Below, one piece after another: positions 1-64,000 of a DNA stretch of 64,000 nucleotides. The notes under the pieces are model-generated. The model was not told where the DNA came from. It saw nothing but the letters and a program-made list of their open reading frames with translations, and did not search any database. Location: positions 17,597-81,596 of the forward strand of contig CAYYSJ010000003.1 of the NCBI GenBank assembly GCA_964474445.1, in the 5' to 3' direction. Made by a program: the position numbers and the translations under genes. How positions within the stretch are numbered: the stretch's first letter is position 1; each line of letters begins with the position of its first letter. Source of the DNA: an uncultured Gammaproteobacteria bacterium. GTDB taxonomy: Bacteria; Patescibacteriota; Microgenomatia; Levybacterales; UBA12049.

Positions 1-580
1 TTTCTGGTTTGCCAAGACCCTTTACATCTATCCAAGGCTCACCAGTTTTTTCATCTTCCTTAACTCTTGGAACAAGATTGAGTTCATCGTTACTGATAAT
101 AAGTAGTGAATCAGAAGTGAGAGCCTTCCTGAGTGATTGCATCTCACCAGAGCCGTCTCGTCTTGCTTGCATAATTTGAGTTTCGGCACTAATAATTTTT
201 GATTGAGCAGCGATAAATACGTCTGGGTCGTGTGCCTCATCTACTGCAGAGAGTCTCATGACAGGAATATTTTCATGCACAGATTCTTGAATAATTTGCT
301 GTAAATCTTCACGACGGATAGAATTTTGTCCTGCATACAAAACTGCTGAAAGGGTCTGGTTACCGATGGGTTCTGTGGGTAGTAGGAGAGGTTGATGTTC
401 GGTAAGTGTTTCATGAACCCTTGATAAAAGAGCCGGATAATCAGTATAGGTATGAAGAGGATGGAGTTCGGATAGTGCTTGAGAGAGTCTTTGTTCGCGT
501 GAAGAAAGTGCAGATAATCTGCCTTGGTGTTCTCTTGGTTGCGGTGGAGGGGTAACGGCCCTGCTTTGAACCTTTTCCAT
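1..580 (-). CDS. Hypothetical protein, N-terminal 193 aa only; the ORF runs off the window start
   Basis: Minus-strand frame is open from the ATG at 578-580 to position 2 with no stop codon. The supplied ORFs 28..240 and 256..588 are in a different frame and have low-complexity translations. This frame translates as MEKVQSRAVTPPPQPREHQGRLSALSSREQRLSQALSELHPLHTYTDYPALLSRVHE..., which is plausible protein but belongs to no family I recognise. Confidence 0.5.
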   Translation of the reverse strand, partial: MEKVQSRAVTPPPQPREHQGRLSALSSREQRLSQALSELHPLHTYTDYPALLSRVHETLTEHQPLLLPTEPIGNQTLSAVLYAGQNSIRREDLQQIIQESVHENIPVMRLSAVDEAHDPDVFIAAQSKIISAETQIMQARRDGSGEMQSLRKALTSDSLLIISNDELNLVPRVKEDEKTGEPWIDVKGLGKPE

Positions 581-611
581 AGGATCACGTCAAATAGTAA
601 AAGTGCTTACT

Positions 612-623
612 TTTGCGCGCAAA
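612..623. promoter_or_regulatory. Perfect 12-bp palindrome TTTGCGCGCAAA in the upstream region of the minus-strand gene at 1-580
   Basis: Read directly. The GC-rich core contrasts with the AT-rich surroundings. It could be an operator. Confidence 0.3.
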
Positions 624-1042
624 GTGGGAGAAAGAACGACAAACAAAACTGAAGTTTTGGGGTTTCACAATTCATTTTACTTGTGAGGCTAGGAAGCTGT
701 CAATAAACCAAAAATGCTATGGGATTGACTAAAGACCTATAATGTGTTAAAATTACTCATGGAGCCTAAAAAACTTCACTTTTATAGACTAATTTCTTAT
801 TTTCTCCTGATCTTCTGCGGCCAAAAAATCCTTTCGTCATTGCGAGTACAATGCACCGCTTCAAAGAAGCTAGTCCTCTTGGGGGAAAACAATCTGTTTT
901 CTTTTTTTGTTCGAGCAACGTCGAGAACTATTTCCTTTATCATTTCTGGATTTCCAATGTGCCAATACTTTTAATGCATTTTCAAAAAGAAAGGAGATGA
1001 AGAAAAATAACAAAAAGAATAGAAAATAGTACTTATTTTGAA

Positions 1043-1420
1043 ATGACACCAGAAGAACGTGCTAAAAAAGCTGCGCAACTTGCAGAACAATCAGCACAAT
1101 TTGCAGCACAAAGTCCGAGAGATCGAGAGATTACTGCCATGTTTGTAACACTTGTGGAGCAAATTGGCCTTCCAATCTCTGCTGAATCTATTGCGGCTGC
1201 AGTCACCTCTGGTCTTTTGGCAGAAGAGCGGGCAGTGCGACCTGGAGGATTCGGAGATGTCACCTTTCCTGGTGATGCTAGTAATCTTCCTTATGAAAAG
1301 AGTGCTTTAGCACAAGGTGGTCTTGGAGGAACAAGAAAGATGGTCCATCAGACAAGTGGCAGAGTTCCACAAGGGAACTGGCAGGTAATAAGACCAGACG
1401 CAGAAGGGAAAAATCAATAA
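1043..1420 (+). CDS. Hypothetical small acidic, Ala-rich protein (125 aa)
   Basis: ORF with locally raised GC relative to its flanks. No family recognised. A hairpin terminator follows it. Confidence 0.45.
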   Translation: MTPEERAKKAAQLAEQSAQFAAQSPRDREITAMFVTLVEQIGLPISAESIAAAVTSGLLAEERAVRPGGFGDVTFPGDASNLPYEKSALAQGGLGGTRKMVHQTSGRVPQGNWQVIRPDAEGKNQ

Positions 1421-1431
1421 CGTTTGAGATA

Positions 1432-1470
1432 AAGCAAAGAAGTTCCGACTATGTTCGGAGCTTCTTTGCG
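1432..1470 (+). terminator. Hairpin (aaagcaaagaagttccga / tcggagcttctttgc) downstream of the 1043-1420 ORF
   Basis: Near-perfect ~15-bp inverted repeat with a 4-nt loop. The following T-run is weak. Confidence 0.4.
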
Positions 1471-1620
1471 AGTCAAATCTTAATACTTTCATCAGCATTT
1501 AATACTCTTGTCAGCATGATACAGTAAAGTACTCTTTACTACATCCAGTAGGCACAACCTCCTCCTTCAAATTGCATAATTTTCCTCTGAAGAACTTTCT
1601 GGGGATATGGTCCGACTCAC

Positions 1621-4026
1621 ATGGATGTAGTTGACAACGTCTGCAATTACATTACAATAGCTAAGGGCTTTTTTATGAGATCTCCTACATTATCAAAACG
1701 AATTAACTACATAGTAGACAGTAAACACTCATCTGCAAGTCGTATTATTCCATTCGCCACAGGTAACAGAAAAAAAGTTGAAGAACTAGAGGAGCTTGGA
1801 ATTCATGCAGAAGTTGCGCCACATATTAAACCACTAGAGGTTCAAGGTACTCCCGAAGAGGTCCTTCGAGCAAAAGCAAAAGATGCATATGAAAAGAATA
1901 ATGGTATTCCAACACTCGTTGAGGATACTTCCTTTAGTATTGATGATTTAGGTGGTTTTCCAGGAAGTTATGTAAAAGAAGTCTTGGGGACAAGAGAACA
2001 GCGAGAATTCTGGTGCAAAAAAATTAGTGATGAAAATAGGGGGGTAACATTTCGAGTGGGACTTGCAATCTTTGATGGACAAGAAGTGCAAGAGAGGTGG
2101 GGAGAAACTCGAGGATCGATTGCCGAGGCACCCCTTGGTCCTGCGAGCTTTGCGTTTGATGATATTTTTATTCCTGAAGGTGCAAAGAAAACATATGCAC
2201 AAATGACACTTCAGGAAAAAATGAAAACGTCTCCTCGAGCAAAAGCATACCATGCACTGGTCAAAAAACCGTTTTCTTTTGGGGGAGAAATCTGGCAATT
2301 GCAAGAGCCGATGGAGTTCATGCTGCGCAGGATAAATCTGTCAGAATTAGCCAAACATTCTGATGCGGTCAATTTTGCATATAGTTTGGATGTGTTACAA
2401 AAAGCAGGAGTAAAGCCACAAAAAACATTCGAAGTTGAAAAAATTGCACCCTATTATAAAAGGATCTATGCGCAGGGAGCAGTAATTGAATACACCCTTG
2501 ATCCCACGTCTTCTGGTATGGGACTGGTGTTGTTATCAGAAGTTGATTTAAAGACAATTCCTACAGAAGAGGGGAGAAAACCTCTTCGACTTGATGTAAA
2601 GATATTTGAAAACCCAGAAAATCCTGAGATGCCGTATGTTGAACCACTCCTTTTTCAAATGGGTCCAAAAGCAATGAAAGTTGCTCTTGCATCTCGTGCT
2701 GCAGAATTTATCGACATGCATTCTCCTGATATGCATCAGTATATTCGAGATTTACTTTCAGGACGTGTTCCTCATGTGGCCAGAACAAATACCAGATCGG
2801 AAGTGCTGGAAGACATTTTAGGAATGAAAGTACATACAGACGAGCACGGGACACATACTGTTATTGACTCTGCCTATGTTGCAATAGCAACAAAGGAGTT
2901 AGGGTATAAAAGAGAGTCTCACACTGATACATTAAGCCGCAAAACTGCAACAAAAGGGACTCTTCTGTTAGGTCCTGATGGCGTTGTTTCTGGCCTTTTT
3001 GCATATGGAGGAATGCCTCCTGTGACTGGTTCAGTTGATAGTGTGGTAACAGCGGCGATGTCCTACATGCGGGTATGGATTCCTCGAAATGGTGTTTTCG
3101 CTGGCAATTTTGAAAGACAACTTGGTCTTTTTAAAGAAGCAAAGAAAAAGATCGCATCATTCGGCTTGCCAAAAGATATTGAGGAGCAGGTTATCAAACA
3201 AATTGGCATTGCTGTTGGATGCGAGAATCCGGAACATATTGCTCAGGATGTCAAAAGATTCAAACGGGCAGGGGGACATGCTGTTCGTATTTATACAACT
3301 AATCCTGATATTCGTATTGTTGAGACAGCAGAAGCGATATACCAGGCAGTTGGTGACGATTTCCTCATTTGCGTTGGCCCAGTAACTGATGCAGCACAGG
3401 CAAAACTTCTGCATACACGAGGACATGTGAGGATGTTTTTGATTGGTCATGGTGGAGGAGAAAATTGTACCTCTCTTACTGCAGGAGGTGCAGCAAATTC
3501 GATAGAAATTTTATATGAAATGTACTTGGATAAACTGTTCAATGATAGTCTGATTGGTCTTGAAGGGGGGACGGGAACAACGATTGGAGCACTCCTTCCT
3601 ATGCTTGATGTGATATCCCTCAATAGACGTGGATCAGGAGGTATTGAATGTACAGGTGGCTTATATGCCAAGAAACATGTTCATGGACAGGAGGTTCCCG
3701 TTTTGCCTTATCATGGGAGTGCCAGTGCGGTGACACAACTTATTGAAAGTTATATGGATCCTGAGATTGCGAACAGGAGATTGGGACTTGATGGAATAGT
3801 CCGAGCAGTTGAAGGAAAGCCAAATTATATGGTGATGAGTGATCCTGCTCGAAGTAACGTCAACCGCATTCGAGAATCCCGATCCTATGCTGGACTTGCG
3901 TTAGCAGATCAGCAGGCAATGAGTGTCTATCAGCTTCGTAAGAAGGTTGCCCAACATGGACATAATCATGTTGGTATTTCTTCAGCATCAAGTGTGGTTG
4001 CTAACGAGCATAGAAGTGGTATCTGA
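1621..4026 (+). CDS. Fusion protein: N-terminal Ham1/RdgB-type non-canonical NTP pyrophosphatase (ITPase) domain plus C-terminal IMPDH/GMP-reductase-family TIM-barrel domain (801 aa)
   Basis: The N-terminal region carries the ITPase motifs FATGNRKK, VEDTSFSIDDLGGFPGSY, FAFDDIF and a SPRAKA segment matching the Ham1 SHRgrA region. The C-terminal region follows the IMPDH/GMPR catalytic-loop pattern: AVGCENPE..RAGGHAVRIYTTNPD..ICVGPV..MFLIGHGGGENCTSLTAGG..LIGLEGGTGT..GGLYAKKHVHGQ, with the Cys retained. The true start may be the ATG at 1675 (MRSPTL...). Confidence 0.6.
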   Translation: MDVVDNVCNYITIAKGFFMRSPTLSKRINYIVDSKHSSASRIIPFATGNRKKVEELEELGIHAEVAPHIKPLEVQGTPEEVLRAKAKDAYEKNNGIPTLVEDTSFSIDDLGGFPGSYVKEVLGTREQREFWCKKISDENRGVTFRVGLAIFDGQEVQERWGETRGSIAEAPLGPASFAFDDIFIPEGAKKTYAQMTLQEKMKTSPRAKAYHALVKKPFSFGGEIWQLQEPMEFMLRRINLSELAKHSDAVNFAYSLDVLQKAGVKPQKTFEVEKIAPYYKRIYAQGAVIEYTLDPTSSGMGLVLLSEVDLKTIPTEEGRKPLRLDVKIFENPENPEMPYVEPLLFQMGPKAMKVALASRAAEFIDMHSPDMHQYIRDLLSGRVPHVARTNTRSEVLEDILGMKVHTDEHGTHTVIDSAYVAIATKELGYKRESHTDTLSRKTATKGTLLLGPDGVVSGLFAYGGMPPVTGSVDSVVTAAMSYMRVWIPRNGVFAGNFERQLGLFKEAKKKIASFGLPKDIEEQVIKQIGIAVGCENPEHIAQDVKRFKRAGGHAVRIYTTNPDIRIVETAEAIYQAVGDDFLICVGPVTDAAQAKLLHTRGHVRMFLIGHGGGENCTSLTAGGAANSIEILYEMYLDKLFNDSLIGLEGGTGTTIGALLPMLDVISLNRRGSGGIECTGGLYAKKHVHGQEVPVLPYHGSASAVTQLIESYMDPEIANRRLGLDGIVRAVEGKPNYMVMSDPARSNVNRIRESRSYAGLALADQQAMSVYQLRKKVAQHGHNHVGISSASSVVANEHRSGI

Positions 4027-4097
4027 TATTCATGATGTGTATTGTTCACGTTTGTTCTAAAAAATCCTACTTGTACAGGTAGGTATTATTATCTATA

Positions 4098-5438
4098 GTG
4101 ATTGTCATCATGATGAAACATCTTCAAAAAACCGATCCGCAAGTCTACAAACTCATCAAGGGAGAAGAAGAGCGCCAAAAAGATGTGTTAGAAATGATTC
4201 CTTCAGAAAATTATACATCCCAAGCTGTTATTGAGACATTAGGATCAGTTCTCACCAATAAATATTCAGAAGGATACCCTCGAAAACGATATTATCAGGG
4301 AAATGAAGTGATTGATAGTGTTGAAGAATTAGCACAAGAGCGAGCAAAAGAGCTTTTTGGTGTGCCCTATGTGAATGTCCAACCATATTCAGGAAGTCCA
4401 GCGAATGCGGCCATTTATATGGCTGTACTGCGTCCAGGACAAAAGTTAATGGGGCTTGCCCTTGATCATGGAGGACACATTACTCACGGACTTGAAGTGA
4501 TTGGGTTCTCCGGTACTTTTTATAAAACAGCTCATTATCATGTGAGTTCAAAAACACGACAACTGGATTATGATGAAGTGGAGAAAGAAGTCCTCAAAGA
4601 AAAGCCTGATCTCCTTATTTGTGGATTTACCGCATATCCTCGCATTATTAACTGGGCACGGTTTAGAGAAATTGCAGACAAAGCAGGGTGCTACCTTATG
4701 GCTGATATATCACATATCACAGGTTTGGTAATAGGAGGAGCCCATCCATCCCCAGTGCCTTTTGTTGATGTTGTGATGACAACAACTCATAAAACACTCC
4801 GCGGTCCACGAGGAGCAATGATTATGGTGACAGAAAGAGGTCTACAAAAAGATCCTGACTTACCAAAACGCATTAACACGGCTGTTTTCCCAGGATTACA
4901 AGGAGGGCCACATGACAACCAGACGGCAGCGATTGCTGTTGCACTCAAAGAAGCATCCTCAGCGAGTTTTAAAAAATATGCAGTACAAATTGTAAAGAAT
5001 GCAAAGAAATTAGCAGAAGAATTGGTAAAAGGTGGACTTGAACCAGTATCTGGTGGAACAGATAATCATTTGATTTTGGTAGATTTACAGAATAAACAGG
5101 TGAGTGGAAAAATTGCAGCAGAAGCACTTGAGGCAGCAGGGGTAGTCCTCAATTACAATTTAGTACCTTATGATCCAATGCCTCCTATGTATACATCAGG
5201 TATTCGTATGGGCACTCCTGCTATCACAACTCGAGGGCTTAAAGAGAGAGATATGGTAAAGGTTGCTGATTGGATAGTGAGGGCAATAAAAGAAGTTGAA
5301 GGATATTCACTTCCTGAGGATAAAGAAAAAAGACAAGAGTTAGTCAAAGAATATCGAGCAAAAATTGCAAAAAATAAAAATCTTCAAAAAATTGCCCAGG
5401 AAGTAAAATCATTCCTCAAAAAATTCCCAGTCCCATAA
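4098..5438 (+). CDS. glyA: Serine hydroxymethyltransferase
   Basis: Classic SHMT sequence throughout (DVLEMIPSENYTS, YSEGYPRKRYYQG, VQPYSGSPAN, HGGHITHG, TTTHKTLRGPRG). The start may be the ATG at 4110 or 4113. Confidence 0.95.
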   Translation: MIVIMMKHLQKTDPQVYKLIKGEEERQKDVLEMIPSENYTSQAVIETLGSVLTNKYSEGYPRKRYYQGNEVIDSVEELAQERAKELFGVPYVNVQPYSGSPANAAIYMAVLRPGQKLMGLALDHGGHITHGLEVIGFSGTFYKTAHYHVSSKTRQLDYDEVEKEVLKEKPDLLICGFTAYPRIINWARFREIADKAGCYLMADISHITGLVIGGAHPSPVPFVDVVMTTTHKTLRGPRGAMIMVTERGLQKDPDLPKRINTAVFPGLQGGPHDNQTAAIAVALKEASSASFKKYAVQIVKNAKKLAEELVKGGLEPVSGGTDNHLILVDLQNKQVSGKIAAEALEAAGVVLNYNLVPYDPMPPMYTSGIRMGTPAITTRGLKERDMVKVADWIVRAIKEVEGYSLPEDKEKRQELVKEYRAKIAKNKNLQKIAQEVKSFLKKFPVP

Positions 5439-5476
5439 ATTTTCTTGTTTTTTAAATAATCTCTTATATTTTCCTC

Positions 5477-5504
5477 TTGACTACTAAAAAAATCCTGATA
5501 TAGT
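5477..5504 (+). promoter_or_regulatory. Sigma70-like promoter TTGACT-16-TATAGT, 14 nt upstream of the ATG at 5519
   Basis: Hexamers and spacing read directly. The mRNA would be near-leaderless with no Shine-Dalgarno sequence. Confidence 0.45.
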
Positions 5505-5518
5505 ACATATCTATTACC

Positions 5519-5767
5519 ATGAGCATTGTTAGAGAAACACCACATGATCCTTCAGAAGGAGACACTTTTGTAAATTATACTAGAGACGAATTCGATAGGT
5601 ATTCTTCAGGAGGAGATCGAAGGCGAAATCCATCTTTAGGTGATGCAAGACGTGCTAATAGAGAGACCGCAGCTGCTTTAGTTGGCGGAGATGTGCCTGT
5701 GGCAAAGAGAAATAGACTACAAAGGGAAGCTATTGTTCGCCGTCCTTTTACAAGTAATAGAGGCTAA
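5519..5767 (+). CDS. Hypothetical small Arg/Asp-rich hydrophilic protein (82 aa)
   Basis: ORF with higher GC than flanks and its own promoter. No family recognised. Confidence 0.4.
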   Translation: MSIVRETPHDPSEGDTFVNYTRDEFDRYSSGGDRRRNPSLGDARRANRETAAALVGGDVPVAKRNRLQREAIVRRPFTSNRG

Positions 5768-5861
5768 TTTTTTTATTACTCTCATGGATTTCCTCATATT
5801 CAGTAATTCTCAGCAAACTTATTGAAAAGATATAAGACCTTATAGTATAATAGCGTGTATT

Positions 5862-6071
5862 ATGGCAAAAAGAACGAGAAGAGTTAGCGAAGGTTCTGTT
5901 CCTTCTGGAACTATGGATTTCTTTTCTCTGTTGGACCGAACAGAACATGAACAAACGGGGAGAGCTGCCTATAAAGAAAGAAAAGGCCCAGATGGTTTAC
6001 ATAGTGAAGCGTTGGAAGCATATGATCAAGCGGGAGCTATAGACCGTTATAGGGAGAGAAATGGAATATAA
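5862..6071 (+). CDS. Hypothetical small Arg/Glu-rich hydrophilic protein (69 aa)
   Basis: ORF with higher GC than flanks. A TATAGT/TATAAT -10 element lies ~10 nt upstream of the ATG with no Shine-Dalgarno sequence. Confidence 0.4.
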   Translation: MAKRTRRVSEGSVPSGTMDFFSLLDRTEHEQTGRAAYKERKGPDGLHSEALEAYDQAGAIDRYRERNGI

Positions 6072-6186
6072 TTCCATTATTGTTTTCTCTCCTCACTTTT
6101 GGTAAAATATACTCATTATACATACTCAGTGAATATAATCCTTGATTACTACATGCACTGAGTAGAGGAATAAAGGATTATTTATT

Positions 6187-7020
6187 ATGAAAGCTATTTC
6201 ACTTGAAGAACTTCTCGAAGCAGGTTGCCATTTTGGCCACCAAGTAACACGACAAAATCCAAAAGCACGAGAATTTGTTTTCGAATCACGAGACAATATT
6301 CATATTATTGACCTTGCTAAAACCAAAGAAGGTTTAGAAGAGGCAGCACAATTCTTACTTGAAACAGCAAAAAAACCAGAAAGCACTCTCCTTATTGTTG
6401 GTACAAAAAGACAAGCAGTTCCAATTCTTGAAGAAGAACTTAATAGAGTAAAAGGTGAGACTCCACTTGGTATTTTCACTGTTACCAAAAGATGGATGGG
6501 TGGAACCCTTACCAATACTCTTGCAATTGCAAAAAATTACGCACGGCTGAAGGAATTAAAAGAAAAACTTCATACTGATGAATGGAAAGCAAAATACACG
6601 AAGAAAGAGCTCATGCTTTTTGATCGAGAAATGCAAAAATTGGGAGAGTACTACGGTGGTATTGCTGACATGAAAAAACTTCCTGATGCACTTTTTGTTA
6701 TTGATACTCATACTGAAGATTTAGCTGTAAGAGAAGCACGACGAATGAGAATTCCAGTTGCTGGTATCGTTGACACCAATGCAGATCCAGACTTAGTTGA
6801 TTATGTTATTCCAGCAAATGATGATGCTGTTGGATCCTTAAAACTTCTTATCAGCTACATTCTTGATGCATGGGTAGAAGGAAAGACAGGAAAAGAAGTC
6901 AAAGCAGAGAAAAAAGAAGTAAAAAAAGAAGAGATAGTTGAAGAAAAAGCTGACGAAAAGGAAGAGACAGTAAAAGAAGAAAAACCAGCAAAGAAAGCTA
7001 CAAAGAAAGCAGAAAAATAA
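6187..7020 (+). CDS. rpsB: 30S ribosomal protein S2 with a Lys/Glu-rich C-terminal tail
   Basis: The S2 signature is clear: LLEAGCHFGHQ.TR.NPK, the I.DL.KT region and VDTN.DPD. The repetitive K/E tail is coding, not a DNA repeat. Confidence 0.95.
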   Translation: MKAISLEELLEAGCHFGHQVTRQNPKAREFVFESRDNIHIIDLAKTKEGLEEAAQFLLETAKKPESTLLIVGTKRQAVPILEEELNRVKGETPLGIFTVTKRWMGGTLTNTLAIAKNYARLKELKEKLHTDEWKAKYTKKELMLFDREMQKLGEYYGGIADMKKLPDALFVIDTHTEDLAVREARRMRIPVAGIVDTNADPDLVDYVIPANDDAVGSLKLLISYILDAWVEGKTGKEVKAEKKEVKKEEIVEEKADEKEETVKEEKPAKKATKKAEK

Positions 7021-7021
7021 T

Positions 7022-7474
7022 ATGGCAGTTGATATTAAACTCATCAAAAAACTCCGAGATGAAACCAGTATTTCTGTGTCTGAAGTCAGACAAGCTCTTG
7101 AAGAGGCAAACAATGATTACAATAAAGCATTAGAAATTCTCAAGAGTAAAGCAGCAGAAAAAGCAGCTAAGAAGGCAGATAGGGAAACAGGAGAAGGAAT
7201 TGTTGAAGCATATATTCATGGTGGTGGGAAAATCGGCGTTATGGTGATGCTCTTGTCTGAAACAGATTTCGTTGCGAGAACTGATGAATTTAAACAGTTA
7301 GCTCATGAAATAGCCATGCAAGTTGCTGCAATGGACCCAAAAGATGTTACTGAACTTCTTCAACAGGAATTTATTAAAGATCCTTCAAAGACAATTGAAC
7401 AAATGGTGAAGGAAGCAATCCACAAAACAGGCGAAAATATTGTAGTGAAAAAATTCGAGAGATTTGCTATATAA
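7022..7474 (+). CDS. tsf: Elongation factor Ts, short form (150 aa)
   Basis: Carries the EF-Ts N-terminal UBA-like motif (IKKLRDETSISVSEVRQALEEANNDYNKALEIL) and lies immediately downstream of rpsB. Confidence 0.9.
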   Translation: MAVDIKLIKKLRDETSISVSEVRQALEEANNDYNKALEILKSKAAEKAAKKADRETGEGIVEAYIHGGGKIGVMVMLLSETDFVARTDEFKQLAHEIAMQVAAMDPKDVTELLQQEFIKDPSKTIEQMVKEAIHKTGENIVVKKFERFAI

Positions 7475-7484
7475 TAGAAAAGAT

Positions 7485-8036
7485 ATGGATCCAGTACTTC
7501 AGGAAACCTCTTCTCGCATGCATAAGGTCCTCGACCTTCTTAAACAAGATTTAGCAACCATTCGTACCGGTCGTGCAATGCCATCTTTAGTTGAAAATAT
7601 TATCATCAATGCATATGGTGGCAGTGCAAAACTCAAAGTCGTGGAAATGGCTACAATCCATGCTCAGGATTTGCAGACACTTGTTATTACTCCTTTTGAC
7701 CAATCAACGATTCACGAACTAGAGAAGGGAATTCAGGAAGCAAATATTGGCCTCAATCCTGTTGTTGATACACCAATTGTCAGAATTACCATCCCACCAC
7801 TTTCTCAAGAAAGACGACAAGAACTGATTCATCTTATGAAACAAAAATTGGAAAATGGCCGAATTATGGTCAGGCAAGCTCGCCAAGACGGGATGAATGA
7901 GATTAAGAAAAATGAAGAATTATCAGAAGATGAAACAGCACGGCTTGAAAAGGAAGTACAAAAAGCAACTGATGATGCAATGGGTCAAATAGAAGCAATG
8001 GGGAAGCAAAAAGAAGAAGAACTCCTCCAAATCTAA
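7485..8036 (+). CDS. frr: Ribosome recycling factor
   Basis: Shows the RRF pattern (LATIRTGRA.PSL...GLNP...IRI.IPPLS.ERR.EL). The supplied ORF starts at 7464, but the conserved N-terminus begins at MDPVLQ (7485). No pyrH lies between tsf and frr. Confidence 0.9.
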   Translation: MDPVLQETSSRMHKVLDLLKQDLATIRTGRAMPSLVENIIINAYGGSAKLKVVEMATIHAQDLQTLVITPFDQSTIHELEKGIQEANIGLNPVVDTPIVRITIPPLSQERRQELIHLMKQKLENGRIMVRQARQDGMNEIKKNEELSEDETARLEKEVQKATDDAMGQIEAMGKQKEEELLQI

Positions 8037-8073
8037 TTACGACAACTCTTTGATTGAAAAATGAGTTACAAAT

Positions 8074-9009
8074 TTAGGCAGCAGCAACAAGACGTTCTAT
8101 TTCTGCATTGATTCCTTTCATTACTACTTGATTCACTGCAAAATCAATTCCCCAAGTTTTACATTTTTTTCCAAATTTAGCACTTAGTTCTCCTATATGA
8201 GTATTATAGTGTTCATATAGCCTTTTGCTATAGTCGCTAGTACTCTCATTTGGCTTTCTTGTTGGAACTTCAATGTGTTGACGTGAACTTGTAAGATCAA
8301 TAAGAAAAGGAAACATTTCTGAAGTATCTCCTTTACCTACTCGGTGAAAAAGAATATTGCCAGGATTTGGATCTTCGGTCCAATAGCCGTATCTCAAGTA
8401 AAGGGCTACTGCGTCTTGAAATACTGCATGATAGACTTTTTGAGCCCATGCTTTTACATCATCATGAAGAGTATGAAATGTAATCTTTTCGGGTTTCTTC
8501 CTGCCTGGAAGACTCTCGATAAAGCAATATTCTAACGAGTCACCGAAATGTGGACTAATAAAAGCGATTTGCTCAGCGCCGTCAGGCAGAGTAACTGTCT
8601 CCAATCGAAGTTGGTGTGCCAAGTGTCCGACTCCTGCTAACTCCATTGCTCTTTTTTGCATGGTAACGCCCAAACGAAGTTGTTTATCTAATTGTTCGAG
8701 ATGGATTGGGATAGTAGCTCGTTGTTCTGGGGTAAGAGCTGGGAGCATTTTAAGCCATTCTCCTGTGACGGGATTATAACAAATTTCGTACGTGGGAGTA
8801 GCATTTGGCGCAAATTTTTTTTCTGATGCCCCACCTTTAACCGAAAACCATTCTTGTTGTCTGCCATTCATCCTGAGAGTTAATGTCTTTCTCCTACGAA
8901 AGGTATTTACTTCCACATCCTCGGCATGTTGTGATGAATGAAATTCAGGTTTATGGTCGAGTGATTTGAGAATTCTTTCAGGTGGTTCCCCGATACGTTG
9001 TTCTAACAT
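8074..9009 (-). CDS. Hypothetical protein (311 aa), possibly with a protein-kinase-like (APH/ChoK/Kdo-kinase-type) fold
   Basis: The motifs DPNPGNILFH and FLIDL resemble the catalytic-loop and metal-binding motifs of small-molecule kinases. This is weak, unaided recognition. Confidence 0.35.
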   Translation of the reverse strand: MLEQRIGEPPERILKSLDHKPEFHSSQHAEDVEVNTFRRRKTLTLRMNGRQQEWFSVKGGASEKKFAPNATPTYEICYNPVTGEWLKMLPALTPEQRATIPIHLEQLDKQLRLGVTMQKRAMELAGVGHLAHQLRLETVTLPDGAEQIAFISPHFGDSLEYCFIESLPGRKKPEKITFHTLHDDVKAWAQKVYHAVFQDAVALYLRYGYWTEDPNPGNILFHRVGKGDTSEMFPFLIDLTSSRQHIEVPTRKPNESTSDYSKRLYEHYNTHIGELSAKFGKKCKTWGIDFAVNQVVMKGINAEIERLVAAA

Positions 9010-9071
9010 CTTCTTACATCCCTTTTACTTGTTATTTACTTTTTACATTTACTTTTACTTTATTATCATAT

Positions 9072-9398
9072 ATGCTACGGTTAATGTTGCAAAGACTTAA
9101 AAGTTTATTAGCTAAAGTAATGAGAGAAAGAAATGCATGTCAGCAGGGGGAACACGAATACTACTGCGCCCAAAGAAAAGGTCAAGTAGGAGAGGTTATC
9201 CTCTATACGAGGAGATTATCTAAAGACGATGCCGCAAGGGTAATCTCACAACCGGAACTTGCTCAACAAGTGTGTCCAGATGGAGAAGTTATTTGTAGAC
9301 GTTGTCATGAAGGACTTGGTTCCACTACACAACCTTCAGTAAAAACTCTTTTACAGGGGAAAATTCATCCACGTAATCATTTTTCCACTGGGCAATAG
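9072..9398 (+). CDS. Hypothetical small Cys-rich protein (C..C / C....C..CH), possible zinc ribbon
   Basis: The supplied ORF starts at 8982 but overlaps the divergent gene's start. Internal ATGs at 9072 and 9120 are more plausible starts. Four Cys and a His cluster are present. Confidence 0.35.
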   Translation: MLRLMLQRLKSLLAKVMRERNACQQGEHEYYCAQRKGQVGEVILYTRRLSKDDAARVISQPELAQQVCPDGEVICRRCHEGLGSTTQPSVKTLLQGKIHPRNHFSTGQ

Positions 9399-9508
9399 GG
9401 TTTGAAAATTCTAGAAACTTGTAATTTATATTCATTTTGCTATTATAGATAAAGTTTTTCTATAGATCCTGGACACACTTTTGTTTACCAGGGATAATAA
9501 TTTTCACT

Positions 9509-10624
9509 ATGTTACTCACTATTATTACCTTTATTCTTGTTTTATCTGTTTTAGTGCTTATTCATGAATTAGGCCATTACCTAACTGCCAAGAAACTTGG
9601 AGTCAAAGTAGAAGAATTTGGATTTGGTTTTCCACCACGGGTATGGGGAAAAAAGATTGGTGAAACAATCTACTCTATCAATTTACTTCCCATTGGTGGA
9701 TTTGTGAAGTTATATGGGGAAGATGAAGCAGGAGGAGGGAAAGTAGGGACATTAGATGAGAAGGCGTTTAAAGGTAAAGATAGACAACGTGCCTTTTTTG
9801 CCCGATCTGTGTGGCAGAGAGCACTCATTGTGTTTGCCGGTGTTTTTATGAACTTTCTTCTGGCAACCGTGATTCTCTCGTATTTGGTTGCAGTACAAGG
9901 AGTTCCTCAACAAGGCAAAGATGTTGTGATAGCAGCTATTGCAAAAAATTCTCCAGCAGAAAAAGCAGGACTCAAAGCAGGAGATATCCTGATAGGCCTT
10001 GATGGACAAAATGTTACCAATGCAGAACAGGTTATTTCGTATACAAAAAAACATCTCGGACAGGAAGTTACCTTACAGCTTAAAACTTCTGACTCATCAC
10101 TCAAAACGGTGAAAGTGACACCACGAGTCCATTACCCAGCAGGTGAAGGGGCAATGGGAGTAGCAATTGGATCTAATGTTACCGTGAAGAAGTATCCTTG
10201 GTATCAAGTTCCTTGGGTAGGACTGAAAGAAGCAGTTGTACAAACAGGTGCCATTCTTCAGGGACTTGGACAGTTATTGGTTCAATTAACAGTAAATAGA
10301 CAAATACCACAAGGGTTGGCAGGTCCTGTTGGTATTGCTCAATTGACTGGGCAATTTGTTCAGATAGGATTTAATGCAGTACTTGGGCTTGTTGCGCTGC
10401 TATCTTTGAATTTAGCAATTTTGAATGTATTACCAATACCAGCTCTTGATGGTGGGAGACTTTTCTTTATTCTTCTTGAAGGAGTTATAGGGAAGAAAGT
10501 AAGTCCAAAAGTAGAAGGATATGCTCATGCTGTGGGTATGGCATTCTTATTTGCCCTTATTCTGTTTATTACTTTTCACGATCTTACCAGGATCTTTAGT
10601 GGACAAAGTCTCTTACCAAAGTGA
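9509..10624 (+). CDS. rseP: RIP (site-2) zinc metalloprotease RseP, M50 family, with a PDZ domain
   Basis: HELGH motif in the N-terminal transmembrane helix, a PDZ signature (AEKAGLKAGDILIGLDG) and C-terminal transmembrane segments. Confidence 0.9.
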   Translation: MLLTIITFILVLSVLVLIHELGHYLTAKKLGVKVEEFGFGFPPRVWGKKIGETIYSINLLPIGGFVKLYGEDEAGGGKVGTLDEKAFKGKDRQRAFFARSVWQRALIVFAGVFMNFLLATVILSYLVAVQGVPQQGKDVVIAAIAKNSPAEKAGLKAGDILIGLDGQNVTNAEQVISYTKKHLGQEVTLQLKTSDSSLKTVKVTPRVHYPAGEGAMGVAIGSNVTVKKYPWYQVPWVGLKEAVVQTGAILQGLGQLLVQLTVNRQIPQGLAGPVGIAQLTGQFVQIGFNAVLGLVALLSLNLAILNVLPIPALDGGRLFFILLEGVIGKKVSPKVEGYAHAVGMAFLFALILFITFHDLTRIFSGQSLLPK

Positions 10625-10653
10625 GGGATGGTCAGGGGTTGTTTAGTTGAAAT

Positions 10654-11247
10654 CTACTGTATTATCACAAAATAATCTTCAGGAAGAGCAAAAGAGGTGA
10701 GATGCTCTTTATATATTTCTAATTCCTCTAGTTGTGGCTCATGTTCAAGAGTGTAGTGACAAAAGATTTTTATAGGAAGAATCCCTAAACCTTCTTCAAC
10801 TTGTTGTCTGTGATTTGAATAATAATACTTTGAGAGAACATTTGCTCCAGCAGACGTTCCGACTATTGTTTTATTAGTAAGATGTTCAGTGAGGACAGAA
10901 AGAGGAATAGTCTTGAGTAACTTTAAAATATTTTGCGTGTTCCCCCCTGCTAGAAAAATAATGTCTGCGGTATGGGTTTGATCTAAAAATTTTTCGGGGT
11001 TTTCATCTGCTAACAAAAAGGTTATTTGTTTGTTGGGGTATGCTTGAGAAAACTCTTCTTTTTTCTCTGCAAATGCTTTTTCCCACTGTTCTTTTTCTTT
11101 TGCAAATGGGACATACAAAAACATAAGTTTTTTTTCAGGTAAATCATGGATAATTTCTTCAAAGAAATCTTTTGTATAGTCTGAGCCAGGTTTACGGCCT
11201 CCATGAAGAATATATTTTGTTGACATGATCTCTATTATATCATTCAC
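10654..11247 (-). CDS. Peptidase S51 family (dipeptidase E-like / cyanophycinase-like)
   Basis: Carries the GTSAGA nucleophile-elbow motif typical of PepE/S51 and is ~200 aa. Confidence 0.55.
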   Translation of the reverse strand: MNDIIEIMSTKYILHGGRKPGSDYTKDFFEEIIHDLPEKKLMFLYVPFAKEKEQWEKAFAEKKEEFSQAYPNKQITFLLADENPEKFLDQTHTADIIFLAGGNTQNILKLLKTIPLSVLTEHLTNKTIVGTSAGANVLSKYYYSNHRQQVEEGLGILPIKIFCHYTLEHEPQLEELEIYKEHLTSFALPEDYFVIIQ

Positions 11248-11337
11248 CGAAAAAGTTATTCCACCAGACTATTTGATTTTCTGATATACTAATTTTCCTA
11301 ACACTCTGATAGTCTGAGGGTATTAGACAGCAACATT

Positions 11338-12036
11338 ATGCAAATTATCGTTGTCCAAAATCCAGAAAAAGGAACAGAAAAAGCAAAAGAAATTTTGTAT
11401 GAAAAAGTAGATAAACGTACCGTACTGTTTCTCTCAGGAGGAAATACTCCTCAACCGCTTTACCACCTATTGGCAAAAGAAAAAATAATTAAGCCAGTTG
11501 CGGTTGGTATGATTGATGAAAGATATGGAAAGCACATGCATGAGAGTAGTAATGAGAGAATGATACGAGAGGCAGGTTTTCTTGACTATTTAAAAAAACA
11601 TGCTATTCCTTTTTATCCAATGTTACGAGATGGTCTTAGTCTTGAGGAGACAGCAAGAGAATATGATCAGGTAACAAGAGATTTATTTTTTAAATTCCCG
11701 CGAAGTATCGCAGTGATGGGACTTGGAAAAGATGGACATACAGCAAGCATTATTCCAAATAGAAAAGGCTTTACCAATCCGATGTTTGAAGAAGGAAGAC
11801 AACATCAATTTGTCGGAGAATTGAATGATCAAAAAAGTGATTATAAAGAGCGAGTCGGGATGACGTTTGCAGGACTTGCCTTGATAGATTATTTTATTGT
11901 TCTTGCGTTTGGGAAAGAAAAGAAAAAAGCACTCAAAGAAATGTTTTCTGGTGGATATCCAGAAGAACTTCCTGCACGATTTTTCCCGCAAGAAGCTTCT
12001 GAGAAAACGGTAGTGATTACTGATCAAAAGATGTAG
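11338..12036 (+). CDS. pgl: 6-phosphogluconolactonase
   Basis: Carries the GLGKDGHTASIIP motif of the NagB/Pgl family and lies adjacent to zwf. Confidence 0.8.
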   Translation: MQIIVVQNPEKGTEKAKEILYEKVDKRTVLFLSGGNTPQPLYHLLAKEKIIKPVAVGMIDERYGKHMHESSNERMIREAGFLDYLKKHAIPFYPMLRDGLSLEETAREYDQVTRDLFFKFPRSIAVMGLGKDGHTASIIPNRKGFTNPMFEEGRQHQFVGELNDQKSDYKERVGMTFAGLALIDYFIVLAFGKEKKKALKEMFSGGYPEELPARFFPQEASEKTVVITDQKM

Positions 12037-12090
12037 GGAAGAAAAGTAATCTTTTGTACCTCCTCTTACGCTCTTTATCTCTCCCGGTTA

Positions 12091-13539
12091 GTGCACTATA
12101 ATATATCCATGAATTCTCCCTTTGTCCTTGTTCTCTTTGGTGCAACAGGAGACTTGGCAAAAAATAAACTACTTCCTGCATTATTTACCCTTTTTAAGAA
12201 GAAGGAATTACCAAAAGATTTTTGGATCGTAGGATTTGCAAGACGCCCTTTAACTGATGAAGATTTTGTTGCCTTTTTCCCTGAGGAATCTACTCATCCA
12301 GAGTGGAAAAATTTTGCACAACATCTTTCATACCAGCAAGGAAATTTTGATGAATTGTGGGGGTATGAAGCACTCGTTGAAAAACTCCAGAAACTAGATG
12401 AGCAAATGGGTGCTTGTATCACTCGAATTTTTTATTTAGCGACTCCTCCTCAAAATTACGATACTATTTTGGCTAATCTTGTTGGGACGAAATTATCAGA
12501 AGGATGTGGGCAGGGGAGTACCAAATGGACCCGTATTGCTATAGAAAAACCATTTGGTAAAGATTTGGATACTGCACGGGAGCTTGATCAAAAACTCTCA
12601 CACATTTTTGAAGAACGACAGATTTTCCGAGTAGACCATTATTTAGGAAAAGAAGCAGTGCAGAATTTACTTGTGTTTAGATTTGCAAATGGGATCTTTG
12701 ATCCCATTTGGAATCATGAATACATTGACCATGTACAAATTACTCTGTCTGAGAAAAAAGGAATTGGTGCAAGGGGAAAGTTTTTTGATGGGGTAGGGAC
12801 CTTGAGGGATGTTGGACAAAATCATTTAATGCAACTGGTAGCGGCCGTTGCTCAGGAAATGCCACAAAGTTTTTCTGAAGAGGGGGTAAGAAATGTACGG
12901 GCAAAGGCAATTGCGGCAATTGAATGCATAGAGGCACAACACGTAGGAGAACGAGTTGTGAGGGGACAATATGAAGGATATCTTTCGGAAAAAGACGTTG
13001 CACATGATTCTAAGACAGAAACATTTATTGCTATGAAATTTTTTGTGAATACTCCTCGTTTTGCTGGAGTTCCTTTCTATCTACGAGCAGGAAAAGAGAT
13101 GGCTGAGGATGTTGTGCAAATATCGATTGTCTTTAAACAGACATGTCATATTCTTTTTAAAGAAGTTGGATGTCCTGAAGAAGGTAATATATTAACAATT
13201 CGAATTCAGCCAGACGAAGGGATAACACTCAAGATGATTGCAAAGACACCAGGGTCTCTCCTTTCTTTGATACCTGTGGACATGCATTTTAAATATTCAG
13301 AACAATTTGGTTCGCAAGGGTCAGACGCCTATGAAAAAGTATTGGGAGATATTATTAAAGGCGATCAGATGTTATTTAATCGTTCTGATGAACTTGATTC
13401 TTCGTGGACATTTATTGAAAAAATTATGCAAGGATGGGAAAACGAATATACCCCTGTCTTTGAATATAAAAAAGGCAGTTGGGGGCCAAAGGCTGCAGAT
13501 GAATTACTAGAAAAAGACGGCAAAAAGTGGATAGAGTAA
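12091..13539 (+). CDS. zwf: Glucose-6-phosphate 1-dehydrogenase
   Basis: Carries GATGDLA and RVDHYLGKE motifs and matches G6PDH over its full length. Confidence 0.95.
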   Translation: MHYNISMNSPFVLVLFGATGDLAKNKLLPALFTLFKKKELPKDFWIVGFARRPLTDEDFVAFFPEESTHPEWKNFAQHLSYQQGNFDELWGYEALVEKLQKLDEQMGACITRIFYLATPPQNYDTILANLVGTKLSEGCGQGSTKWTRIAIEKPFGKDLDTARELDQKLSHIFEERQIFRVDHYLGKEAVQNLLVFRFANGIFDPIWNHEYIDHVQITLSEKKGIGARGKFFDGVGTLRDVGQNHLMQLVAAVAQEMPQSFSEEGVRNVRAKAIAAIECIEAQHVGERVVRGQYEGYLSEKDVAHDSKTETFIAMKFFVNTPRFAGVPFYLRAGKEMAEDVVQISIVFKQTCHILFKEVGCPEEGNILTIRIQPDEGITLKMIAKTPGSLLSLIPVDMHFKYSEQFGSQGSDAYEKVLGDIIKGDQMLFNRSDELDSSWTFIEKIMQGWENEYTPVFEYKKGSWGPKAADELLEKDGKKWIE

Positions 13540-13548
13540 TTTGTTCTA

Positions 13549-13713
13549 TTGACAACATCCACACAACCGACGTATAGTGAAAAAGAAATGGAGAGACAAA
13601 CCTATGAACAGTAGAGTAGACGTTTACAATAACTATTCACCATCAACAACTTCCTGATGTAGCTGGGAGTTTTGTTGTGTGATATGTACACCTCCCAGCA
13701 GGGAGGTTTTTTT
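13549..13713 (+). promoter_or_regulatory. Promoter (TTGACA-18-TATAGT), a 17-codon leader ORF (13604-13657, MNSRVDVYNNYSPSTTS) and mutually exclusive hairpins ending in an intrinsic terminator (CCUCCC-agca-GGGAGG-U7), upstream of serB
   Basis: All elements read directly. GCUGGGAG (13662-13669) can pair with CUCCCAGC (13692-13699), which competes with the terminator stem 13691-13706. The leader peptide ends in Ser/Thr codons 2 nt before the first stem. There is also a very short frame-shifted ORF, MERQTYEQ, at 13588-13614. Confidence 0.45.
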
Positions 13714-13747
13714 GTGGCACAGTATGCCACAAAGATAAAGGAAAACT

Positions 13748-14428
13748 ATGAATGATACAGTATTACAAATGAACAATATTACATTACTCATCGATTTTGA
13801 TAGTACATTTGTATCAGTTGAATCGCTCGATGTGTTGGCAGAAATTGTTTTGCAAAAAAGAAGTGATAAAGAGGAGGTTCTTTGTACCATTCAAGAAATT
13901 ACTGCTTTGGGTATGGAAGGAAAAATTTCTTTTCCTGAATCTTTATCAAAAAGAATGAAACTGTTTCGTCCAACACAAAACGATGTTGCGGAGTTGGTTA
14001 AGATATTACATGGACATATTACTCCCTCTGTGAAAAAGTACAAAGCGTTTTTCAAAAGACACAAAAACTCAGTATATATTCTTTCCAGCGGATTTCGTGA
14101 TTATATGATTCCCGTTGTCTCAGAGTTTGGAATTCCTGAGGATCATGTTTTTGGAAATCAATTCGTATTTGATACTCAAGGAGAATTCCTAGGATTTGAT
14201 GCACATAATGTGTTGGCAGGGGAAAAAGGAAAGGTAAAGAAAATCAAAGAACAAGAACTTCAAGGGCTTTTATACATGATAGGAGATGGGCATACTGATT
14301 GGGAAGTAAAAGAAGCAGGTCTTGTAGAGAAGTTTTTTGCGTTCACAGAGAATGTGACAAGAGAATCAGTTGTGAAAAAAGCAGATGTTATTGCTGCATC
14401 CTTTGAGGAGGTATTGAAGTATTTATGA
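13748..14428 (+). CDS. serB: Phosphoserine phosphatase (HAD superfamily)
   Basis: HAD motif I (LIDFDSTFV), a GDGHTD motif, and its stop overlaps the start of serC. Confidence 0.75.
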   Translation: MNDTVLQMNNITLLIDFDSTFVSVESLDVLAEIVLQKRSDKEEVLCTIQEITALGMEGKISFPESLSKRMKLFRPTQNDVAELVKILHGHITPSVKKYKAFFKRHKNSVYILSSGFRDYMIPVVSEFGIPEDHVFGNQFVFDTQGEFLGFDAHNVLAGEKGKVKKIKEQELQGLLYMIGDGHTDWEVKEAGLVEKFFAFTENVTRESVVKKADVIAASFEEVLKYL

Positions 14429-15513
14429 AACAAATATTTTTCACACCAGGACCATCACAGCTATACCCAACAGTTGGGAAGCATTTGCAAAAAGCAGTGG
14501 AGCAACAAATTTGTTCGTTGTCTCATCGGTCCGAGCAATTTGAAGAAGTTTTTTCATCAACAATAAAAGGACTCAGAACATTGTTGAACATACCAGAGAA
14601 CTATGCTGTTGTATTTGTTTCATCTGGTACAGAAGCAATGGAGCGAATTATTCAAAACACAGTGAAGAAAAAAAGTTTTCATTTTGTGAATGGATCTTTT
14701 TCAAAAAGGTGGTGTGGTTTTGCAAAAGAATTAGGAAAGGATGCAGAAAAAGAGGAAGTTGATTTTGGCAGAGGGTTTACTACTAATGTGAAAATTTCAG
14801 ACGAAACAGAACTTATTTGTTTCACGCAAAATGAGACAAGTAGCGGTGTTGCAATAAACCCAGCATTCATCTATGACGCTCAACAAAAGCACTCTGATGT
14901 GCTGATTGCTGTTGATATTGTCTCTTCAGCGCCTATTGTCTCTCTCGATTTTTCTAGGTTAGACTGCACCTTTTTCTCTGTGCAAAAAAATTTTGGGCTA
15001 CCTTCAGGTCTTGGTGCCCTTATTCTTTCACCAAGAGCAATTGAAAAAGCAAAGTATTTGCAAAAAGAGGGGTTAAGGATTGGTACCTATCACAATTTTC
15101 CAACTCTGGTTGAGTGGGCTCAAAAAAAACAAACACCTGAAACTCCCAATGTCTTAGCTATTTATCTATTGAATGAAGTTATAAAAGATTTTCTGAAAAA
15201 AGGAATAGAGAACATTCGAAAAGAGACAAAAGAAAAATCAGACATGGTCTATCAATTTCTTCAACAACACAAAACATACAAACCTTTTGTTGAAGAAGCA
15301 TTTCGATCACAAACAGTTATTGTTACAGATGTAGGGGACAGTTTGTTTCTTCAAATGAAGTTGCAGCAAAGGGGTCTTATTGTTGGAGATGGCTATGGAC
15401 CATATAAGGACAGGCAAATACGAATCGCAAACTTTCCGGCAGTGAGTATGGGAGATATGAAAAGATTGTTAGAAGCATTGGATACAATATCCAAGACACA
15501 TGTTAGAACGTAA
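14425..15513 (+). CDS. serC: Phosphoserine aminotransferase
   Basis: FFTPGP N-terminus and a class-V aminotransferase pattern. It sits in an operon with serB. Confidence 0.8.
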   Translation: MKQIFFTPGPSQLYPTVGKHLQKAVEQQICSLSHRSEQFEEVFSSTIKGLRTLLNIPENYAVVFVSSGTEAMERIIQNTVKKKSFHFVNGSFSKRWCGFAKELGKDAEKEEVDFGRGFTTNVKISDETELICFTQNETSSGVAINPAFIYDAQQKHSDVLIAVDIVSSAPIVSLDFSRLDCTFFSVQKNFGLPSGLGALILSPRAIEKAKYLQKEGLRIGTYHNFPTLVEWAQKKQTPETPNVLAIYLLNEVIKDFLKKGIENIRKETKEKSDMVYQFLQQHKTYKPFVEEAFRSQTVIVTDVGDSLFLQMKLQQRGLIVGDGYGPYKDRQIRIANFPAVSMGDMKRLLEALDTISKTHVRT

Positions 15514-16918
15514 AAATTATATGAATACATACATTATTAATCAATTGAAAAGTATTGTTGGCATTAAATATATTTCTGTTGAGGAGGAACAGAGAAAAGC
15601 TCATTCTAAAGATAAGTCGTATTATCAAGCTGTTCTACCAGATATTGTTGTCTGGCCGAAAAATACGCAGGAAGTAAGTAGGATAGTTCGTTTAGCACAT
15701 GAACATACTATTCCAGTAACTGCATGGGGTGGAGGAACATCTTTGATGGGTAATAGCATTCCTGTTAAAAAGGGCATTGTTATGAATCTTACTCGAATGA
15801 ATAACATTCTTGATGTCAGTAAGGATGGATTTCAGGTAACGGTTGAACCAGGAATTATCTGTGACGAGTTAAATGCGCAGCTAAAAGTACACAAATTATT
15901 TTTTCCTCCATTTCCAGGAAGTTCTCACATTGCAACAATTGGTGGGATGATAGCAACAAATGCAGGGGGTATGTATGCCGTAAAATACGGTGTGACAGCG
16001 GATTGGGTCATGCAACTTGAGGTAGTATTGGCAAATGGAGATATTGTGACAGTAGGGAGCAAATCAATAAAGTCAGTTGCAGGATATAATCTCCTTCGTC
16101 TTTTTATTGGCTCCTCAGGAACGCTGGGGATTGTGACAAAAGCAGTCCTGAAGGTATGTCCGTTACCTGAGTTTGAAATGGCAGCTGTTGTTGCTTTTCA
16201 ACATTTATCAGATTTGAGTAGTGCAATCGGTGCAGTGTTATCATCGCATATCAAACCAGCAGCACTTGAGTTAATGGATATGAGTTATGTAAAGCTTGCA
16301 AATTTGGCTCAAACAAAAATTCAATTAGCAGAGATGGAAACACTCTTGATAGAACTGCACGGACCAAAAGTTGAATTACAACGTCAACTCCTGCAACTTG
16401 AAAGTATTTGTCGTCAATATCATGCGATCACCTATGATACTTATACAACTCCTGCAGAGGTTGACGGTTTATGGGGATGTCGTAAGGGGGTTCGTCTTGC
16501 TTTTCAAAAACTATCTCCTGAGAAAGCAATCCTTTCTGCAGAAGTGGGTGTGCCACTTCAGTATGTACCTCACTTTATTAAGAATGCCAGAGATCTACAA
16601 ATGAAATATGATACACAAATGCTCAACCATGGACATGTGGGAGATGGAAATTTTCATACGTGGGTTGTCTATGACATGGACGATACGGTTTCTTATAAAA
16701 AAGCACATAAGATTCATGAGGAGTTAATTCGATTTGCGATAGGAGTTGGTGGAACTGCAACGGGTGAACATGGGCTTGGTATTGGAAAAAAAGACTATTT
16801 GCCACTAGAGCATCCAACATCTTTTATGCTAATGGAACAAGTAAAACAACTTTTTGATCCAAAGGGGATTCTGAATCCAGGAAAAATTTTCCCAGATGAA
16901 GCAATTGCAAAGACATAA
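15500..16918 (+). CDS. FAD-linked oxidase, GlcD/D-lactate/D-2-hydroxyglutarate dehydrogenase family
   Basis: PCMH-type FAD-binding domain (VVWPKNTQEVSRIVRLAHEHTIPVTAWGGGTS) and a C-terminal FAD-oxidase domain. Its start overlaps the serC stop. Confidence 0.75.
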   Translation: MLERKNYMNTYIINQLKSIVGIKYISVEEEQRKAHSKDKSYYQAVLPDIVVWPKNTQEVSRIVRLAHEHTIPVTAWGGGTSLMGNSIPVKKGIVMNLTRMNNILDVSKDGFQVTVEPGIICDELNAQLKVHKLFFPPFPGSSHIATIGGMIATNAGGMYAVKYGVTADWVMQLEVVLANGDIVTVGSKSIKSVAGYNLLRLFIGSSGTLGIVTKAVLKVCPLPEFEMAAVVAFQHLSDLSSAIGAVLSSHIKPAALELMDMSYVKLANLAQTKIQLAEMETLLIELHGPKVELQRQLLQLESICRQYHAITYDTYTTPAEVDGLWGCRKGVRLAFQKLSPEKAILSAEVGVPLQYVPHFIKNARDLQMKYDTQMLNHGHVGDGNFHTWVVYDMDDTVSYKKAHKIHEELIRFAIGVGGTATGEHGLGIGKKDYLPLEHPTSFMLMEQVKQLFDPKGILNPGKIFPDEAIAKT

Positions 16919-16939
16919 AAAATACGATACGATCCTGAT

Positions 16940-17362
16940 ATGAAAATCATGATAAGTGGCAGTATGGCATTTGCAAAGGAAATGTTTGCTGCAAAAGAAG
17001 TCCTTGAAAAAATGGGACATGAAGTGCAAATACCGCATACAATTGAGTTGAATATTGATGATGAAAAATTAACTGACGATTTGGACCAGAATTTTTTAAA
17101 CTGTATTGAAAATGACACGATGAGAAAATGTTTTCAGCAAGTCGCCGATTGTGATGCTGTGGTTGTGTTAAATTATCCAAAGAATAATATCAATGGTTAC
17201 ATTGGCACATCAACACTCATGGAAATGGGTATTGGTTATTTTATGCATAAAGAATTGTTTACTCTTTTTCCTTACCCAAGCGATAAAGAGGTGAGGTGGG
17301 CACACGAAGTACGTATTATGCAGCCTCACGTTCTTCACGGAGATTTATCAAAAGTTTCTTAG
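16940..17362 (+). CDS. Nucleoside 2-deoxyribosyltransferase-like protein (PF05014-type, possibly a 2'-deoxynucleoside 5'-phosphate N-hydrolase)
   Basis: MISGSM N-terminus, a CDAVVVLNY segment and GTSTLMEMGIGY, which are typical of this family. Confidence 0.55.
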   Translation: MKIMISGSMAFAKEMFAAKEVLEKMGHEVQIPHTIELNIDDEKLTDDLDQNFLNCIENDTMRKCFQQVADCDAVVVLNYPKNNINGYIGTSTLMEMGIGYFMHKELFTLFPYPSDKEVRWAHEVRIMQPHVLHGDLSKVS

Positions 17363-17422
17363 TGGTTGTCCTGTAAATAATGGTTATTGTAATTCTCGTT
17401 TAAATCTTGTAGTATTCCCTCC

Positions 17423-17974
17423 ATGTTCCAACATGAAACCCAAAAAGAGCCAGGTCATGCTATCGAGGGTTTAGAAACAACTCCTGTACAGATCAGAGCA
17501 GCACGACTGGAAGACGTAAAAGATGTCGCACGGCTTGCGCAAAAACTTGAAGAAGAATTGCGTAAAGGAGAAGCGAGGAGAAAATATACTACAAAAGAGC
17601 TGGAAAGAATTTATACAGAGAGGATTATAACACCTACAGAACCTGAGCTTGATAAAAAATTTGGCGTGTTTGTTGCAGAAGATCAAGAAAAAATTGTTGG
17701 ATTTGTTATGGGGAAAATAGAAATGAGAGACATTCCTCGAAAATTTAGCTTACTGCAAGGCATCTATGTTATTTCAGATTATAGGAGAACGGACGTTGCA
17801 GAGAATTTAGTTCATGAATTTGTTAGGTTTTCGCAAACTCATGGTATTTCTGAAATTCATGCTGAAGTAATTAGAGAAAGTGCAGGTGAACGTTTCTTTT
17901 CTTCTCGCTTGCATTGGACAGAACAACAGTCTGCAGATTTTCCTCCTCATAGACGGAGACTTGTTCGGTTCTAG
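17423..17974 (+). CDS. GNAT family N-acetyltransferase
   Basis: About 180 aa with a central GFVMG...Y segment and a GNAT-like layout. Weak recognition. Confidence 0.45.
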   Translation: MFQHETQKEPGHAIEGLETTPVQIRAARLEDVKDVARLAQKLEEELRKGEARRKYTTKELERIYTERIITPTEPELDKKFGVFVAEDQEKIVGFVMGKIEMRDIPRKFSLLQGIYVISDYRRTDVAENLVHEFVRFSQTHGISEIHAEVIRESAGERFFSSRLHWTEQQSADFPPHRRRLVRF

Positions 17975-18032
17975 TTCTCCTTAATTTTTTTGCTCTTGCA
18001 TTCTTTATCCAAAAACTGTACTTTCTATAGAT

Positions 18033-18983
18033 ATGAGAATTGGATTTTTGGGTCTTGGAAAAATGGGGAAGAGAATGGTTTGGAAGCTTCTTACTCAAAA
18101 ATATGATGTTGTTGTCTGGAACAGATCTTCTACCCCAATTGAAGAGTTAGTTGAGGAATACGAGGGGGCATCTTCTGTACAACGTAAAAAAATGGGACAA
18201 CTTTTTGTTGCATCAGATATTGCTGAGATGAAGACTCTTCTTCGCAAAACCCGTGTCTTTTGGTCAATGCTTCCTGCAGGTGATGCAACAGATGGTATTT
18301 TAGAACAGATTGCCGATATTGCAGAAGAAGGAGATATTGTTGTTGATGGAGGGAATAGTTATTTTAAAGATTCTCAAAAATGGTTTGATAGATTTAAAAA
18401 ATTGAATGTGAGATTTCTAGGAATTGGTGTTAGTGGAGGAGTTTTGGCAGCAGAAAATGGTTTTTCCCTTATGGTTGGTGGAGATGAAAGTGCTTTTGTC
18501 CATATTAAACCAGTTCTTAAAACATTTGCTTCTCCAAGTGGATCATTTGACTATTTTGGTACTGGCGGAGTAGGTCATTTTATTAAAATGGTTCACAATG
18601 GAATAGAATATGGCATGATGCAATCAATTGGTGAAGGATTTGGGGTGTTGGAGAAAGGACCATATAAACTTGATTTATCAAAAGTGGCAAAGGTATGGCA
18701 AAAAGGAACGATTATTTCATCGTTCCTTATTGATAGGGCATCAGATGCCTTGAAGAAAGATCATAATTTAGAAAATATTATTGGGGAAATTGATGCAACA
18801 GGAGAAGCAGCATGGACAATTGAGGCTGCAGAAAAAGAAGGTGTTCCAGTTCAGATAATTAAAGACTCACTGCATTTTAGACAAAAATCAAAGAGTGATA
18901 AGAAAGTTCAAAAATCATTTGCTGCAAAAATGGTCGCAGCTCTTCGCCATGAATTTGGTGGACATAAGGTAAAAGAAAAATAG
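18033..18983 (+). CDS. gnd: 6-phosphogluconate dehydrogenase, decarboxylating, short (YqeC/Gnd-like) form
   Basis: GFLGLGKMG Rossmann motif, VVDGGNSYF, and MVHNGIEYGMMQSIGEGF, which is the 6PGDH signature. Confidence 0.85.
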   Translation: MRIGFLGLGKMGKRMVWKLLTQKYDVVVWNRSSTPIEELVEEYEGASSVQRKKMGQLFVASDIAEMKTLLRKTRVFWSMLPAGDATDGILEQIADIAEEGDIVVDGGNSYFKDSQKWFDRFKKLNVRFLGIGVSGGVLAAENGFSLMVGGDESAFVHIKPVLKTFASPSGSFDYFGTGGVGHFIKMVHNGIEYGMMQSIGEGFGVLEKGPYKLDLSKVAKVWQKGTIISSFLIDRASDALKKDHNLENIIGEIDATGEAAWTIEAAEKEGVPVQIIKDSLHFRQKSKSDKKVQKSFAAKMVAALRHEFGGHKVKEK

Positions 18984-18999
18984 ATTAACGGAGGTTAAG

Positions 19000-19028
19000 T
19001 TGACAAGATAGAAGGTCACTGCTATACT
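19000..19028 (+). promoter_or_regulatory. Promoter TTGACA-17-TATACT driving the proS leader
   Basis: Hexamers and 17-nt spacing read directly. Confidence 0.5.
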
Positions 19029-19029
19029 T

Positions 19030-19213
19030 TCTTCAAAAGCGATGAAGGGGAATTCCCGCCCCTGAGCTGACTACGATGAGTAGATCCGGTAACTCCCGTT
19101 ATAGAGAAAATAAGCTTAGATTTGGTTTTTAATCTAAGGAAAACAAGGTGGTACCACGAGCATCCTCGTCCTTGTTAAGGTCTGACAGACCTTGGCAGAG
19201 ATGAGGTTTTTTT
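19030..19213 (+). ncRNA. T-box riboswitch leader upstream of proS, with a candidate proline specifier codon
   Basis: The conserved T-box sequence AAACAAGGTGGTACCACGAG (19141-19160) matches the AANNNGGGUGGUACCGCG consensus. An intrinsic terminator follows: CCTCGTC...AAGGTC-tgaca-GACCTT...GATGAGG plus T7 (19164-19213). The upstream stem region contains GAAUUCCCGCCCC, which carries CCC/CCG Pro codons. The ATG of proS lies 25 nt after the T-run. Confidence 0.75.
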
Positions 19214-19238
19214 ATGGAAAAACCTGTATACTAACACT

Positions 19239-20966
19239 ATGAAATATTCACAGTTACCATTTAGAACAAGTAAAGCAGTAGCAAAGGATTTACAGTCAAA
19301 AAATGCACGTCTTTTGATTCAAGCTGGTTATATCCATCAGGAAATGGCAGGAGTATATACCTTTTTGCCTCTTGGTCTTCGTGTTTTAGAAAAAATAGAA
19401 CAAATTATTCGGGAGGAGATGGATAAAATTGCCGTTGAAATCTTTATGACTTCTCTTGTTCCTCAAGAAATTTGGGTGAAATCTGGAAGACTCCATACAG
19501 TTGATGTCCTTATGAAAACGACTCCTGCAAATGAAAAAGCTCGAGCAAAACATGCTACAGAATATATCTTGGCTCCAACACATGAAGATACGGTGACAAA
19601 CTTAATTATGGAGCAGGTGAGATCGTATAAAGACTTGCCAACTGCGGTGTATCAAATCCAAACAAAATTCAGAAATGAGCCACGAGCAAAGTCAGGACTT
19701 CTCAGAGGTCGTGAATTTAGAATGAAAGATCTATATTCATTTCATACATCAGAAGAAGACTTAAAAAAATATTACGAAGTAGCAAAAGAGGCATACTGGA
19801 AAGTGTTTGAAAGGCTTGGTCTCAAACATGCAACGCTTCTTACTCTTGCATCAGGTGGAGATTTTACAAAAGAATACTCACATGAATTTCAAGTTATCTG
19901 TGACGCTGGAGAAGATCTTATTTTCCATGTTAAGAGTAAAAACCTTACTTTTAATCGCGAAGTTGCTCCTTCTCAAGCACCATCTCTCAATCAAAGTAAT
20001 GAAGAAGTGAAACCTTTAGAAGAAATAGAAGGGGCGGGTATTATTGGTGTTGGGGAAGTGGCAAAGCATGCAGGTATTCACATAGAGCAGACGACGAAAA
20101 CTATGCTTTTTGAGAATGAAAAAGCAGAGGTGATTGCTGCTGCTGTACGTGGAGGGTATGACATTAATGAAGAAAAGCTCAAAAAAATTTCAGGATCAGA
20201 ATCGCTCCAATTAGCATCTGCAGACGTAGTGAAGAAGGTAACTGGAGCTGAAATTGGATATGCAGGACTGTTGAATTTATCAAAAGATGTTAGAGTCTTT
20301 ATGGACGAGTCGATGAAAGGCAGAAAAAACTTTGAAATGGGTGCAAATAGGACAAATTATCATTCCATCAATGTTAATTTTGGTCGTGATCTGGAGGAAC
20401 CAGGGGAATTTTACGATATTAAAGTAGCAAAAGAAGGGGATTTGTATCCAGAAACAGGAGAAGTCTATGAGGTGTACAAAGCAGCCGAAGTTGGGAACAT
20501 CTTCCCATTAAATACAAAATTCTCAAAAGCATTTGATTTTTATTACACAGACGAAAAGGGTGAGAAACACCTCGTCTACATGGGAAGTTATGGAATAGGT
20601 CCATCACGTGTTATGGGAGTAATTGTTGAGAAGTTTGCTGATGAAAAAGGGCTTGTGTGGCCACGACATATTGCACCATTTACTGTCCATCTCATTTCTA
20701 TTCGGAAAAATGTAGAAGCTGATTTTCTGTATAAAGCACTTCAGAAAGAAGGGATTGAGGTCTTTTTAGATGATAGGGAAACAGTTTCAGTTGGAGAAAA
20801 ATTTGCAGATGCAGATCTTCTGGGAATGCCTGTGAGAATAGTTATTTCTGAAAAAACTGGTGATAAGGTGGAGTGGAAAGAACGAACACAAGAGAACCCA
20901 GAGCTTATTTCTATACAAGAGGCAGTGGAAAGACTCCTAAAGGCAAAAGAAGAAAAGAATTACTGA
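19239..20966 (+). CDS. proS: Prolyl-tRNA synthetase
   Basis: Class II aaRS motifs and the ProRS N-terminus (FRTSKAVAKDLQ..ARLLIQAGYI), with a C-terminal anticodon-binding domain. Confidence 0.9.
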   Translation: MKYSQLPFRTSKAVAKDLQSKNARLLIQAGYIHQEMAGVYTFLPLGLRVLEKIEQIIREEMDKIAVEIFMTSLVPQEIWVKSGRLHTVDVLMKTTPANEKARAKHATEYILAPTHEDTVTNLIMEQVRSYKDLPTAVYQIQTKFRNEPRAKSGLLRGREFRMKDLYSFHTSEEDLKKYYEVAKEAYWKVFERLGLKHATLLTLASGGDFTKEYSHEFQVICDAGEDLIFHVKSKNLTFNREVAPSQAPSLNQSNEEVKPLEEIEGAGIIGVGEVAKHAGIHIEQTTKTMLFENEKAEVIAAAVRGGYDINEEKLKKISGSESLQLASADVVKKVTGAEIGYAGLLNLSKDVRVFMDESMKGRKNFEMGANRTNYHSINVNFGRDLEEPGEFYDIKVAKEGDLYPETGEVYEVYKAAEVGNIFPLNTKFSKAFDFYYTDEKGEKHLVYMGSYGIGPSRVMGVIVEKFADEKGLVWPRHIAPFTVHLISIRKNVEADFLYKALQKEGIEVFLDDRETVSVGEKFADADLLGMPVRIVISEKTGDKVEWKERTQENPELISIQEAVERLLKAKEEKNY

Positions 20967-21472
20967 TTAATAAATGGTACTGGAACATTCAGGAATTTAA
21001 TCCAGAACAGGCTATACACGAGAAAGAATACAACAGCTCCTAAAATAAGAATAACCGGCGAGATCCCCTTTTTTGTACTTGTTGCAACAACCCCAGTTGA
21101 GGGTGCTGGTGTAGCTTCAACGGGAGTAGCTCCACCACCAACTCGCACTGTTTGCGTGGAGTGTGGCATGACAACTGGAGTAACAGGGAGAGGCTGCTCA
21201 GGCTGTTGAGGGGAAGCTGTAGCGCTAGCTGCTGGTACTGGTGCTACAGAGACTGTCGTTGTGGCAGTTGGCGTAGCAGAGGGAGCTGAAGGTATTGGAG
21301 TAGGAGTCACTGGATTTACAGCAGGTTGTAGAGGATTCGTTGTCGCAGGTGCAGCAGGAGTAACAGCTGTTCCCATAACACGGTTATATGCTTCTTGTAG
21401 TTTTGGGTCCAATTGAGCAGTTTGTTTGGGATCCATAAACTTATCATCTCTAATAAGAGAGTGATTTGTCAA
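20960..21472 (-). CDS. Hypothetical Pro/Thr/Ala-rich low-complexity protein with a C-terminal transmembrane anchor
   Basis: Long PTA-rich stretch (VTPAAPATTNPLQPAVNPVTPTPIPSAPSATPTATTT) followed by the hydrophobic segment ISPVILILGAVVFFLVYSLFWIKFL. GC is higher than in the host genes. It overlaps the 3' end of proS. Confidence 0.45.
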   Translation of the reverse strand: MTNHSLIRDDKFMDPKQTAQLDPKLQEAYNRVMGTAVTPAAPATTNPLQPAVNPVTPTPIPSAPSATPTATTTVSVAPVPAASATASPQQPEQPLPVTPVVMPHSTQTVRVGGGATPVEATPAPSTGVVATSTKKGISPVILILGAVVFFLVYSLFWIKFLNVPVPFINQ

Positions 21473-21521
21473 GCTAATGGTTCTTTTTATATGTCAATGC
21501 GTATCCAATGCGCATGTACAA

Positions 21522-21785
21522 ATGAGAAGAGAATTCTATAATGCTACACATATGAGTGGATGCATAACAGAACGTATAGGTGGTGTATACAAGACAACAT
21601 GTCCTAATGGGAGCAGTGTTACCAGAGATAGTGAATCCTTTACGGTTTCTGATGGACAAACTAGTCGTAGTTTTCCTATAGGAACAGGCATGCCTGCATG
21701 GGTAAGAGCGCAAAATGCAGCAAACACTCAGGAAGGTATTATTGGAAAATTTTTTGAATCGGGTGAGAACTTAAAGAAGAGTTAG
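21522..21785 (+). CDS. Hypothetical small protein (88 aa)
   Basis: ORF from an internal ATG of the supplied ORF 21477..21785. No family recognised. Low confidence that it is real. Confidence 0.25.
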   Translation: MRREFYNATHMSGCITERIGGVYKTTCPNGSSVTRDSESFTVSDGQTSRSFPIGTGMPAWVRAQNAANTQEGIIGKFFESGENLKKS

Positions 21786-21829
21786 TGGATATCCTTTTTA
21801 AATCTTCAAAAACCTAGTATACTACGGTT

Positions 21830-22747
21830 ATGCATATTATTGTTACTCATACGTCTCCTGACTGGGATGCAATTGGTTCTGTGTGGATACTCAAACGTTT
21901 CTTACCAGGATGGGAGAATGCAAAAGTAGAATTTGTTCCTGCAGGAGATAGAAGCCCAAAAGTTGCAAATAAAAGTAAAGAAGCAGACGAAAAAATTGTG
22001 GTTACTATCGGTGAAGATAAAATACTGCATGTTGATACAGGCCTCACCCCATTGGACCATCACCAAATTTATGACACCAATGTCTGTAGTACGAGTCGCT
22101 GTTGGGATTATGTCTTACAGGAAAATCCAAATTTGCATGCCAGAACTTCTGATATTAAACAAAGCGATCGGGTTACTGCAGTTGGGAGAATTGTTGACTA
22201 TATTGTTGCACTTGACCACTTTCAGGAAGTATTTTGGAAAGACGCAGGATCTGATATTCATGAATTTGGACTGTACGGTATTTTAGAAGGAATGAAAGGA
22301 TTACACCCGAATCAAGATGAGTATTATGTAAGCTGGGGGATGGAAATTCTGGATGCAATGGTACATCGATTTGAAAGTAGAATTTGGGCAGAAAGAGAAC
22401 TTGCAAAAGCAAAAGAATTCACAACAAAATGGGGGAAGGCACTTGCGGTTGAAACGATCAACGATAGTGTTATTAAGCTTGCACAGAGAATGGGTTATGC
22501 AGTCGTTGTTCGTAAAGATCCCAGAAAAGGGTATGTGAGGATAAAAGCTATTCCATTTAAAGAAGGAGTAACCCCTGATATTAATCTTACGCTTGCAAGT
22601 GAGCAATTTCGAAAAATGGATCCTGAGGCAACATGGTTTTTACATGTTAGTAACAAAATGCTTCTAAATGGCACACCGAAAAATCCCAAAATGGTTCCAA
22701 CAAGATTGAGCTTAGATCAGATAGTAAAGGTATTAGAGAATATTTAG
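21830..22747 (+). CDS. DHH-family phosphoesterase (NrnA-like nanoRNase/pAp phosphatase)
   Basis: DHH motif I HTSPDWDAIGS and motif III LDHHQ, and ~300 aa with a DHHA1-like C-terminus. Confidence 0.7.
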   Translation: MHIIVTHTSPDWDAIGSVWILKRFLPGWENAKVEFVPAGDRSPKVANKSKEADEKIVVTIGEDKILHVDTGLTPLDHHQIYDTNVCSTSRCWDYVLQENPNLHARTSDIKQSDRVTAVGRIVDYIVALDHFQEVFWKDAGSDIHEFGLYGILEGMKGLHPNQDEYYVSWGMEILDAMVHRFESRIWAERELAKAKEFTTKWGKALAVETINDSVIKLAQRMGYAVVVRKDPRKGYVRIKAIPFKEGVTPDINLTLASEQFRKMDPEATWFLHVSNKMLLNGTPKNPKMVPTRLSLDQIVKVLENI

Positions 22748-22756
22748 TATTGCGGT

Positions 22757-23077
22757 ATGGATGATTGTATCTTTTGTAAAATAGCAAGGCACGATGTGCC
22801 AAAAGAATTTACGTATGAGGATGAGTGGGTCATGGCATTTCCTGATCTGCACCCACAAAAGCCAACGCATATTCTGGTTGTCCCCAAAAAGCATATTCCT
22901 GAATTTATGCAACTTGATGACCAGGTCCTTATTGATAGAATCAGACAAGTCCTGCAAACACTGGTGAGGGAATTTAACCTGAATCACAATGGCTATAAAA
23001 TAACAGTGAATGGTGGAGGACTTCAGGAAATTGACCACCTGCATATCCACCTTATGGGACCAATGGGAAGGCCGTAA
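22757..23077 (+). CDS. HIT (histidine triad) family protein
   Basis: DCIFCKI N-terminus and the HLHIHLMG histidine triad. Confidence 0.85.
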   Translation: MDDCIFCKIARHDVPKEFTYEDEWVMAFPDLHPQKPTHILVVPKKHIPEFMQLDDQVLIDRIRQVLQTLVREFNLNHNGYKITVNGGGLQEIDHLHIHLMGPMGRP

Positions 23078-23127
23078 AGGAAACAATCTATTTCATCTTT
23101 TCGTAGAAGTCCGTACGAGATTTGGCT

Positions 23128-23157
23128 TTGCCACTTTTCCACATTTTGTGTTATAAT
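23128..23157 (+). promoter_or_regulatory. Promoter TTGCCA-18-(TGt)TATAAT upstream of rpsU
   Basis: Extended -10 element read directly. A 5' UTR of ~60 nt with a hairpin and a GAGGGGG Shine-Dalgarno sequence follows. Confidence 0.5.
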
Positions 23158-23216
23158 ATTGTAACTACATTTTTTCGAGCTTTATAAAAAGCCTCGAATT
23201 TCCTGAGAGGGGGTGT

Positions 23217-23417
23217 TTGTATTCTATGTTAATCGTTAAAAAACAACCAGGTGATAGTGATGACGCTCTCATCCGAAAATTTAGCAGAAAAGTCACTGAT
23301 GCAGGTATTATTCAGGAGGCAAAACGCCGACAATTCTACCTCAAGCCATCTGCTGCGCGAGCACAGAAAAAGCAAGAAAAAAGAAAAGCAAGAATCTTAA
23401 AGAGAGTAACTGCCTAA
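23217..23417 (+). CDS. rpsU: 30S ribosomal protein S21
   Basis: Basic 60-aa protein with the S21 pattern (ALIRKFSRKV...EAKRRQFYLKPSAARAQKK). Confidence 0.85.
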   Translation: MYSMLIVKKQPGDSDDALIRKFSRKVTDAGIIQEAKRRQFYLKPSAARAQKKQEKRKARILKRVTA

Positions 23418-23423
23418 ATCGTT

Positions 23424-23819
23424 ATGACTACAGACTCTGAAGTTACCGCACTTCTTTTTGTTGAAAGTAGATATAAGGTTAATAGACGTCGCATCCGTAA
23501 AACCGTTGTGGAGACCCTCAAAAAGCACGGAGTACAAGGGCCGGTAGAGGTGAGTATTGCCATTGTTGGAGACAGAAAAATGAGAGAACTATCCAAGCTC
23601 TATAAGGGTGAGGATAAGACTCGAAATATATTGTCCTTTTCTCTATCAGAGGGTGAACCAGTTGTCTTGCCAACGGATAAACTGCGTCTTGGAGATATTG
23701 TTATCTCCTATCCTGTCCTTATTAAAGAAGCAGCAGAATTTGAGGAATTAGTTGATGATAGAATGGATATGCTTGTTGAGCACGGTCTGACGCATCTCTT
23801 AGGTATTCACCACGAATAG
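23424..23819 (+). CDS. ybeY: rRNA maturation endoribonuclease YbeY
   Basis: TRNILSFSL motif and the C-terminal zinc motif HGLTHLLGIHH (the H..H.....H of YbeY/UPF0054). Confidence 0.75.
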   Translation: MTTDSEVTALLFVESRYKVNRRRIRKTVVETLKKHGVQGPVEVSIAIVGDRKMRELSKLYKGEDKTRNILSFSLSEGEPVVLPTDKLRLGDIVISYPVLIKEAAEFEELVDDRMDMLVEHGLTHLLGIHHE

Positions 23820-23891
23820 GATACAAGTTCAAAGTGCTTTCAGTGATACTGTTTGTGTGCTTCCAAAGATACTCCAATTGTAGTATTCTAG

Positions 23892-25427
23892 TTGTTACTT
23901 CTACCTATGGTGTATTATCGTAAGTATCGACCCCAAACAATTGCGGAATTAGATAATCCCAAGCTTCGTGAAACGCTCACTTCTGTATTATCAGCAAAAG
24001 AGATCCCTCATTCATTTTTGTTTACCGGACCAAAGGGATTAGGTAAAACATCAACTGCTCGTATTATTGCTAAAGTACTCAATTGCGAACACGAAGAAAA
24101 GGGAAAAGAGAAGAAGGATACAAGCATAGAACCGGACAATGTCTGTTATCAGTGTGTTTCAATTACAAATGGCACAAATATTGATGTATTGGAAATTGAC
24201 GGTGCGAGTAACCGAGGTATTGATGAAATACGAGAGCTTCGTGAGCGAGTGAACCTAGCACCGAGTGCTGCAAAGAAAAAAGTCTATATTATTGATGAAG
24301 TTCACATGCTGACAACCGAAGCATTTAATGCACTTTTGAAAACAATTGAGGAACCACCAGCTCATGCTGTCTTTATCTTCTGTACAACAGAACCACAAAA
24401 AGTCCCAGCAACAATTATTTCTCGATGTTTCCATATTTCACTCAACAGAGCAACTGATGAGGAATTGATTCATTCTCTCAAACGGATTGTCTCAGAGGAA
24501 AAAATAGACGTAGATGGCGAGGCGTTGGAGCTGATCGCTCATTTAGGAGATGGAGGATTTCGAGATACCCAAAAGTTATTCGAAGAAGTTGTTGCACTGT
24601 CAAATGGAGCAAAGATCACGAAAGCATTGGTTGAAGAGAAGCTTAACATCTCAAGTAGTCAGTATCTTGTGTCGAGTTTGTTGAGCAATCTCGAAGAAAA
24701 GAATGTGAAAGGGTCTGTAGAAGTCGTAGGGAAAGTTGCCGAACAGGGAATGGATATGAGGTTTTTCATACAAGAAGTACTGGCAACGCTTCATCAATCT
24801 CTTCTTGCACAGATAGGGATTACACAACCTGCAGGCTTTCAACCACTTACGATTCATCTATCCATACAGGAAATGCAAGTCTTGATAGGTCTTTTGGAAC
24901 AAGCATACAAAGAAACGAAATTTGCTGTTATTCCTCAACTCCCACTTGAGCTTGTTTGTATTGGATGGTGTTCTGCAAAGGAAAATGAGGGAGAAGACTT
25001 GTCTGGAGAAAAACCTCATGCGTCTATGTCTATGCACAACGTTTCTGCAAAACCTACTGTCACTGATCTTTTGAAAAAAGAGAAAAATTTGAAAGTGCAG
25101 GAGGTACTGGGGAAAGCACCGGTGAAGACTCCTGTGAGGGAAGAGTCTCCCCATACGCAAGAGGGATTACCTGAAAATGCAAATGAGAATGCAGTTTTTA
25201 TGGAGAACATTATTTACAAAGTAAAACCATATAATCATTCTGTTGCAGGAGTATTGCGAGGTTGTATTATTAAGCTCATCGATGGGGAGAAAATTGTTTT
25301 TGAAACACCATATAAATTCCATAAGGAAAAATTAGAGGAATTTAAAACAAAAGAAATTTTGGAAAAAGGAGTACGTGAGATAACTGGTAAGAATCTGGCA
25401 GTGATGATAGAATTAAAAACAGGATAA
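23892..25427 (+). CDS. dnaX: DNA polymerase III subunit gamma/tau
   Basis: YRKYRPQT N-terminus, Walker A (GPKGLGKTSTARI), a Cys zinc module and the DExx motif IIDEVHML. Confidence 0.9.
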   Translation: MLLLPMVYYRKYRPQTIAELDNPKLRETLTSVLSAKEIPHSFLFTGPKGLGKTSTARIIAKVLNCEHEEKGKEKKDTSIEPDNVCYQCVSITNGTNIDVLEIDGASNRGIDEIRELRERVNLAPSAAKKKVYIIDEVHMLTTEAFNALLKTIEEPPAHAVFIFCTTEPQKVPATIISRCFHISLNRATDEELIHSLKRIVSEEKIDVDGEALELIAHLGDGGFRDTQKLFEEVVALSNGAKITKALVEEKLNISSSQYLVSSLLSNLEEKNVKGSVEVVGKVAEQGMDMRFFIQEVLATLHQSLLAQIGITQPAGFQPLTIHLSIQEMQVLIGLLEQAYKETKFAVIPQLPLELVCIGWCSAKENEGEDLSGEKPHASMSMHNVSAKPTVTDLLKKEKNLKVQEVLGKAPVKTPVREESPHTQEGLPENANENAVFMENIIYKVKPYNHSVAGVLRGCIIKLIDGEKIVFETPYKFHKEKLEEFKTKEILEKGVREITGKNLAVMIELKTG

Positions 25428-25525
25428 ATGGAAGGGCTCATTTCCAGAAGAGAATGAGTCCTATTTGCATAAACTCTTGATTACGCTAGAATAACTTTTA
25501 TAACAGAAAGTGAGGTGAATAATAT

Positions 25526-25807
25526 ATGTTTAATCCGTTAAAACAAGTGGGAGAATTAAAAAAACTTCGAGATCAGGCAATGCAAATCCAAAAAGCACTC
25601 CAACAGGAACAAATTACTGTTGAAAAAAATGGTGTTGTCATTGTGATGACTGGAGATCAAAAAGTTGTTAGTATTTCGACCAATGGACGATCTGACAATG
25701 ATGTGAAAGATGCTATCAACGAATCTATTAAAAAATCCCAAGAAGTAGCTGCAAAGAAACTTTCCCAAATGGGAGGGGGACTCGGTGGTTTGATGGGAGG
25801 AATGTAA
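25526..25807 (+). CDS. ybaB: Nucleoid-associated protein YbaB/EbfC
   Basis: 93 aa with the typical pattern (KQVGELKKLRDQA....V.V...G..KV) and a Gly-rich C-terminus, immediately downstream of dnaX. Confidence 0.85.
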   Translation: MFNPLKQVGELKKLRDQAMQIQKALQQEQITVEKNGVVIVMTGDQKVVSISTNGRSDNDVKDAINESIKKSQEVAAKKLSQMGGGLGGLMGGM

Positions 25808-25869
25808 AACGAATATTTGGGGAACCGAATGTTTGGATAAGTTCAATATACCAGAAAAGTCAGAAAGTT

Positions 25870-26811
25870 ATGAAGATTTTGGGGGGCAGTGCCAGCCTGG
25901 ATTTGGCACAGGACGTAGCAGATATTCTTCAGACGAAATTATCTTCTGTTGATATACACATATTTCCTGATGGAGAAAGAAGAATTCGTATTACCGAACA
26001 GGTAGTTGATGAGGAATGTGTTGTCATTCAATCTGCTCCTCCTCCTGTTGACACCAATTACATGGAACTGTTTTTCTTGATTGATGCTCTAAAAAGGTCA
26101 GGAGCAGAAAAAGTGACTGCTGTTGTACCGTATTTTGGATACCAACGACAAGATCATGTCTTTCGTGAAGGAGAAGCTGTCTCTTTGGAGGTTGTTATTC
26201 GGATTCTGGAAAGCCTTAACATAGACAGATTAGTAAGTGTTGATATGCATACACCAAAAATCCCAGATCTTTTTCATATTCCAGTAAGTCATATATCTGC
26301 ATTGCCTCTTTTTGCAAAGACCATTAAAGAGCATGGATGGGATACCCCTGAAAGTGTGTTGATCTCGCCTGACATGGGGGGAATAGGTCGCATAAAAAAA
26401 TTATCTGAACTGTTAGGCGGAATGGCTGTTGCAGCTGTTGAAAAAAATCGTGATTTAGAGACCGGATCGTTGCAGGTCTCATCCTTTGGAGAGGGGTCAG
26501 TAACAGGGAAAAAACAGGCAATTATTGTTGATGACATGATAGCATCTGGCAAAACAATTGCTCTTGCCTCGGCTTTTTTACATGAACAAGGAATAGAGGA
26601 AATCCATGTGTTTGCAACACATGCTGTTTTCTCAGAAGATGCTCCTCATATTCTTGAAGGATCATTTGCAAAAGAGATCTTTATCACAGATACCGTTCGT
26701 GTTTCAGCAGAAAAACAGTTTTCGAAACTTTCTGTCCTTTCTAGTGCTCCAATTATTGCTGCTGGTATAAAAGATCCAGTTAGTTCCAATAGTCCATTGC
26801 TTTCACTGTAA
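25870..26811 (+). CDS. prs: Ribose-phosphate pyrophosphokinase
   Basis: FPDGE N-terminal motif, VVPYFGYQRQD, and the PRPP-binding loop (IIVDDMIASGKT). Confidence 0.9.
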   Translation: MKILGGSASLDLAQDVADILQTKLSSVDIHIFPDGERRIRITEQVVDEECVVIQSAPPPVDTNYMELFFLIDALKRSGAEKVTAVVPYFGYQRQDHVFREGEAVSLEVVIRILESLNIDRLVSVDMHTPKIPDLFHIPVSHISALPLFAKTIKEHGWDTPESVLISPDMGGIGRIKKLSELLGGMAVAAVEKNRDLETGSLQVSSFGEGSVTGKKQAIIVDDMIASGKTIALASAFLHEQGIEEIHVFATHAVFSEDAPHILEGSFAKEIFITDTVRVSAEKQFSKLSVLSSAPIIAAGIKDPVSSNSPLLSL

Positions 26812-26887
26812 TTTCCTAGTACTATAATGATCTAATTCATATAGTAACGAGTTTAGTGAATTAACCCGTTAAATAATAATTATCCTT

Positions 26888-27496
26888 ATGCGCATTCCCA
26901 AAGCTGTACAAAATCTGATTGAATCATTTGAAAAATTGCCAAGTATTGGTCCTAAATCGGCCCAGCGTCTGACATTTTATTTACTTCATGTTCCACAGGC
27001 AGAGTTAGAGCATTTTGCACAGGCATTAAACAATCTAAAAAAGGGAACACTGATGTGTTCTATCTGCCTTTCAATTGATGAGACAGATCCCTGCAGTATT
27101 TGTTCTGACACAACACGTGACAGTGCAACCATTTGTGTTGTCGAGCAGCCCCTTGATGTATTTGCTTTAGAAAAAGCAGGAAAATATAAAGGAGTCTATC
27201 ATGTTCTTCATGGCAGGATTGATCCATTGAATAACTTAGGGCCGGATGAAATTTATATTCGTCAACTTTTAGAAAGAGTAAAAAAAGGAGGAATCAAAGA
27301 GATTATCTTAGCAACCAATCCCACGATGGAAGGGGAAGCAACAGCAATGTATATTACAAAGCAGCTAGGAGCTATGAGCAAAGAGTTACGAGTTACGAGA
27401 ATAGGGAGAGGACTACCTGTTGGGGCGGATATTGAATACGCAGATGAAATTACACTTCAGCGGGCACTGGAAGGCAGAAGCGATTTTTCCATTTAA
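26888..27496 (+). CDS. recR: Recombination protein RecR
   Basis: Helix-hairpin-helix N-terminus (LPSIGPKSAQRL), a C4 zinc finger (CSICLSI...CSICSD) and a Toprim domain. Confidence 0.9.
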   Translation: MRIPKAVQNLIESFEKLPSIGPKSAQRLTFYLLHVPQAELEHFAQALNNLKKGTLMCSICLSIDETDPCSICSDTTRDSATICVVEQPLDVFALEKAGKYKGVYHVLHGRIDPLNNLGPDEIYIRQLLERVKKGGIKEIILATNPTMEGEATAMYITKQLGAMSKELRVTRIGRGLPVGADIEYADEITLQRALEGRSDFSI

Positions 27497-28113
27497 AGGT
27501 GAGGGAAGGCAATATTGTTGATACTGCCACCTTTTACTACACGCCTCACAAAACACTCTGCAAGCGTTCTCTCTGTTGGTTCTCTTGCTCCCCTTGTTAT
27601 AGAGACAGGCCGTAGTGTTTGTCCTAGGTCAGGCCGTTCTTTTAAAAAGGTGGTAAAGTCTGGCCGTCTGGTAAAAGATACTGAGTTGAAGTTTTGAGAG
27701 GGGAAAGGAAATACATTATCCTCATAATCTGTATAAAGTGGTTGGCTTTCCGTAAAAAAGCTAATATGCCATGTCTTAGATGGAATGTTATACACACTTG
27801 CTGCAAGAAATGAATCCATAGTATAAGGTCGTCTTACTGCATTAACTCCTTGGGAAACATCAAAAAATCCTCGAGCATTAATCCATTCGAATCGCCTTCT
27901 TAAAAGAGCAACTCCCGGTTTGCTTTCAAATCCTAAGGGAGAACACTGTTGCATTCTCTCGAATGCTTCTATGAAGTCAGACATGTTTGCCTTCTTCTCT
28001 AGCAATTCTTCTAGTATGTGGAGTGAGGTTACAAAACTTGCGTAGTTTCGTCCACGAGGACGATTGATTGTTGGTTTCACTTGTTCCGTAAACCATCCTA
28101 CTAATTCAGACAT
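27493..28113 (-). CDS. Hypothetical protein C (206 aa), the last gene of the higher-GC five-gene minus-strand cluster
   Basis: ORF at ~45-50% GC, against a host background of ~35-38%. No family recognised. Confidence 0.5.
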   Translation of the reverse strand: MSELVGWFTEQVKPTINRPRGRNYASFVTSLHILEELLEKKANMSDFIEAFERMQQCSPLGFESKPGVALLRRRFEWINARGFFDVSQGVNAVRRPYTMDSFLAASVYNIPSKTWHISFFTESQPLYTDYEDNVFPFPSQNFNSVSFTRRPDFTTFLKERPDLGQTLRPVSITRGAREPTERTLAECFVRRVVKGGSINNIAFPHL

Positions 28114-28176
28114 GGGAATTTACTTTAGCGAACAAATTTGAGGGAGTTGTAATGAGTTAGTAATGAATAGGAGAAA

Positions 28177-28935
28177 CTACCTGAAAGAAAGAAGTGGCTC
28201 AGAAGGACGAGGGAAATGAGCATAGTATTTGCTTTCGCCTTGTGGAGTATCTACGATAAAGTGTTGTAGCCATTCGTGTACTACTGTTTTGTCGCTCAGG
28301 GAATCCGGCCTAAAGGCAGCGGGGGGACGTCTAGATAAATCTCTTGTTCTCATTTGCAACCGGAGAGCACCTATTGCATTAGAACTTGTATTCTGGTCAA
28401 TGGTTACTCCAAAGGACGCCTTTGTTTTTGTCAGCCTGCCACTGAAATAAGGACGAAGCTCAGTGGATAAAGGCTCCTCGTGCGGCTGTAGAGAATCCCT
28501 CATAAACCGTACAGATGGGAGGATGGCCGTTGTAAAGCGCCATGTTCCTTCTTGTTCCTGTGAGAGGATTGTTGCTGAAAAAAAAGTTTCAAATTTGCTT
28601 TCCCCACTTTCAAATCCTCGAGCAAGCAGAAGCTTCGCTTGACTAGTAGGAACAGGAATGCCAGCAATGGTTGTTTGTTCAAGAGACAATGTTCGCTCAA
28701 AGAGAAATCGCACATGTTGATAGGCAGGATCTGTCTGAGAACCAGCTTCAGTCATTCCCATCTGTTGTGCTAATGCCCGTAAGTCTTCAAGCGCTCCTTC
28801 ATGCCGTTGCGTGGAGACACTAAGACCAGCCTCCATAAGTCCTACAGCAAGTACAAGCTGAGTAAAAGCGAGATTGTGCGGAAATTCTTCATTAGGAAAA
28901 TGTTTCCTTAAGATATCTGTCATGACCTCTGTCAT
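28177..28935 (-). CDS. Hypothetical protein B1 (252 aa), paralog of B2
   Basis: Its N-terminus (MTEVMTDILRKHFPNEEFP) and C-terminus (HEWLQHFIVDTPQGESKYYAHFPRPSEPLLSFR) align with B2 (MVERTLITSLREHFPDGDIP ... SEYLQHFVAETSHGGSQYYAHFPRPHTPLLVFK). Confidence 0.55.
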   Translation of the reverse strand: MTEVMTDILRKHFPNEEFPHNLAFTQLVLAVGLMEAGLSVSTQRHEGALEDLRALAQQMGMTEAGSQTDPAYQHVRFLFERTLSLEQTTIAGIPVPTSQAKLLLARGFESGESKFETFFSATILSQEQEGTWRFTTAILPSVRFMRDSLQPHEEPLSTELRPYFSGRLTKTKASFGVTIDQNTSSNAIGALRLQMRTRDLSRRPPAAFRPDSLSDKTVVHEWLQHFIVDTPQGESKYYAHFPRPSEPLLSFR

Positions 28936-28999
28936 ACAAGCAACCTAGCTATGTTACATGAAAAGACTGTAAAAAAGCAATAAAAAAAAGGTAAGATGC
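28936..28999 (-). repeat. Conserved A-to-B intergenic junction, copy 1
   Basis: Aligns in blocks with 30610-30676: acaagcaa / atg..ttacat / aaaag.actg.aaaaaag.aat / gtaagatg. On the minus strand it reads ..CATCTTAC..ATGTAA..TTGCTTGT-ATG. Confidence 0.6.
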
Positions 29000-29614
29000 T
29001 TATTTTGTACGAGTTGTGTGGGGAGAAGCATTGGCAGTATTTTTAGAGATGCCTTCAAGCATATGCACTGCTTTTGTCATGCCTTGTAATTCAGCACGTC
29101 TTGTGGGGCGATACTCGGTAACAGGCTGTTGTGTTTCTTCTTCCCTCAGACGATGTTGGATGTAGGTTAATCCTGTGGGGTCGTGTGCTAATTCTTGTCT
29201 CACGAGGGGTGCTGACTCTACTCCATGTTTTACTCCGCTTGCTATCAGTCGTGCAAGTTCTCGAAAGAGTGGGGGATAAACATGAGCAATAAGAGACTCT
29301 TGTGGAAGTTGTGGAATAGAAAGGGTCTCTGGATTGGGGAGAGAAGCGGCTGCAACTTCTGCTGCCCATGCATTCATGACATGCACAAATCCTGACACAT
29401 AATCAACGGTAAGCTGGCTTTCGTCAATGTCTGCTGCCTTGAGTGCGGTTGTTATTTCCTCTTTTTTACCTAAAACAGAAGCAAAGAGAGCATTTTCCAG
29501 GCTAAATGCCAATGCAACTCCTTCAGTATACATATGTTCAGGTACACTTTTTCTTTCCGATACTCCATCGTGGTGTTCTCTAAAAAATGGTTGTTCAGTG
29601 GTTTCTCCTACCAT
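29000..29614 (-). CDS. Hypothetical protein A1 (204 aa), paralog of A2
   Basis: FSLENALFASVLGKKEE...TVDYVSGFVHVMNAWAAEVAAASLPNPETLSIPQL aligns with A2 FTLENTLFAHLGGKQDPEE...TVDFVAGFAHIMTQKAAAIAAASRPNPATLPIPQL. Confidence 0.55.
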   Translation of the reverse strand: MVGETTEQPFFREHHDGVSERKSVPEHMYTEGVALAFSLENALFASVLGKKEEITTALKAADIDESQLTVDYVSGFVHVMNAWAAEVAAASLPNPETLSIPQLPQESLIAHVYPPLFRELARLIASGVKHGVESAPLVRQELAHDPTGLTYIQHRLREEETQQPVTEYRPTRRAELQGMTKAVHMLEGISKNTANASPHTTRTK

Positions 29615-29814
29615 ATTGGAGAGTGTAAAAAGGACATATAAGAATAGAGTAGGAAGATAATAACAGTCTGCTTAGGGACAGGTGACAAAATTGGCAAAAG
29701 AGCGAGATCGTGAATGATGCAACGTTGGTTTAACAGGAGAAGCAAACCAATCTAAAAGTTCTGACATAGCTCATGCTATTTTAGCAAGAGATTATGAAAG
29801 AGAGTGGGTAAAAG

Positions 29815-30609
29815 CTACTTAAAGACAAGAAGTGGGGTATGAGGGCGAGGGAAGTGAGCATAGTACTGACTTCCCCCATGTGAAGTTTCGGCAACAAAAT
29901 GTTGAAGATATTCACTAACAACTGTCTCTGGAGGTAAATCTCGTGGACCAAATTCATGAGGTGTTCGTCTTCCTGGAGGAGTTTTTCTCATTAAAGAGCG
30001 AAGTGCTGGGATAGCATTTGGAGTTGTTTTGTTGGGGTCTAATTGTACTAAAAACGTACCAGCTACTGAAGGAACCATACCTCCATTCACGATATGTCGT
30101 GCTGTTGGGAAAAGGGACATTTCTGCTGCAATACCAGCATCCTGTCTATCATAATAGTGGGAAAAAGAGAGAAATGCTGTTGTAAAACGAAGCACAGGAT
30201 CCTGGACAGGAGCAGGTGGGTTTCTGCTATAAATGGTTGCGCCATAAAGAGTATCAAATGATGGTTTGGCAGCATCATATCCTCGTGCAAGAAGGATAAG
30301 TGCACCACTACTTTCAAGCGGAATATCAGGGATGTGGGATAGTGTATTCTCAATAGTAATTCGTTTTTCATAGAGAAATCGTAGGTCTGGATATTGTATG
30401 GATAAATCGTCGGTAGTAACGGTAAGACCAAAATCTTCAGCTGCTTTTTTGAGGTCTTCTAAATAGCCTGTTCGTCTTCCTCCGCTGTTAACAATGTAAT
30501 GTTCGATAAGCCCCAGCGTGAGCATGAGTTGTGTCCGTCCTGGAGTTGTGGGGATGTCACCATCTGGAAAATGTTCTCGTAGTGAAGTAATGAGTGTTCG
30601 TTCTACCAT
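29815..30609 (-). CDS. Hypothetical protein B2 (264 aa), paralog of B1
   Basis: See B1. GC is elevated. Confidence 0.55.
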   Translation of the reverse strand: MVERTLITSLREHFPDGDIPTTPGRTQLMLTLGLIEHYIVNSGGRRTGYLEDLKKAAEDFGLTVTTDDLSIQYPDLRFLYEKRITIENTLSHIPDIPLESSGALILLARGYDAAKPSFDTLYGATIYSRNPPAPVQDPVLRFTTAFLSFSHYYDRQDAGIAAEMSLFPTARHIVNGGMVPSVAGTFLVQLDPNKTTPNAIPALRSLMRKTPPGRRTPHEFGPRDLPPETVVSEYLQHFVAETSHGGSQYYAHFPRPHTPLLVFK

Positions 30610-30676
30610 ACAAGCAATCTCATAATGAATTTACATAAAAGCACTGCAAAAAAGTAATGAAGAATGAGTAAGATGA
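30610..30676 (-). repeat. Conserved A-to-B intergenic junction, copy 2
   Basis: See copy 1 (28936-28999). Confidence 0.6.
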
Positions 30677-31282
30677 CTATCTTGGTGGAGTATTGTAGGG
30701 AGATATTCGAGCAAACGTTTCAAGTATTGTAAGGGCGTGTGTCATCCCTGAGAGTTCTGCCTGTCGTGTTGCAGGCGATTGAAAAGATGGGCGATTATGC
30801 TCTTCTTGGAGGTAGTGGTGGAGATACTCTATACCTGTTGGATCGTGTTCTAACTGTTCTCTAACTACAGGTGCCGTTTGTATTGCTTGTCTTACACCAT
30901 CGATTACTTCTTGTGTCAATTCTTCAAAAAGAACGGGGTGAGACATAGCAAGAAAAGAGTCTGAGGAGAGTTGTGGGATAGGGAGAGTTGCGGGATTTGG
31001 TCTTGAAGCTGCTGCGATTGCCGCGGCTTTCTGTGTCATAATATGAGCAAAACCTGCAACAAAATCAACAGTAAATTGCGTAGGTTCTATTCCTAACCCC
31101 CTCAAGGTTTCCTCAGGATCTTGTTTGCCTCCTAGGTGGGCAAACAAGGTATTCTCCAATGTAAATGCTGCTTGCACTCCCATTCTATGCATATGTTCTG
31201 TAAAAAGAAGTGCTTCAGCAGATGACTTAATTTCTTTTGTTTTAAAGCGCGGTTGTTCACGGTCAATGCTTTTCCTTGCCAT
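30677..31282 (-). CDS. Hypothetical protein A2 (201 aa), paralog of A1
   Basis: See A1. Confidence 0.55.
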   Translation of the reverse strand: MARKSIDREQPRFKTKEIKSSAEALLFTEHMHRMGVQAAFTLENTLFAHLGGKQDPEETLRGLGIEPTQFTVDFVAGFAHIMTQKAAAIAAASRPNPATLPIPQLSSDSFLAMSHPVLFEELTQEVIDGVRQAIQTAPVVREQLEHDPTGIEYLHHYLQEEHNRPSFQSPATRQAELSGMTHALTILETFARISPYNTPPR

Positions 31283-31502
31283 CCAAGAGAGTGTATGGAA
31301 TAAATGTGAGAAAGGAGTAAGAACACAATGGAAAATACTTGAGAAAGGATAGGAGTAACAAGGAAAATAGTGCTCTAGGATTATTCTTTATCACTTAAAA
31401 GTGATTTACAAACAGAGAGAAAAGAAAGCTTGTGTTATCCATAAGAGATGTGTATATTTAGGAGAGATTTGTAATAATTCTTACCAATTTATTACATACC
31501 TC

Positions 31503-31531
31503 TTGACAATCTCTTACTTATTCTATAAAAT
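31503..31531 (+). promoter_or_regulatory. Consensus promoter TTGACA-17-TAAAAT, 13 nt upstream of the ATG at 31545, with no Shine-Dalgarno sequence
   Basis: Read directly. It is divergent from the A2-B2-A1-B1-C cluster. Confidence 0.5.
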
Positions 31532-31544
31532 ACCCACTATTGCT

Positions 31545-32198
31545 ATGACAGTAGATCACCTCAACGGGAAAAATGGATTTGTTACTCCAGCAGCTTTAGA
31601 AAGAGCGAGAGGAGTTATTAAAGATGAAGCTGCACAAGAAGCAGCAAATAGACAGCATATTATTGATGAACATGAAGCCCAATTAGCAGCAGAAGCACAG
31701 AAAAAAGCTCAATGGATAGAAGAAGGTCGAGCGCAAGCACAAAAAGAAATTGCAGCAGCACAGAGAAAAGCGGCAGAAGAAGAAGCTAAAAGACGACAAG
31801 CAGCAGAACAGGCAGCAGTTAAGGCAAAAGCAGACAGAAGACAAGCTACTGATGACTTACTTAATTTAGAAGTTAATCTTGCAGAAGCATTCGGAAGATT
31901 CTCTCAACACAGTGTAGAAGCAGCAAGCACAACAACAGATAGAGATGCTGCACTTGTTGCAGCAGGTGAAGCGAAAGCTCAAGCAGCGTATACATCAGGG
32001 GATATTCACTTAGTTGCAGCAAGAAGTGGAGATCCAGATATATTAGAGCACTATAAATTAAGAAGACCTGATCAACCTGCTAATACTCCAGCACCAGATG
32101 GATTTGTTTTGAGAGTAGTTCCAGATGAGCCAGCACAAAAGGCAAAAGTAGAACCAGCTCCAGTTCCAGCTCCACGGAGAAAAATCTTTGGTAGATAA
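31545..32198 (+). CDS. Hypothetical Ala/Gln/Glu/Lys-rich coiled-coil protein (217 aa) with a Pro-rich C-terminus
   Basis: The supplied ORF starts at 31401, but that N-terminal extension spans the promoter. The internal ATG at 31545 is the likely start. The sequence is dominated by AEAQKKAQ / AAAQRKAAEEEAKRRQAAEQAA repeats. GC is high. Confidence 0.5.
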   Translation: MTVDHLNGKNGFVTPAALERARGVIKDEAAQEAANRQHIIDEHEAQLAAEAQKKAQWIEEGRAQAQKEIAAAQRKAAEEEAKRRQAAEQAAVKAKADRRQATDDLLNLEVNLAEAFGRFSQHSVEAASTTTDRDAALVAAGEAKAQAAYTSGDIHLVAARSGDPDILEHYKLRRPDQPANTPAPDGFVLRVVPDEPAQKAKVEPAPVPAPRRKIFGR

Positions 32199-32249
32199 TA
32201 GACAATTTTCTTCTTACACTTTCTCTTTTCATTTGGTATACTCCTTTTC

Positions 32250-32849
32250 ATGCAGATAGCATTATTTGGTGGAAGATTTGATCCAGTACACAATGGGCAC
32301 GTTGCAATTGCGAGTGAAGTCCTTAAGGCAGTTCCATCAGTTGATGAAGTATGGATGGTTCCTGATTACACGCATCATTGGAACCCCACAGTTGCCTCAT
32401 TTGCAGACAGGATGCAGATGCTCAAGATTATTGAACAGGATCCTTCAACAAACGCTCAGGGAAGAATCAAATCAAGTGATATCGGAGAAAAAGTTTCCCA
32501 TCTTCGCAATGGAATGACCGTGACTATTGATGTTATTCGTGAGCTACAGAAGAACACAACGAATACCTACATTTTTATTGCTGGATCAGACCAATTACCT
32601 AGGTTGCATGAATGGCATGATTACGAGGAGCTTCTGATGCGTCTTCCTTTCCTCATTTTCCCTAGGAAGGGTTATCAAACCTCAGGTGAATTACCACATG
32701 GTGCAATGTGGCTTTCAGATACACAATTTGAGCCAATGGATGATAGTGCAACACGAGTGAGACAATATTTAAAAGAAGGAAAAGATATTTCCCATCTTGT
32801 ACCAGAAAAAGTTGCAGAGTATATTAAAGAACATATGTTATATCAATAA
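32250..32849 (+). CDS. nadD: Nicotinate-nucleotide adenylyltransferase
   Basis: GGRFDPVHNGH (the (H/T)xGH nucleotidyltransferase motif) and ~200 aa. Confidence 0.8.
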   Translation: MQIALFGGRFDPVHNGHVAIASEVLKAVPSVDEVWMVPDYTHHWNPTVASFADRMQMLKIIEQDPSTNAQGRIKSSDIGEKVSHLRNGMTVTIDVIRELQKNTTNTYIFIAGSDQLPRLHEWHDYEELLMRLPFLIFPRKGYQTSGELPHGAMWLSDTQFEPMDDSATRVRQYLKEGKDISHLVPEKVAEYIKEHMLYQ

Positions 32850-32855
32850 ATCCAT

Positions 32856-33638
32856 ATGATATTAGAAATAAATGGAGAACAAAAGGCAAATGAAATTAGT
32901 AAGTGGCTGAAAGAGACGGTCCAAACTGCTGGATTCAGTAAGGCAGTTGTTGCGGTTTCGGGTGGCGTGGATAGTGCAGTATCACTCAATTTGGCAGTGC
33001 GAGCACTCGGCAAAGAAAATGTCTACGCGCTCCTCATGCCATATGGCAGGTTGAGCAATGAAGCGCTTGAGGATGGAAAGGCAATTGTCAGTGCCGTAGA
33101 CCTTGCAAAAGACCATGTTATGGTGAGAGATATTGCAACAGTTGTGAATATGATACTGAAGCAAGTTGAAGATGATACGCTCGATGCTGTTCGAAAAGGG
33201 AACATCATGGCCCGAATGAGAATGGTTTTCCTTTTTGATTTTGCTAAGAGTTTGCATGCACTTGTTGTTGGGACAGAAAATAAGTCGGAGCATTATTTGG
33301 GCTACTTTACCCGTTTTGGAGATGAAGCATCAGATATTGAACCGATTAGAAGTCTATACAAAACCCAAATTTGGGAAATGGCAAAATATCTGGGAGTTCC
33401 GCAACGGATTGTTGAAAAAGCCCCCAGTGCCAACCTATGGGAGGGACAATCGGATGAAGGTGAATTCGGTTTTTCCTATCTCGATGCAGATCGTGTGCTT
33501 TATCACTATTTTGAAGAAAGATTGCCAAAAGAGGGCATTGTGTCGCTGGGGTTACCAGAGCCATTGGTAGACAGTGTTTTACAATTTGTTGAAAAAAATG
33601 ATTTCAAACACCACGTTCCTCATGTTTTTGATCGTTGA
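32856..33638 (+). CDS. nadE: NH3-dependent NAD+ synthetase
   Basis: PP-loop SGGVDSAV motif and NadE length. It lies adjacent to nadD. Confidence 0.85.
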   Translation: MILEINGEQKANEISKWLKETVQTAGFSKAVVAVSGGVDSAVSLNLAVRALGKENVYALLMPYGRLSNEALEDGKAIVSAVDLAKDHVMVRDIATVVNMILKQVEDDTLDAVRKGNIMARMRMVFLFDFAKSLHALVVGTENKSEHYLGYFTRFGDEASDIEPIRSLYKTQIWEMAKYLGVPQRIVEKAPSANLWEGQSDEGEFGFSYLDADRVLYHYFEERLPKEGIVSLGLPEPLVDSVLQFVEKNDFKHHVPHVFDR

Positions 33639-33711
33639 GGAGTGATCATTAATATATTTCAAGTCAATCATAAATTGTAAATAATCATTTCCTTTGCTAC
33701 ACTAGTGCCAT

Positions 33712-34290
33712 ATGAGTGATGGTGGATCATCAGGTCTTTCTGGAACATTTGAGCTTATTGGTCAGGGAGCAAAAAAAGGAGCGCAAAACCTTGCCGGGGG
33801 TGTTGGTAACTTTGCAGGCAGTGCTGCAAAGCAAGTGACTGGAACAGGGGGAGTGGCTTCCGGTAATATGTCCGGATCTTTTGATTTAAAAGGAGGAGCA
33901 CCTCAATCAGTTGATCTTTTTGCTCCTGATGCAAAAAAGCCTGCTCAAAATCCTCAACAAGTTTTTGGCAATATGAAGCCTTTAACTGAGACAGGACAAA
34001 AAGTATTGGGAGGGGATAGGCAATATACGCAGGAAGAACTTGAAAAAATCCAATCGATTGAATCAGAGCTTCGATCTATGCATAAACAAATTAACAATAT
34101 AGAAGCTGATATGGAAAAGGTAAGACGAGAGAGGGAAGAGACCTATCAAAAACGTGTAGAGGATGATGCAATGAGAAATCAACAGAAGCAAATGACAAAC
34201 TTACAGCAACAAGAACAAAATGGACAAGTAGATCAGAATGTCTTTAAAGCAGCTCGTACAGCGGAACTTGCAAAAGGTGATGTAGGATAG
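33712..34290 (+). CDS. Hypothetical protein with a Gly-rich N-terminal half and a coiled-coil C-terminal half
   Basis: ORF only. No family recognised. Confidence 0.4.
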   Translation: MSDGGSSGLSGTFELIGQGAKKGAQNLAGGVGNFAGSAAKQVTGTGGVASGNMSGSFDLKGGAPQSVDLFAPDAKKPAQNPQQVFGNMKPLTETGQKVLGGDRQYTQEELEKIQSIESELRSMHKQINNIEADMEKVRREREETYQKRVEDDAMRNQQKQMTNLQQQEQNGQVDQNVFKAARTAELAKGDVG

Positions 34291-34345
34291 AAAATAACCT
34301 GATGCACTATTGGCATTTCATGAAGGTAATAAGTAAGTTATTTCT

Positions 34346-35713
34346 ATGTTAAAGCTTTACAATACACTAACTCGTTCGGTTGAAGAATTTGTCCCACTCA
34401 CAGACAATCGTGTTGGGATGTATTCTTGTGGGCCGACGGTCTATGACTACCAGCATATCGGTCATATGCGCCGTTATGTGGGGGATGATATTTTAGTCAA
34501 AGTTTTGCGAGCCAATGGCTATTCAGTCAAGCACGTGATGAACATTACTGACGTTGGTCATTTAGTTTCAGATGCGGATGAGGGTGAGGACAAGATGGAA
34601 AAAGGGGCAAAGAAATTTGGAAAGAGTGTCTGGGAAGTGGCAAGGATGTTTGAGGATCAATTTTGGCAATCAACAGATGCGCTGAATATTGAAAGACCGG
34701 ACAAAGTCATGCATGCAACAGATTATATTAAGGAACAGATACAACTTATTCGGGAATTGGAAGAAAAAGGCGTAACGTATAGGACGAATGACGGCATTTA
34801 TTTTGATACCTCAAAATTTCCTGACTATTTTAAACTTTCCCGTCAGAATCCAGAAGAATTAAAAGCTGGTGTCCGTGTAGACATGGGTGAGAAAAGAAAT
34901 GTTTCAGATTTTGCGTTATGGAAATTTTCTCCCAAAAATGAAAAACGGCAAATGGAATGGGAAAGTCCATGGGGTGTAGGATTTCCTGGGTGGCATATTG
35001 AATGTTCTGCGATGTCCATGAAGGAATTAGGCAATACCTTGGATATCCATACAGGAGGTATAGACCATATTGCTATTCACCATACGAATGAAATTGCACA
35101 GTCAGAATGTGCAACGGGACAACAATTTGTGAGGTACTGGGTTCATCATAACTTTTTGGTCGTTGAGAATACCAAAATGAGTAAATCTCTTGGAAATTTC
35201 ATAACAGTTCAGGATGTAGAAGCAAAAGGATACGACCCACTTGCTTTGCGATACTTGTATTTACAGACGCATTACAGACAGGAAATGAATTTTACGTGGG
35301 AGGCACTCGATGCTGCAGAGGCAGCGCTGAGGAAACTTCGAGGATATATAACAGATGAGCCAGATACTGCTCCGAATATTTCTTGGATGAAGAAATATAT
35401 GGATGCACTTAATGATGATTTAAATACTTCAAAAGCTTTAGCAACAGTCTGGGAGATGGTGAAAGACGAGAATCTTTTGTCAGGAGAAAAGAGAGCGACA
35501 CTGCTTGCGATGGATAAAGTTTTTGGATTGTCTCTTGATAAAAAAGAAGTGATTGAAGTGCCTCAAGAAATTATAGATCTGGTAAAAGAACGGGAAGTTT
35601 TCAGAAAAGCAGGAGATTGGGGTGCATCTGATGAGCTTCGAAAGAAAATTCAGGATTTAGGATTTCATATTAAAGATACTAAAGAAGGACCACAGATTAC
35701 TTCGGTAAAATAA
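34346..35713 (+). CDS. cysS: Cysteinyl-tRNA synthetase
   Basis: CGPTVYDYQHIGHMRRY (HIGH motif), KMSKSLGN, and the Cys/His zinc ligands. Confidence 0.95.
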   Translation: MLKLYNTLTRSVEEFVPLTDNRVGMYSCGPTVYDYQHIGHMRRYVGDDILVKVLRANGYSVKHVMNITDVGHLVSDADEGEDKMEKGAKKFGKSVWEVARMFEDQFWQSTDALNIERPDKVMHATDYIKEQIQLIRELEEKGVTYRTNDGIYFDTSKFPDYFKLSRQNPEELKAGVRVDMGEKRNVSDFALWKFSPKNEKRQMEWESPWGVGFPGWHIECSAMSMKELGNTLDIHTGGIDHIAIHHTNEIAQSECATGQQFVRYWVHHNFLVVENTKMSKSLGNFITVQDVEAKGYDPLALRYLYLQTHYRQEMNFTWEALDAAEAALRKLRGYITDEPDTAPNISWMKKYMDALNDDLNTSKALATVWEMVKDENLLSGEKRATLLAMDKVFGLSLDKKEVIEVPQEIIDLVKEREVFRKAGDWGASDELRKKIQDLGFHIKDTKEGPQITSVK

Positions 35714-35716
35714 GCC

Positions 35717-35745
35717 TTGTCATTCACTTCTGCTCTTGTTATAGT
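35717..35745 (+). promoter_or_regulatory. Promoter TTGTCA-17-TATAGT, 9 nt upstream of the ATG at 35755 (leaderless transcript)
   Basis: Read directly. The 21-mer tgttatagtactttcaatATG is near-identical to tgttatagtattttcggtATG at 37052-37074. Confidence 0.5.
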
Positions 35746-35754
35746 ACTTTCAAT

Positions 35755-36066
35755 ATGAGCCTTCGCGATCTCCTAGAAAGCAAACGGTATTTCCTAAAAA
35801 GTACACAGTGGATTGAAGCAGGAATATGGCGTGATGCTTGGCAAGCAGGTTATAGCCAAAAACAAGCAAATTGCGCATCAACGATTGAGAAAGCAAGAAG
35901 CTATCAGCTAGATGCTGATAGCTTTAGACAACAGGTTGCTGACCTAGCAGAAGCAAGAAATAGACGATTTAGATCAGGATTGCCCTCTCGAAGACCAAGG
36001 AAATCGTTTACTCTTCCATCTATATTTCGAAATGAAAGAACGTGGACTGAAGAACAGTTCCATTAA
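35755..36066 (+). CDS. Hypothetical small basic protein (103 aa)
   Basis: ORF with a C-terminus rich in Arg/Ser/Pro (RNRRFRSGLPSRRPRKS). No family recognised. Confidence 0.4.
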   Translation: MSLRDLLESKRYFLKSTQWIEAGIWRDAWQAGYSQKQANCASTIEKARSYQLDADSFRQQVADLAEARNRRFRSGLPSRRPRKSFTLPSIFRNERTWTEEQFH

Positions 36067-36151
36067 TTTATTTTATATCTGTTGTTTATCTGTCAGCTAT
36101 TTGTCCTCAAAATACTTTTCTTATCTGGTTGAATAAATAGGTAAGGATGAT

Positions 36152-36392
36152 ATGGTAGTTAATGAATTAGCTCGTTTTGTAGGGGCTGCTGTCGGCTATA
36201 TAAAGACTAGTAATTCGCATTGCTGAAAGTCCTTTGTCAGAATATGCTCCAGAAGATGTGAGAACACGTTTAAGGACTGATGCTGCTGATCGTTATCGTC
36301 AAGCTGTTGACGAGCCAAGATTACCTGGTGAAGAAGATGTGGCAGCAAGACATGTCAGAAGAGCATTGTCAGAGTTGATGAGGGTTTCATAA
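36152..36392 (+). pseudogene. Frameshifted small ORF, a paralog of the 36546-36761 ORF. Joining the two frames gives an ~80-aa protein.
   Basis: The ATG at 36152 has a good AAGGA Shine-Dalgarno sequence and opens a 24-codon frame ending at TGA 36224-36226. The +1 frame is open from 36219 to TAA 36390-36392 and has no start of its own. The N-terminus MVVNELARFVGAAVGYI resembles MVIGFGKAREFVPGVTVGEV of the downstream ORF, and both have Arg-rich C-termini. Confidence 0.4.
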
Positions 36393-36545
36393 ACGTATCG
36401 ATTTTCTTTGTTGACAGAGTATCAATGCTTATGGGTACCCTGTTTTAGATTCAATTACACACGGGCATAAACCCATCAGACTTTAAAAGCTATGATTTTA
36501 AGCTGTGGTCATTTAATGTAAGCATAAAGGAGGTGAGCATATAGT

Positions 36546-36761
36546 ATGGTGATAGGATTTGGAAAAGCAAGAGAATTTGTACCAGGAGTTACTGTAGGTG
36601 AAGTATCTGTCGATAGTGATAGAGCAAGAGCAATGAATCATGGTACACCAATGTTGGTAGACTATAGTGCAGTTGTTGCTGATGAAGAGTTTCATGAACT
36701 ACAAAGGCGAGAAGCTGTGGGTATGGAAAGGGCATTTCGAGCAGCGCGAAGAAGATCATGA
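36546..36761 (+). CDS. Hypothetical small protein (71 aa) with an Arg-rich C-terminus
   Basis: Strong Shine-Dalgarno sequence (AAAGGAGGT) 11 nt upstream. GC is high. Confidence 0.45.
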   Translation: MVIGFGKAREFVPGVTVGEVSVDSDRARAMNHGTPMLVDYSAVVADEEFHELQRREAVGMERAFRAARRRS

Positions 36762-37032
36762 TCCATTACCTTAATAAAGGGGCGATTCTGTCATACATTC
36801 TCATGATCGATTTCAAAAAGAACATCAGCCGAGATTTTCTGCCATTGATGTAAATGATAATATTGGTGACTAGTTATTGATAATATTCAAGAATCAAACA
36901 AAGATTTCACCCTCTGGCTCATCAAATACAACTCTTACAGACCGCATGAAATGCTTGATTATCGTATCCCTTAGTGTAGCTCATACCAACTCCTTTCAAC
37001 TGTTACCAATGTGACCTTGCTAGTAAACAACC

Positions 37033-37062
37033 TTGACAATTGATACAAAAATATGTTATAGT
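37033..37062 (+). promoter_or_regulatory. Promoter TTGACA-18-TATAGT, 9 nt upstream of the ATG at 37072 (leaderless transcript)
   Basis: Read directly. Confidence 0.5.
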
Positions 37063-37071
37063 ATTTTCGGT

Positions 37072-37221
37072 ATGACAACATCACGAGAACAAGGATCAAC
37101 ACGACCTGCAAAACCAACTATTGGTTATAGACTGCGAGATGTTGCTGTAAATGTTCTAGATCGATTATTTCGTGAAGATCATCCTTCTAGATGGATAGGT
37201 AGACGTCGTATCTCTAATTAA
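37072..37221 (+). CDS. Hypothetical very small basic protein (49 aa)
   Basis: The supplied ORF 37033..37221 begins at a TTG that is the -35 hexamer itself. The ATG at 37072 is the realistic start. Confidence 0.35.
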   Translation: MTTSREQGSTRPAKPTIGYRLRDVAVNVLDRLFREDHPSRWIGRRRISN

Positions 37222-37382
37222 ACTCTTCTAATTTCCCCAATTTTCTTACTTTCTGTTTTGTATTCTTTTTCGCTATACTAATATGAGTATTTCATGAAAA
37301 GATTGTTTTTTGCCCTTTTGGCCACAGGATTTACCATTTTATTTCTCTTTGTGACACTTCCCATTTTTGCAAAGATGTAGAT

Positions 37383-38039
37383 TTAGGAAAAAGGGAGCCG
37401 GCGTGTTGTAACTTCCGGCCGGTAGAATTCTACAGTCCAGTCACCTTGATCATTCTTTTTCGGTGTTCCTATGCTTGTACAGCCCAGGCGCTGGGCATCT
37501 CTCCATGCAGGAGTTGTTCTTGTTGCTTCCTCTTGTGATAGCCCTAGTGTAGATAAGGCATGGATGAATGCATTATAGTTATCACTGCGTGGGTCATTTT
37601 CCCAAATTGATCTTATCCCATCAACATGACCATATATGTTTTCAAAGTATCTCCAAACACTTGGAGTAATCTCCCTTAAGTAAGGCATTCCCTCATACCG
37701 CTGCCCTCGTAAACGATGCGTGGGTGGATATTTTAAATGAGTATTAAATTGGATAAGTCTTAATCTATCAGGAGTATCAATAATTTCTGCTATAAAAAAG
37801 ATCTCAGTATTATCCGTGCTCAAACTGACTTTTCTGTCATTTGCATTTGCTTCAATCGTATGGTACATCCCACCTCTTTTTGCCCGAAAAATACTAGCTG
37901 TGCGATCACAGGGTGCAATAGTCCTGTTATTGACGAGTGCTGTTTCTGCTCGGACAGCATGCCAATCAAGTTGTCGACCATAAATTGTAGGAACAGTTGG
38001 GGATACCAACGGACCTTTTTCTGTAACGGTTAAGGCCAT
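37383..38039 (-). CDS. Hypothetical protein (218 aa)
   Basis: ORF with GC ~50%. No family recognised. Confidence 0.45.
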   Translation of the reverse strand: MALTVTEKGPLVSPTVPTIYGRQLDWHAVRAETALVNNRTIAPCDRTASIFRAKRGGMYHTIEANANDRKVSLSTDNTEIFFIAEIIDTPDRLRLIQFNTHLKYPPTHRLRGQRYEGMPYLREITPSVWRYFENIYGHVDGIRSIWENDPRSDNYNAFIHALSTLGLSQEEATRTTPAWRDAQRLGCTSIGTPKKNDQGDWTVEFYRPEVTTRRLPFS

Positions 38040-38188
38040 AGCACAAATAGCTTTGGTACTATAACCATTTCGAGACTAAAAGTCAATTACTATAACATAA
38101 AAAGAATTGCCTGGTTTAAAGATATGTTTTACTTATTTCTTACACAATTTTTATCATGCTTTAAGCATGTTTCAAGATAATTGCCTGC

Positions 38189-38569
38189 ATGTTAGAAAAA
38201 GAAATACTCAGTATGGATGAGGTAATGGGAATGGTTGGCGGAAAAGTAGATGGTGAAGAGGTAAGAATTATATTAGCTACAGGTCAAGCGACAGAGGATG
38301 TTCCAGCTGATATGGATCCTTATCACATGCTTCAAGAGATTCTTTCAAGAAGAGCCTTTGTACAAATCCCTCAATGGATGAGTAATTCACGACATAAACA
38401 ACTTGCCGTTAGGTTAGTTAGTTCACCTTTATGGATTACTACTCCTGAAGAGGGAAGAAAAAACTTAAGCTTAAGGATAGTAAAAGGGCACTTTAGAAAT
38501 ACTGATAGAACAATTACTCAAGTAACAACGCAATTGCAACAAATGAGAGAAAGAAGAAAACTTCAATGA
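38189..38569 (+). CDS. Hypothetical protein (126 aa)
   Basis: ORF only. Confidence 0.4.
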   Translation: MLEKEILSMDEVMGMVGGKVDGEEVRIILATGQATEDVPADMDPYHMLQEILSRRAFVQIPQWMSNSRHKQLAVRLVSSPLWITTPEEGRKNLSLRIVKGHFRNTDRTITQVTTQLQQMRERRKLQ

Positions 38570-38647
38570 TAAGAGAGATAACCTCCTCGTATTTTATTAA
38601 ATTTCCTTTTTGACAATTACCATTTCTTCAGCATATACTCACTTGCT

Positions 38648-39481
38648 ATGTGGTGGAAAGAAAAACGACCTCGTTTTACATTTGATATTAGTGGGGATTT
38701 CCATTTGGGACATCCAAATCCTCCTGATCGTAATCCTACAGAAAAAGAATTAAGAACATCTCTACAAAGCGCACTAGATCGTAAAGTGGATGGCTACATA
38801 GTGGTTGGAGATGGCGTACATGATAATAGCATCAAAGATGCACACAGACTTGCTGCTTTATACAAAGAATATACCAGTAAAGGCCTTCGCATGTTTGTTA
38901 TGAAAGGCAATCATGATGAAATACCTGAAATTGGTGCCATTCTTGCTCAGGATGGTGGCGTAGAACTTCTGGATGGACAGGTTGTGAAGATGAGAAAAGG
39001 CTTAAGAACCGTTGCCTTGATTGGGGCAACAAGTGAGTTTGGTCCTGATCATACGAATTGGTGGAAAGCAGAAAAAGAAGAAGATCGCAATAGAGCCAGA
39101 CAACGGGTAAGGCAAGAAGCAAGAAAATATGAAGCATTTCTACAACAAGCACTTCGAAGGACAAGAGCACGAGATATTATTGTTGTTACTCATCGAGGGA
39201 TTATCCCAGAAACAGTGGGAAGTAAAGCACAATCAAGAGAAAAAGGATCAGAACTATCTCCACAAATTGAGACGTATGCAAAGGTTATCAGACAAGAGTC
39301 TAGGACACCTATCTTAAGACGGAAGCGTCGTATTCATTTTGTGCATGGACATGATCATGGAGATTATCCCTGGGAAGGTGGACTTACTGGATGGATTGGG
39401 CATGTTCCAGTCTATAATGATGCAGCACCTCTTCGTAAGAGAATAGGGCTTCCAACAATTGCCAGAACAATGCAATTGTAA
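38648..39481 (+). CDS. Calcineurin-like metallophosphoesterase
   Basis: Carries the ordered MPP motifs: DISGDFHLG (GDxHG), VVGDGVHD (GDxxD), MKGNHD (GNH[DE]), VVTHRG and FVHGHDHG (GHxH). Confidence 0.7.
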   Translation: MWWKEKRPRFTFDISGDFHLGHPNPPDRNPTEKELRTSLQSALDRKVDGYIVVGDGVHDNSIKDAHRLAALYKEYTSKGLRMFVMKGNHDEIPEIGAILAQDGGVELLDGQVVKMRKGLRTVALIGATSEFGPDHTNWWKAEKEEDRNRARQRVRQEARKYEAFLQQALRRTRARDIIVVTHRGIIPETVGSKAQSREKGSELSPQIETYAKVIRQESRTPILRRKRRIHFVHGHDHGDYPWEGGLTGWIGHVPVYNDAAPLRKRIGLPTIARTMQL

Positions 39482-39531
39482 CCCCTCTCTATCTTGAGGT
39501 TTCCTTACTGTCTTCTCTGTTTCTTCTTGCA

Positions 39532-40494
39532 GTGAGCCGATATAACAAACAAGAGGTTGTCTATTCATCTTGTATGGCATTTGTATCAGAACTAGCATTA
39601 CGCGACGTCCCATATAGAAATTTGGTAGGGACACTCCAGACAATAGACAAAGTGGCACAGCATACAGGAGCACTCAAAGGATATGTGACTGAAGAGCATG
39701 CAGAAAGTCCTTTTAGAAAAAGGGAAGAAGGTGGTATTGATCCAGCTCAAGTTACGGGAGGGAGTCCGTTACCAGGGCTTATGAGATTATCACGACTTGT
39801 TGCAGCCACAGAGCGCTTGGAGGCATTTCATCCTACGATGGATGACCGAAAAGATGCTGTAGCACATGAAATAGAAAGGAGAAGGGAGGAGGCTCCAACA
39901 GCATATAACGTGTTAAAGAATTTACAAAGAAATGGAGTAGGGAAAGGATGGCTTAGTACGTTTGCTGACCAGGCAGATGGGTACTATCCACCTCAAGAAG
40001 AGAAGAGCCATACCTATGCGAATATTGGTGTTGTGATACGAAGACCGTTGAGTGAACCTGTTTTGAAAGCATTAGAATGGGTTGCAATGACTGTCCCAAA
40101 AGATGGTATACCACAAATGGCTCATCATGAAACACAAGCACAACAGCATGTCCTGTCTCGGATCCTTGGCAAATTAGGAAGAGAGGGGAATACAGAAAGA
40201 ATGTTGCCAAGAGGACAATCCCTTGCTGTGCTCTATACAGTTCTTAGTCATCTTGTTTTGCAAAGGGGTGCAGAGGGAAGTTTTGCAAATCCCTATGAAG
40301 AAAACCTTTTTCAAACACTTCTTGGATACTCAGGCGCGGGTCAGGGAAACCTTCCTGAAACAACACGACAGGTACGGCTTGTTATAGAAAGGTTATTTGC
40401 ATCTGAAGGTTCTTCTCCAGTAATACCAACGTATACAAGAAGAGGTGGATTTATTTTAACCCAACGAAGTCGATCTTTGGTAAGTACCCTCTAA
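39532..40494 (+). CDS. Hypothetical protein (320 aa)
   Basis: ORF with a GTG start (an alternative ATG lies at 39574). GC is high. No family recognised. Confidence 0.4.
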   Translation: MSRYNKQEVVYSSCMAFVSELALRDVPYRNLVGTLQTIDKVAQHTGALKGYVTEEHAESPFRKREEGGIDPAQVTGGSPLPGLMRLSRLVAATERLEAFHPTMDDRKDAVAHEIERRREEAPTAYNVLKNLQRNGVGKGWLSTFADQADGYYPPQEEKSHTYANIGVVIRRPLSEPVLKALEWVAMTVPKDGIPQMAHHETQAQQHVLSRILGKLGREGNTERMLPRGQSLAVLYTVLSHLVLQRGAEGSFANPYEENLFQTLLGYSGAGQGNLPETTRQVRLVIERLFASEGSSPVIPTYTRRGGFILTQRSRSLVSTL

Positions 40495-40738
40495 CATATT
40501 CCCAAAATTTTTCTGCAGTTTTGTTGCTAAATTTGCCATATTTTCCACCTTCTGCTTCCGAACAAAGCATATTCTCATATCGTCGGATGATAGGAAGGAG
40601 TTCATCTCCTAACTCATTGAGTTGTTGCTGATACATCTTTTGATCTTTTGCATAGTTATCATGCACAATCTTAAATGCATTAAAGAGATCTTTATGATTT
40701 TCGAGCATATCTTGAAAGTATTGCTGAGACTTTGTCAT
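40451..40738 (-). CDS. Hypothetical small protein (95 aa)
   Basis: ORF with host-like low GC. Its 3' end overlaps the convergent upstream gene. Confidence 0.4.
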   Translation of the reverse strand: MTKSQQYFQDMLENHKDLFNAFKIVHDNYAKDQKMYQQQLNELGDELLPIIRRYENMLCSEAEGGKYGKFSNKTAEKFWEYVRGYLPKIDFVGLK

Positions 40739-40782
40739 AGGAAATCCATTGTAACAGATTGAGGAATTTGTTGGGAAGATAG

Positions 40783-41058
40783 TTATTGTCTTGTACTTCC
40801 GTGATACCCATCATTTCCGCCAGTGGAGGAATGTCTATAGATTCTTCCGTCTTGCTGCATATATGTTCCATTTTTATGAACTTGTTCACTGGGAATAACA
40901 TACGCTCCTAGTTCTGCAGCTTTTACTTCTGCAGCTATAGCTCCAGCCCAGTCATGGGAATACAGTGCGAAAACATTTCTGCCAGTAGCATCTTTTGCAA
41001 CAGCATGGTGAAATGCTCTTTCTCCACTCATTGCTTCAACTCGTACCATATATGGCAT
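40783..41058 (-). CDS. Hypothetical small protein (91 aa)
   Basis: ORF only. Confidence 0.3.
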   Translation of the reverse strand: MPYMVRVEAMSGERAFHHAVAKDATGRNVFALYSHDWAGAIAAEVKAAELGAYVIPSEQVHKNGTYMQQDGRIYRHSSTGGNDGYHGSTRQ

Positions 41059-41085
41059 TATATCTAAAAAAAAGAAAAAATAAAT

Positions 41086-41952
41086 CTACTTTTGTGCAAG
41101 GGTAATAAAGAGGATACCAAGAAGGATAATAAGAGTGGGGAGAATATGATTTTTTATTTTCTCCTTGAAAAATAGCCATCCAAAAATGGAAGAAAATATA
41201 ATATTACTATTCCCAACAGCGTTTACATACACGGGCAAGGTCAGTGAATATGCCAAAAATTGGAAAAATACTTGAGCAGCATCAAAAGCTCCTGCAGGGA
41301 AAACTTTTATTCCCATGTTGAAGGATAGGAGTTTTTTAAATCCTTTCCTATCTGCAAGGTATGCAACAGGAGTGAAACAAATTGCCCAGAGAATTTGAAA
41401 GAAGGATGTATAAAAATAGGGAGTTGAATTATCTATTGCCAATTTTTGAAGTGCGCCTACAATACTCCATAATACAGCAACAATAATGATGAGCATGACT
41501 CCTTTCTCTTTTGCGATTGCTTTAAATGGAGAAAGGATATGTTTGGTGTCATGATCAAAATGCAAAAAGTACACACCTACTACTATAACAATAATGCCTA
41601 CTATTCCTAACGGAGTTGGGAAAAGATGATTAATAAAAAACTGTGTTGCAATCATTAGTACTAACTGAAGTGAAAGCATGGGCGTGGTAAGAGAAAGAGG
41701 AGATAGGTGAATTGCTTTAATAAAAAGTGTAAATGCTAAAGAATCTAAGATAAGTCGTCCCAAAACAGAAATCCAAAATGCCTGATCGAGATGTGGAATT
41801 CCAAATAACAGCAATGGAGAAAAAAGAATGGATGATACCACTAGAACGCTCCATGCCATGAGAATAGGATTTATTCGAATGGATTTTTTCTTAAAATAGG
41901 CATTTTGCATGCCAGTGGTTAGTGCAAAGAGCAGAGAATAAAGAAACCACAT
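41086..41952 (-). CDS. EamA/DMT-superfamily membrane transporter (10 transmembrane segments)
   Basis: Two similar halves of five transmembrane helices each, ~290 aa, and hydrophobic throughout. Confidence 0.6.
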   Translation of the reverse strand: MWFLYSLLFALTTGMQNAYFKKKSIRINPILMAWSVLVVSSILFSPLLLFGIPHLDQAFWISVLGRLILDSLAFTLFIKAIHLSPLSLTTPMLSLQLVLMIATQFFINHLFPTPLGIVGIIVIVVGVYFLHFDHDTKHILSPFKAIAKEKGVMLIIIVAVLWSIVGALQKLAIDNSTPYFYTSFFQILWAICFTPVAYLADRKGFKKLLSFNMGIKVFPAGAFDAAQVFFQFLAYSLTLPVYVNAVGNSNIIFSSIFGWLFFKEKIKNHILPTLIILLGILFITLAQK

Positions 41953-42088
41953 ACAAATAGCTTACAAGAGGTGAGAGAAACTATACAAGAGTAAAAATAA
42001 AAATCTTCTACCTCACAGGTAGAAGATTAAGAACTGGGATTGATTTTTAAAGTTTGTTATTTTAAGAGTTTCTAGGCAGATACTAACT

Positions 42089-42289
42089 CTAGTCTGGGTA
42101 TATCTCTTTGAGGAAAGGATCTTCTAAATGAACAGGATAATCAAGTAGTGAGAGAAATCGTCGAGGATTATCCATTTGATCATAATGTTCATCACAAAGG
42201 TAATGGTCACACGATTTATTCTCAGCATATACAGTAACTGTATGGGTGGCTATATATTCTTGGCAGACTTCGCAAACATGATCCATCAT
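42089..42289 (-). CDS. Hypothetical small CxxC...C....C zinc-ribbon-like protein (66 aa)
   Basis: Cys spacing read directly (C6, C9, C27, C32). Confidence 0.35.
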   Translation of the reverse strand: MMDHVCEVCQEYIATHTVTVYAENKSCDHYLCDEHYDQMDNPRRFLSLLDYPVHLEDPFLKEIYPD

Positions 42290-42409
42290 AGGCAGAGATA
42301 TTGTGTAATTTCAGCATAGGTTTTGCAAAAGAGAATACAATAAATATTTCGTAAGAGAATAAAGAGAATCAATAAGCAAATAAGCAAAAGAGAAATAAGG
42401 TATTGACAA

Positions 42410-42440
42410 AAAACACGCAGGGAAAACTGCGTGTTTTTGA
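42410..42440 (-). terminator. Intrinsic terminator for the 42457-42735 gene
   Basis: AAAACACGCAG-ggaaaa-CTGCGTGTTTT is an 11-bp perfect stem with a U-run on the minus strand. It is bidirectional. Confidence 0.6.
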
Positions 42441-42456
42441 TCTTGCTTACGTGTTT

Positions 42457-42735
42457 TTAGTAGGTTGTACCTCGTGTTCCACGACTTACCAGTCTTCCAA
42501 TCCAGATAAGAAGAACTGCTCCAATAACCGCGACTAACAAACTATAGAGGTTAAACCCTGTAACTCCTGGTTGACCAAAAAGGGTCATGACAAATCCTCC
42601 AACAATTGCACCAAGTACGCCAAGGATCATATCCATCCACAATCCATTTGGGCTACGTGAAATGGCTGATGCGATCCAACCAGCAATGAGTCCCAAAATG
42701 ATTTCAAGTAGTATACCCATAGTTGAGAGTTTCAC
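42457..42735 (-). CDS. GlsB/YeaQ/YmgE-family transglycosylase-associated small membrane protein
   Basis: 92 aa and three transmembrane segments, with the characteristic Gly-rich hydrophobic pattern (GILLEIILGLIAGWIAS...ILGVLGAIVGGFV). Confidence 0.65.
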   Translation of the reverse strand: MKLSTMGILLEIILGLIAGWIASAISRSPNGLWMDMILGVLGAIVGGFVMTLFGQPGVTGFNLYSLLVAVIGAVLLIWIGRLVSRGTRGTTY

Positions 42736-43025
42736 CCCCTTTCAATAGTACATCTCTCTATTTCGTCATACCGGCAAACTTTTTGCTTGCTCGTGTCCAT
42801 AGTAGAGAAAGCAACTTATAAATTAAAAAGCAGGGGGTAAGAACAGAGTAAGAAATACTTTGGGGGAATGTCATTTTTTCTATCTTGAAAAACAAGAAAA
42901 TTGGTAAAAAAGTCGAATGTCAGCTGACAAATTATGTGCAATTTGGACAAATGCGCACGATTGCAAGGCGAATTGAACGCAGTACAATTAATCTCTGTTT
43001 AAAAAAAGAAAGGAGGGAAACAAAA

Positions 43026-43220
43026 ATGGGAAGACCAGCAGAAACTAGGCCACAATCAGGAGGTCAACAACCACAACCAATGACGGGAGAACAGTTAATG
43101 CGGAATATGCCTCCACGACGTGATGGTATAGTACAATCCCCAGTTGGGGATAGAGGACACACTTGGCCATCAGATGCACCAAGTGGAAAAATAGAACGTT
43201 CAACGCATTCAGGAAGATAA
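43026..43220 (+). CDS. Hypothetical small Pro/Gln/Arg-rich hydrophilic protein (64 aa)
   Basis: AGGAGG Shine-Dalgarno sequence 9 nt upstream of the ATG at 43026. The supplied ORF extends it upstream without an RBS. Confidence 0.4.
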   Translation: MGRPAETRPQSGGQQPQPMTGEQLMRNMPPRRDGIVQSPVGDRGHTWPSDAPSGKIERSTHSGR

Positions 43221-43233
43221 AAATAATTTTCAA

Positions 43234-43273
43234 AAATCTCTCTATATATACTAAGGTATAGAGAGATTTTTTT
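43234..43273 (+). terminator. Intrinsic terminator
   Basis: AAATCTCTCTATA ... TATAGAGAGATTT forms a 13-bp perfect stem, followed by T7. Confidence 0.65.
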
Positions 43274-43347
43274 GTGGGAACATATTTCTTTCCAAACATT
43301 TACCTAATTTTGGGTAAGCTTTTTTATAAGTGGAGGACAGTTTGCTT

Positions 43348-43605
43348 ATGAGAAAGGCAAAAAGGACAAAAGTAGTTGTATCACCAAAAGAATTAGAACA
43401 TTTTGTTGGAGAGTCAGAATATGGGGGAAAGGGAGGACAGACTCATGCAGGGCCCACTGGTCCAATGAAAGGCAATCCTGTGTATTTTCCTAAACAGGTT
43501 GGTGTGAAACCAACACCAGATTTGAAGAAAAAATTGGAAAAAGATGCTTTTGATATAACAGATGAAACAGTTGCACAATCAGCAGAAGAAGATGAAAAAC
43601 AATAA
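43348..43605 (+). CDS. Stress-induced KGG-motif protein (YciG/general-stress-protein-like)
   Basis: GGAGG Shine-Dalgarno sequence 10 nt upstream. YGGKGGQTHAGPTGP resembles the KGG repeat. The protein is small and hydrophilic. Confidence 0.45.
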   Translation: MRKAKRTKVVVSPKELEHFVGESEYGGKGGQTHAGPTGPMKGNPVYFPKQVGVKPTPDLKKKLEKDAFDITDETVAQSAEEDEKQ

Positions 43606-43608
43606 CCT

Positions 43609-44949
43609 ATGCAACCTCCCAATCAGTTTGTAGAGCCTTCAGATACCTCCCTTATTTCCCAATTACGCAAGATAGTGAAACCATTAGAATATGACTCAGA
43701 TTTAGAATCACTGCTGCAAGAGACTGACAATAAGCGCTTCGTTCTTTTAGGAGAAGCTTCGCATGGTACTTCGGAATTTTACCTCTGGAGACGAGCACTT
43801 ACCAAACAAATTATTTCTCATCAAAATGTGAGTTTTATTGCTGTTGAAGGAGATTGGCCAGACTGTTACCGAGTAAATAGATACATTAAGGGATATCCTG
43901 ATGCAGGTAACAGTGCAGAAGAGGTATTACGGCACTTTGCACGTTGGCCAACATGGATGTGGGCAAATACAGAGATGATTGACCTGATTGAGTGGTTAAA
44001 AGAGTACAATACTGAGCTTCAGCCTCATAAAAAAATAGGTTTTTATGGAATGGACGTTTACTCGTTATGGGAGTCGTTAGAACAGGTACTATCCTATCTT
44101 TCCTCCGTTCATCCAAAAGAAGCAAAAAAAGCACAAGAATTATATTCGTGTTTTGAGCCATATGGGGGAGATCCTGATCGATATACTCTCTCAACAGCAT
44201 ATATTCCAGAAGGGTGTGAAAAAGAAGTGTTGGAAGTATTAAAACGTTTTATCAGGAGGCAAAAAAAATATCCGCTCGATGATGAGGCAGCATTCAATGC
44301 AGAACAGAATGCATTTATTGCTGCTCAAGCTGAAAAATATTATAGAAGTATGCTCAAGGGTGATGTAGAGTCATGGAACAATCGTGACCGAAGTATGGTT
44401 GATACGTTATACCGATTGGAACGTTTCTACGCAGATAACAATAATATAGGAACTGTTATCGTTTGGGCACATAACACGCATATCGGGGATGCCCGATTTA
44501 CAGATATGATAGAAAATCAGATGTGGAATGTCGGACAGTTGCTACGACAGGAAATAGGGGAAGCATATGTCTATATTCTTGGATTTGCAACCTATCAAGG
44601 TTCTGTTCTAGCAGCTGAAAGGTGGGATGCTCCAGCAAAAATCATGAAGGTTCCTCCAGCAAGAAAAGAGAGTTGGGATAGTTTCCTTGCAGCATCAACT
44701 GAGAAAAATAGTTTGTTTGTTTTTTCAATACTTGATGAGAAAAAGAAAAAGCTTCTTGCGAAAATGAGAGGACAGCGAGCAATTGGAGTTGTCTATGCAC
44801 CCATGTTTGAATATGGAAATTATGTACCAACGCTTCTTGCTCTCCGATTTAATAGTGTTCTTTTTATTAAAGATTCGCATGCATCACACCCACTGCACGT
44901 TGTGAGACATCCACCAGAATTTCCAGAGACCTATCCTTCTGCCATGTAG
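43609..44949 (+). CDS. Erythromycin esterase (Ere) family protein
   Basis: FVLLGEASHGTSEFY matches the PF05139 N-terminal motif. It is ~440 aa and has WAHNTHIG. Confidence 0.65.
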   Translation: MQPPNQFVEPSDTSLISQLRKIVKPLEYDSDLESLLQETDNKRFVLLGEASHGTSEFYLWRRALTKQIISHQNVSFIAVEGDWPDCYRVNRYIKGYPDAGNSAEEVLRHFARWPTWMWANTEMIDLIEWLKEYNTELQPHKKIGFYGMDVYSLWESLEQVLSYLSSVHPKEAKKAQELYSCFEPYGGDPDRYTLSTAYIPEGCEKEVLEVLKRFIRRQKKYPLDDEAAFNAEQNAFIAAQAEKYYRSMLKGDVESWNNRDRSMVDTLYRLERFYADNNNIGTVIVWAHNTHIGDARFTDMIENQMWNVGQLLRQEIGEAYVYILGFATYQGSVLAAERWDAPAKIMKVPPARKESWDSFLAASTEKNSLFVFSILDEKKKKLLAKMRGQRAIGVVYAPMFEYGNYVPTLLALRFNSVLFIKDSHASHPLHVVRHPPEFPETYPSAM

Positions 44950-44989
44950 TACATTGACTTTATGGAGGTAGTTGCATTAGCATGCAACT

Positions 44990-45703
44990 ATGCTTGATGA
45001 TTTACGAAACGATGTTCACGTGCTCACTCGTCCTGAAAAAGCAAATATTCTCCAAAGATTTTTTAAAACTGGAAAAGGTGAGTATGGAGAAGGTGATATC
45101 TTTTTAGGGTTAACCGTGCCGGAGTGTCGAACTCTTGCAAAGAAATACTCTCATATGTCGTGGAAAGACATTGAGACACTTGTTGCTTCAAAAAATCATG
45201 AAGAGCGGCTTATTGCACTTCTTATTCTTGTTCAGAAATTTCAAACAGGATCAAATGCCTTGCAACAAGAAGTATATGCATTTTATCTTGAACATACAAA
45301 ACACATTAATAATTGGGATTTAGTTGATTTATCTGCAGCAAAGATTGTTGGAGAGTGGGTATATCTTCATAAAGACAAGGAGTATACTGCCTTGAAACAT
45401 CTTGCTCGATCAGATAAACTCTGGGAAAGACGTATTGCCATCATTGCAACATTTGCTTTTATTCTCCATGGTTCTTGTGAAGAAACCTTCTTTATTGCAG
45501 AAATCCTCCTGAAAGATACACACGATCTGATTCAAAAAGCAGTTGGATGGATGCTTCGGGAGGCAGGAAAGCGCATTTCTGAAGAAAAAGAGGAATCCTT
45601 TTTAAGGAAACATTATAAAGAAATGGGACGAACAGCTCTCAGATATGCAATAGAACGTTTTCCGGAAGAAAAACGAAAAGTATATCTTTCAGGCAGTTTT
45701 TAA
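44990..45703 (+). CDS. DNA alkylation repair protein (AlkC/AlkD-like HEAT-repeat glycosylase family)
   Basis: About 230 aa and all alpha-helical, with segments typical of the family (NNWDLVD, LWERRIAI, KAVGWMLRE). Confidence 0.55.
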   Translation: MLDDLRNDVHVLTRPEKANILQRFFKTGKGEYGEGDIFLGLTVPECRTLAKKYSHMSWKDIETLVASKNHEERLIALLILVQKFQTGSNALQQEVYAFYLEHTKHINNWDLVDLSAAKIVGEWVYLHKDKEYTALKHLARSDKLWERRIAIIATFAFILHGSCEETFFIAEILLKDTHDLIQKAVGWMLREAGKRISEEKEESFLRKHYKEMGRTALRYAIERFPEEKRKVYLSGSF

Positions 45704-45828
45704 ATCATTTCTTTTAGAAAATTCTTACGGTGATTCTTACAGAGAGATGATACATATGTAGTGAGACAAGGTCTCAAAAGGAGCGTGATCCATCATCTAG
45801 CAGGTAGTCCCCAAGACTATCTGTTTTG

Positions 45829-46245
45829 TTATGGGGCAGGAATATACATCAGGGCAAATTCATCTGCTTCTTTTTCTTGTTTAGAAATTTCTGCTTTACT
45901 TTGCTTAATATAGATTGAGTTTCTGTGACCGAGAACGACATGCCCTATCTCATGAGCAATGGAGTAGTGGATTTGTTTAGGTTCTTGAGATAGCAAGTCG
46001 TCGCTTAAAAAAATAAGATGTTGATCTGCCAAATCGTCTCCAGTAAACGTATATGCCCATGCATCATCCATTGATCCAACAAACCAGCAATATTGCGTAA
46101 TGTAGTCTTGGAGATCTTTAGGGAGCTTACTGACAACAAGGCTGACATGGTGTTTGAGTTTGTGTGTTCCAACAAGTCTCCCACGGAATTTTTTCTGGAT
46201 AGCGGTAACCTTACTCATGAGAATTATTGTATCAGACATATACAA
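45829..46245 (-). CDS. ImmA/IrrE-family metallopeptidase domain protein
   Basis: Carries HEIGHVVLGH, the HExxH+H of PF06114. No XRE/HTH partner is adjacent. Confidence 0.6.
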   Translation of the reverse strand: MYMSDTIILMSKVTAIQKKFRGRLVGTHKLKHHVSLVVSKLPKDLQDYITQYCWFVGSMDDAWAYTFTGDDLADQHLIFLSDDLLSQEPKQIHYSIAHEIGHVVLGHRNSIYIKQSKAEISKQEKEADEFALMYIPAP

Positions 46246-46326
46246 AGAACAGGGTGAGTGCTTCCTTTTTTTCTTGACTTTTTCTCAAAAAATGATATGC
46301 TTCCTTCAACCTGCCTAAGATACTAT

Positions 46327-46815
46327 ATGGAATTATCAGATAAAATTCGACTAGGAGTTGGGGCAGCTGTATTGGTTATTATTTTAGGAGTGGGAGTATT
46401 ATTCTTCACACATTCCGTGAAAAAAACATCCCAGCCAACAAAATTTGCAGCTACTCAAACACAACAACTCGCAACAACTCCTACTGATACACCAACACCA
46501 ACTCCATCCGAAAGCACTGGTGTATCACAACAGACAGGTTCTCAAGCATCTTCTGGGAATTCTACTCAGTCAAGTCCATCTCAAACACAATCGTTTAGTA
46601 ACACAAATGGTACTACAACACAGTCTTCTGGGAATAGTACAGAAAACACCCAAACGACAACGACTCCTTTTGGACAACTTATCCTACAACAGCAGCAACA
46701 ACAGGCGCAGCATGCTAGTGTGACTATCGGAACGAGTTCGACAACGACATCTTCTAATTCCCTCAATCAGTCCCAGACAATGGGGAATATGACACAAAAC
46801 CAAAGTCTTCAGTAG
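46327..46815 (+). CDS. Hypothetical membrane-anchored Ser/Thr/Gln-rich low-complexity protein
   Basis: N-terminal transmembrane segment (LGVGAAVLVIILGVGVLFF) followed by a T/S/Q-rich tail. The start is taken at the internal ATG 46327. Confidence 0.4.
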   Translation: MELSDKIRLGVGAAVLVIILGVGVLFFTHSVKKTSQPTKFAATQTQQLATTPTDTPTPTPSESTGVSQQTGSQASSGNSTQSSPSQTQSFSNTNGTTTQSSGNSTENTQTTTTPFGQLILQQQQQQAQHASVTIGTSSTTTSSNSLNQSQTMGNMTQNQSLQ

Positions 46816-46881
46816 AAGCTACTTCATTTTTGGTAAGTAGTTGTCTAAATACAACCAAATCTGCAATAATAATAGTCCTCC

Positions 46882-48174
46882 ATGGTTGAAACTTCGGAAG
46901 ATTTTATTTGTCAAGAAAGTGGAGAAATAAGCATCGGGGAGCGTGAAGGTTGGTCACAAAAGATACTAACGGCATTTCCTGCCTTCCAAAGTAGAAATTA
47001 CACACTCTATTTCATCGGACAGCTTGTTTCTCTTATCGGTACCTGGCTACAAGCTGTTGCACAAGGGTGGCTTGTGTTGCAATTAACACATTCAGCATTT
47101 CTTATTGGTCTGGTCACAGCAATTGGTTTCTTACCGTCTCTTTTATTTTCACTGCATGGAGGAGTTATTGTTGATCGGTTTTCCAAAAAGCATATTCTTC
47201 TTTTTACCCAATATTCCTCAATGTTTTTTGCATTTGTTCAAGGTATTCTGACTGTGACCCATGTTATTACGGTATCGGAAATCATGGTATTAAGCTTTAT
47301 TGTTGGCATTATTAATGCACTTGATTTGCCTGCACGACAAGCATATTTAGTGGATATGGTTGAAAAAGATCAACTCTCATCAGCAATTGCTCTGAATTCA
47401 GGAATGTTTAATGGTGCGCGTGTTATTGGTCCTGCAATTGCTGGTTTGTTAATTGCATTGGTTGGAATAGGAGGAGCATTTCTTCTCAATGGGGTGAGCT
47501 ATCTTGCAGCAATCATTTCGTTATACCTTATGAACACGCGTGAACAGGTCCATAAACATACAGGGAGTGCGTATGAAGCAATAAAGGAAGGAGTACAGTA
47601 TGCTCTTTCTCATGCAACAATCAAACAATTACTTCTTTTTACTGCAATCTCTTCCATCTTTGGGTGGTCGTATACGACAATTCTCCCAATTATTGCAGAC
47701 AAAACCTTTCATACTGGAGCGAATGGCCTTGGATATCTGTATACAGCAGCAGGGCTTGGAGCATTACTCGCTTCTTTATTTATCTCAGCATTTTCCAAAA
47801 AAATTTCTTCCTTGTGGTTTATTTTAGGAGGAAATATGCTTTTCACTCTGTCTATTTTCGTGTTTAGTTTTCTGCATAGTTTTCCACTTGCTCTCTTGTT
47901 TCTATTTTTTTCTGGGTTTGGACTTGTGCTTCAGTTTACCTCAGTTAACACCACACTGCAGCATACTATTGAAGACAGGGTGAGAGGGAGAGTCATGGCG
48001 TTATATACATTAATGTTTTTAGGGTTATCTCCTCTTGGAAGCTTTGAAATTGGACTTGTTGCTGAGCATCTGGGGAATAGTGTCGCAATAGCACTTGGCG
48101 CAGTCATTGTTTTTTTGTGGGGAGTCTATTTTTATTTTCAAAGAGACAGCCTCAAACTCTATGTGCACGAGTAA
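46882..48174 (+). CDS. MFS transporter
   Basis: Twelve predicted transmembrane helices and MFS-like loop motifs (GVIVDRFSKK). The N-terminal extension suggests a later true start. Confidence 0.65.
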   Translation: MVETSEDFICQESGEISIGEREGWSQKILTAFPAFQSRNYTLYFIGQLVSLIGTWLQAVAQGWLVLQLTHSAFLIGLVTAIGFLPSLLFSLHGGVIVDRFSKKHILLFTQYSSMFFAFVQGILTVTHVITVSEIMVLSFIVGIINALDLPARQAYLVDMVEKDQLSSAIALNSGMFNGARVIGPAIAGLLIALVGIGGAFLLNGVSYLAAIISLYLMNTREQVHKHTGSAYEAIKEGVQYALSHATIKQLLLFTAISSIFGWSYTTILPIIADKTFHTGANGLGYLYTAAGLGALLASLFISAFSKKISSLWFILGGNMLFTLSIFVFSFLHSFPLALLFLFFSGFGLVLQFTSVNTTLQHTIEDRVRGRVMALYTLMFLGLSPLGSFEIGLVAEHLGNSVAIALGAVIVFLWGVYFYFQRDSLKLYVHE

Positions 48175-48178
48175 TGTA

Positions 48179-48775
48179 TTACAAAGGTTTTGCAATGATA
48201 ACAAATCTTTGTAAATCTGCAAATCCATCACAGGTGTAGAGAAACAGTGTTTCACCTTTTTCTGAAAAGAAAATTGCTGTTTTAGTAGGATCTATATCAG
48301 TTGTTTTTATAATCGTATAGGTATGTACTGTCTTATCATCTGTTAGCAATTGAATTGCTTGTCCCTCACGTAACCACCGAATAGGTCCAAATCTGTCATT
48401 CGTATTATGACTGTAGAGAATGATTGGCCCATGTTCTCCTGGTCTACTTGATAGTGCTAAATGAGACACTCCAGCATCAGCAATTTGCCACGTGTTGTGG
48501 GTAATCGTTGTTTCACGAATAGGTAGATCCATATGAACAGTTGGAATTTGTATCTCAACTGGAAGATTGAGGTGTGTGGCTGCCTTCGTTGTCGTCACAA
48601 CGGGAATTTTTGGAGTGAAAACAGATAATTGCACAAATTCATTGATGTAAAAAAATGTTGGGATAATAATAAAAATCACACCAATCGTAAGGAGTAGTTT
48701 TGTTATGACAGAGCTTTTTTTAAGAAATGTTTGTGCAATCGTGGCAAGGGAGGAATACAAAACCGTATATGTCAT
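48179..48775 (-). CDS. Sortase-family transpeptidase
   Basis: N-terminal transmembrane anchor, a His region (LSSRPGEHGPIILYSHN) and the active-site TLxTC-like motif LFLYTCDG. Confidence 0.6.
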   Translation of the reverse strand: MTYTVLYSSLATIAQTFLKKSSVITKLLLTIGVIFIIIPTFFYINEFVQLSVFTPKIPVVTTTKAATHLNLPVEIQIPTVHMDLPIRETTITHNTWQIADAGVSHLALSSRPGEHGPIILYSHNTNDRFGPIRWLREGQAIQLLTDDKTVHTYTIIKTTDIDPTKTAIFFSEKGETLFLYTCDGFADLQRFVIIAKPL

Positions 48776-48851
48776 ATGTTACTTATTTTGAGCGTAGTAT
48801 AACAAATCAAGATTGCTTTCGCTATGAGATGTACTTTGGTAAATGAAAATA

Positions 48852-49322
48852 TTAAAAAATAAGAGGAATTGATATTGTTTGAGGATTATCTTGTCCCATT
48901 GGATTTTCTTCTGTAATGATAAGGTTTGCTATTCCTGTACCAACAGTATTCACAGGAATGCTTCCTTCATAGGTTATTGGTTTGTTTTCTGTCCAGTCTT
49001 GTGTTGTTGTCAGTTTCCCTGTAGCAAGCGTATTTTGATTTTCATCTTGTAACTCAAGAGTGCCGGCATTTCCCTGGGAAATTGTCCAATGGCACAGAGG
49101 GTTAGTGTTATTGATGACAACAGTAACAGTCAGTTGTGGAGGGTTTACTTTTTGATCAGGTAATGGATTTTTTACTGTTATTGCCTGACATGCTGCTTTT
49201 TTCACTGTTTGTGTTGGGGTAGGAGAGGGTGGAATGGATGGCTCTAAAGGAGTAAATCGTAAAAAGGGAATAATAAGGGCTGTCAGTATCCCTAGAAGAA
49301 TGAAAATACGTAAAATTTTCAT
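48852..49322 (-). CDS. Hypothetical secreted protein with an N-terminal signal peptide
   Basis: MKILRIFILLGILTALIIPF signal sequence. No LPXTG motif. Confidence 0.4.
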   Translation of the reverse strand: MKILRIFILLGILTALIIPFLRFTPLEPSIPPSPTPTQTVKKAACQAITVKNPLPDQKVNPPQLTVTVVINNTNPLCHWTISQGNAGTLELQDENQNTLATGKLTTTQDWTENKPITYEGSIPVNTVGTGIANLIITEENPMGQDNPQTISIPLIF

Positions 49323-49403
49323 AGCTAGACTATACCACATTCAAGATATATATGCAGGGTAAGGAGTTTTTCTCTTTCAATCAATTTTTGTTATAATCAA
49401 TCT

Positions 49404-49835
49404 ATGCAGTATATTAAGACATCTCAAGGATACCTTCTTAGACTCAGTAAAGGTGAGGAAATAGCAAAAAATCTTATTGCATTTTGCCAATCACAAAATA
49501 TTCTCTCGGGTTTTTTTCACGCCATTGGTGGTGTCAGCGAAGCAGAATTAGGATATTACGATCTTGGGAAAAAAGAGTATCAATTTAAGAAAATAATAAC
49601 AACTCATGAAATTGTTTCATTAACAGGTAATATTACCCATGTTGATGGCAATCCATTTATTCATATGCATGGTGTTCTTTCTGACGAACAATATGCCTGT
49701 GTTGGAGGGCATGTAAAGGAGGGAGTTGTTGGTGCAACATTTGAGGCATATATTGTTGACTTTGGGAAAGAAATAACGCGAGCATTAGATCCAGAAATTG
49801 GGCTAAAACTCCTCCAATGCGAAATACAACAATAG
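49404..49835 (+). CDS. PPC/DUF296-domain protein (AT-hook-associated fold, predicted DNA-binding)
   Basis: About 140 aa with the conserved pattern G.F.A.GGVS...L.Y.D......H.E..SL.GNI....G.P..H.H....D...GGH. Confidence 0.55.
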   Translation: MQYIKTSQGYLLRLSKGEEIAKNLIAFCQSQNILSGFFHAIGGVSEAELGYYDLGKKEYQFKKIITTHEIVSLTGNITHVDGNPFIHMHGVLSDEQYACVGGHVKEGVVGATFEAYIVDFGKEITRALDPEIGLKLLQCEIQQ

Positions 49836-49905
49836 GGCAAGCACTTTTGATCATATAAATCTTTTTCCTCTTGATACTTCCTTTTAAATATCTAATACTA
49901 TTTAT

Positions 49906-50877
49906 ATGCCTGCCCATTTTGACATTATTAGCGTTGGCGAAGCAAAAGTAGATACCTTCATGACTCTTCATGATGCTGCTCATAATACCCATCTTGTTGG
50001 TCCTGATATCTGTTTTCGTTACGGAGCAAAAGTTGAAGTTGATAGGTATGATTTACAGATGGGGGGGAATGCTGCGAATGTGACTGTTGGGCTTTCACGA
50101 TTGGGATTGAAAACAACTCTTTTTGCGGAGATAGGAGATGATGAGTTATCATTGCTTGTTCATAATAATCTTGCAAAGGAAAATATTAATAGAGCGCATA
50201 TTATCCATGATAAAAAGGCAGCATCGTCACTTTCAGTCATTATTAACTTCAAAGGAGACAGAACAATTTTTAGTCAGCATGTGCAAAGAGCGCATGATTT
50301 TCGTTTCGAAGACATGACTGCATCATACCTTTTTCTTACTAGTTTAGGGGATGATTGGCAAACTCCATATAAAAGAGCATTAGATTTCGCCATTGAGAAT
50401 AATGTAAAAATTGCATTTAATCCAGGTGCCCATCAATTCAGAGAAGGGAAAGACCTTGTGCACCAGGTCCTTAAACACACCCAGATTCTTTTTCTCAATA
50501 AAGAGGAAGCAGAAAAATTACTCTACGGTGAAGACCTGCGGGACGATGATAATTCTCCAGAATACATAAAAATACTCACTGAAGGACTTGCCGCATTGGG
50601 TGTGCAAATGGTTGTTTTGACGAACGGGAAAAAGGGATCATATGCGTTAGATACAGAAGGACGTATCCATCATGAAGGAATATATCCAGGAGAAGTTGTC
50701 GAACGGACAGGAGCAGGAGATGGATATACAGCAGGATTTCTTGCAGCGACACTTCATGGATTACCTGTCCAGACTGCAATGCATTGGGGTGCCATTAACG
50801 CTGCCTCTGTTGTTGGCGTGATCGGAGCTGAAGCAGGACTTTTGACAAAAGAAGTAATGGAAAAAAGAGCCGCTTAA
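49906..50877 (+). CDS. PfkB-family carbohydrate/nucleoside kinase (ribokinase-like)
   Basis: GGNAANV motif and the C-terminal anion-hole motif GAGDGYTAGFL. Confidence 0.75.
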   Translation: MPAHFDIISVGEAKVDTFMTLHDAAHNTHLVGPDICFRYGAKVEVDRYDLQMGGNAANVTVGLSRLGLKTTLFAEIGDDELSLLVHNNLAKENINRAHIIHDKKAASSLSVIINFKGDRTIFSQHVQRAHDFRFEDMTASYLFLTSLGDDWQTPYKRALDFAIENNVKIAFNPGAHQFREGKDLVHQVLKHTQILFLNKEEAEKLLYGEDLRDDDNSPEYIKILTEGLAALGVQMVVLTNGKKGSYALDTEGRIHHEGIYPGEVVERTGAGDGYTAGFLAATLHGLPVQTAMHWGAINAASVVGVIGAEAGLLTKEVMEKRAA

Positions 50878-50914
50878 TAATGCATTAGGAATTGTAGCTA
50901 TTTTACACGCAAAT

Positions 50915-51961
50915 TTATAAATCCTGTGAATGAGAAACGAAGGTATCGCTGTGCAAGTCTGACTCATTTAACTCACCTTTACTTGCAAGACTTGCTAAAT
51001 GGAGTTGTTTATAGAAAAGTGCTTGAATTTCTTTTGTTGCACTTCGATTTTTTGCCCAGAACTTCAAGACTGGATCCTGCAATGCTCGTGAATAAGAGAA
51101 GGTGATACCCCATGGATGAGGAGCAAGTTTGGCGATACGATTGAGATTAATAAATGCATCATTACTTGTTTGGCCACCGCTTAAGAAAACAACTCCTCCT
51201 AAATTATGAGGAACATGTTCATGCAACGCTCTGACTGTTCGTTTTGCAACATCCTCGTGGTTGATGGGTGTCCCACTGTCTTTGCCAGGTAACACCATGC
51301 TGGTCTTGAGAATTGTCCCAGGAATATGGACTCGAAGTGAGTTCAATGTTTCAAAGAGAACATCATAGGTTCTGGTAATTGTTTGTTCACATTCTTCAAT
51401 GCTATGGTTTCCATCAAACAAAACTTCTGGCTCAACAATTGGAACGATATTTGCATCCTGACAAATGCGTGCGTAACGTCCCAGCACAAATGCATTCGCG
51501 GCAAGACACTCATCAGTGGGGGTGCCATCACCAATTGCAATAACTGCACGCCATTTTGCAAATCGTGCTCCAGAATCGTAATATGTTGCCATTCTTTCTG
51601 GTAGACCGTCCAAGCCTTGGGTAATCTTTTCCTCAGGAAATCCAGGGAAGTCAACAAGACCTTTATCTACTTTAATGCCAGGGAAACCTCCATGTTCTGC
51701 TAGGTATGCTGGAAAACCTTTCCCATCATGTGTTTTTTGCCAAAACGTTTCATCATAAAAAATAACGCCACTCATAAAATCTTCAGCACCTGGAGTGGTA
51801 AGAAGGAGTCCTCTATATTCTCGTCTTGTCTCCTCTGTACATGTAACACCAACACTATCAAAACGCTTTTGGCAGCTTTTATCACTTTCATCAGCTGCTA
51901 AAATTCCTTTTCCATGTGCAACAAGAGCTTTTGCTGTTTTTTCTAATGCATCGTGGTTCAT
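50915..51961 (-). CDS. fba: Fructose-bisphosphate aldolase, class I
   Basis: GKGILAADES motif, the Schiff-base Lys region (ILKTSMV) and full-length similarity to class I FBA. Confidence 0.9.
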   Translation of the reverse strand: MNHDALEKTAKALVAHGKGILAADESDKSCQKRFDSVGVTCTEETRREYRGLLLTTPGAEDFMSGVIFYDETFWQKTHDGKGFPAYLAEHGGFPGIKVDKGLVDFPGFPEEKITQGLDGLPERMATYYDSGARFAKWRAVIAIGDGTPTDECLAANAFVLGRYARICQDANIVPIVEPEVLFDGNHSIEECEQTITRTYDVLFETLNSLRVHIPGTILKTSMVLPGKDSGTPINHEDVAKRTVRALHEHVPHNLGGVVFLSGGQTSNDAFINLNRIAKLAPHPWGITFSYSRALQDPVLKFWAKNRSATKEIQALFYKQLHLASLASKGELNESDLHSDTFVSHSQDL

Positions 51962-52053
51962 ATATTAATCGTAATAGTCAGGAGAATAAAATGCAAGAAA
52001 CAATTCTGTTTGGTAATTGTTTACAATCTGTCACAATAGAATTGTGATAAGTT

Positions 52054-52311
52054 TTAGGTATTTTGTAGAGAAGCGAGTTTTTTTTGAGCAAAGATTATTC
52101 CAATTGTGACAACCCCAATATAGAGGAGTCCTTCAAAGCAGGTAGCAATCATGTGTGCAGGTTTCGTAAAGATAAGATATGAACCACTTGCGATAGTAAG
52201 TGCCACTAATCCATAGGAAACAGCAAGTTTTGTCTTTGAAGGGAAGAAAGAGGTATATCCTGTGCAAATGACACTTGCTAGTGCAATAAAGACATGAGCA
52301 ATGACCAACAT
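52054..52311 (-). CDS. Hypothetical small membrane protein (3 transmembrane segments) downstream of cyoE
   Basis: ORF with the likely start at MLVIAHVF. Uncharacterised. Confidence 0.35.
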   Translation of the reverse strand: MLVIAHVFIALASVICTGYTSFFPSKTKLAVSYGLVALTIASGSYLIFTKPAHMIATCFEGLLYIGVVTIGIIFAQKKLASLQNT

Positions 52312-52321
52312 ACTTGTATTA

Positions 52322-53185
52322 TTACGGAAGAAGTCTTCCAATTGCAAGCATAAAAGAGGTGGTAAGAAGTGCTATGAGAGAAAAACCAAACATTTTCCGT
52401 GCCCATTTTACATCATCTGCAACCCCAAACCCCTGTATTCCCATAAAAAGCCATCGCAATCCCAACAGTGTCATGATAACAAGATAGATAAATCCTGTTT
52501 GTTTTGTGACAGTAAATAATGTTGCTACAACAGTAAAAACACATACCCAAAAAAGAATATGAATTTTTGCAGTACCTATTCCTTTTTTGACAGGGAGTAC
52601 TGGCAGCCCAGCGGCTGCATAGTCTTTGAACCGGTAGGTGGCAATTGCATAAAAATGTGGCATTTGCCAGGCAACAAGAATAAGAAATAAGAGAAGAGCA
52701 GTAAGGTCAAATCGATTAGTTACTGCAGTATAGCCAACAACTGGTGGCACTGCTCCTGGAATACTCCCAACAAGTGTTCCATAGATTGATCTTCTTTTTG
52801 CTATCCCATACAGGACAACATAAAAGAAAAAACCTACAAATGCTATGGACATGGTGAGAACATTTGTCCAAAATAGTAGCGTTCCAAAACCAATAATACC
52901 AAGGACGGTTCCATAGGTGAGTGCTGCAACAGGGGATATCTCTTTTGTCACAAGTGCTCGCTTTTTTGTTCGCTCCATTTTTTCATCAAGATTCCGATCA
53001 ATATAGTTGTTAAATACACACGCTGATGCAATAACAAAGGAGAGTCCAGCAATTGCTGAAAAAAATAACAGAGGATTGATACGAAGTCCTGATGCAAACA
53101 AGAATCCAGCAATAGCAGGGAGTGCATTGCCATAAATAATCCCTGGTTTGGTAAGGAGGTAGTAGTTTTTTACAATGTTAGCCAT
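52322..53185 (-). CDS. cyoE: Protoheme IX farnesyltransferase (heme O synthase)
   Basis: UbiA-family pattern (YYLLTKP, NNYIDRNLDEKMERTKKR) and ~9 transmembrane helices. Confidence 0.85.
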   Translation of the reverse strand: MANIVKNYYLLTKPGIIYGNALPAIAGFLFASGLRINPLLFFSAIAGLSFVIASACVFNNYIDRNLDEKMERTKKRALVTKEISPVAALTYGTVLGIIGFGTLLFWTNVLTMSIAFVGFFFYVVLYGIAKRRSIYGTLVGSIPGAVPPVVGYTAVTNRFDLTALLLFLILVAWQMPHFYAIATYRFKDYAAAGLPVLPVKKGIGTAKIHILFWVCVFTVVATLFTVTKQTGFIYLVIMTLLGLRWLFMGIQGFGVADDVKWARKMFGFSLIALLTTSFMLAIGRLLP

Positions 53186-53191
53186 GCAAGT

Positions 53192-53560
53192 TTATTTATG
53201 TAGCCCTTCTTGAATAAGAATCATGTGGTTCATATCTGTTGGCATCATATTGTAATTTAAGTGATACATGATCCACAATGATGCTACAACAACAAGCAAA
53301 ACGATACTAAAAGTAGAAAAGAAAAAAATCAAATTCCAGCGAGGTTTTGCTTCTTGACCAAGGTGGAGAAAGTACACAAGCTGAACAGTCAGTTGTATGA
53401 AAGCAAGTATCAGAAATACTCCTATTACGATGCCACGAGAAAACAAAGGATGTAGCGAATTGATATGATTCATTGCAAGAAGATAGGCAATAAAGGTAAG
53501 GATAATGGAGAGGAGAAATCCTATGATGTATGTTGTAACAGTTACTTTTTGTGTATGCAT
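53192..53560 (-). CDS. cyoD: Quinol oxidase subunit IV
   Basis: About 120 aa, three transmembrane helices, and its position in the operon after subunit III. Confidence 0.6.
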   Translation of the reverse strand: MHTQKVTVTTYIIGFLLSIILTFIAYLLAMNHINSLHPLFSRGIVIGVFLILAFIQLTVQLVYFLHLGQEAKPRWNLIFFFSTFSIVLLVVVASLWIMYHLNYNMMPTDMNHMILIQEGLHK

Positions 53561-53572
53561 AGTATTATGTTG

Positions 53573-54157
53573 TTATATTACTCCTAGTAAATAGACTATC
53601 GTAAAAATAAATATCCAGACAATATCTAAGAAATGCCAGAAAAAACTTAAGAGAGTGAGTTTGCGTACTGCATGTTCTGTAAAACCTTTGCGAAAGATAT
53701 AGATAAAAAGAAGCAACATCCAAAAAAGTCCAAAGAAAATATGGAGTCCGTGAGTACCAACAAGTGTAAAAAATGATGAAAGGAAAGCACTTCTTTGAAA
53801 CGTATTTCCCTCAATAAAAAGATGAGAAAATTCGGATAGTTCCATAGCCAAAAAGGAAATACCAAGTGCAAACGTAATCCCAAAGAACAGCACTGTTTGT
53901 TTCACTTTCTTAGCGTGTGCAAAAAGAATTCCTATACCACAGGTAAAACTACTTGTTAAAAGAATGAGCGTTTCAATAAGAGCAAAAGGAAGGTTAAAAA
54001 GTTCTGTACTTGTTGGACCTCCAAAGGTATTTCCATGCAAAACAACATACGCTGCAAAAAGAGCAGCAAACATGAGAAGGTCAGTCATTAAATAAATCCA
54101 AAACCCTAAAAAGGTTCGTTCCTCTGCAAGGATGTGGTGTTCTGTTTCGTGATTCAT
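53573..54157 (-). CDS. cyoC: Quinol oxidase subunit III
   Basis: Heme-copper oxidase subunit III pattern with five transmembrane helices (short form). Confidence 0.8.
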   Translation of the reverse strand: MNHETEHHILAEERTFLGFWIYLMTDLLMFAALFAAYVVLHGNTFGGPTSTELFNLPFALIETLILLTSSFTCGIGILFAHAKKVKQTVLFFGITFALGISFLAMELSEFSHLFIEGNTFQRSAFLSSFFTLVGTHGLHIFFGLFWMLLLFIYIFRKGFTEHAVRKLTLLSFFWHFLDIVWIFIFTIVYLLGVI

Positions 54158-54179
54158 ACTATTTCATTCGTAGTTTTCT

Positions 54180-56204
54180 TTATCTTCGTGGGTCAAGAAA
54201 ACTATTTTTCTTTTCTTCAAAATGTTTTACTTCTTCTGCTGCCAGAACATATTCTGTTTCTTCATCAAATGTTCTCATAATAACAACCACGATTGACCCA
54301 ATTAACCCAAGCGCTGCAAGCCAATACATATGCCATACCATGGCAAATCCAATGAGGAATACAAATCCTGAAAGATATATACCAAGAGCAGTATTTTTGG
54401 GTAAGATAATATCTTCATAGTGTTCTTTCCCTCTTGCATGTTGTTTCAATTCCCACCATGCATCCCTGTCGGTGACATGTGGAATAGCCGCAAAGTTATA
54501 AAAAGGTGGAGGGGAGGATGTTGCCCATTCAAGAGTTCTCCCATTCCATGGATCACCAGTGGTATCTTTGTTTTGTTTCCTTTGCATAATACTCACAATG
54601 ATTTGAATAACTTGCACGCATGCAGCTGCGGAAATAATAAGCCCTCCAATAAGAGCTGTGATAAAGAGTGGTTGCCAGCCAGGCAGAGCAGGATAGTGAT
54701 CCATTCGTCTCGTTGCACCCATAAAGCCGAGGATATACAGTGGGGTAAAGGAAGTGAAAAAACCGATGATCCAGAGCCAAAATGCATATTTTCCTATTTT
54801 TTCATTGAGTGTAAATCCAGTAATTTTAGGAAACCAATACGTAATGCCTGCGAAAATACCAAATAGTGCGCCGCCAATCACCATGGTATGAAAATGAGCG
54901 ACCAAGAACAGAGAATTGTGGAGCTGGTAATCAGCAGGAGGAGAGGCAAGCAATACTCCTGCCATACCTCCAAAGGTGAATGTTCCGACAAATCCCAAAA
55001 ACCAGAGCATTGGTGTATAAAAGCGAATTTTCCCTTTCCACATGGTAGCAATCCACCGAAAAATTTGTACGCCTGTTGGGATTGCAATAAACATGGTCAT
55101 AATACCAAAAAATGAATTGACATCTGCTCCTGCACCCATGGTGAAGAAATGGTGTAACCATACGAGCATAGAAAGCAGTGTGATACCAATTGCCGCAAAA
55201 ATAAGTGACGTATATCCTGCCAATTTTTTCTGACTGAATGTTGAAACAACTTCTGAATAGACACCAAATGCAGGGAGCATGAGAATATATACTTCAGGAT
55301 GACCCCACATCCAAATAAGATTGGTATACATCATTGGATTGCCTCCATTTGCTATCGTGAAAAAGTGCATACCTAAAAATCGGTCAACATTCAACAGTGC
55401 AATCGTTATTGCAAGAATAGGGAAAACAGTGACTACCATCAACATACTGCACAACGATGTCCAGGTAAAAAGTGGCATTCTCATAAGGCCCATTCCTGGA
55501 GCTCGAAGCTTAAGAATGGTGACAATAAAGTTAATTCCTCCAATTAGTGTCCCAAGTCCTGATATTTGCAGACTCCAAATCCAATAATCAACGCCAACTC
55601 CAGGGCTATACTGCAATTCTGAAAGGGGGGCAACAGCAAGCCATCCTGTTGCAGCAAATTCTCCACCAAGTCCAAAAAAGAGATTAATAAGCAGTGCTCC
55701 TGCCACATAGAGCCAGAACCCTAAGGTATTCAGGAATGGGAATGCTAAGTCTCTTGCTCCAATTTGGAGAGGAACAATAATATTGATAAGACCAAAAAGA
55801 AATCCCATGGTAACAAAAAACACCATAATATTCCCGTGTGCAGTAAAAATTTGTTGGAAATGATCAGCATTGAGGTATCCATGTGAAGTACCTGCCGCCA
55901 TAGCTTGCTGTAGCCATATCATAATGGCATCAAGACCACCTCGAAAAAGCATAAGGCCTGCAACAACTATGTACATAATGCCAATCTTTTTAGGATCACA
56001 GGAAGTAAGCCATTCACTCCACAACCACTTCCAGAGTCTGTAACGAGTTAAGAAAAGTACCATAGCGACTCCCATTACACCAATAAAGATGGATCCTCCA
56101 ATGGTAAACCATTCATGAGGAAGTGCATCCCAGGTAAGTCGGCCGAAAAGAAATTGTAGTAGTTGTTGGCTCATAAATTTAGTGTTCATTGTGATTTGAT
56201 ACAT
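54180..56204 (-). CDS. cyoB: Heme-copper oxidase subunit I (quinol oxidase)
   Basis: 674 aa, twelve or more transmembrane helices, and the conserved His ligands (WFFGHPEVY-like GHPEVYILMLP). Confidence 0.9.
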   Translation of the reverse strand: MYQITMNTKFMSQQLLQFLFGRLTWDALPHEWFTIGGSIFIGVMGVAMVLFLTRYRLWKWLWSEWLTSCDPKKIGIMYIVVAGLMLFRGGLDAIMIWLQQAMAAGTSHGYLNADHFQQIFTAHGNIMVFFVTMGFLFGLINIIVPLQIGARDLAFPFLNTLGFWLYVAGALLINLFFGLGGEFAATGWLAVAPLSELQYSPGVGVDYWIWSLQISGLGTLIGGINFIVTILKLRAPGMGLMRMPLFTWTSLCSMLMVVTVFPILAITIALLNVDRFLGMHFFTIANGGNPMMYTNLIWMWGHPEVYILMLPAFGVYSEVVSTFSQKKLAGYTSLIFAAIGITLLSMLVWLHHFFTMGAGADVNSFFGIMTMFIAIPTGVQIFRWIATMWKGKIRFYTPMLWFLGFVGTFTFGGMAGVLLASPPADYQLHNSLFLVAHFHTMVIGGALFGIFAGITYWFPKITGFTLNEKIGKYAFWLWIIGFFTSFTPLYILGFMGATRRMDHYPALPGWQPLFITALIGGLIISAAACVQVIQIIVSIMQRKQNKDTTGDPWNGRTLEWATSSPPPFYNFAAIPHVTDRDAWWELKQHARGKEHYEDIILPKNTALGIYLSGFVFLIGFAMVWHMYWLAALGLIGSIVVVIMRTFDEETEYVLAAEEVKHFEEKKNSFLDPRR

Positions 56205-57066
56205 TTGGTTTCATGTCTTTCATCACTATTAGATTATACAGGTCTTTCTCAACGGAGGAGTAGTAGGTAGGTGGAGTATTCTCACTTGGTTGAGAAAGTG
56301 TGACATACCCTTTTTTTGTTAAGATGTTTTTTGATTTTTTTACCATCTGTACCCATGTAGAAAAATCATTTTGTGTTGTTGACTTTGCGATAAATCGCAT
56401 GCCAGTAAATCCTTTTCCGCTTATTTCTGCATCAGATCCTTGGTATTCGCCAATAGTATCAGCCTTTAAATGAAGTTGATTTACCATCCCATTCATTGCA
56501 TACATTTGCCCACCAAGACTTGGAATCCAGAAGGAATTCATCGGAGCATCTGCGGTAAGTTGAAACGTAATTGGTGTATTAACAGGAAAGGCAATATAGT
56601 TTACTGTGGCAACCTGTTGTTCAGGATAAATAAAAAGCCACTTCCATTGCAGTGCAACCACTTGAATGGTTAGTGGTTTGACACTACTTTGGATAGGTTT
56701 CAAAGGATCGAGTGCGTGAGTGTCTTGCCAGGTAATGGTTGCTAATATGAGAACAATAACACTAGGAATAAGCCACCAGAATATTTCCAAAAGGAGATTC
56801 TGCTTTGTGTCTGGGTTATACGTTGCTTTTGGATTTGTGGAACGAAATTTCCATGCAGTAAAAAATGTGAGCGCGATAGAGGGGAGTCCAATACAAAGCA
56901 TTAACAAAAGAAAGGTAATAATCAGTTGTGTTTCTTTTTGTGCAATAAGTCCTTTTGGATGAAAAAGCGTAATATGACTCGGTTGTGCAACAAAAAAGAC
57001 AAGTATGCAAATACCAACAAGTAGGAGAAAAGGAATAAGAGCAACACGAAAAAATTTCATCAACAT
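56179..57066 (-). CDS. cyoA: Quinol oxidase subunit II (no CuA site)
   Basis: Two N-terminal transmembrane helices plus a cupredoxin domain. The CuA Cys/His ligands are absent from the PMNSFWIPSLGGQMYAMNG region, which indicates a quinol oxidase rather than a cytochrome c oxidase. Confidence 0.8.
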   Translation of the reverse strand: MLMKFFRVALIPFLLLVGICILVFFVAQPSHITLFHPKGLIAQKETQLIITFLLLMLCIGLPSIALTFFTAWKFRSTNPKATYNPDTKQNLLLEIFWWLIPSVIVLILATITWQDTHALDPLKPIQSSVKPLTIQVVALQWKWLFIYPEQQVATVNYIAFPVNTPITFQLTADAPMNSFWIPSLGGQMYAMNGMVNQLHLKADTIGEYQGSDAEISGKGFTGMRFIAKSTTQNDFSTWVQMVKKSKNILTKKGYVTLSQPSENTPPTYYSSVEKDLYNLIVMKDMKPNVSNHNEH

Positions 57067-57127
57067 ACTTTAACTATAACTATAGTTAAACAAAGATGAA
57101 GGGGTGTGTAAAGGGGAAGGGTAAACG

Positions 57128-58153
57128 TTATTTCTCTCTTTCAATAACAAAATCTGTAAATTCACTGAAAATTTTTTGATATGTTTTATTTTTTGTTAAA
57201 AGTGGAACCATATTTTTCGCTTTTTCTGCGTAGTCTTTTGCCTTTTCTTGAGAATAAGTAAGTGATCCAGTCTCAATAAAGATATTTTTTATTGTTGCAA
57301 ACTCTTTTGCTGTAAGATGCTTTTTTCCATATAATTTCTGGAGTACAATTTTTTGTTCGTTTGTCCCATATTTTAATGCATGGGTAATAAGCAGAGTATT
57401 TTTATTTTCAGAAATATCTGATGTTACTGACTTTCCCAGTTCTTTTTCACTACCAAACACACCAAGAATGTCGTCATGAATCTGAAAAGCTATCCCGAGG
57501 TACTCTCCGAAACGTTTAAGTTGTTCGACCATCTTCTTATTAGCCCCTCCAAGAAGTGCGCCGAGCATTAAAGGACCAGAGATACTATAGTATGCAGTTT
57601 TCAGTGTGTGAATTGCTAACACATCTTTTTCTTTTCTTGAGTATGTACCGTTTGTTAAAGAATTTGTGGAAAGTGTCACATCAAGCATCTCTCCAGAGAT
57701 AGTATTCATGACAATGTCTGAGAGAAGGGTAGTGGCTTGTGTTTTCTTTTCTGAAGAAAAATTGCTTTCATTCATGATTTTTATAGTTACAAAAAATCCC
57801 ATGTCACTCAGACAAAGTGCTTGGTTGATTCCGATCTGTTTCCACACACTTGGTTTGCTTCTTCGAAGGGGGCTTTGATCAATAACATCATCAAGAGTTA
57901 ATAAAGATGTATGCAATATCTCATACGCAGCAGCAATAGGAAGCACTTCGTTATTCTCCTTTGCTGTAGTAATCATATAGCCTAAGAGAATAAGGTTTCC
58001 TCGAATATATTTCCCACCGTTGAAACTGTCACGAAGTACACTATAAGATTTTTTGAGGTGTAGGTTATTCGTTTGCGGTAGCTTTTTTAAAAGCATAGAA
58101 ATAGTTTCTTGTATTTTTTGTGTAGAGGCTTTTTGATACGAGTGGAAATCCAT
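57128..58153 (-). CDS. Polyprenyl diphosphate synthase (trans-isoprenyl diphosphate synthase)
   Basis: Both DDxxD motifs are present (LTLDDVIDQ and FQIHDDILG). Confidence 0.85.
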   Translation of the reverse strand: MDFHSYQKASTQKIQETISMLLKKLPQTNNLHLKKSYSVLRDSFNGGKYIRGNLILLGYMITTAKENNEVLPIAAAYEILHTSLLTLDDVIDQSPLRRSKPSVWKQIGINQALCLSDMGFFVTIKIMNESNFSSEKKTQATTLLSDIVMNTISGEMLDVTLSTNSLTNGTYSRKEKDVLAIHTLKTAYYSISGPLMLGALLGGANKKMVEQLKRFGEYLGIAFQIHDDILGVFGSEKELGKSVTSDISENKNTLLITHALKYGTNEQKIVLQKLYGKKHLTAKEFATIKNIFIETGSLTYSQEKAKDYAEKAKNMVPLLTKNKTYQKIFSEFTDFVIEREK

Positions 58154-58218
58154 GCCAAGACTATAGCAGAAATAATAACTGTTTCACAATGATGGAATGT
58201 CGTTTCCTTTGGATGACC

Positions 58219-59871
58219 TTACCAATTCGTTCTAATATGGTCGAGGGCATATTGGAGATTTGCTCCAACTTTCTTTCGTGGATTAAAGATCTTGTGTGGG
58301 TCAAAGATGTTCTTTGTTTTTTCAAAGAGCTCAACTACTTTTTTGCCATACATTGTTTCTAAGTATGGTGAGCGGATAAGCCCATCGTTATGTTCGCCAG
58401 TAATAGATCCATTATATTTTGAAACAATTGCGTAAACTTGGTCTGAAATCTCTGGGATTGCTTTTCTCACTTTTGGATTTTGAATATCAACAAGAGGAAT
58501 AATGTGGAAATTGCCATCTCCTACATGTCCTGCGACAGTGAAAATAAATTCGGGGTGTTTTTTAAGAATCCCAGTAACTTGTGGAATCACTTCTGCTATG
58601 TGACGTGGTTGAATGACGAAATCATCAATAAATGGAGCAGTATGTTTATTTCTAATTTTATTACGAAGCAAATTAAAGCTTTCGCGTCTAACTAACCAAT
58701 ATTTCTTCTCCTGGTCATCAATTGCAATTGTAGTTTGAGGGTGCAATGGCTTTAATTTTTCTCTGAGTGATGCAATTTTTTGTTTCAGCTCTTCTGGGTC
58801 ATCACTTGCAAAATCAATCTGTAAAATAAGCTTGGGAAGTCTTCCAATAAGCATATCTAAAAACGCTGGCATAAATGCAAGTCCTGCTTGGATAAGTCCC
58901 CAAAATCCAAGTTGATGGATAAATTCTGGGAAGTATCTGAGTGCAAGCATAAGCGTGTTGTCATCATAACTTTCAAAGCTTTCTGGACTAAGAGGAAGAA
59001 CTGCATCAATAATTTGTCCCAAATGACTCATGTCTTGCAGATAAATAACTTCCATTTCATGGTGCTTTTTAACAGGGACAAGTTGTAAATCGGCTTCCAA
59101 CATAAGGCCGAGCGTCCCTTGCGCACCAACCCACAATTTAGTGAGATCAAAAATCTTTTTCTCAGGATCCCATACATTCCATAAAAAATAACCAGCAGAA
59201 TTTTTCGAGACAGGAGGTTTTGCTTTTTGCAGAAGATCCCAGTTTTCTGTGATGAGCTTATACATTTCTTTGTACATTTTCCCTTCGAAATCATTTTTCT
59301 CCATTTTCTTTTTGAGTTCACTTTCAGTAAGAGGTTTTAATTCATAGACATTCCCATCTGCTAAGACAACTTTTATGCGCTTCACATATCTTTCCGTTTT
59401 TCCATACTGAAGTGATTTTTCGCCACCTGAATTGTTATTCACAATGCCTCCTATTGCACACAGGCCACGAGAAGCAGGGTAGGAGGGGAAAATGAGGTTT
59501 TCTTTCAGTGTTTGAACTTCAAAATCTCGATAAAATTGACCAGGTTCTGCTGTTGCGACATCTCCTTTAATAACTGCTGGATGATTGAAATATTTGCCAA
59601 AAGCAACAGTAATACTTTCATTGATTGAGCCACCTCCCATGTCTGTTCCTGCGGCACGACCGGTGAGAGAAAGAGATTCATCTTCTTTTTTATGGTCGTT
59701 GACAAATTTCACCAAATTTTGGACATCTTCAGCATCTTTTGGAAAAACAACAACCTGAGGTTTTACTTCAAAAAGACTTGCATCATGACTATATGTGGTA
59801 AGAGTTGCATCATCTGTTGCAATGTCGCCTTTAATTTTTTGTTTTAATGCATCAAGAAGGGCAGAGTTCAT
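58219..59871 (-). CDS. FAD-linked oxidase (PCMH-type FAD-binding domain)
   Basis: N-terminal FAD-binding pattern (VVVFPKDAEDVQNLVKFVNDHK...GRAAGTDMGGGS) and 550 aa. Confidence 0.7.
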   Translation of the reverse strand: MNSALLDALKQKIKGDIATDDATLTTYSHDASLFEVKPQVVVFPKDAEDVQNLVKFVNDHKKEDESLSLTGRAAGTDMGGGSINESITVAFGKYFNHPAVIKGDVATAEPGQFYRDFEVQTLKENLIFPSYPASRGLCAIGGIVNNNSGGEKSLQYGKTERYVKRIKVVLADGNVYELKPLTESELKKKMEKNDFEGKMYKEMYKLITENWDLLQKAKPPVSKNSAGYFLWNVWDPEKKIFDLTKLWVGAQGTLGLMLEADLQLVPVKKHHEMEVIYLQDMSHLGQIIDAVLPLSPESFESYDDNTLMLALRYFPEFIHQLGFWGLIQAGLAFMPAFLDMLIGRLPKLILQIDFASDDPEELKQKIASLREKLKPLHPQTTIAIDDQEKKYWLVRRESFNLLRNKIRNKHTAPFIDDFVIQPRHIAEVIPQVTGILKKHPEFIFTVAGHVGDGNFHIIPLVDIQNPKVRKAIPEISDQVYAIVSKYNGSITGEHNDGLIRSPYLETMYGKKVVELFEKTKNIFDPHKIFNPRKKVGANLQYALDHIRTNW

Positions 59872-59932
59872 AGTGCTATTACTCTTTTAGTATAGGCATA
59901 CTTTTGTTTGCTTAGCAAGAGAACAAAAAGAT

Positions 59933-60625
59933 ATGTGTGTATCGTCTCCTTCTTTTGCTATACTTTTCTCTATGAATAAGCAAGCACTTCTCAAGCGTAC
60001 AACTGACTTTGTTAAAAAGAAGCTGCAGCATGAAGCAACAGGTCATGATTGGTTTCATATGAGGCGAGTCGTTGATATGGCAAAAAATATTGCACGAAGA
60101 GAAGAGTCAGGAAATGTGTTTATTATAGAACTTGCCGCTTTGTTACATGATGTTGCTGATTGGAAAGTGCGGGATGAAGAAATATCAGAAGAAGAGTTGC
60201 TTCAAAGAATTATGAAACAATTGGAATTTCCGGAGGAAGTTGCGAATGATGTTTTACCTATCATCCTCAATATGTCCTACAGCAAACAGTTAGATGGTAA
60301 AAAATCATTAAGCAAAGAAGGGGAAATTGTACAAGATGCAGATAGGCTTGATGCATTAGGAGCAATCGGCATTGCTCGTGCATTTGCTTATGGTGGTAAA
60401 AAGGGAAGAGGGTTATATAATCCATCTATTCATCCAAGACAGTTCACCTCAACACGTGCATATCGTAGCGCAGAGGGAACCACAATAAATCATTTCTACG
60501 AAAAGTTATTGCTACTCAAAAACTTACTGAATACGAAAACAGCAAAAAGGATTGCGCGAAATCGTGAGAAATTTATGAAGCAATTTTTGAATGAATTTTA
60601 TCAAGAGTGGGAAGGGAAGAAATAG
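59933..60625 (+). CDS. HD-domain phosphohydrolase
   Basis: H...HD motif (HDWFHMRRV ... LLHDVADWK). Confidence 0.7.
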   Translation: MCVSSPSFAILFSMNKQALLKRTTDFVKKKLQHEATGHDWFHMRRVVDMAKNIARREESGNVFIIELAALLHDVADWKVRDEEISEEELLQRIMKQLEFPEEVANDVLPIILNMSYSKQLDGKKSLSKEGEIVQDADRLDALGAIGIARAFAYGGKKGRGLYNPSIHPRQFTSTRAYRSAEGTTINHFYEKLLLLKNLLNTKTAKRIARNREKFMKQFLNEFYQEWEGKK

Positions 60626-60628
60626 CTC

Positions 60629-61621
60629 TTATTTTTTTCTAGCAATAACTCTTTTGACAGCTTCTTTAATTGCAGGAGTGTCCATGCCATATTTTTGTAA
60701 CAGTTCTTTTGGACTTCCTGACTCAGCAAATGTATTTTGCAGGCCAACAAATTCTTGTGGAAGAGGAGTAGTTTTTGCCAACTCTTCTGCAATTGCTCCT
60801 CCTAATCCACCCATCACTTGGTGATCTTCAACAGTCACCACTGCTTGTGAGTGCTCCGTAAACTTGAGAAGTCCTTCACGATCGAGTGGTTTAATAGTAG
60901 GAGTGTTGACAACCAAAACGTTTATGCCTTCTTCTTCGAGCTCTTTTGCTGCGACCAATGCGTAGTAAAGCATATATCCCATGGCAAAAATGGTTACCTG
61001 TGGATTATCACTTACCCAAAAGTCATACATTTTTCCAACCTCAAAGGGTGTTTCCTCAGTTGTCATAATTGGGGTTTTATCTCTTGTGTAGCGAAGATAT
61101 ACTGGTCCGTCTGTTTGTGCTGATGCGATTGTTGTTTTTTTTGCCTCGATACTATCACAAGGCACCATGATCTCAATATTCGGCCAACATCGTGTTATTG
61201 CAATATCTTCAGTTGCTTGATGTGTTGCACCATCAGGCCCTGTCATAACTCCTGCATGATGTCCTGCAATTTTGACATTTGCATGGTTATAGATACATGT
61301 TGTACGAATTGTTTCCCAATTCTTCCCAGGGGAGAAGGTTGCATAGGACGAGATAAACGCAATTTTTCCTGAAACACCAAGTCCTGCCCCGATAGCAGCC
61401 ATATTTTGTTCACCAATACCCGTTTCGAAAAATCTTTCTGGAAATTTCTCTGCAAATTTATGTGCATGAGTTGATTCTGCAAGATCTGCTGATAATGCAA
61501 CAACCTGAGGATTTTTCTCTCCCAGCTCCAACAGTCCTACTCCAAAACCAGCACGTGTTGGTGCAACTTCTGCATCTTTATCAAAGAGTTTTTCGTTTAA
61601 TTTCAAATGAGGATTTAACAT
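60629..61621 (-). CDS. tkt: Transketolase, C-terminal (pyrimidine-binding plus C-terminal domain) subunit
   Basis: Split-transketolase layout. Motifs match the second half of transketolase (GPDGATHQATEDIAI, GHHAG). Confidence 0.85.
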   Translation of the reverse strand: MLNPHLKLNEKLFDKDAEVAPTRAGFGVGLLELGEKNPQVVALSADLAESTHAHKFAEKFPERFFETGIGEQNMAAIGAGLGVSGKIAFISSYATFSPGKNWETIRTTCIYNHANVKIAGHHAGVMTGPDGATHQATEDIAITRCWPNIEIMVPCDSIEAKKTTIASAQTDGPVYLRYTRDKTPIMTTEETPFEVGKMYDFWVSDNPQVTIFAMGYMLYYALVAAKELEEEGINVLVVNTPTIKPLDREGLLKFTEHSQAVVTVEDHQVMGGLGGAIAEELAKTTPLPQEFVGLQNTFAESGSPKELLQKYGMDTPAIKEAVKRVIARKK

Positions 61622-61628
61622 AGTCTTT

Positions 61629-62525
61629 TTATGCTTGGTGTTCGCTTTGTATCCTTCCTTTGAGCGTTCTTAATTCATCAAGTGCAGCTTTCCCTTGTTG
61701 TCCTTTTGGTGGCGCTCCTGTCACATCTTGAATATCTGGAGGCATACCGTGCCACCTGAAATCTTTCTCCATAAAATCAACACCTTTTCCAGCAATTGTA
61801 TGTGCGATGATAACAGTTGGTTTTTCATAAATAGCTTGTGCTTCCGAAACTGCATCAACAAAGGCGCGGATATTGTGTCCGTCAACCTCCAAAACCTCCC
61901 AGTTAAATGCTTCAAATTTTCTCCTGAGAGACTCAAGAGGCATGACATCTTCAGTAAAACCATCAATTTGAATATTATTTCTATCTACAACAACAGTGAG
62001 ATTATTGAGTTTACGTTTCCCAGCAAACATCACTGCTTCCCAAATATTTCCCTCATCTAATTCACCGTCTCCGGTAAGGACATAAGTATAGTAGTTTTTC
62101 TTATCTAATTTTGCCGCAAGTGCTATGCCAATGCCTTGGGAAAGTCCTTCACCTAAGGGGCCAGAGGTAGTTTCAAGACCAGCAAGAGCGGTGCGGTGGG
62201 GGTGTCCTTGAAGCCGTGAGTTAATTTTTCGAAGTGTTTTTAATTCTTCAATAGGAAAATATCCAGCCTGTGCCATTGAGACATATCGAATAGGGCAGAT
62301 ATGTCCATTGGAGAGGATCAGTCTATCTCTGTCTTCCCAGGTAGGATTTTTGGGGTCATGGCGCAAAATATGGAAGTAAAAGGCAGTGAAAATATCTGCC
62401 ATGTCCAATGGCCCTGCGGAATGTCCAGAACCTGCTTCAAGGAGTGTCTGGATTACCAGTTGTCTTGCCTCATTAGCTTTTAACTCAAGCTCTCGGAGCT
62501 TATCATCATGCAAAATATCTACCAT
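61629..62525 (-). CDS. tkt: Transketolase, N-terminal (TPP-binding) subunit
   Basis: GHSAGPLDMADI, the TPP motif GDGELDEGNIWEA, and its position immediately upstream of the C-terminal subunit. Confidence 0.85.
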   Translation of the reverse strand: MVDILHDDKLRELELKANEARQLVIQTLLEAGSGHSAGPLDMADIFTAFYFHILRHDPKNPTWEDRDRLILSNGHICPIRYVSMAQAGYFPIEELKTLRKINSRLQGHPHRTALAGLETTSGPLGEGLSQGIGIALAAKLDKKNYYTYVLTGDGELDEGNIWEAVMFAGKRKLNNLTVVVDRNNIQIDGFTEDVMPLESLRRKFEAFNWEVLEVDGHNIRAFVDAVSEAQAIYEKPTVIIAHTIAGKGVDFMEKDFRWHGMPPDIQDVTGAPPKGQQGKAALDELRTLKGRIQSEHQA

Positions 62526-62526
62526 A

Positions 62527-63819
62527 CTATCTTTTTATCACAATATACAGATCTGACACATTTGAATCTTGTCTTCCTGTTCGTATACCATCTCCAAGTC
62601 TTTCGAGTAATCCGTAACTGTTATCATCCTCTAAATATTCTTTTATATCAATACGCATTTCATCAATCTTCTTCTTGGTGTCCTTATCCACAAGTGCTCC
62701 TGCAAACCAATAAAAATCTTGTCCATCTGTACTAAATGAGACAAGCAGAGTTGAGTCATCAATAAAGGGAAGAGAATAGAGGGCGAGAGCCTGATTGCGT
62801 CCCCCTAAGCCTCTTCCAGTAATTTTTATCGTTGTTTCTCCACCTGCAAGTAAGATTTCTCCTGGTTTTGTCTCATGGATTAATGTTTCTCCCATTTCTC
62901 GTGCATCTCCTTGCAATCTATCAGTCCACATGCGGGCAGAGAAGCCAAATTCTTCGGCCTTTTTCTTCATGGCATCAATTGCAGTAAGATTGCTGAGCAT
63001 CAAAATATTATGAACTTTCTCAAAATACTTATCTTCTTTTGGTCTCTCAACCAAATCCTCTGTAGTGGGGAAGGAAAGGTTGTATTTTTGCAGAACTCCT
63101 ACTGCTTCTTCAATAGTTGTTTGATCTTTTACCAAGGGTGCAGAGGCAATAACAGATAAGTCGTTTCCAGGCACATCGGAGAAAATAAGATTGGTAATCG
63201 TTGCAGGATAGAGCAGTTTGGCCAATCCACCACCCTTTACTTCTGAGACGTGTTTTCGAATAGTATTCATTTCAGTGATTGTTGCGCCACAGTCAAGAAG
63301 TGCCTTGTTCATTTTTTGCATTTGTTCAAGGGTAAATGAAATTGGTTTTTCAAAGAGTGCTGAGCCACCGCCACAAGTAACAACCAATACAAAATCTTTT
63401 TCAGAGAGATTACTCAAATGCTGAATGACTGTTGCTGTATAGTCAAAATTTTCTTGAGAAGGAAGTGGATGGGTGCCTTTGGTGTATGCCACTTTTTTAA
63501 ATGGAGGGCTTTCAACAACATCGATATCAAATCCTTGTGTCAATTTGTCTCCTAATTTTTCTTCTATAATACTGCACATTCTTGCAGAACCTTTCCCATA
63601 TCCCACGAGGAAAACTCTATCAAAATTATTGAGGTCATATGTTTGATCTTGAATTTTTAACATATTGTTTTCAAAAGAGAAGCTGGTTTTAAAGACCTCG
63701 TGTGGAGTAATGGAGGAAAATGCTGCTTCAATAAGATCTAATGCAACTTTTCGAGTATCATTAGAATTCAGACTATCGTAATTTTTCACAAAACCCATAT
63801 CAGTGTAAGCATAGCACAT
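62527..63819 (-). CDS. Glycerate kinase, MOFRL family (glycerate 2-kinase / hydroxypyruvate reductase-like)
   Basis: Carries MOFRL motifs (VVTCGGGSALFE, LLAGGETTIKITGRGLGGRNQ). Confidence 0.65.
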   Translation of the reverse strand: MCYAYTDMGFVKNYDSLNSNDTRKVALDLIEAAFSSITPHEVFKTSFSFENNMLKIQDQTYDLNNFDRVFLVGYGKGSARMCSIIEEKLGDKLTQGFDIDVVESPPFKKVAYTKGTHPLPSQENFDYTATVIQHLSNLSEKDFVLVVTCGGGSALFEKPISFTLEQMQKMNKALLDCGATITEMNTIRKHVSEVKGGGLAKLLYPATITNLIFSDVPGNDLSVIASAPLVKDQTTIEEAVGVLQKYNLSFPTTEDLVERPKEDKYFEKVHNILMLSNLTAIDAMKKKAEEFGFSARMWTDRLQGDAREMGETLIHETKPGEILLAGGETTIKITGRGLGGRNQALALYSLPFIDDSTLLVSFSTDGQDFYWFAGALVDKDTKKKIDEMRIDIKEYLEDDNSYGLLERLGDGIRTGRQDSNVSDLYIVIKR

Positions 63820-64000
63820 AAAAATTCTCTTTCACAATGGGATATATGTATACCTTTTGTCTGAGGTTGTATTCAGTTTCTTGCTTTAGTTTTCAGGTTC
63901 TGGAGGGAGGAATTCTTCGCCACCACTATCATGGGTTTGGGGATATTCGCTCGGTTTTAGCCATTGAACATAGGTACAACCAGTTGCTTTTTTCGTTTTT

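Follow-up and report, generated by a model that had tools for sequence, protein, structure and literature searches.

A candidate leader-peptide attenuator in front of serB-like and serC-like genes in a Patescibacteria genome

Layout of the element between zwf and the serB-like gene

The element described here lies in a window of 64,000 nucleotides (the whole stretch of DNA that was analyzed), between zwf and a gene for a SerB-like phosphatase of the HAD-IB type. Genes for a SerC-like class-V aminotransferase and a GlcD-like FAD-linked oxidase follow (Table 1). Homologs of the HAD protein are often SerA fusions or are named phosphoserine phosphatase. No terminator-like site convincingly meeting the criteria of our scan was found on the forward strand before position 19346, and the transcription unit may extend through genes for DUF4406 and GNAT proteins and a gnd-like gene up to position 18983. 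Homologs of ProRS indicate an affiliation with Patescibacteria/Microgenomates.

An earlier note on this DNA had described a promoter, a Shine-Dalgarno sequence, a 17-codon open reading frame (ORF), an 8-mer complementary to the following hairpin and a terminator. All of these are present on direct reading of the sequence. The layout of the earlier note was right, while its coordinates were not exact in that the ORF and the 8-mer sit one base lower than a naive count gives. The 1:2 hairpin and the amino acid-level conservation of a 13-residue N-terminal peptide are additional features that it had not mentioned.

Table 1. Features of the proposed attenuator and the genes downstream of it (positions in the window)
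Feature	Position	Strand	Remarks
zwf stop codon	13537-13539		read from sequence
Sigma-70-type promoter	13549-13578	+	TTGACA 13549-13554, 18-nt spacer, TATAGT 13573-13578; 11/12 matches
Shine-Dalgarno sequence GGAGAG	13590-13595	+	8 nt 5' of leader ATG; read from sequence
Leader ORF, peptide MNSRVDVYNNYSPSTTS	13604-13657	+	ATG 13604, TGA 13655-13657, 17 codons
Segment 1, UUCACCAUCAACAACUUCC	13636-13654	+	codons 11-17; pairs with segment 2 and its 3' flank (folding)
Segment 2	13662-13682	+	GCUGGGAG 13662-13669, antiterminator 5' arm; flank to 13682 pairs with segment 1
Segment 3, CUCCCAGC	13692-13699	+	terminator 5' arm plus three loop bases
Intrinsic terminator ACCUCCC-AGCA-GGGAGGU + U7	13690-13713	+	-12.6 kcal/mol; hairpin 13690-13707, T run 13707-13713
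HAD-IB SerB-like phosphatase	13748-14428	+	first gene under the proposed control
Class-V SerC-like aminotransferase	14425-15513	+
GlcD-like FAD-linked oxidase	15500-16918	+

The promoter of the window is the joint top promoter-like site (score 11/12) between positions 11000 and 19500, and the transcript is predicted to start at about position 13585. The first 13 residues of the leader peptide MNSRVDVYNNYSPSTTS constitute a module, MNxRV[DN]xxNN[YF]SP, that is conserved in other genomes, and the proposed regulatory codons are number 12 (S) and numbers 14-17 (S, T, T, S). Four bases, TGTA, separate the TGA of the leader from GCTGGGAG, the exact complement of which is CTCCCAGC within the terminator hairpin. 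The terminator is the highest-scoring terminator-like site of the scan. In the window, folding energies are -17.7 kcal/mol for the antiterminator helix formed by segments 2 and 3 (2:3) and -14.8 kcal/mol for the putative anti-antiterminator helix formed by segments 1 and 2 (1:2). Taken by itself, the single-sequence fold of the region is unexceptional (z = -1.45), and shuffled sequences contain no fewer promoter-like sites in total than the region does. The case for more than chance lies in the comparison with distant genomes, in which the ORF, the antiterminator and the terminator recur with compensatory changes.

A conserved leader peptide at many loci

The same leader ORF was found at 93 unique places, comprising loci of SerB homologs, close relatives and metagenome contigs. 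It is present at 12 of 80 genome loci chosen solely by SerB homology and in all four further close relatives, which were retrieved by SerB identity. A pattern scan yielded 102 metagenome stretches with the leader, while few are expected by chance according to our information-content estimate. Membership was defined by the peptide motif together with the helices, and all members share the motif MNxRV[DN]xxNN[YF]SP; the invariance of its constant residues is in part a matter of construction since the pattern by which most members were retrieved prescribed these residues. The family statistics given below treat the members as independent, ignoring kinship.

The conservation has a three-base period, and third codon positions are free. 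At Arg4, AGA/AGG codons occur 40 times and AGY codons never, alongside 35 CGR and 18 CGY codons (Fisher p = 9.5e-6). T is the second base in 88 of the 93 members at codon 7, which was free in the search pattern. In 1.34 Mb of loci, a material biased toward the motif, no residue variants at positions 12 or 13 were encountered. Comparison thus shows that the predicted leader ORF is translated and that selection acts at the amino acid level. A match of at least 9/12 to the promoter consensus lies directly 5' of the leader ATG in 68 of 92 members. Most members other than that of the window look leaderless, and 42 have their -10 box at a distance of 6-10 nt 5' of the ATG. At locus L003, GGAGAT stands where the window has GGAGAG.

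Peptides of the family with lengths of 27-34 residues had no match in NCBIfam or Pfam. Rfam searches at the gathering score gave no match in the whole window or in 15 related loci, and at permissive E-values the best match in the region was Phe_leader with 19.9 bits versus a gathering score of 55 (E = 2.1). Literature searches on leader peptides and attenuation in Patescibacteria/Candidate Phyla Radiation (CPR), on CPR riboswitches and leaderless expression, on serine attenuators, on arrest peptides and on the motif itself did not retrieve a description of the family. The leader family, which occurs in Patescibacteria-like genomes, is large and apparently undescribed.

Alternative terminator and antiterminator helices

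An intrinsic terminator is present in 59 of the 93 unique members and starts 84-118 nt from the ATG. In these 59 members segment 2 always begins 50-66 nt from the ATG (median 59), and in 57 of them its complementarity to segment 3 is significant when compared to shuffled sequences (median z -4.2). In our alignment A2, 91% of the cells of helix 2:3 are paired and six of the eight pairs exhibit compensatory changes. None of 500 shuffles was equally good, and slid controls reached 32-59% pairing. Segment 2 covaries with the terminator 5' arm and also with bases of the terminator loop, the paired segments changing from GCUGGGAG/CUCCCAGC in the window to UCGGGGUU/AACCCCGA at L003 and GGGAGGUGG/CCAUCUCCC at L005. 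Conservation in relatives, proposed by the earlier note as a check, was borne out: they retain the leader ORF along with the two alternative helices, and the antiterminator arm changes along with the terminator. Comparison thus shows the predicted antiterminator and terminator to be real alternatives.

Pairing of segments 1 and 2 has a mean energy of -13.8 kcal/mol across the family, and 39% of the cases reach p <= 0.05 against mononucleotide shuffles, which are a weak control for this helix because a pyrimidine-rich composition alone yields pairing. A comparison of matched with mismatched 1:2 partners gave a permutation p of 2e-4. Helix 1:2 is weaker than helix 2:3 at equilibrium, and we counted this against a reading as an attenuator.

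Position of the ribosome relative to the alternative helices

In all 59 terminator-bearing members, the leader stop codon falls in an interval that extends from 8 nt 5' to 30 nt 3' of the beginning of segment 2. The geometry of ribosome-mediated attenuation that the earlier note had claimed is consistent with this, as the stop is never more than 8 nt 5' of the antiterminator arm, and also with folding of the window under a ribosome mask: the antiterminator forms with the A site on codons 12-16 and the terminator forms with the ribosome at the stop codon. For masked folding across the family, transcripts cut before the terminator 3' arm were used in place of full-length minimum free energy (MFE) structures. 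The terminator 5' arm was sequestered in 57-58 of 59 members when the A site was placed on codon 12, 14 or 16, and in only 3 of 59 when the ribosome stood at the stop codon. Under the mask, the window follows the full logic. In full-length MFE structures the three-state logic was obeyed by only 27 of 59 members, since stable terminators win at equilibrium. Without any ribosome the terminator 5' arm was already sequestered in 36 of 59 members. Both results were counted against attenuation. Taken together, comparison shows that the geometry of the predicted element fits attenuation.

Serine codons and the genes behind the leaders

Serine codons cluster at positions 12 and 14-17, most markedly in leaders that precede SerB/SerA operons. 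At positions 14, 15, 16 and 17 of Ser-operon leaders the serine frequency is 76%, 61%, 39% and 58%, respectively, and it has fallen to 0 by position 20. Over residues 14-20, Ser-operon leaders contain 2.64 serines versus 1.57 in other terminator-bearing leaders (p = 4.5e-4). The enrichment goes beyond what a pyrimidine-rich RNA would bring about, since 19 of the 97 serine codons in the tail are of the AGY type. The earlier note had called the leader rich in Ser and Thr; the serine part holds for the family before Ser operons, while the family does not conserve the threonine codons. The stall window of the leader at 13604-13657 contains S12, S14 and S17 as well as T15 and T16, a run that is modest compared to hisL. 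The whole window leader has just four Ser and two Thr codons, and this, too, was counted against an attenuator.

The genes associated with the family include those for SerB/SerA, SerC, SerS, His_Phos_1, serine hydroxymethyltransferase (SHMT) and a glycine transporter. Further copies of the leader are situated 5' of genes for SHMT, the glycine transporter, FolC-like proteins, a methylenetetrahydrofolate reductase (MTHFR) fusion and Vut_1 transporters, and genes for SerS, DHFR-like and F420-ligase-like proteins occur as later genes inside leader-headed operons. By comparison, the predicted element is shown to belong to a wide family tied to serine, glycine and one-carbon genes. The gene upstream of the element varies. 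At L186 it is a divergent serA, and at L004 zwf is not directly upstream, the preceding ORF ending about 250 nt before the leader ATG. The element accompanies serB-serC at both loci, so that the possibility named in the earlier note, a terminator that simply serves zwf, did not prove correct. The terminator-less subclass comprises 34 of the 93 members and is characterized by a G-poor spacer and by almost no serine beyond S12, which indicates that the module is also used with a different output and was likewise counted against the attenuator reading.

Proposed mechanism and alternative readings

The reading that we favor, and consider rather likely, is that positions 13549-13747 constitute a ribosome-mediated transcription attenuator for the genes of the SerB-like phosphatase, the SerC-like aminotransferase and the FAD-linked oxidase. 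The sensed signal would probably be serine or seryl-tRNA. In the proposed mechanism, transcription would start at the element's own promoter and the 17-codon leader would be translated. A ribosome that reaches the stop codon would cover segment 2, GCUGGGAG, such that terminator helix 3:4 could form and transcription would end at the U7 run. If instead the ribosome lingered while one of codons 12-16 (S-P-S-T-T) occupied its A site, it would cover segment 1 and leave segment 2 free for pairing with the terminator 5' arm and loop, and RNA polymerase would then enter the operon. Such lingering would most likely be caused by scarcity of charged tRNA-Ser, and the nascent chain MNxRV[DN]xxNN[YF]SP probably slows or sensitizes the ribosome at Ser-Pro. 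We infer both this role of the N-terminal module and the behavior of the element without translation.

A plain hungry-codon device does not need conservation of residues 1-11 at the amino acid level, and we counted this conservation against the attenuator as well. In another explanation, the 13-residue module is a ribosome arrest peptide responding to some small molecule or to the state of the cell, the stalled ribosome selects the antiterminator, and the serine codons of the tail are secondary or serve for fine-tuning. Free serine or glycine, a folate or one-carbon species and the formylation state of the initiator would be candidates for the signal. In favor of it, amino acid-level selection covers the entire nascent chain, N2 through P13, and the lack of variants at positions 12 and 13 in the motif-biased loci points in the same direction. 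One module is combined with two outputs, the intrinsic terminator (59 members) and the G-poor, terminator-less spacer (34 members). Segment 2 follows P13 at a fixed distance of about 20 nt, as expected for a stall at S12/P13, and the targets reach beyond serine to Vut_1, DHFR-like, FolC-like, F420-ligase-like and MTHFR proteins and a ThyA-like pterin-binding protein. However, a ligand cannot be named, the peptides resemble neither TnaC nor SpeFL nor any family of NCBIfam or Pfam, and pure arrest does not predict the enrichment of serine codons, AGY included, in the stall window before Ser operons. We regard this explanation as rather unlikely for the window element. Somewhat more readily, if still tentatively and with more doubt than confidence, we would entertain the wider proposal that Patescibacteria possess a new and widespread ribosome arrest peptide, MNxRV[DN]xxNN[YF]SP, which reports serine/one-carbon status and has at least two outputs. 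This status would possibly be sensed by the nascent chain as such, by a formyl group on a peptide with leaderless initiation or by the state of a tRNA, and the terminator-less, G-poor spacer would possibly act through Rho or re-initiation.

Sensing of tRNAs other than tRNA-Ser, via queuosine modification or as tRNA-Pro, appears improbable to us. The idea of queuosine stems from the fact that N2, D/N6, N9, N10, Y11 and H14 (the latter common in the terminator-less class) have NAY codons read by Q-tRNAs, that the invariant codons are NAY codons and that Vut_1/YhhQ-family transporters, a family that includes transporters for queuosine precursors, are the second commonest target. Yet position 11 is Phe, which is not encoded by NAY, in 36 of the 93 members, most targets are serine, glycine and folate genes unlinked to queuosine, and the Vut_1 genes share operons with genes for DHFR-like and F420-ligase-like proteins and thus point to folate salvage. 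A tRNA-Pro(CGG) gene resides directly upstream of three leaders, but these neighbors may stem from one lineage. An even smaller probability is assigned to an untranslated RNA aptamer, i.e. a riboswitch, or a binding site for RNA or protein in the conserved 39 nt. The adjoining terminator and antiterminator would suit a riboswitch; on the other hand, the three-base period, the free third positions and the synonymous switches between the Arg codon families speak for coding, the constant region is devoid of internal covarying stems, the element begins with ATG right behind a promoter or Shine-Dalgarno sequence, and Rfam gave no match. This reading was rejected on the grounds of coding-type conservation, lack of internal helices and lack of an Rfam match. 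The least probable explanation, to which we give next to no credence, is that the hairpin simply terminates zwf and that both the small ORF and the complementary 8-mer arose by chance. It draws on the location directly after zwf, the unexceptional fold and the inconspicuous number of promoter-like sites, but ORF, antiterminator and terminator accompany serB-serC without zwf upstream at L004, L186, L188 and Roizmanbacteria loci, the helices covary, and 102 pattern matches face the few estimated by chance. Contradicted by the comparative data, it was rejected.

Relation to known systems and significance

Leader-peptide attenuation is a textbook mechanism, exemplified by trpL, hisL, thrL, pheL, leuL and ilvL of enterobacteria. 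The window element resembles these classical attenuators in its promoter-proximal short ORF, regulatory codons in segment 1, helices 1:2, 2:3 and 3:4 that are predicted to overlap, an intrinsic terminator ahead of the first gene and a stop codon placed such that a terminating ribosome would mask segment 2. It differs from them in that the amino acid would be serine, the run of regulatory codons is short and many copies appear leaderless. Furthermore, unlike in classical leaders, residues 1-13 are kept as a peptide across very distant genomes, and glycine and folate genes are preceded by this peptide, too. Literature searches on serine attenuators and on attenuation of serA/serC did not uncover a described serine attenuator and led solely to the Ser T-box and the serC motif. 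The former controls serine genes, e.g. serA in Paenibacillus (PMC8002221), and the latter is an RNA motif of alpha-proteobacteria (PMC1273637). Together with glycine, THF and ZTP riboswitches, they overlap with the family in their targets, namely serA/serC, serS, glyA and genes for folate transport and metabolism. These T-box and riboswitch controls are RNA-only sensors, whereas the conserved part of the window element is a predicted translated peptide and no Rfam family matches it.

A short leader peptide of conserved sequence is also found in TnaC (tryptophan) and SpeFL (ornithine), where the stalled ribosome decides on the continuation of transcription, and the G-poor spacer of the terminator-less subclass is reminiscent of their Rho-dependent layout. 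However, the peptides of the family are not similar in sequence to TnaC or SpeFL, and the window copy uses an intrinsic terminator plus antiterminator. In addition, its logic would be biosynthetic, i.e. on when supply is short, and its stalling is putative and without a named ligand. The ErmCL, ErmBL, Cat and Cml leaders provide a further parallel as nascent chains of 8-13 residues, wholly accommodated in the upper exit tunnel, whose sequence programs a stall that remodels the downstream RNA. Those drug leaders respond to antibiotics, and it is mostly the translation of resistance genes that they affect, whereas metabolic genes and transcription termination would be concerned here.

To our knowledge, gene regulation in Patescibacteria/CPR is almost uncharacterized, and a literature search on leader peptides and attenuation in these organisms brought up no described leader-peptide attenuator. 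With 93 unique copies, strong covariation and a fixed geometry, the family offers a ready comparative data set, and the coherent set of serine, glycine and folate genes in genome-reduced bacteria indicates which metabolic shortage the cells monitor. Attenuators do not usually have a nascent chain of 13 residues with such deep amino acid conservation, which raises the question of a new ribosome-arresting or ribosome-slowing peptide; if this were true, one sensor would control the serine, glycine and folate gene set in Patescibacteria. The switch could serve as a compact serine-responsive part, and the motif is usable for annotating operons and small ORFs in metagenome-assembled genomes of Patescibacteria.

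Architecture of the leader region and its downstream genes

An earlier note had placed a promoter, a Shine-Dalgarno sequence, a short ORF, a complementary 8-mer pair and a terminator between zwf and the serB-like gene. Reading of positions 13200-14100 of the window confirmed all of these elements, including the claimed gap of 4 bases between the leader stop codon and GCTGGGAG. Among the consensus matches in 11000-19500, the promoter (11/12) and the terminator ranked top of their kinds. Nothing stands out in the RNA fold when it is taken alone (z = -1.45). The element is a member of none of the curated Rfam leader families, and no Rfam family matches it, the sole hint being Phe_leader, which scores 19.9 bits with the threshold at 55. 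Directly behind the T run, and ahead of the Shine-Dalgarno sequence that serves the serB-like gene, the window has a perfect 6-bp hairpin, GTGGCA-CAGTA-TGCCAC (13714-13730), which is not present in the related locus L003.

Features of the leader region in the window
Feature	Position	Strand
zwf stop codon	ends 13539	+
-35 box TTGACA	13549-13554	+
-10 box TATAGT, spacer 18 nt	13573-13578	+
Shine-Dalgarno sequence GGAGAG	13590-13595	+
Leader ORF, peptide MNSRVDVYNNYSPSTTS	13604-13657	+
GCTGGGAG (segment 2 arm)	13662-13669	+
CTCCCAGC, exact complement of GCTGGGAG	13692-13699	+
Terminator ACCTCCC-AGCA-GGGAGGT	13690-13707	+
T run of terminator	13707-13713	+
First gene downstream of leader	start 13748	+

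The first downstream gene encodes a HAD-IB phosphatase and the second a class-V aminotransferase, with best NCBIfam matches to SerB and SerC models, respectively, both under the cut-off; the third encodes a GlcD-like FAD-linked oxidase. Homologues of the HAD protein often carry a fused SerA-type dehydrogenase domain or go by the name of phosphoserine phosphatase or phosphoglycerate dehydrogenase, which makes a serine-pathway reading of the operon reasonable. There is no SerA gene within the ser-like operon of the window. The GlcD-like oxidase, which occupies that position, might stand in for SerA or else recycle D-2-hydroxyglutarate to support a SerA whose gene lies elsewhere. In L186, a close relative, SerA is encoded divergently to the leader. 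At 11338-18983 of the window, the oxidative pentose-phosphate cluster is interrupted: between pgl-zwf and a short gene for a gnd-like 6-phosphogluconate dehydrogenase lie the ser-like genes together with DUF4406 and a GNAT gene.

Conservation and translation of the leader

For comparison, we used loci encoding relatives of the HAD protein, one genome per species. In the closest loci the small ORF is kept (peptides MNSRVDIYNNFSPSTTS in L003, MNTRVNVHNNFSPTSSLI in L004, MNKRVQVTNNFSPSSASFS in L005 and MNDRVDFTNNYSPSSSSSPLNGRLKYND in L027) and is followed by an antiterminator and a terminator of different sequence. Of the 80 genome loci, 12 have the ORF, all under the labels Roizmanbacteria, Patescibacteria or 'uncultured Gammaproteobacteria'; none of the 12 bears the label of Bacteroidota or another named phylum. 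The ORF is also present in all four further close relatives (L185-L188), which had been fetched by SerB identity only. There, the leader is preceded by zwf, by an unrelated ORF or by a divergent SerA, which assigns the element to the ser genes and not to zwf; these loci contradict the reading as a terminator that simply serves zwf. A degenerate DNA pattern covering the constant part, ATGAAYNNNMGNGTNNANNNNNNNAAYAAYTWYTCNCC, matched 102 stretches in metagenome contigs, where only a few are expected by chance according to our information-content estimate. Metagenome matches and genome loci, each with at least 120 nt of sequence, make up 93 unique instances.

For the window ProRS, the nearest proteins carry the names Patescibacteria, Microgenomates or Roizmanbacteria. 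Among L003, L005, L007, L018, L030 and L081 are several MAGs titled 'uncultured Gammaproteobacteria' with genes nearest to Patescibacteria/Microgenomates proteins. The taxonomic labels of related MAG records look unreliable. The window also encodes a haem-copper oxidase subunit I (54180-56204, minus strand), which is unusual for Patescibacteria.

Conservation across the 93 instances has a three-base period, with an entropy of 1.1-1.8 bits at third codon positions. Codon 7, left free by the search pattern, has T at its second position in 88/93. At codon 4, where the pattern allowed AGN or CGN, we counted AGA 39 times, AGG once, AGC/AGT never, CGA 32, CGG 3 and CGC/CGT 18 times, showing that arginine and not the nucleotides is retained (Fisher p = 9.5e-6). 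The consensus reads M-N-x-R-V-[D/N]-[V/I/F]-x-N-N-[Y/F]-S-P, followed by a variable tail; neither Pfam nor NCBIfam holds a family matching the leader peptides. Judged by these sequence patterns, the leader ORF is translated and its peptide under selection.

Alternative helices and ribosome position

Of the 93 instances, 59 (the window among them) carry a canonical terminator, which begins 84-118 nt from the ATG. In 57 of these 59, an upstream segment (segment 2) is complementary to the terminator 5' arm beyond shuffles (median z -4.2, mean -18.1 kcal/mol). On A2, a MAFFT alignment of 27 diverse members, 91% of the cells of this antiterminator helix (2:3) are paired, compared with 83 +/- 1% in shuffles (0/500 as high) and 32-59% in a control with the partner slid, and 6/8 pairs have changes on both sides. 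The three outermost pairs use terminator loop bases, which have no reason to covary other than the antiterminator helix. Segment 2 starts 50-66 nt from the ATG in all cases (median 59). The stop codon lies 1-8 nt ahead of it in 22 cases, including the window, and 9-30 nt past its start in 37, while none of the 59 terminator-bearing members has the stop codon more than 8 nt upstream. A third helix (1:2) is formed by segment 1, the pyrimidine-rich codons 12-17, with segment 2 (-14.8 kcal/mol in the window, family mean -13.8); p <= 0.05 was reached in 39% of cases and matched partners surpassed mismatched ones with p = 2e-4.

The window leader was folded with its 5' part masked as by a ribosome. 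The predicted state without a ribosome was 1:2 plus terminator (-30.3 kcal/mol), with the A site on S12 the antiterminator without terminator (-23.2 kcal/mol), likewise with the A site on S14 or T16 (-17.7 kcal/mol), and with the A site on the stop codon the terminator alone (-12.6 kcal/mol). In the 59 members, transcripts cut ahead of the terminator 3' arm were taken as a proxy for co-transcriptional choice. The terminator 5' arm was sequestered in 57-58/59 with the A site at codon 12, 14 or 16, in only 3/59 with the ribosome at the stop codon and in 36/59 without a ribosome. Two points are weaker: helix 2:3 is often stabler than 1:2 at equilibrium, and the full three-state logic appears in the full-length MFE of only 27/59; therefore, the untranslated default depends on folding kinetics.

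By these folding models, the window element is predicted to work as a classical three-helix attenuator of the trp/his type, with which it shares the translated leader ORF, the terminator, the mutually exclusive antiterminator and the placement of the stop codon. The ribosome-mediated attenuation that the earlier note had proposed holds up: masked folds, covariation and stop-codon placement agree with it, and both the leader ORF and the paired stems, whose conservation the note had named as a check, are kept in relatives. We consider it very probable that a translated leader with a terminator/antiterminator attenuator, belonging to a conserved family, controls the ser operon. In L005 (~3771-3918), L018 (~3820-4000) and L007 (~3826-3982), a spacer of ~150-190 nt separates the terminator from a SerB-SerA fusion gene; the L005 and L018 spacers share the sequence ATGCAGMTCTTGCCAAACTG...GCATAATC, a second hairpin is present in L005, and no Rfam family matches any of the three at gathering score. 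This spacer may be a second regulatory element.

Target genes and the sensed signal

The first gene behind the leader is SerB and/or SerA, often fused, for 38 leaders, a Vut_1-family transporter for 23, an MTHFR fusion protein for four and a FolC-like ligase for three; SHMT and a glycine transporter each follow one unique leader at two loci. Further first genes encode a His_Phos_1 phosphatase, a ThyA-like pterin-binding protein and an NlpC/P60 protein. SerB/SerA are followed by SerC and at times SerS, Vut_1 often by DHFR-like (RibD_C) and F420-ligase-like genes. Taken together, the leader targets serve serine, glycine and one-carbon metabolism. Each of them can be read as a route to making or sparing serine, and a one-carbon or folate signal in place of serine would fit nearly as well. 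S12 is invariant across the family. In terminator-bearing leaders of SerB/SerA operons, Ser occupies positions 14-17 in 76%, 61%, 39% and 58%, falling to 0 by position 20, and a ribosome paused at codons 14-17 would free segment 2. Residues 14-20 hold 2.64 Ser in these leaders versus 1.57 in the other terminator-bearing leaders (p = 4.5e-4), a comparison set under the same RNA-pairing constraint. AGY makes up 19/97 of the tail Ser codons and, being useless to a pyrimidine-rich helix, counts as evidence for serine codons. We moderately favour the complete statement in which the attenuator responds to serine as seryl-tRNA. Consistent with the claim that no serine attenuator is established, we found none described in the literature; known serine control comprises the T-box (PMC8002221) and the serC motif (PMC1273637).

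A queuosine link is an unlikely reading of the leader codons. In all instances, the invariant residues at codons 2, 6, 9, 10 and 11 (and 14 in members without a terminator) are nearly all encoded by NAY (Asn, Asp, Tyr, His). Queuosine-modified tRNAs read such codons, and the Vut_1/YhhQ-family transporters belong to the main targets of the leaders. Phe at position 11 in 36/93 counts against the link.

The SHMT gene of the window (4098-5438), 71 nt past the preceding ORF, is without this leader, unlike the leader-controlled SHMT genes of the family members L108 and L169. In these two loci, a tRNA-Ser gene (anticodon printed 'act') follows SHMT (L108 4854-4942; L169 3884-3972, minus strand), and in L102 the leader has three tRNA-Ser genes (GGA, CGA, UGA) upstream of it (6213-9303, minus strand). 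These may be a further serine link or chance.

Leaders without a terminator

The remaining 34/93 leaders keep the 13-residue module with short tails (SPH.., SPQ.., SPF..) but have neither terminator nor antiterminator (~40-150 nt after the leader ATG; L084, L094, L100, L106, L116, L120, L155, L171, L172 and others). In their spacer, of median length 46 nt, G is scarce (11%) and U abundant (T 42%); the next gene is mostly a Vut_1 transporter, and only 4/32 have a Shine-Dalgarno-like sequence ahead of it. Rho-dependent termination or re-initiation are guesses for the output. A device sensing hungry codons leaves this class, and the peptide-level conservation of residues 1-11, unexplained. Nothing argues more strongly for a contribution of the nascent chain itself to pausing than the joining of one peptide module to two kinds of output. 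In its conserved peptide and short nascent chain at a putative stall site, the family resembles arrest peptides such as TnaC, SpeFL and the Erm and Cat leaders, but it is not similar to them in sequence. We give a lesser but real probability to the constant module being a new arrest or sensor peptide, which would be of much higher interest if true.

Promoters and initiation

A sigma-70 promoter match of at least 9/12 lies directly upstream in 68/92 members. The distance from -10 box to ATG is bimodal: in 42 cases it measures 6-10 nt, which implies transcripts with no or almost no leader, and in about 20, the group to which the window belongs (25 nt, Shine-Dalgarno sequence present), it is 19-29 nt. 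A tRNA-Pro(CGG) gene is directly upstream of the leader in L155 (8888-8960), L094 (1778-1850, minus strand) and L159 (2585-2659). In L159 the leader ATG is 2 nt past the tRNA, and tRNA 3' processing could therefore yield a leaderless mRNA.

What the first reader, a model, noticed from the sequence alone, without database searches (positions are those of the whole stretch)
36100..40500. Second high-GC island: Arg-rich mini-proteins (one frameshifted), a metallophosphoesterase and four unknown proteins
The stretch from 36.1 to 40.5 kb has ~48-52% GC. It contains a frameshifted ~80-aa ORF (36152-36392) paralogous to the downstream 71-aa ORF (36546-36761), both with Arg-rich C-termini. It also holds a 49-aa basic protein expressed leaderlessly from TTGACA-18-TATAGT, a divergent gene pair (218 aa on the minus strand, 126 aa on the plus strand), a calcineurin-like metallophosphoesterase with all five motifs, and a 320-aa unknown protein. 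Only the MPP matches a known family. A nuclease/phosphoesterase with unknown partners on a foreign-composition island is typical of uncharacterised defence or mobile-element cargo.
Basis: partly seen in the sequence, partly recalled or inferred. Interest (0 to 1): 0.65.

Follow-up and report, generated by a model that had tools for sequence, protein, structure and literature searches.

The report
Variable orphan-gene patch with a phosphoesterase
This stretch of a Levybacteria (candidate phyla radiation) chromosome is not a high-GC island but a fast-changing slot between two conserved genes, holding one very divergent metallophosphoesterase and seven arginine-rich proteins with no detectable relatives, and nothing shows it is a defence system or mobile element.

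Summary
The genes are real, but the headline is wrong. The region is 39.9% GC against 39.0% for the window, and no 300-bp window reaches 48%. The "frameshifted paralogue" is not similar to the 71-aa ORF (shuffle P=0.99).

Confirmed points:
- The ORF map, the divergent 218/126-aa pair and the TTGACA-18-TATAGT promoter 9 nt before the 49-aa ORF. This leaderless layout precedes at least 13 other ORFs in the window.
- A 277-aa metallophosphoesterase with all five motifs invariant across four Levybacteria homologues.

The region fills the slot between cysS and a conserved 95-aa gene. In 21 compared relatives this slot is 0.7-6 kb with different contents. The phosphoesterase recurs in only about five. 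The 306-aa protein has no relative among 1.84 billion representatives. No relatives were found for the 218- and 126-aa proteins in less sensitive searches.

The real anomaly is in the proteins: eight consecutive ORFs have 8-20% Arg (background 4.2%), little Lys, raised GC2 and host-like GC3.

No tRNA, integrase, att-like repeats, phage, plasmid or PADLOC matches were found.

Best reading: a native, fast-turnover accessory slot. Defence or mobile-element cargo is neither supported nor excluded. Modest interest.

The parts
34346..35713 (+). cysS (cysteinyl-tRNA synthetase). Conserved left boundary of the variable slot.
   Evidence: Pfam tRNA-synt_1e is listed for the identical gene in L083. The protein is 49-75% identical in the compared loci.
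35717..35745 (+). Promoter-like site TTGTCA-17-TATAGT with a TG extension. The -10 element ends 9 nt before the ATG of the 103-aa ORF.
   Evidence: It shares the 22-nt motif TGTTATAGTAnTTTCnnTATGA with the promoter at 37054 (repeat D1).
35755..36066 (+). 103-aa orphan ORF. Arg 13.6%, pI 10.2.
   Evidence: Periodicity p=9e-4. No family match. No relative in the 149 related loci. Singleton cluster.
36152..36226 (+). 24-codon ORF with an AAGGA Shine-Dalgarno-like sequence upstream.
   Evidence: Read directly from the sequence. No coding periodicity (p=0.31). Status unresolved.
36204..36392 (+). Open +1 frame. The listed ORF starts at TTG 36234 (52 aa, Arg 19%, no Lys).
   Evidence: Periodicity p=3e-4, or 2e-5 when counted from 36204. 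Not similar to the 71-aa ORF.
36546..36761 (+). 71-aa ORF with a GGAGG Shine-Dalgarno at 36529-36533. Arg 14%, C-terminus ...AARRRS.
   Evidence: Periodicity p=3e-7. Weak but significant similarity to a 98-aa ORF in the same position just after cysS in L003 (score 56, z=6.2, 0 of 2000 shuffles reach it).
37033..37062 (+). Promoter-like site TTGACA-18-TATAGT (11 of 12 matches, TG extension).
37072..37221 (+). 49-aa basic ORF (Arg 20%, pI 11.6). Its ATG is 9 nt after the -10 element, so the transcript would be leaderless.
   Evidence: GC1/GC2/GC3 = 0.54/0.54/0.08, p=3.5e-7. Promoter geometry.
37294..37380 (+). 28-aa hydrophobic ORF, MKRLFFALLATGFTILFLFVTLPIFAKM.
   Evidence: Kyte-Doolittle 19-residue maximum 2.45. 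59% identical over 27 aa to a stretch inside the same slot in L162 (tblastn E=2e-6 in a four-locus database).
37383..38039 (-). 218-aa orphan ORF. Arg 10%. Its codon-usage score of 0.11 is below the lowest training gene (0.15).
   Evidence: Longer than any open frame in 1000 shuffles. Only a self hit in the 5.8-billion-protein word-indexed search. No phage, plasmid or viral hit. The AlphaFold model is unusable (pLDDT 37).
38058..38086 (-). Promoter-like site TTGACT-17-TATAGT for the 218-aa gene. The -10 element ends 18 nt before the ATG.
38189..38569 (+). 126-aa orphan ORF, divergent from the 218-aa gene across a 149-nt spacer.
   Evidence: Periodicity p=1.6e-4. No family match. No hit in phages or in related loci.
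38610..38639 (+). Promoter-like site TTGACA-18-TATACT. The -10 element ends 8 nt before the phosphoesterase ATG.
38648..39481 (+). 277-aa metallophosphoesterase with an intact active-site set: D17/H19, G54-D55..H58, G87-N88-H89-D90, H182, G234-H235..H237.
   Evidence: Alignment A1 with four Levybacteria homologues, 23-36% identical. All four homologues match Pfam PF00149. PHROG 1649 match at 8e-10. The A1 profile hits Mre11/SbcD in the PDB at 2e-9, over motifs I-III only.
39574..40494 (+). 306-aa orphan ORF (320 aa if it starts at GTG 39532), predicted all-helical. Its last 44 nt overlap the 3' end of the 95-aa gene.
   Evidence: Only a self hit among 1.84 billion representatives by phmmer. 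One search agrees. AlphaFold pLDDT 37. The PPR hit in the PDB is a repeat-summing artefact.
40451..40738 (-). Conserved 95-aa gene of unknown function. Right boundary of the variable slot.
   Evidence: 37-83% identical in about 70 Levybacteria loci.

Best explanation
The region is the content of one variable chromosomal slot in a Candidatus Levybacteria (Patescibacteria) genome. The slot lies between the convergent conserved genes cysS and a 95-aa gene.

Shown:
- It is not compositionally foreign DNA.
- Its one assignable gene is a highly diverged binuclear-metal phosphoesterase with a complete catalytic motif set.
- That gene is an intermittent resident of this same slot in related Levybacteria.
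- It diverges far faster than its neighbours: 36% identity against 69% for CysRS in the same genome pair.
- Around it sit seven soluble, Arg-rich, Lys-poor proteins with no detectable relatives. The exception is the 71-aa protein, which has one weak positional homologue.
- Four of the genes (103-aa, 49-aa, 218-aa and the phosphoesterase) follow near-consensus sigma-70-type promoters with no or very short leaders. This layout is usual for this genome.

Inferred:
- These are resident lineage-specific genes that turn over and diverge quickly. They are not a recently inserted element.
- The phosphoesterase hydrolyses a phosphodiester substrate. Nucleic acid is slightly favoured, because motif II reads GDxxH as in Mre11/SbcD.
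- The phosphoesterase is transcribed from its own promoter together with the 306-aa gene.
- The small basic proteins probably bind nucleic acid.

No step of any joint mechanism is demonstrated.
For: - Composition: GC 39.9% vs 39.0%. GC3 is host-like or lower. Codon scores are host-like for six of the eight ORFs.
- Promoters: the same -10-to-ATG spacing of 5-10 nt is found at 13 or more other ORFs in the window, including the DNA-alkylation-repair and EamA genes.
- Flanking genes are ordinary: NadD-like, NAD synthase and CysRS on one side; EamA, a transglycosylase-associated protein, erythromycin esterase and DNA alkylation repair on the other.
- Synteny: cysS and the 95-aa gene are linked in 21 loci. 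Their spacing is 0.7-6.0 kb there and 4.74 kb here.
- A phosphoesterase homologue lies in the slot in L003, L004, L006 and L027, and next to the 95-aa gene in L097.
- All five motifs are invariant.
- The 71-aa ORF has a positional homologue in L003. The 28-aa peptide has one in L162.
- Coding is supported by ORF length and periodicity.
- There is no tRNA, Rfam hit or att-like repeat.
Against: - Eight consecutive ORFs are strongly Arg-rich and Lys-poor with raised GC2. Their Arg is 8.4-20%, against 4.2 +/- 1.5% in 30 long genes. A run of eight has permutation P<1e-5. This is what partly ameliorated foreign genes could look like.
- The 218-aa and 103-aa ORFs have codon scores below every training gene.
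- The two small proteins that recur in this slot in relatives are missing here. These are a Zn-ribbon membrane protein (11 of 17 loci) and a protein of about 150 aa (8 of 17). The slot has therefore been remodelled.
- All relatives are distant, so a recent insertion cannot be excluded.
- No function was obtained for any orphan. Both AlphaFold models failed.
Confidence: 0.6

Rival explanations
1. A new defence or conflict system. The phosphoesterase would act as a nuclease effector, working with the 126-aa and 306-aa proteins and possibly the divergent 218-aa protein. It would sit in a chromosomal hotspot, as defence genes often do.
For: - The slot is hypervariable across Levybacteria.
- The phosphoesterase diverges much faster than its neighbours.
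- Motif II and the best PDB hits are Mre11/SbcD-like.
- One distant homologue (L027) matches the PADLOC candidate family PDC-S10 over its full length, E=7e-16.
- Patescibacteria-only defence genes of unknown fold exist (PMC12366544).
Against: - No window protein matches any PADLOC model. For the phosphoesterase the best is PDC-S35 at E=0.078, and PDC-S10 is not listed even at E<=10.
- The proposed partners are never found with the phosphoesterase in relatives. There it sits next to a ~150-aa family member (L004, L006), other unrelated genes (L003, L027) or directly beside the 95-aa gene (L097).
- No known defence genes are nearby.
- PDC-S10 is, to my knowledge, a computational candidate without experimental proof.
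Confidence: 0.12
2. A remnant of an old integrated element, for example a Patescibacteria phage or another mobile element. Its silent sites would have drifted to host composition while its proteins keep a higher-GC amino-acid signature.
For: - Arg-rich, Lys-poor proteins with raised GC2 and host-like GC3.
- Orphan status of the proteins.
- The phosphoesterase's best library match is a phage family, PHROG 1649, at 8e-10.
- The codon scores of the 218-aa and 103-aa ORFs are atypical.
Against: - No integrase, transposase, tRNA or flanking repeats.
- No tblastn hit in 50,697 phage records or 72,556 plasmids, and no relative in IMG/VR contigs.
- The phosphoesterase's only real homologues are chromosomal Levybacteria genes in the same slot.
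- Similar Arg-rich orphans occur elsewhere in the window, at 5.5-6.1 kb and 27.5-31.3 kb, so the trait may belong to the lineage's own orphan genes.
Confidence: 0.15
3. Some of the small ORFs (the 24-codon piece, the 52-aa, 49-aa and 103-aa ORFs) are not genes. They would be chance frames or decayed remains, so the 'mini-protein' part of the finding would be an artefact.
For: - The 24-codon piece has no coding periodicity (p=0.31).
- These ORFs have no homologues.
- NCBI's annotation carries the 103-aa and 71-aa ORFs but not the 49-aa one, which is recorded only from a Logan assembly.
Against: - Strong three-base periodicity: 49-aa ORF p=3.5e-7, 52-aa p=3e-4, 103-aa p=9e-4.
- Near-consensus promoters sit at the usual leaderless distance before the 49-aa and 103-aa ORFs.
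Confidence: 0.1

Closest known systems
Calcineurin-like metallophosphoesterase superfamily (Pfam PF00149), nearest to the Mre11/SbcD nuclease branch
   Same: - All five metal-binding and catalytic motifs are present and invariant in the local family.
- Motif II reads GDxxH, as in the Mre11 sequence aligned.
- The best solved-structure matches are Mre11, Rad32 and SbcD (2e-9 to 1e-5).
   Different: - The window protein does not reach any Pfam or NCBIfam threshold on its own.
- The PDB matches cover only about 90 N-terminal residues. Cyclic-nucleotide and glycerophosphodiester phosphodiesterases (Rv0805, Icc, GpdQ) also match.
- It is 277 aa long. No match extends beyond the catalytic core.
- No Rad50/SbcC-type ATPase was recognised in the locus.
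PADLOC phage-defence candidate PDC-S10, and NCBIfam 'anti-phage phosphoesterase' NF053862
   Same: These are also single-gene phosphoesterases. One Levybacteria homologue (L027) matches PDC-S10 over its full length (E=7e-16). One A1 member matches NF053862 weakly (2e-4).
   Different: - The window protein has no PDC-S10 match even at E<=10.
- Its three closest homologues match only over motif-sized stretches, at E 2e-4 to 5e-3.
- The resemblance is at superfamily level only.
Chromosomal variable hotspots (plasticity zones) between conserved core genes
   Same: The flanks are conserved (cysS and the 95-aa gene). The content between them differs in every one of 21 related loci, with many singleton genes.
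   Different: - The comparison spans genus-level or deeper distances (CysRS 49-75% identical), not strains.
- There is no recombinase, repeat or tRNA landmark.
- The contents in relatives are mostly small membrane proteins and ordinary enzymes such as DoxX, PEBP and HAD. They are not recognised defence genes.
Mycobacteriophage Gp48 metallophosphoesterase-like nuclease (PMC12287305)
   Same: A stand-alone metallophosphoesterase-like protein reported to damage DNA in a phage-host conflict (abstract).
   Different: It is phage-encoded and counter-defensive. The window protein has no tblastn match in the phage collection.

Membership tests
Metallophosphoesterase superfamily (PF00149) | Five motifs: DxH, GDxx[DH], GNH[DE], H, GHxH | tested here: met
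   D17, H19, G54, D55, H58, G87, N88, H89, D90, H182, G234, H235 and H237 are invariant in alignment A1.
Metallophosphoesterase superfamily (PF00149) | Match to the family profile above its curated threshold | tested here: inconclusive
   The window protein has no PF00149 hit at E<=1. Its four homologues (23-36% identical) match, best 8e-17. PHROG 1649 matches at 8e-10 over residues 11-240. Membership therefore rests on transitive homology plus the motifs.
Metallophosphoesterase superfamily (PF00149) | Four-layer alpha/beta sandwich fold | not testable with these tools
Both single-sequence slots were used on the orphan proteins.
Mre11/SbcD nucleases | Homology extending beyond the shared phosphoesterase core into the nuclease-specific C-terminal part | tested here: not met
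   The A1 profile aligns only profile positions about 5-103 to Mre11/SbcD chains of 333-738 residues. The protein is 277 aa.
Mre11/SbcD nucleases | Partner Rad50/SbcC ATPase gene alongside | tested here: not met
   No such protein among the ORFs of 31.4-45.7 kb scanned with Pfam. The rest of the genome was not examined.
Genomic island / integrated mobile element | Nucleotide composition different from the host | tested here: not met
   39.9% vs 39.0% GC. GC3 is host-like.
Genomic island / integrated mobile element | Integrase or transposase, tRNA target, flanking direct repeats | tested here: not met
   Zero tRNAs in the window. Only short chance-level repeats. No recombinase family hit.
Genomic island / integrated mobile element | Present in some close relatives and absent in others | tested here: inconclusive
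   The slot content differs in all 21 related loci, but the nearest have only 73-75% CysRS identity. All contigs of the same strain, from six sequencing runs, are 100% identical.
Known or candidate anti-phage defence systems (PADLOC-DB 2.0) | Match of any encoded protein to a system model | tested here: not met
   Nothing at or below E=0.01 within the slot. The conserved 95-aa boundary gene has a weak partial hit to PDC-M01A (0.0035). The phosphoesterase does not match PDC-S10.
   No BLASTP alignment. Local alignment score 18 against a shuffle mean of 25.1, P=0.99.
Patescibacteria-specific defence genes LdgA / DdgA (PMC12366544) | Sequence homology | not testable with these tools
   The sequences are not in the held text or supplements. 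The 306-aa protein is excluded indirectly, because it has no homologue at all.

The most novel reading that the evidence does not exclude
The phosphoesterase, its downstream 306-aa helical orphan, the upstream 126-aa protein and perhaps the divergent 218-aa protein form a previously unseen conflict system (defence or host-directed) confined to one Levybacteria lineage. More broadly, Arg-rich, Lys-poor orphans with host-like silent sites would mark a distinct class of recently born or captured genes in these reduced genomes.
Probability: 0.1. Interest if true: 0.6.

Novelty: new member of a known kind. Interest (0 to 1): 0.3.

Why it matters
As it stands, this is mainly a correction. There is no high-GC island here, no paralogous mini-protein pair, and no evidence for defence or mobility.

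What remains of value:
- A clearly delimited fast-turnover slot between cysS and a conserved 95-aa gene across Levybacteria.
- A very divergent but catalytically intact phosphoesterase lineage tied to that slot.
- A cluster of expressed-looking orphan proteins with an inverted Arg/Lys balance.

Few defence systems are known in Patescibacteria, and much of their gene content is unexplained. A slot like this is a reasonable place to test orphan genes experimentally. The sequence alone gives no reason to rank it above many similar hypothetical-protein patches.

Tried and rejected
1. Word-indexed homology searches for the 218-aa, 306-aa and 277-aa proteins returned only the query. That tool also missed the 34%-identical L006 phosphoesterase. 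'Orphan' is therefore firm only for the 306-aa protein, which was re-tested by exhaustive phmmer.
2. Single-sequence AlphaFold models of the 218-aa and 306-aa proteins had pLDDT 37. No fold search was run on them.
3. The 306-aa protein hit designer pentatricopeptide-repeat proteins in the PDB at E=2.8e-6. I rejected this: one 40-residue stretch matched eight identical repeats at about 4 bits each, and no single stretch was significant.
4. A PADLOC PDC-S10 link appeared when the phosphoesterase homologues were scanned. Only the most distant homologue matches it properly, and the window protein does not.
5. Phage, plasmid and IMG/VR searches were all empty.
6. Rfam gave nothing at gathering or E<=1 thresholds.
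7. Pairwise shuffle tests among all the small Arg-rich ORFs of the window and its closest relatives gave one significant pair only, the 71-aa ORF with the L003 98-aa ORF.
8. A search for paralogy with the other Arg-rich orphan clusters in the window found none.
9. A literature search for Levybacteria plus metallophosphoesterase returned nothing.

Full report
WHAT IS THERE

The window is a chromosome segment of a Candidatus Levybacteria (Patescibacteria) bacterium. Its cysteinyl-tRNA synthetase (34346-35713) is at most 75% identical to any locus compared, and the best matches are Levybacteria or Patescibacteria metagenome-assembled genomes. Contigs 100% identical to the window occur in six sequencing runs with three accession series.

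The ORFs between cysS and the next conserved gene, a 95-aa gene at 40451-40738 on the minus strand, are:

| Coordinates | Strand | Size | Note |
|---|---|---|---|
| 35755-36066 | + | 103 aa | |
| 36152-36226 | + | 24 codons | followed by a +1 frame open to 36392; listed ORF of 52 aa from TTG 36234 |
| 36546-36761 | + | 71 aa | |
| 37072-37221 | + | 49 aa | |
| 37383-38039 | - | 218 aa | |
| 38189-38569 | + | 126 aa | |
| 38648-39481 | + | 277 aa | phosphoesterase |
| 39574-40494 | + | 306 aa | 320 aa if it starts at GTG 39532 |

CHECKING THE OBSERVATION

The central claim of 48-52% GC is wrong.
- The region is 39.9% GC and the window 39.0%. That is well inside the spread of 4.4-kb windows, 36.7-42.4%.
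- The highest 300-bp window is 47.3%.

The claimed paralogy between the 'frameshifted' ORF and the 71-aa ORF is not supported.
- BLASTP finds nothing at E<=100.
- The best local alignment scores below the shuffle mean (P=0.99).
- The frame geometry is as described, but there is no homologue to show that the two pieces were once one gene.
- Only the 3' piece looks coding.

The rest of the description holds.
- The divergent 218/126-aa pair is present.
- The TTGACA-18-TATAGT promoter sits 9 nt before the 49-aa ORF.
- The C-termini are Arg-rich.
- The phosphoesterase motifs are present.
- No other protein has a family match in Pfam, NCBIfam, PHROGs or PADLOC.

The ORFs are more than chance.
- The three longest open frames exceed every one of 1000 shuffles.
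- All ORFs except the 24-codon piece show significant three-base periodicity. For the 49-aa ORF, GC1/GC2/GC3 = 0.54/0.54/0.08 and p=3.5e-7.

THE REAL COMPOSITIONAL SIGNAL

The anomaly lies in the proteins, not in the DNA.

| Measure | Eight ORFs, 35755-40494 | 30 long genes of the window |
|---|---|---|
| Arg | 8.4-20% | 4.2 +/- 1.5% (max 7.5%) |
| Lys | 0-6.5% | 7.0% |
| GC2 | 0.38-0.54 | 0.37 |
| GC3 | 0.08-0.32 | 0.29 |

- A run of eight such ORFs has permutation P<1e-5.
- None has a hydrophobic segment, so all look soluble and cytoplasmic.
- The trait is not unique to this region. Similar Arg-rich orphans lie at 5519-6071 and 27493-31282.
- The small ORFs in this slot in the four closest relatives (L003, L004, L006, L037) are also Arg-rich.

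CONTEXT AND SYNTENY

- The flanking genes are ordinary. On one side are a NadD-like gene, NAD synthase and CysRS. On the other are an EamA transporter, a transglycosylase-associated protein, erythromycin esterase and a DNA alkylation repair gene.
- There are no tRNAs, no Rfam matches and no att-like repeats.
- cysS and the 95-aa gene are neighbours in 21 related loci. They are separated by 0.7-6.0 kb there and by 4.74 kb here.
- The contents of the slot differ everywhere. Among the first 17 loci, a Zn-ribbon membrane protein recurs in 11 and a protein of about 150 aa in 8. Both are absent here.
- Other loci carry DoxX, PEBP, HAD or alpha/beta-hydrolase genes and many singletons.
- A homologue of the phosphoesterase lies in the slot in L003, L004, L006 and L027, and next to the 95-aa gene in L097.
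- None of the other window ORFs has a relative in about 150 related loci. There are two weak exceptions:
  - the 71-aa ORF with a 98-aa ORF just after cysS in L003 (z=6.2);
  - the 28-aa peptide with a stretch in L162 (59% identity).
- The slot is therefore a turnover site at clade scale. Every relative is distant, so recency cannot be judged.

THE PHOSPHOESTERASE

- On its own the protein reaches no Pfam or NCBIfam threshold. It has no PDB sequence match.
- It does match PHROG 1649 (8e-10). It is 23-36% identical to four Levybacteria proteins that all match PF00149.
- In that alignment the residues of all five motifs are invariant.
- A profile of the alignment finds Mre11, Rad32 and SbcD first (2e-9). 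It also finds Rv0805, Icc, GpdQ and the MPE nuclease, and only over motifs I-III.
- Motif II reads GDxxH, as in the aligned Mre11. From general knowledge of the superfamily this leans towards a nuclease-type enzyme, but it is not diagnostic.
- No SbcC/Rad50-like gene is nearby.
- It diverges much faster than its neighbours: 36% identity against 69% for CysRS and 73% for the 95-aa protein in the same genome pair.

EXPRESSION SIGNALS

- Near-consensus promoters precede the 103-aa ORF (35717), the 49-aa ORF (37033) and the phosphoesterase (38610). In each the -10 element ends 8-9 nt before the ATG.
- The 218-aa gene (38086, minus strand) has an 18-nt gap.
- The same leaderless layout precedes at least 13 other ORFs in the window. 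Examples are the DNA-alkylation-repair and EamA genes. The signals are therefore native, not exotic.
- No promoter or terminator was predicted between the phosphoesterase and the 306-aa gene. Co-transcription is inferred from this.

THE ORPHANS

- The 306-aa protein has no relative among 1.84 billion representative proteins by exhaustive phmmer.
- The 218-aa protein returned only itself in the word-indexed search. That search is weaker evidence, because it also missed a known 34%-identical homologue of the phosphoesterase.
- All seven window proteins looked up from the slot are singleton clusters at 90% identity.
- Both AlphaFold models were unusable (pLDDT 37).
- The apparent PPR hit for the 306-aa protein is a repeat-summing artefact.

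DEFENCE OR MOBILE ELEMENT?

- Nothing in the window matches PADLOC.
- The PDC-S10 candidate family is matched convincingly only by the most distant phosphoesterase homologue (L027). The window protein does not match it.
- Phage, plasmid and viral-contig searches are empty.
- The proposed partner genes never accompany the phosphoesterase in relatives.
- Literature context: few defence systems are known in Patescibacteria, and lineage-restricted defence genes of unknown fold do exist (PMC12366544). The hypothesis therefore cannot be dismissed, but no evidence here supports it.

VERDICT

This is a real gene cluster that was misdescribed as a GC island. The best reading is a native, fast-turnover accessory slot (about 0.6). 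It carries a divergent but intact phosphoesterase and Arg-rich orphan proteins.

The rival readings are:
- an ameliorated remnant of a mobile element (about 0.15);
- a new conflict system (about 0.12);
- partly spurious small ORFs (about 0.1).

Interest is modest.

Noticed in passing
window 27493-31282 (minus strand): Five adjacent ORFs (206, 252, 204, 264 and 201 aa) with no family listed on the identical contig L083 and Arg-over-Lys composition. They include a duplicated two-gene module: 252~264 aa at 40% identity (E=1e-51) and 204~201 aa at 44% (E=2e-46).
   Followed up: partly
window 5519-5767 and 5862-6071: Two more small Arg-rich, Lys-poor ORFs. One is 82 aa with Arg 18% and the other is 69 aa with Arg 13%. 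An extended -10 TGATATAGT lies at 5496 and a TTGAAA-18-TATAAT promoter at 5822. They have the same character as the mini-proteins in the finding.
   Followed up: no
window 37294-37380; L162 8862-8942: A 28-aa hydrophobic ORF (MKRLFFALLATGFTILFLFVTLPIFAKM) lies between the 49-aa and 218-aa genes. It is 59% identical to a stretch in the same cysS-to-95-aa slot of a related contig, so it is likely a real small membrane peptide.
   Followed up: partly
whole window: A promoter-like -35/-10 pair ends 5-10 nt before an ATG at 16 ORFs. Examples are the starts at 4110, 16940, 17423, 18033, 33712, 41952, 44990, 51961 and 58153. This suggests that leaderless mRNAs are common in this organism. TGNTATAGT occurs 9 times, against 1.65 expected.
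   Followed up: partly
window 40451-40738 (minus strand) and about 70 related loci: The 95-aa protein is conserved across Levybacteria (37-83% identity, 30 invariant positions among six sequences) but has no Pfam family. It is linked to cysS in the 21 loci that contain both genes.
   Followed up: partly
window 40783-41058 (minus strand): A 91-aa orphan ORF lies between the 95-aa gene and the EamA transporter. Those two genes are directly adjacent in L099 and L162, so this is a second small lineage-specific insertion.
   Followed up: no
window 27383-41736 versus L001, L002, L083, L085, L086, L089: Contigs from six sequencing runs (SRR12266072/73/74/76, ERR3317248, SRR31070047) are 100% identical to the window over 1.1-11 kb. 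One clone appears to recur across datasets.
   Followed up: no
window 40451-40494: The 306-aa ORF and the convergent 95-aa gene overlap by 44 nt at their 3' ends. The orphan's last 14 codons therefore lie antisense to a conserved C-terminus.
   Followed up: no
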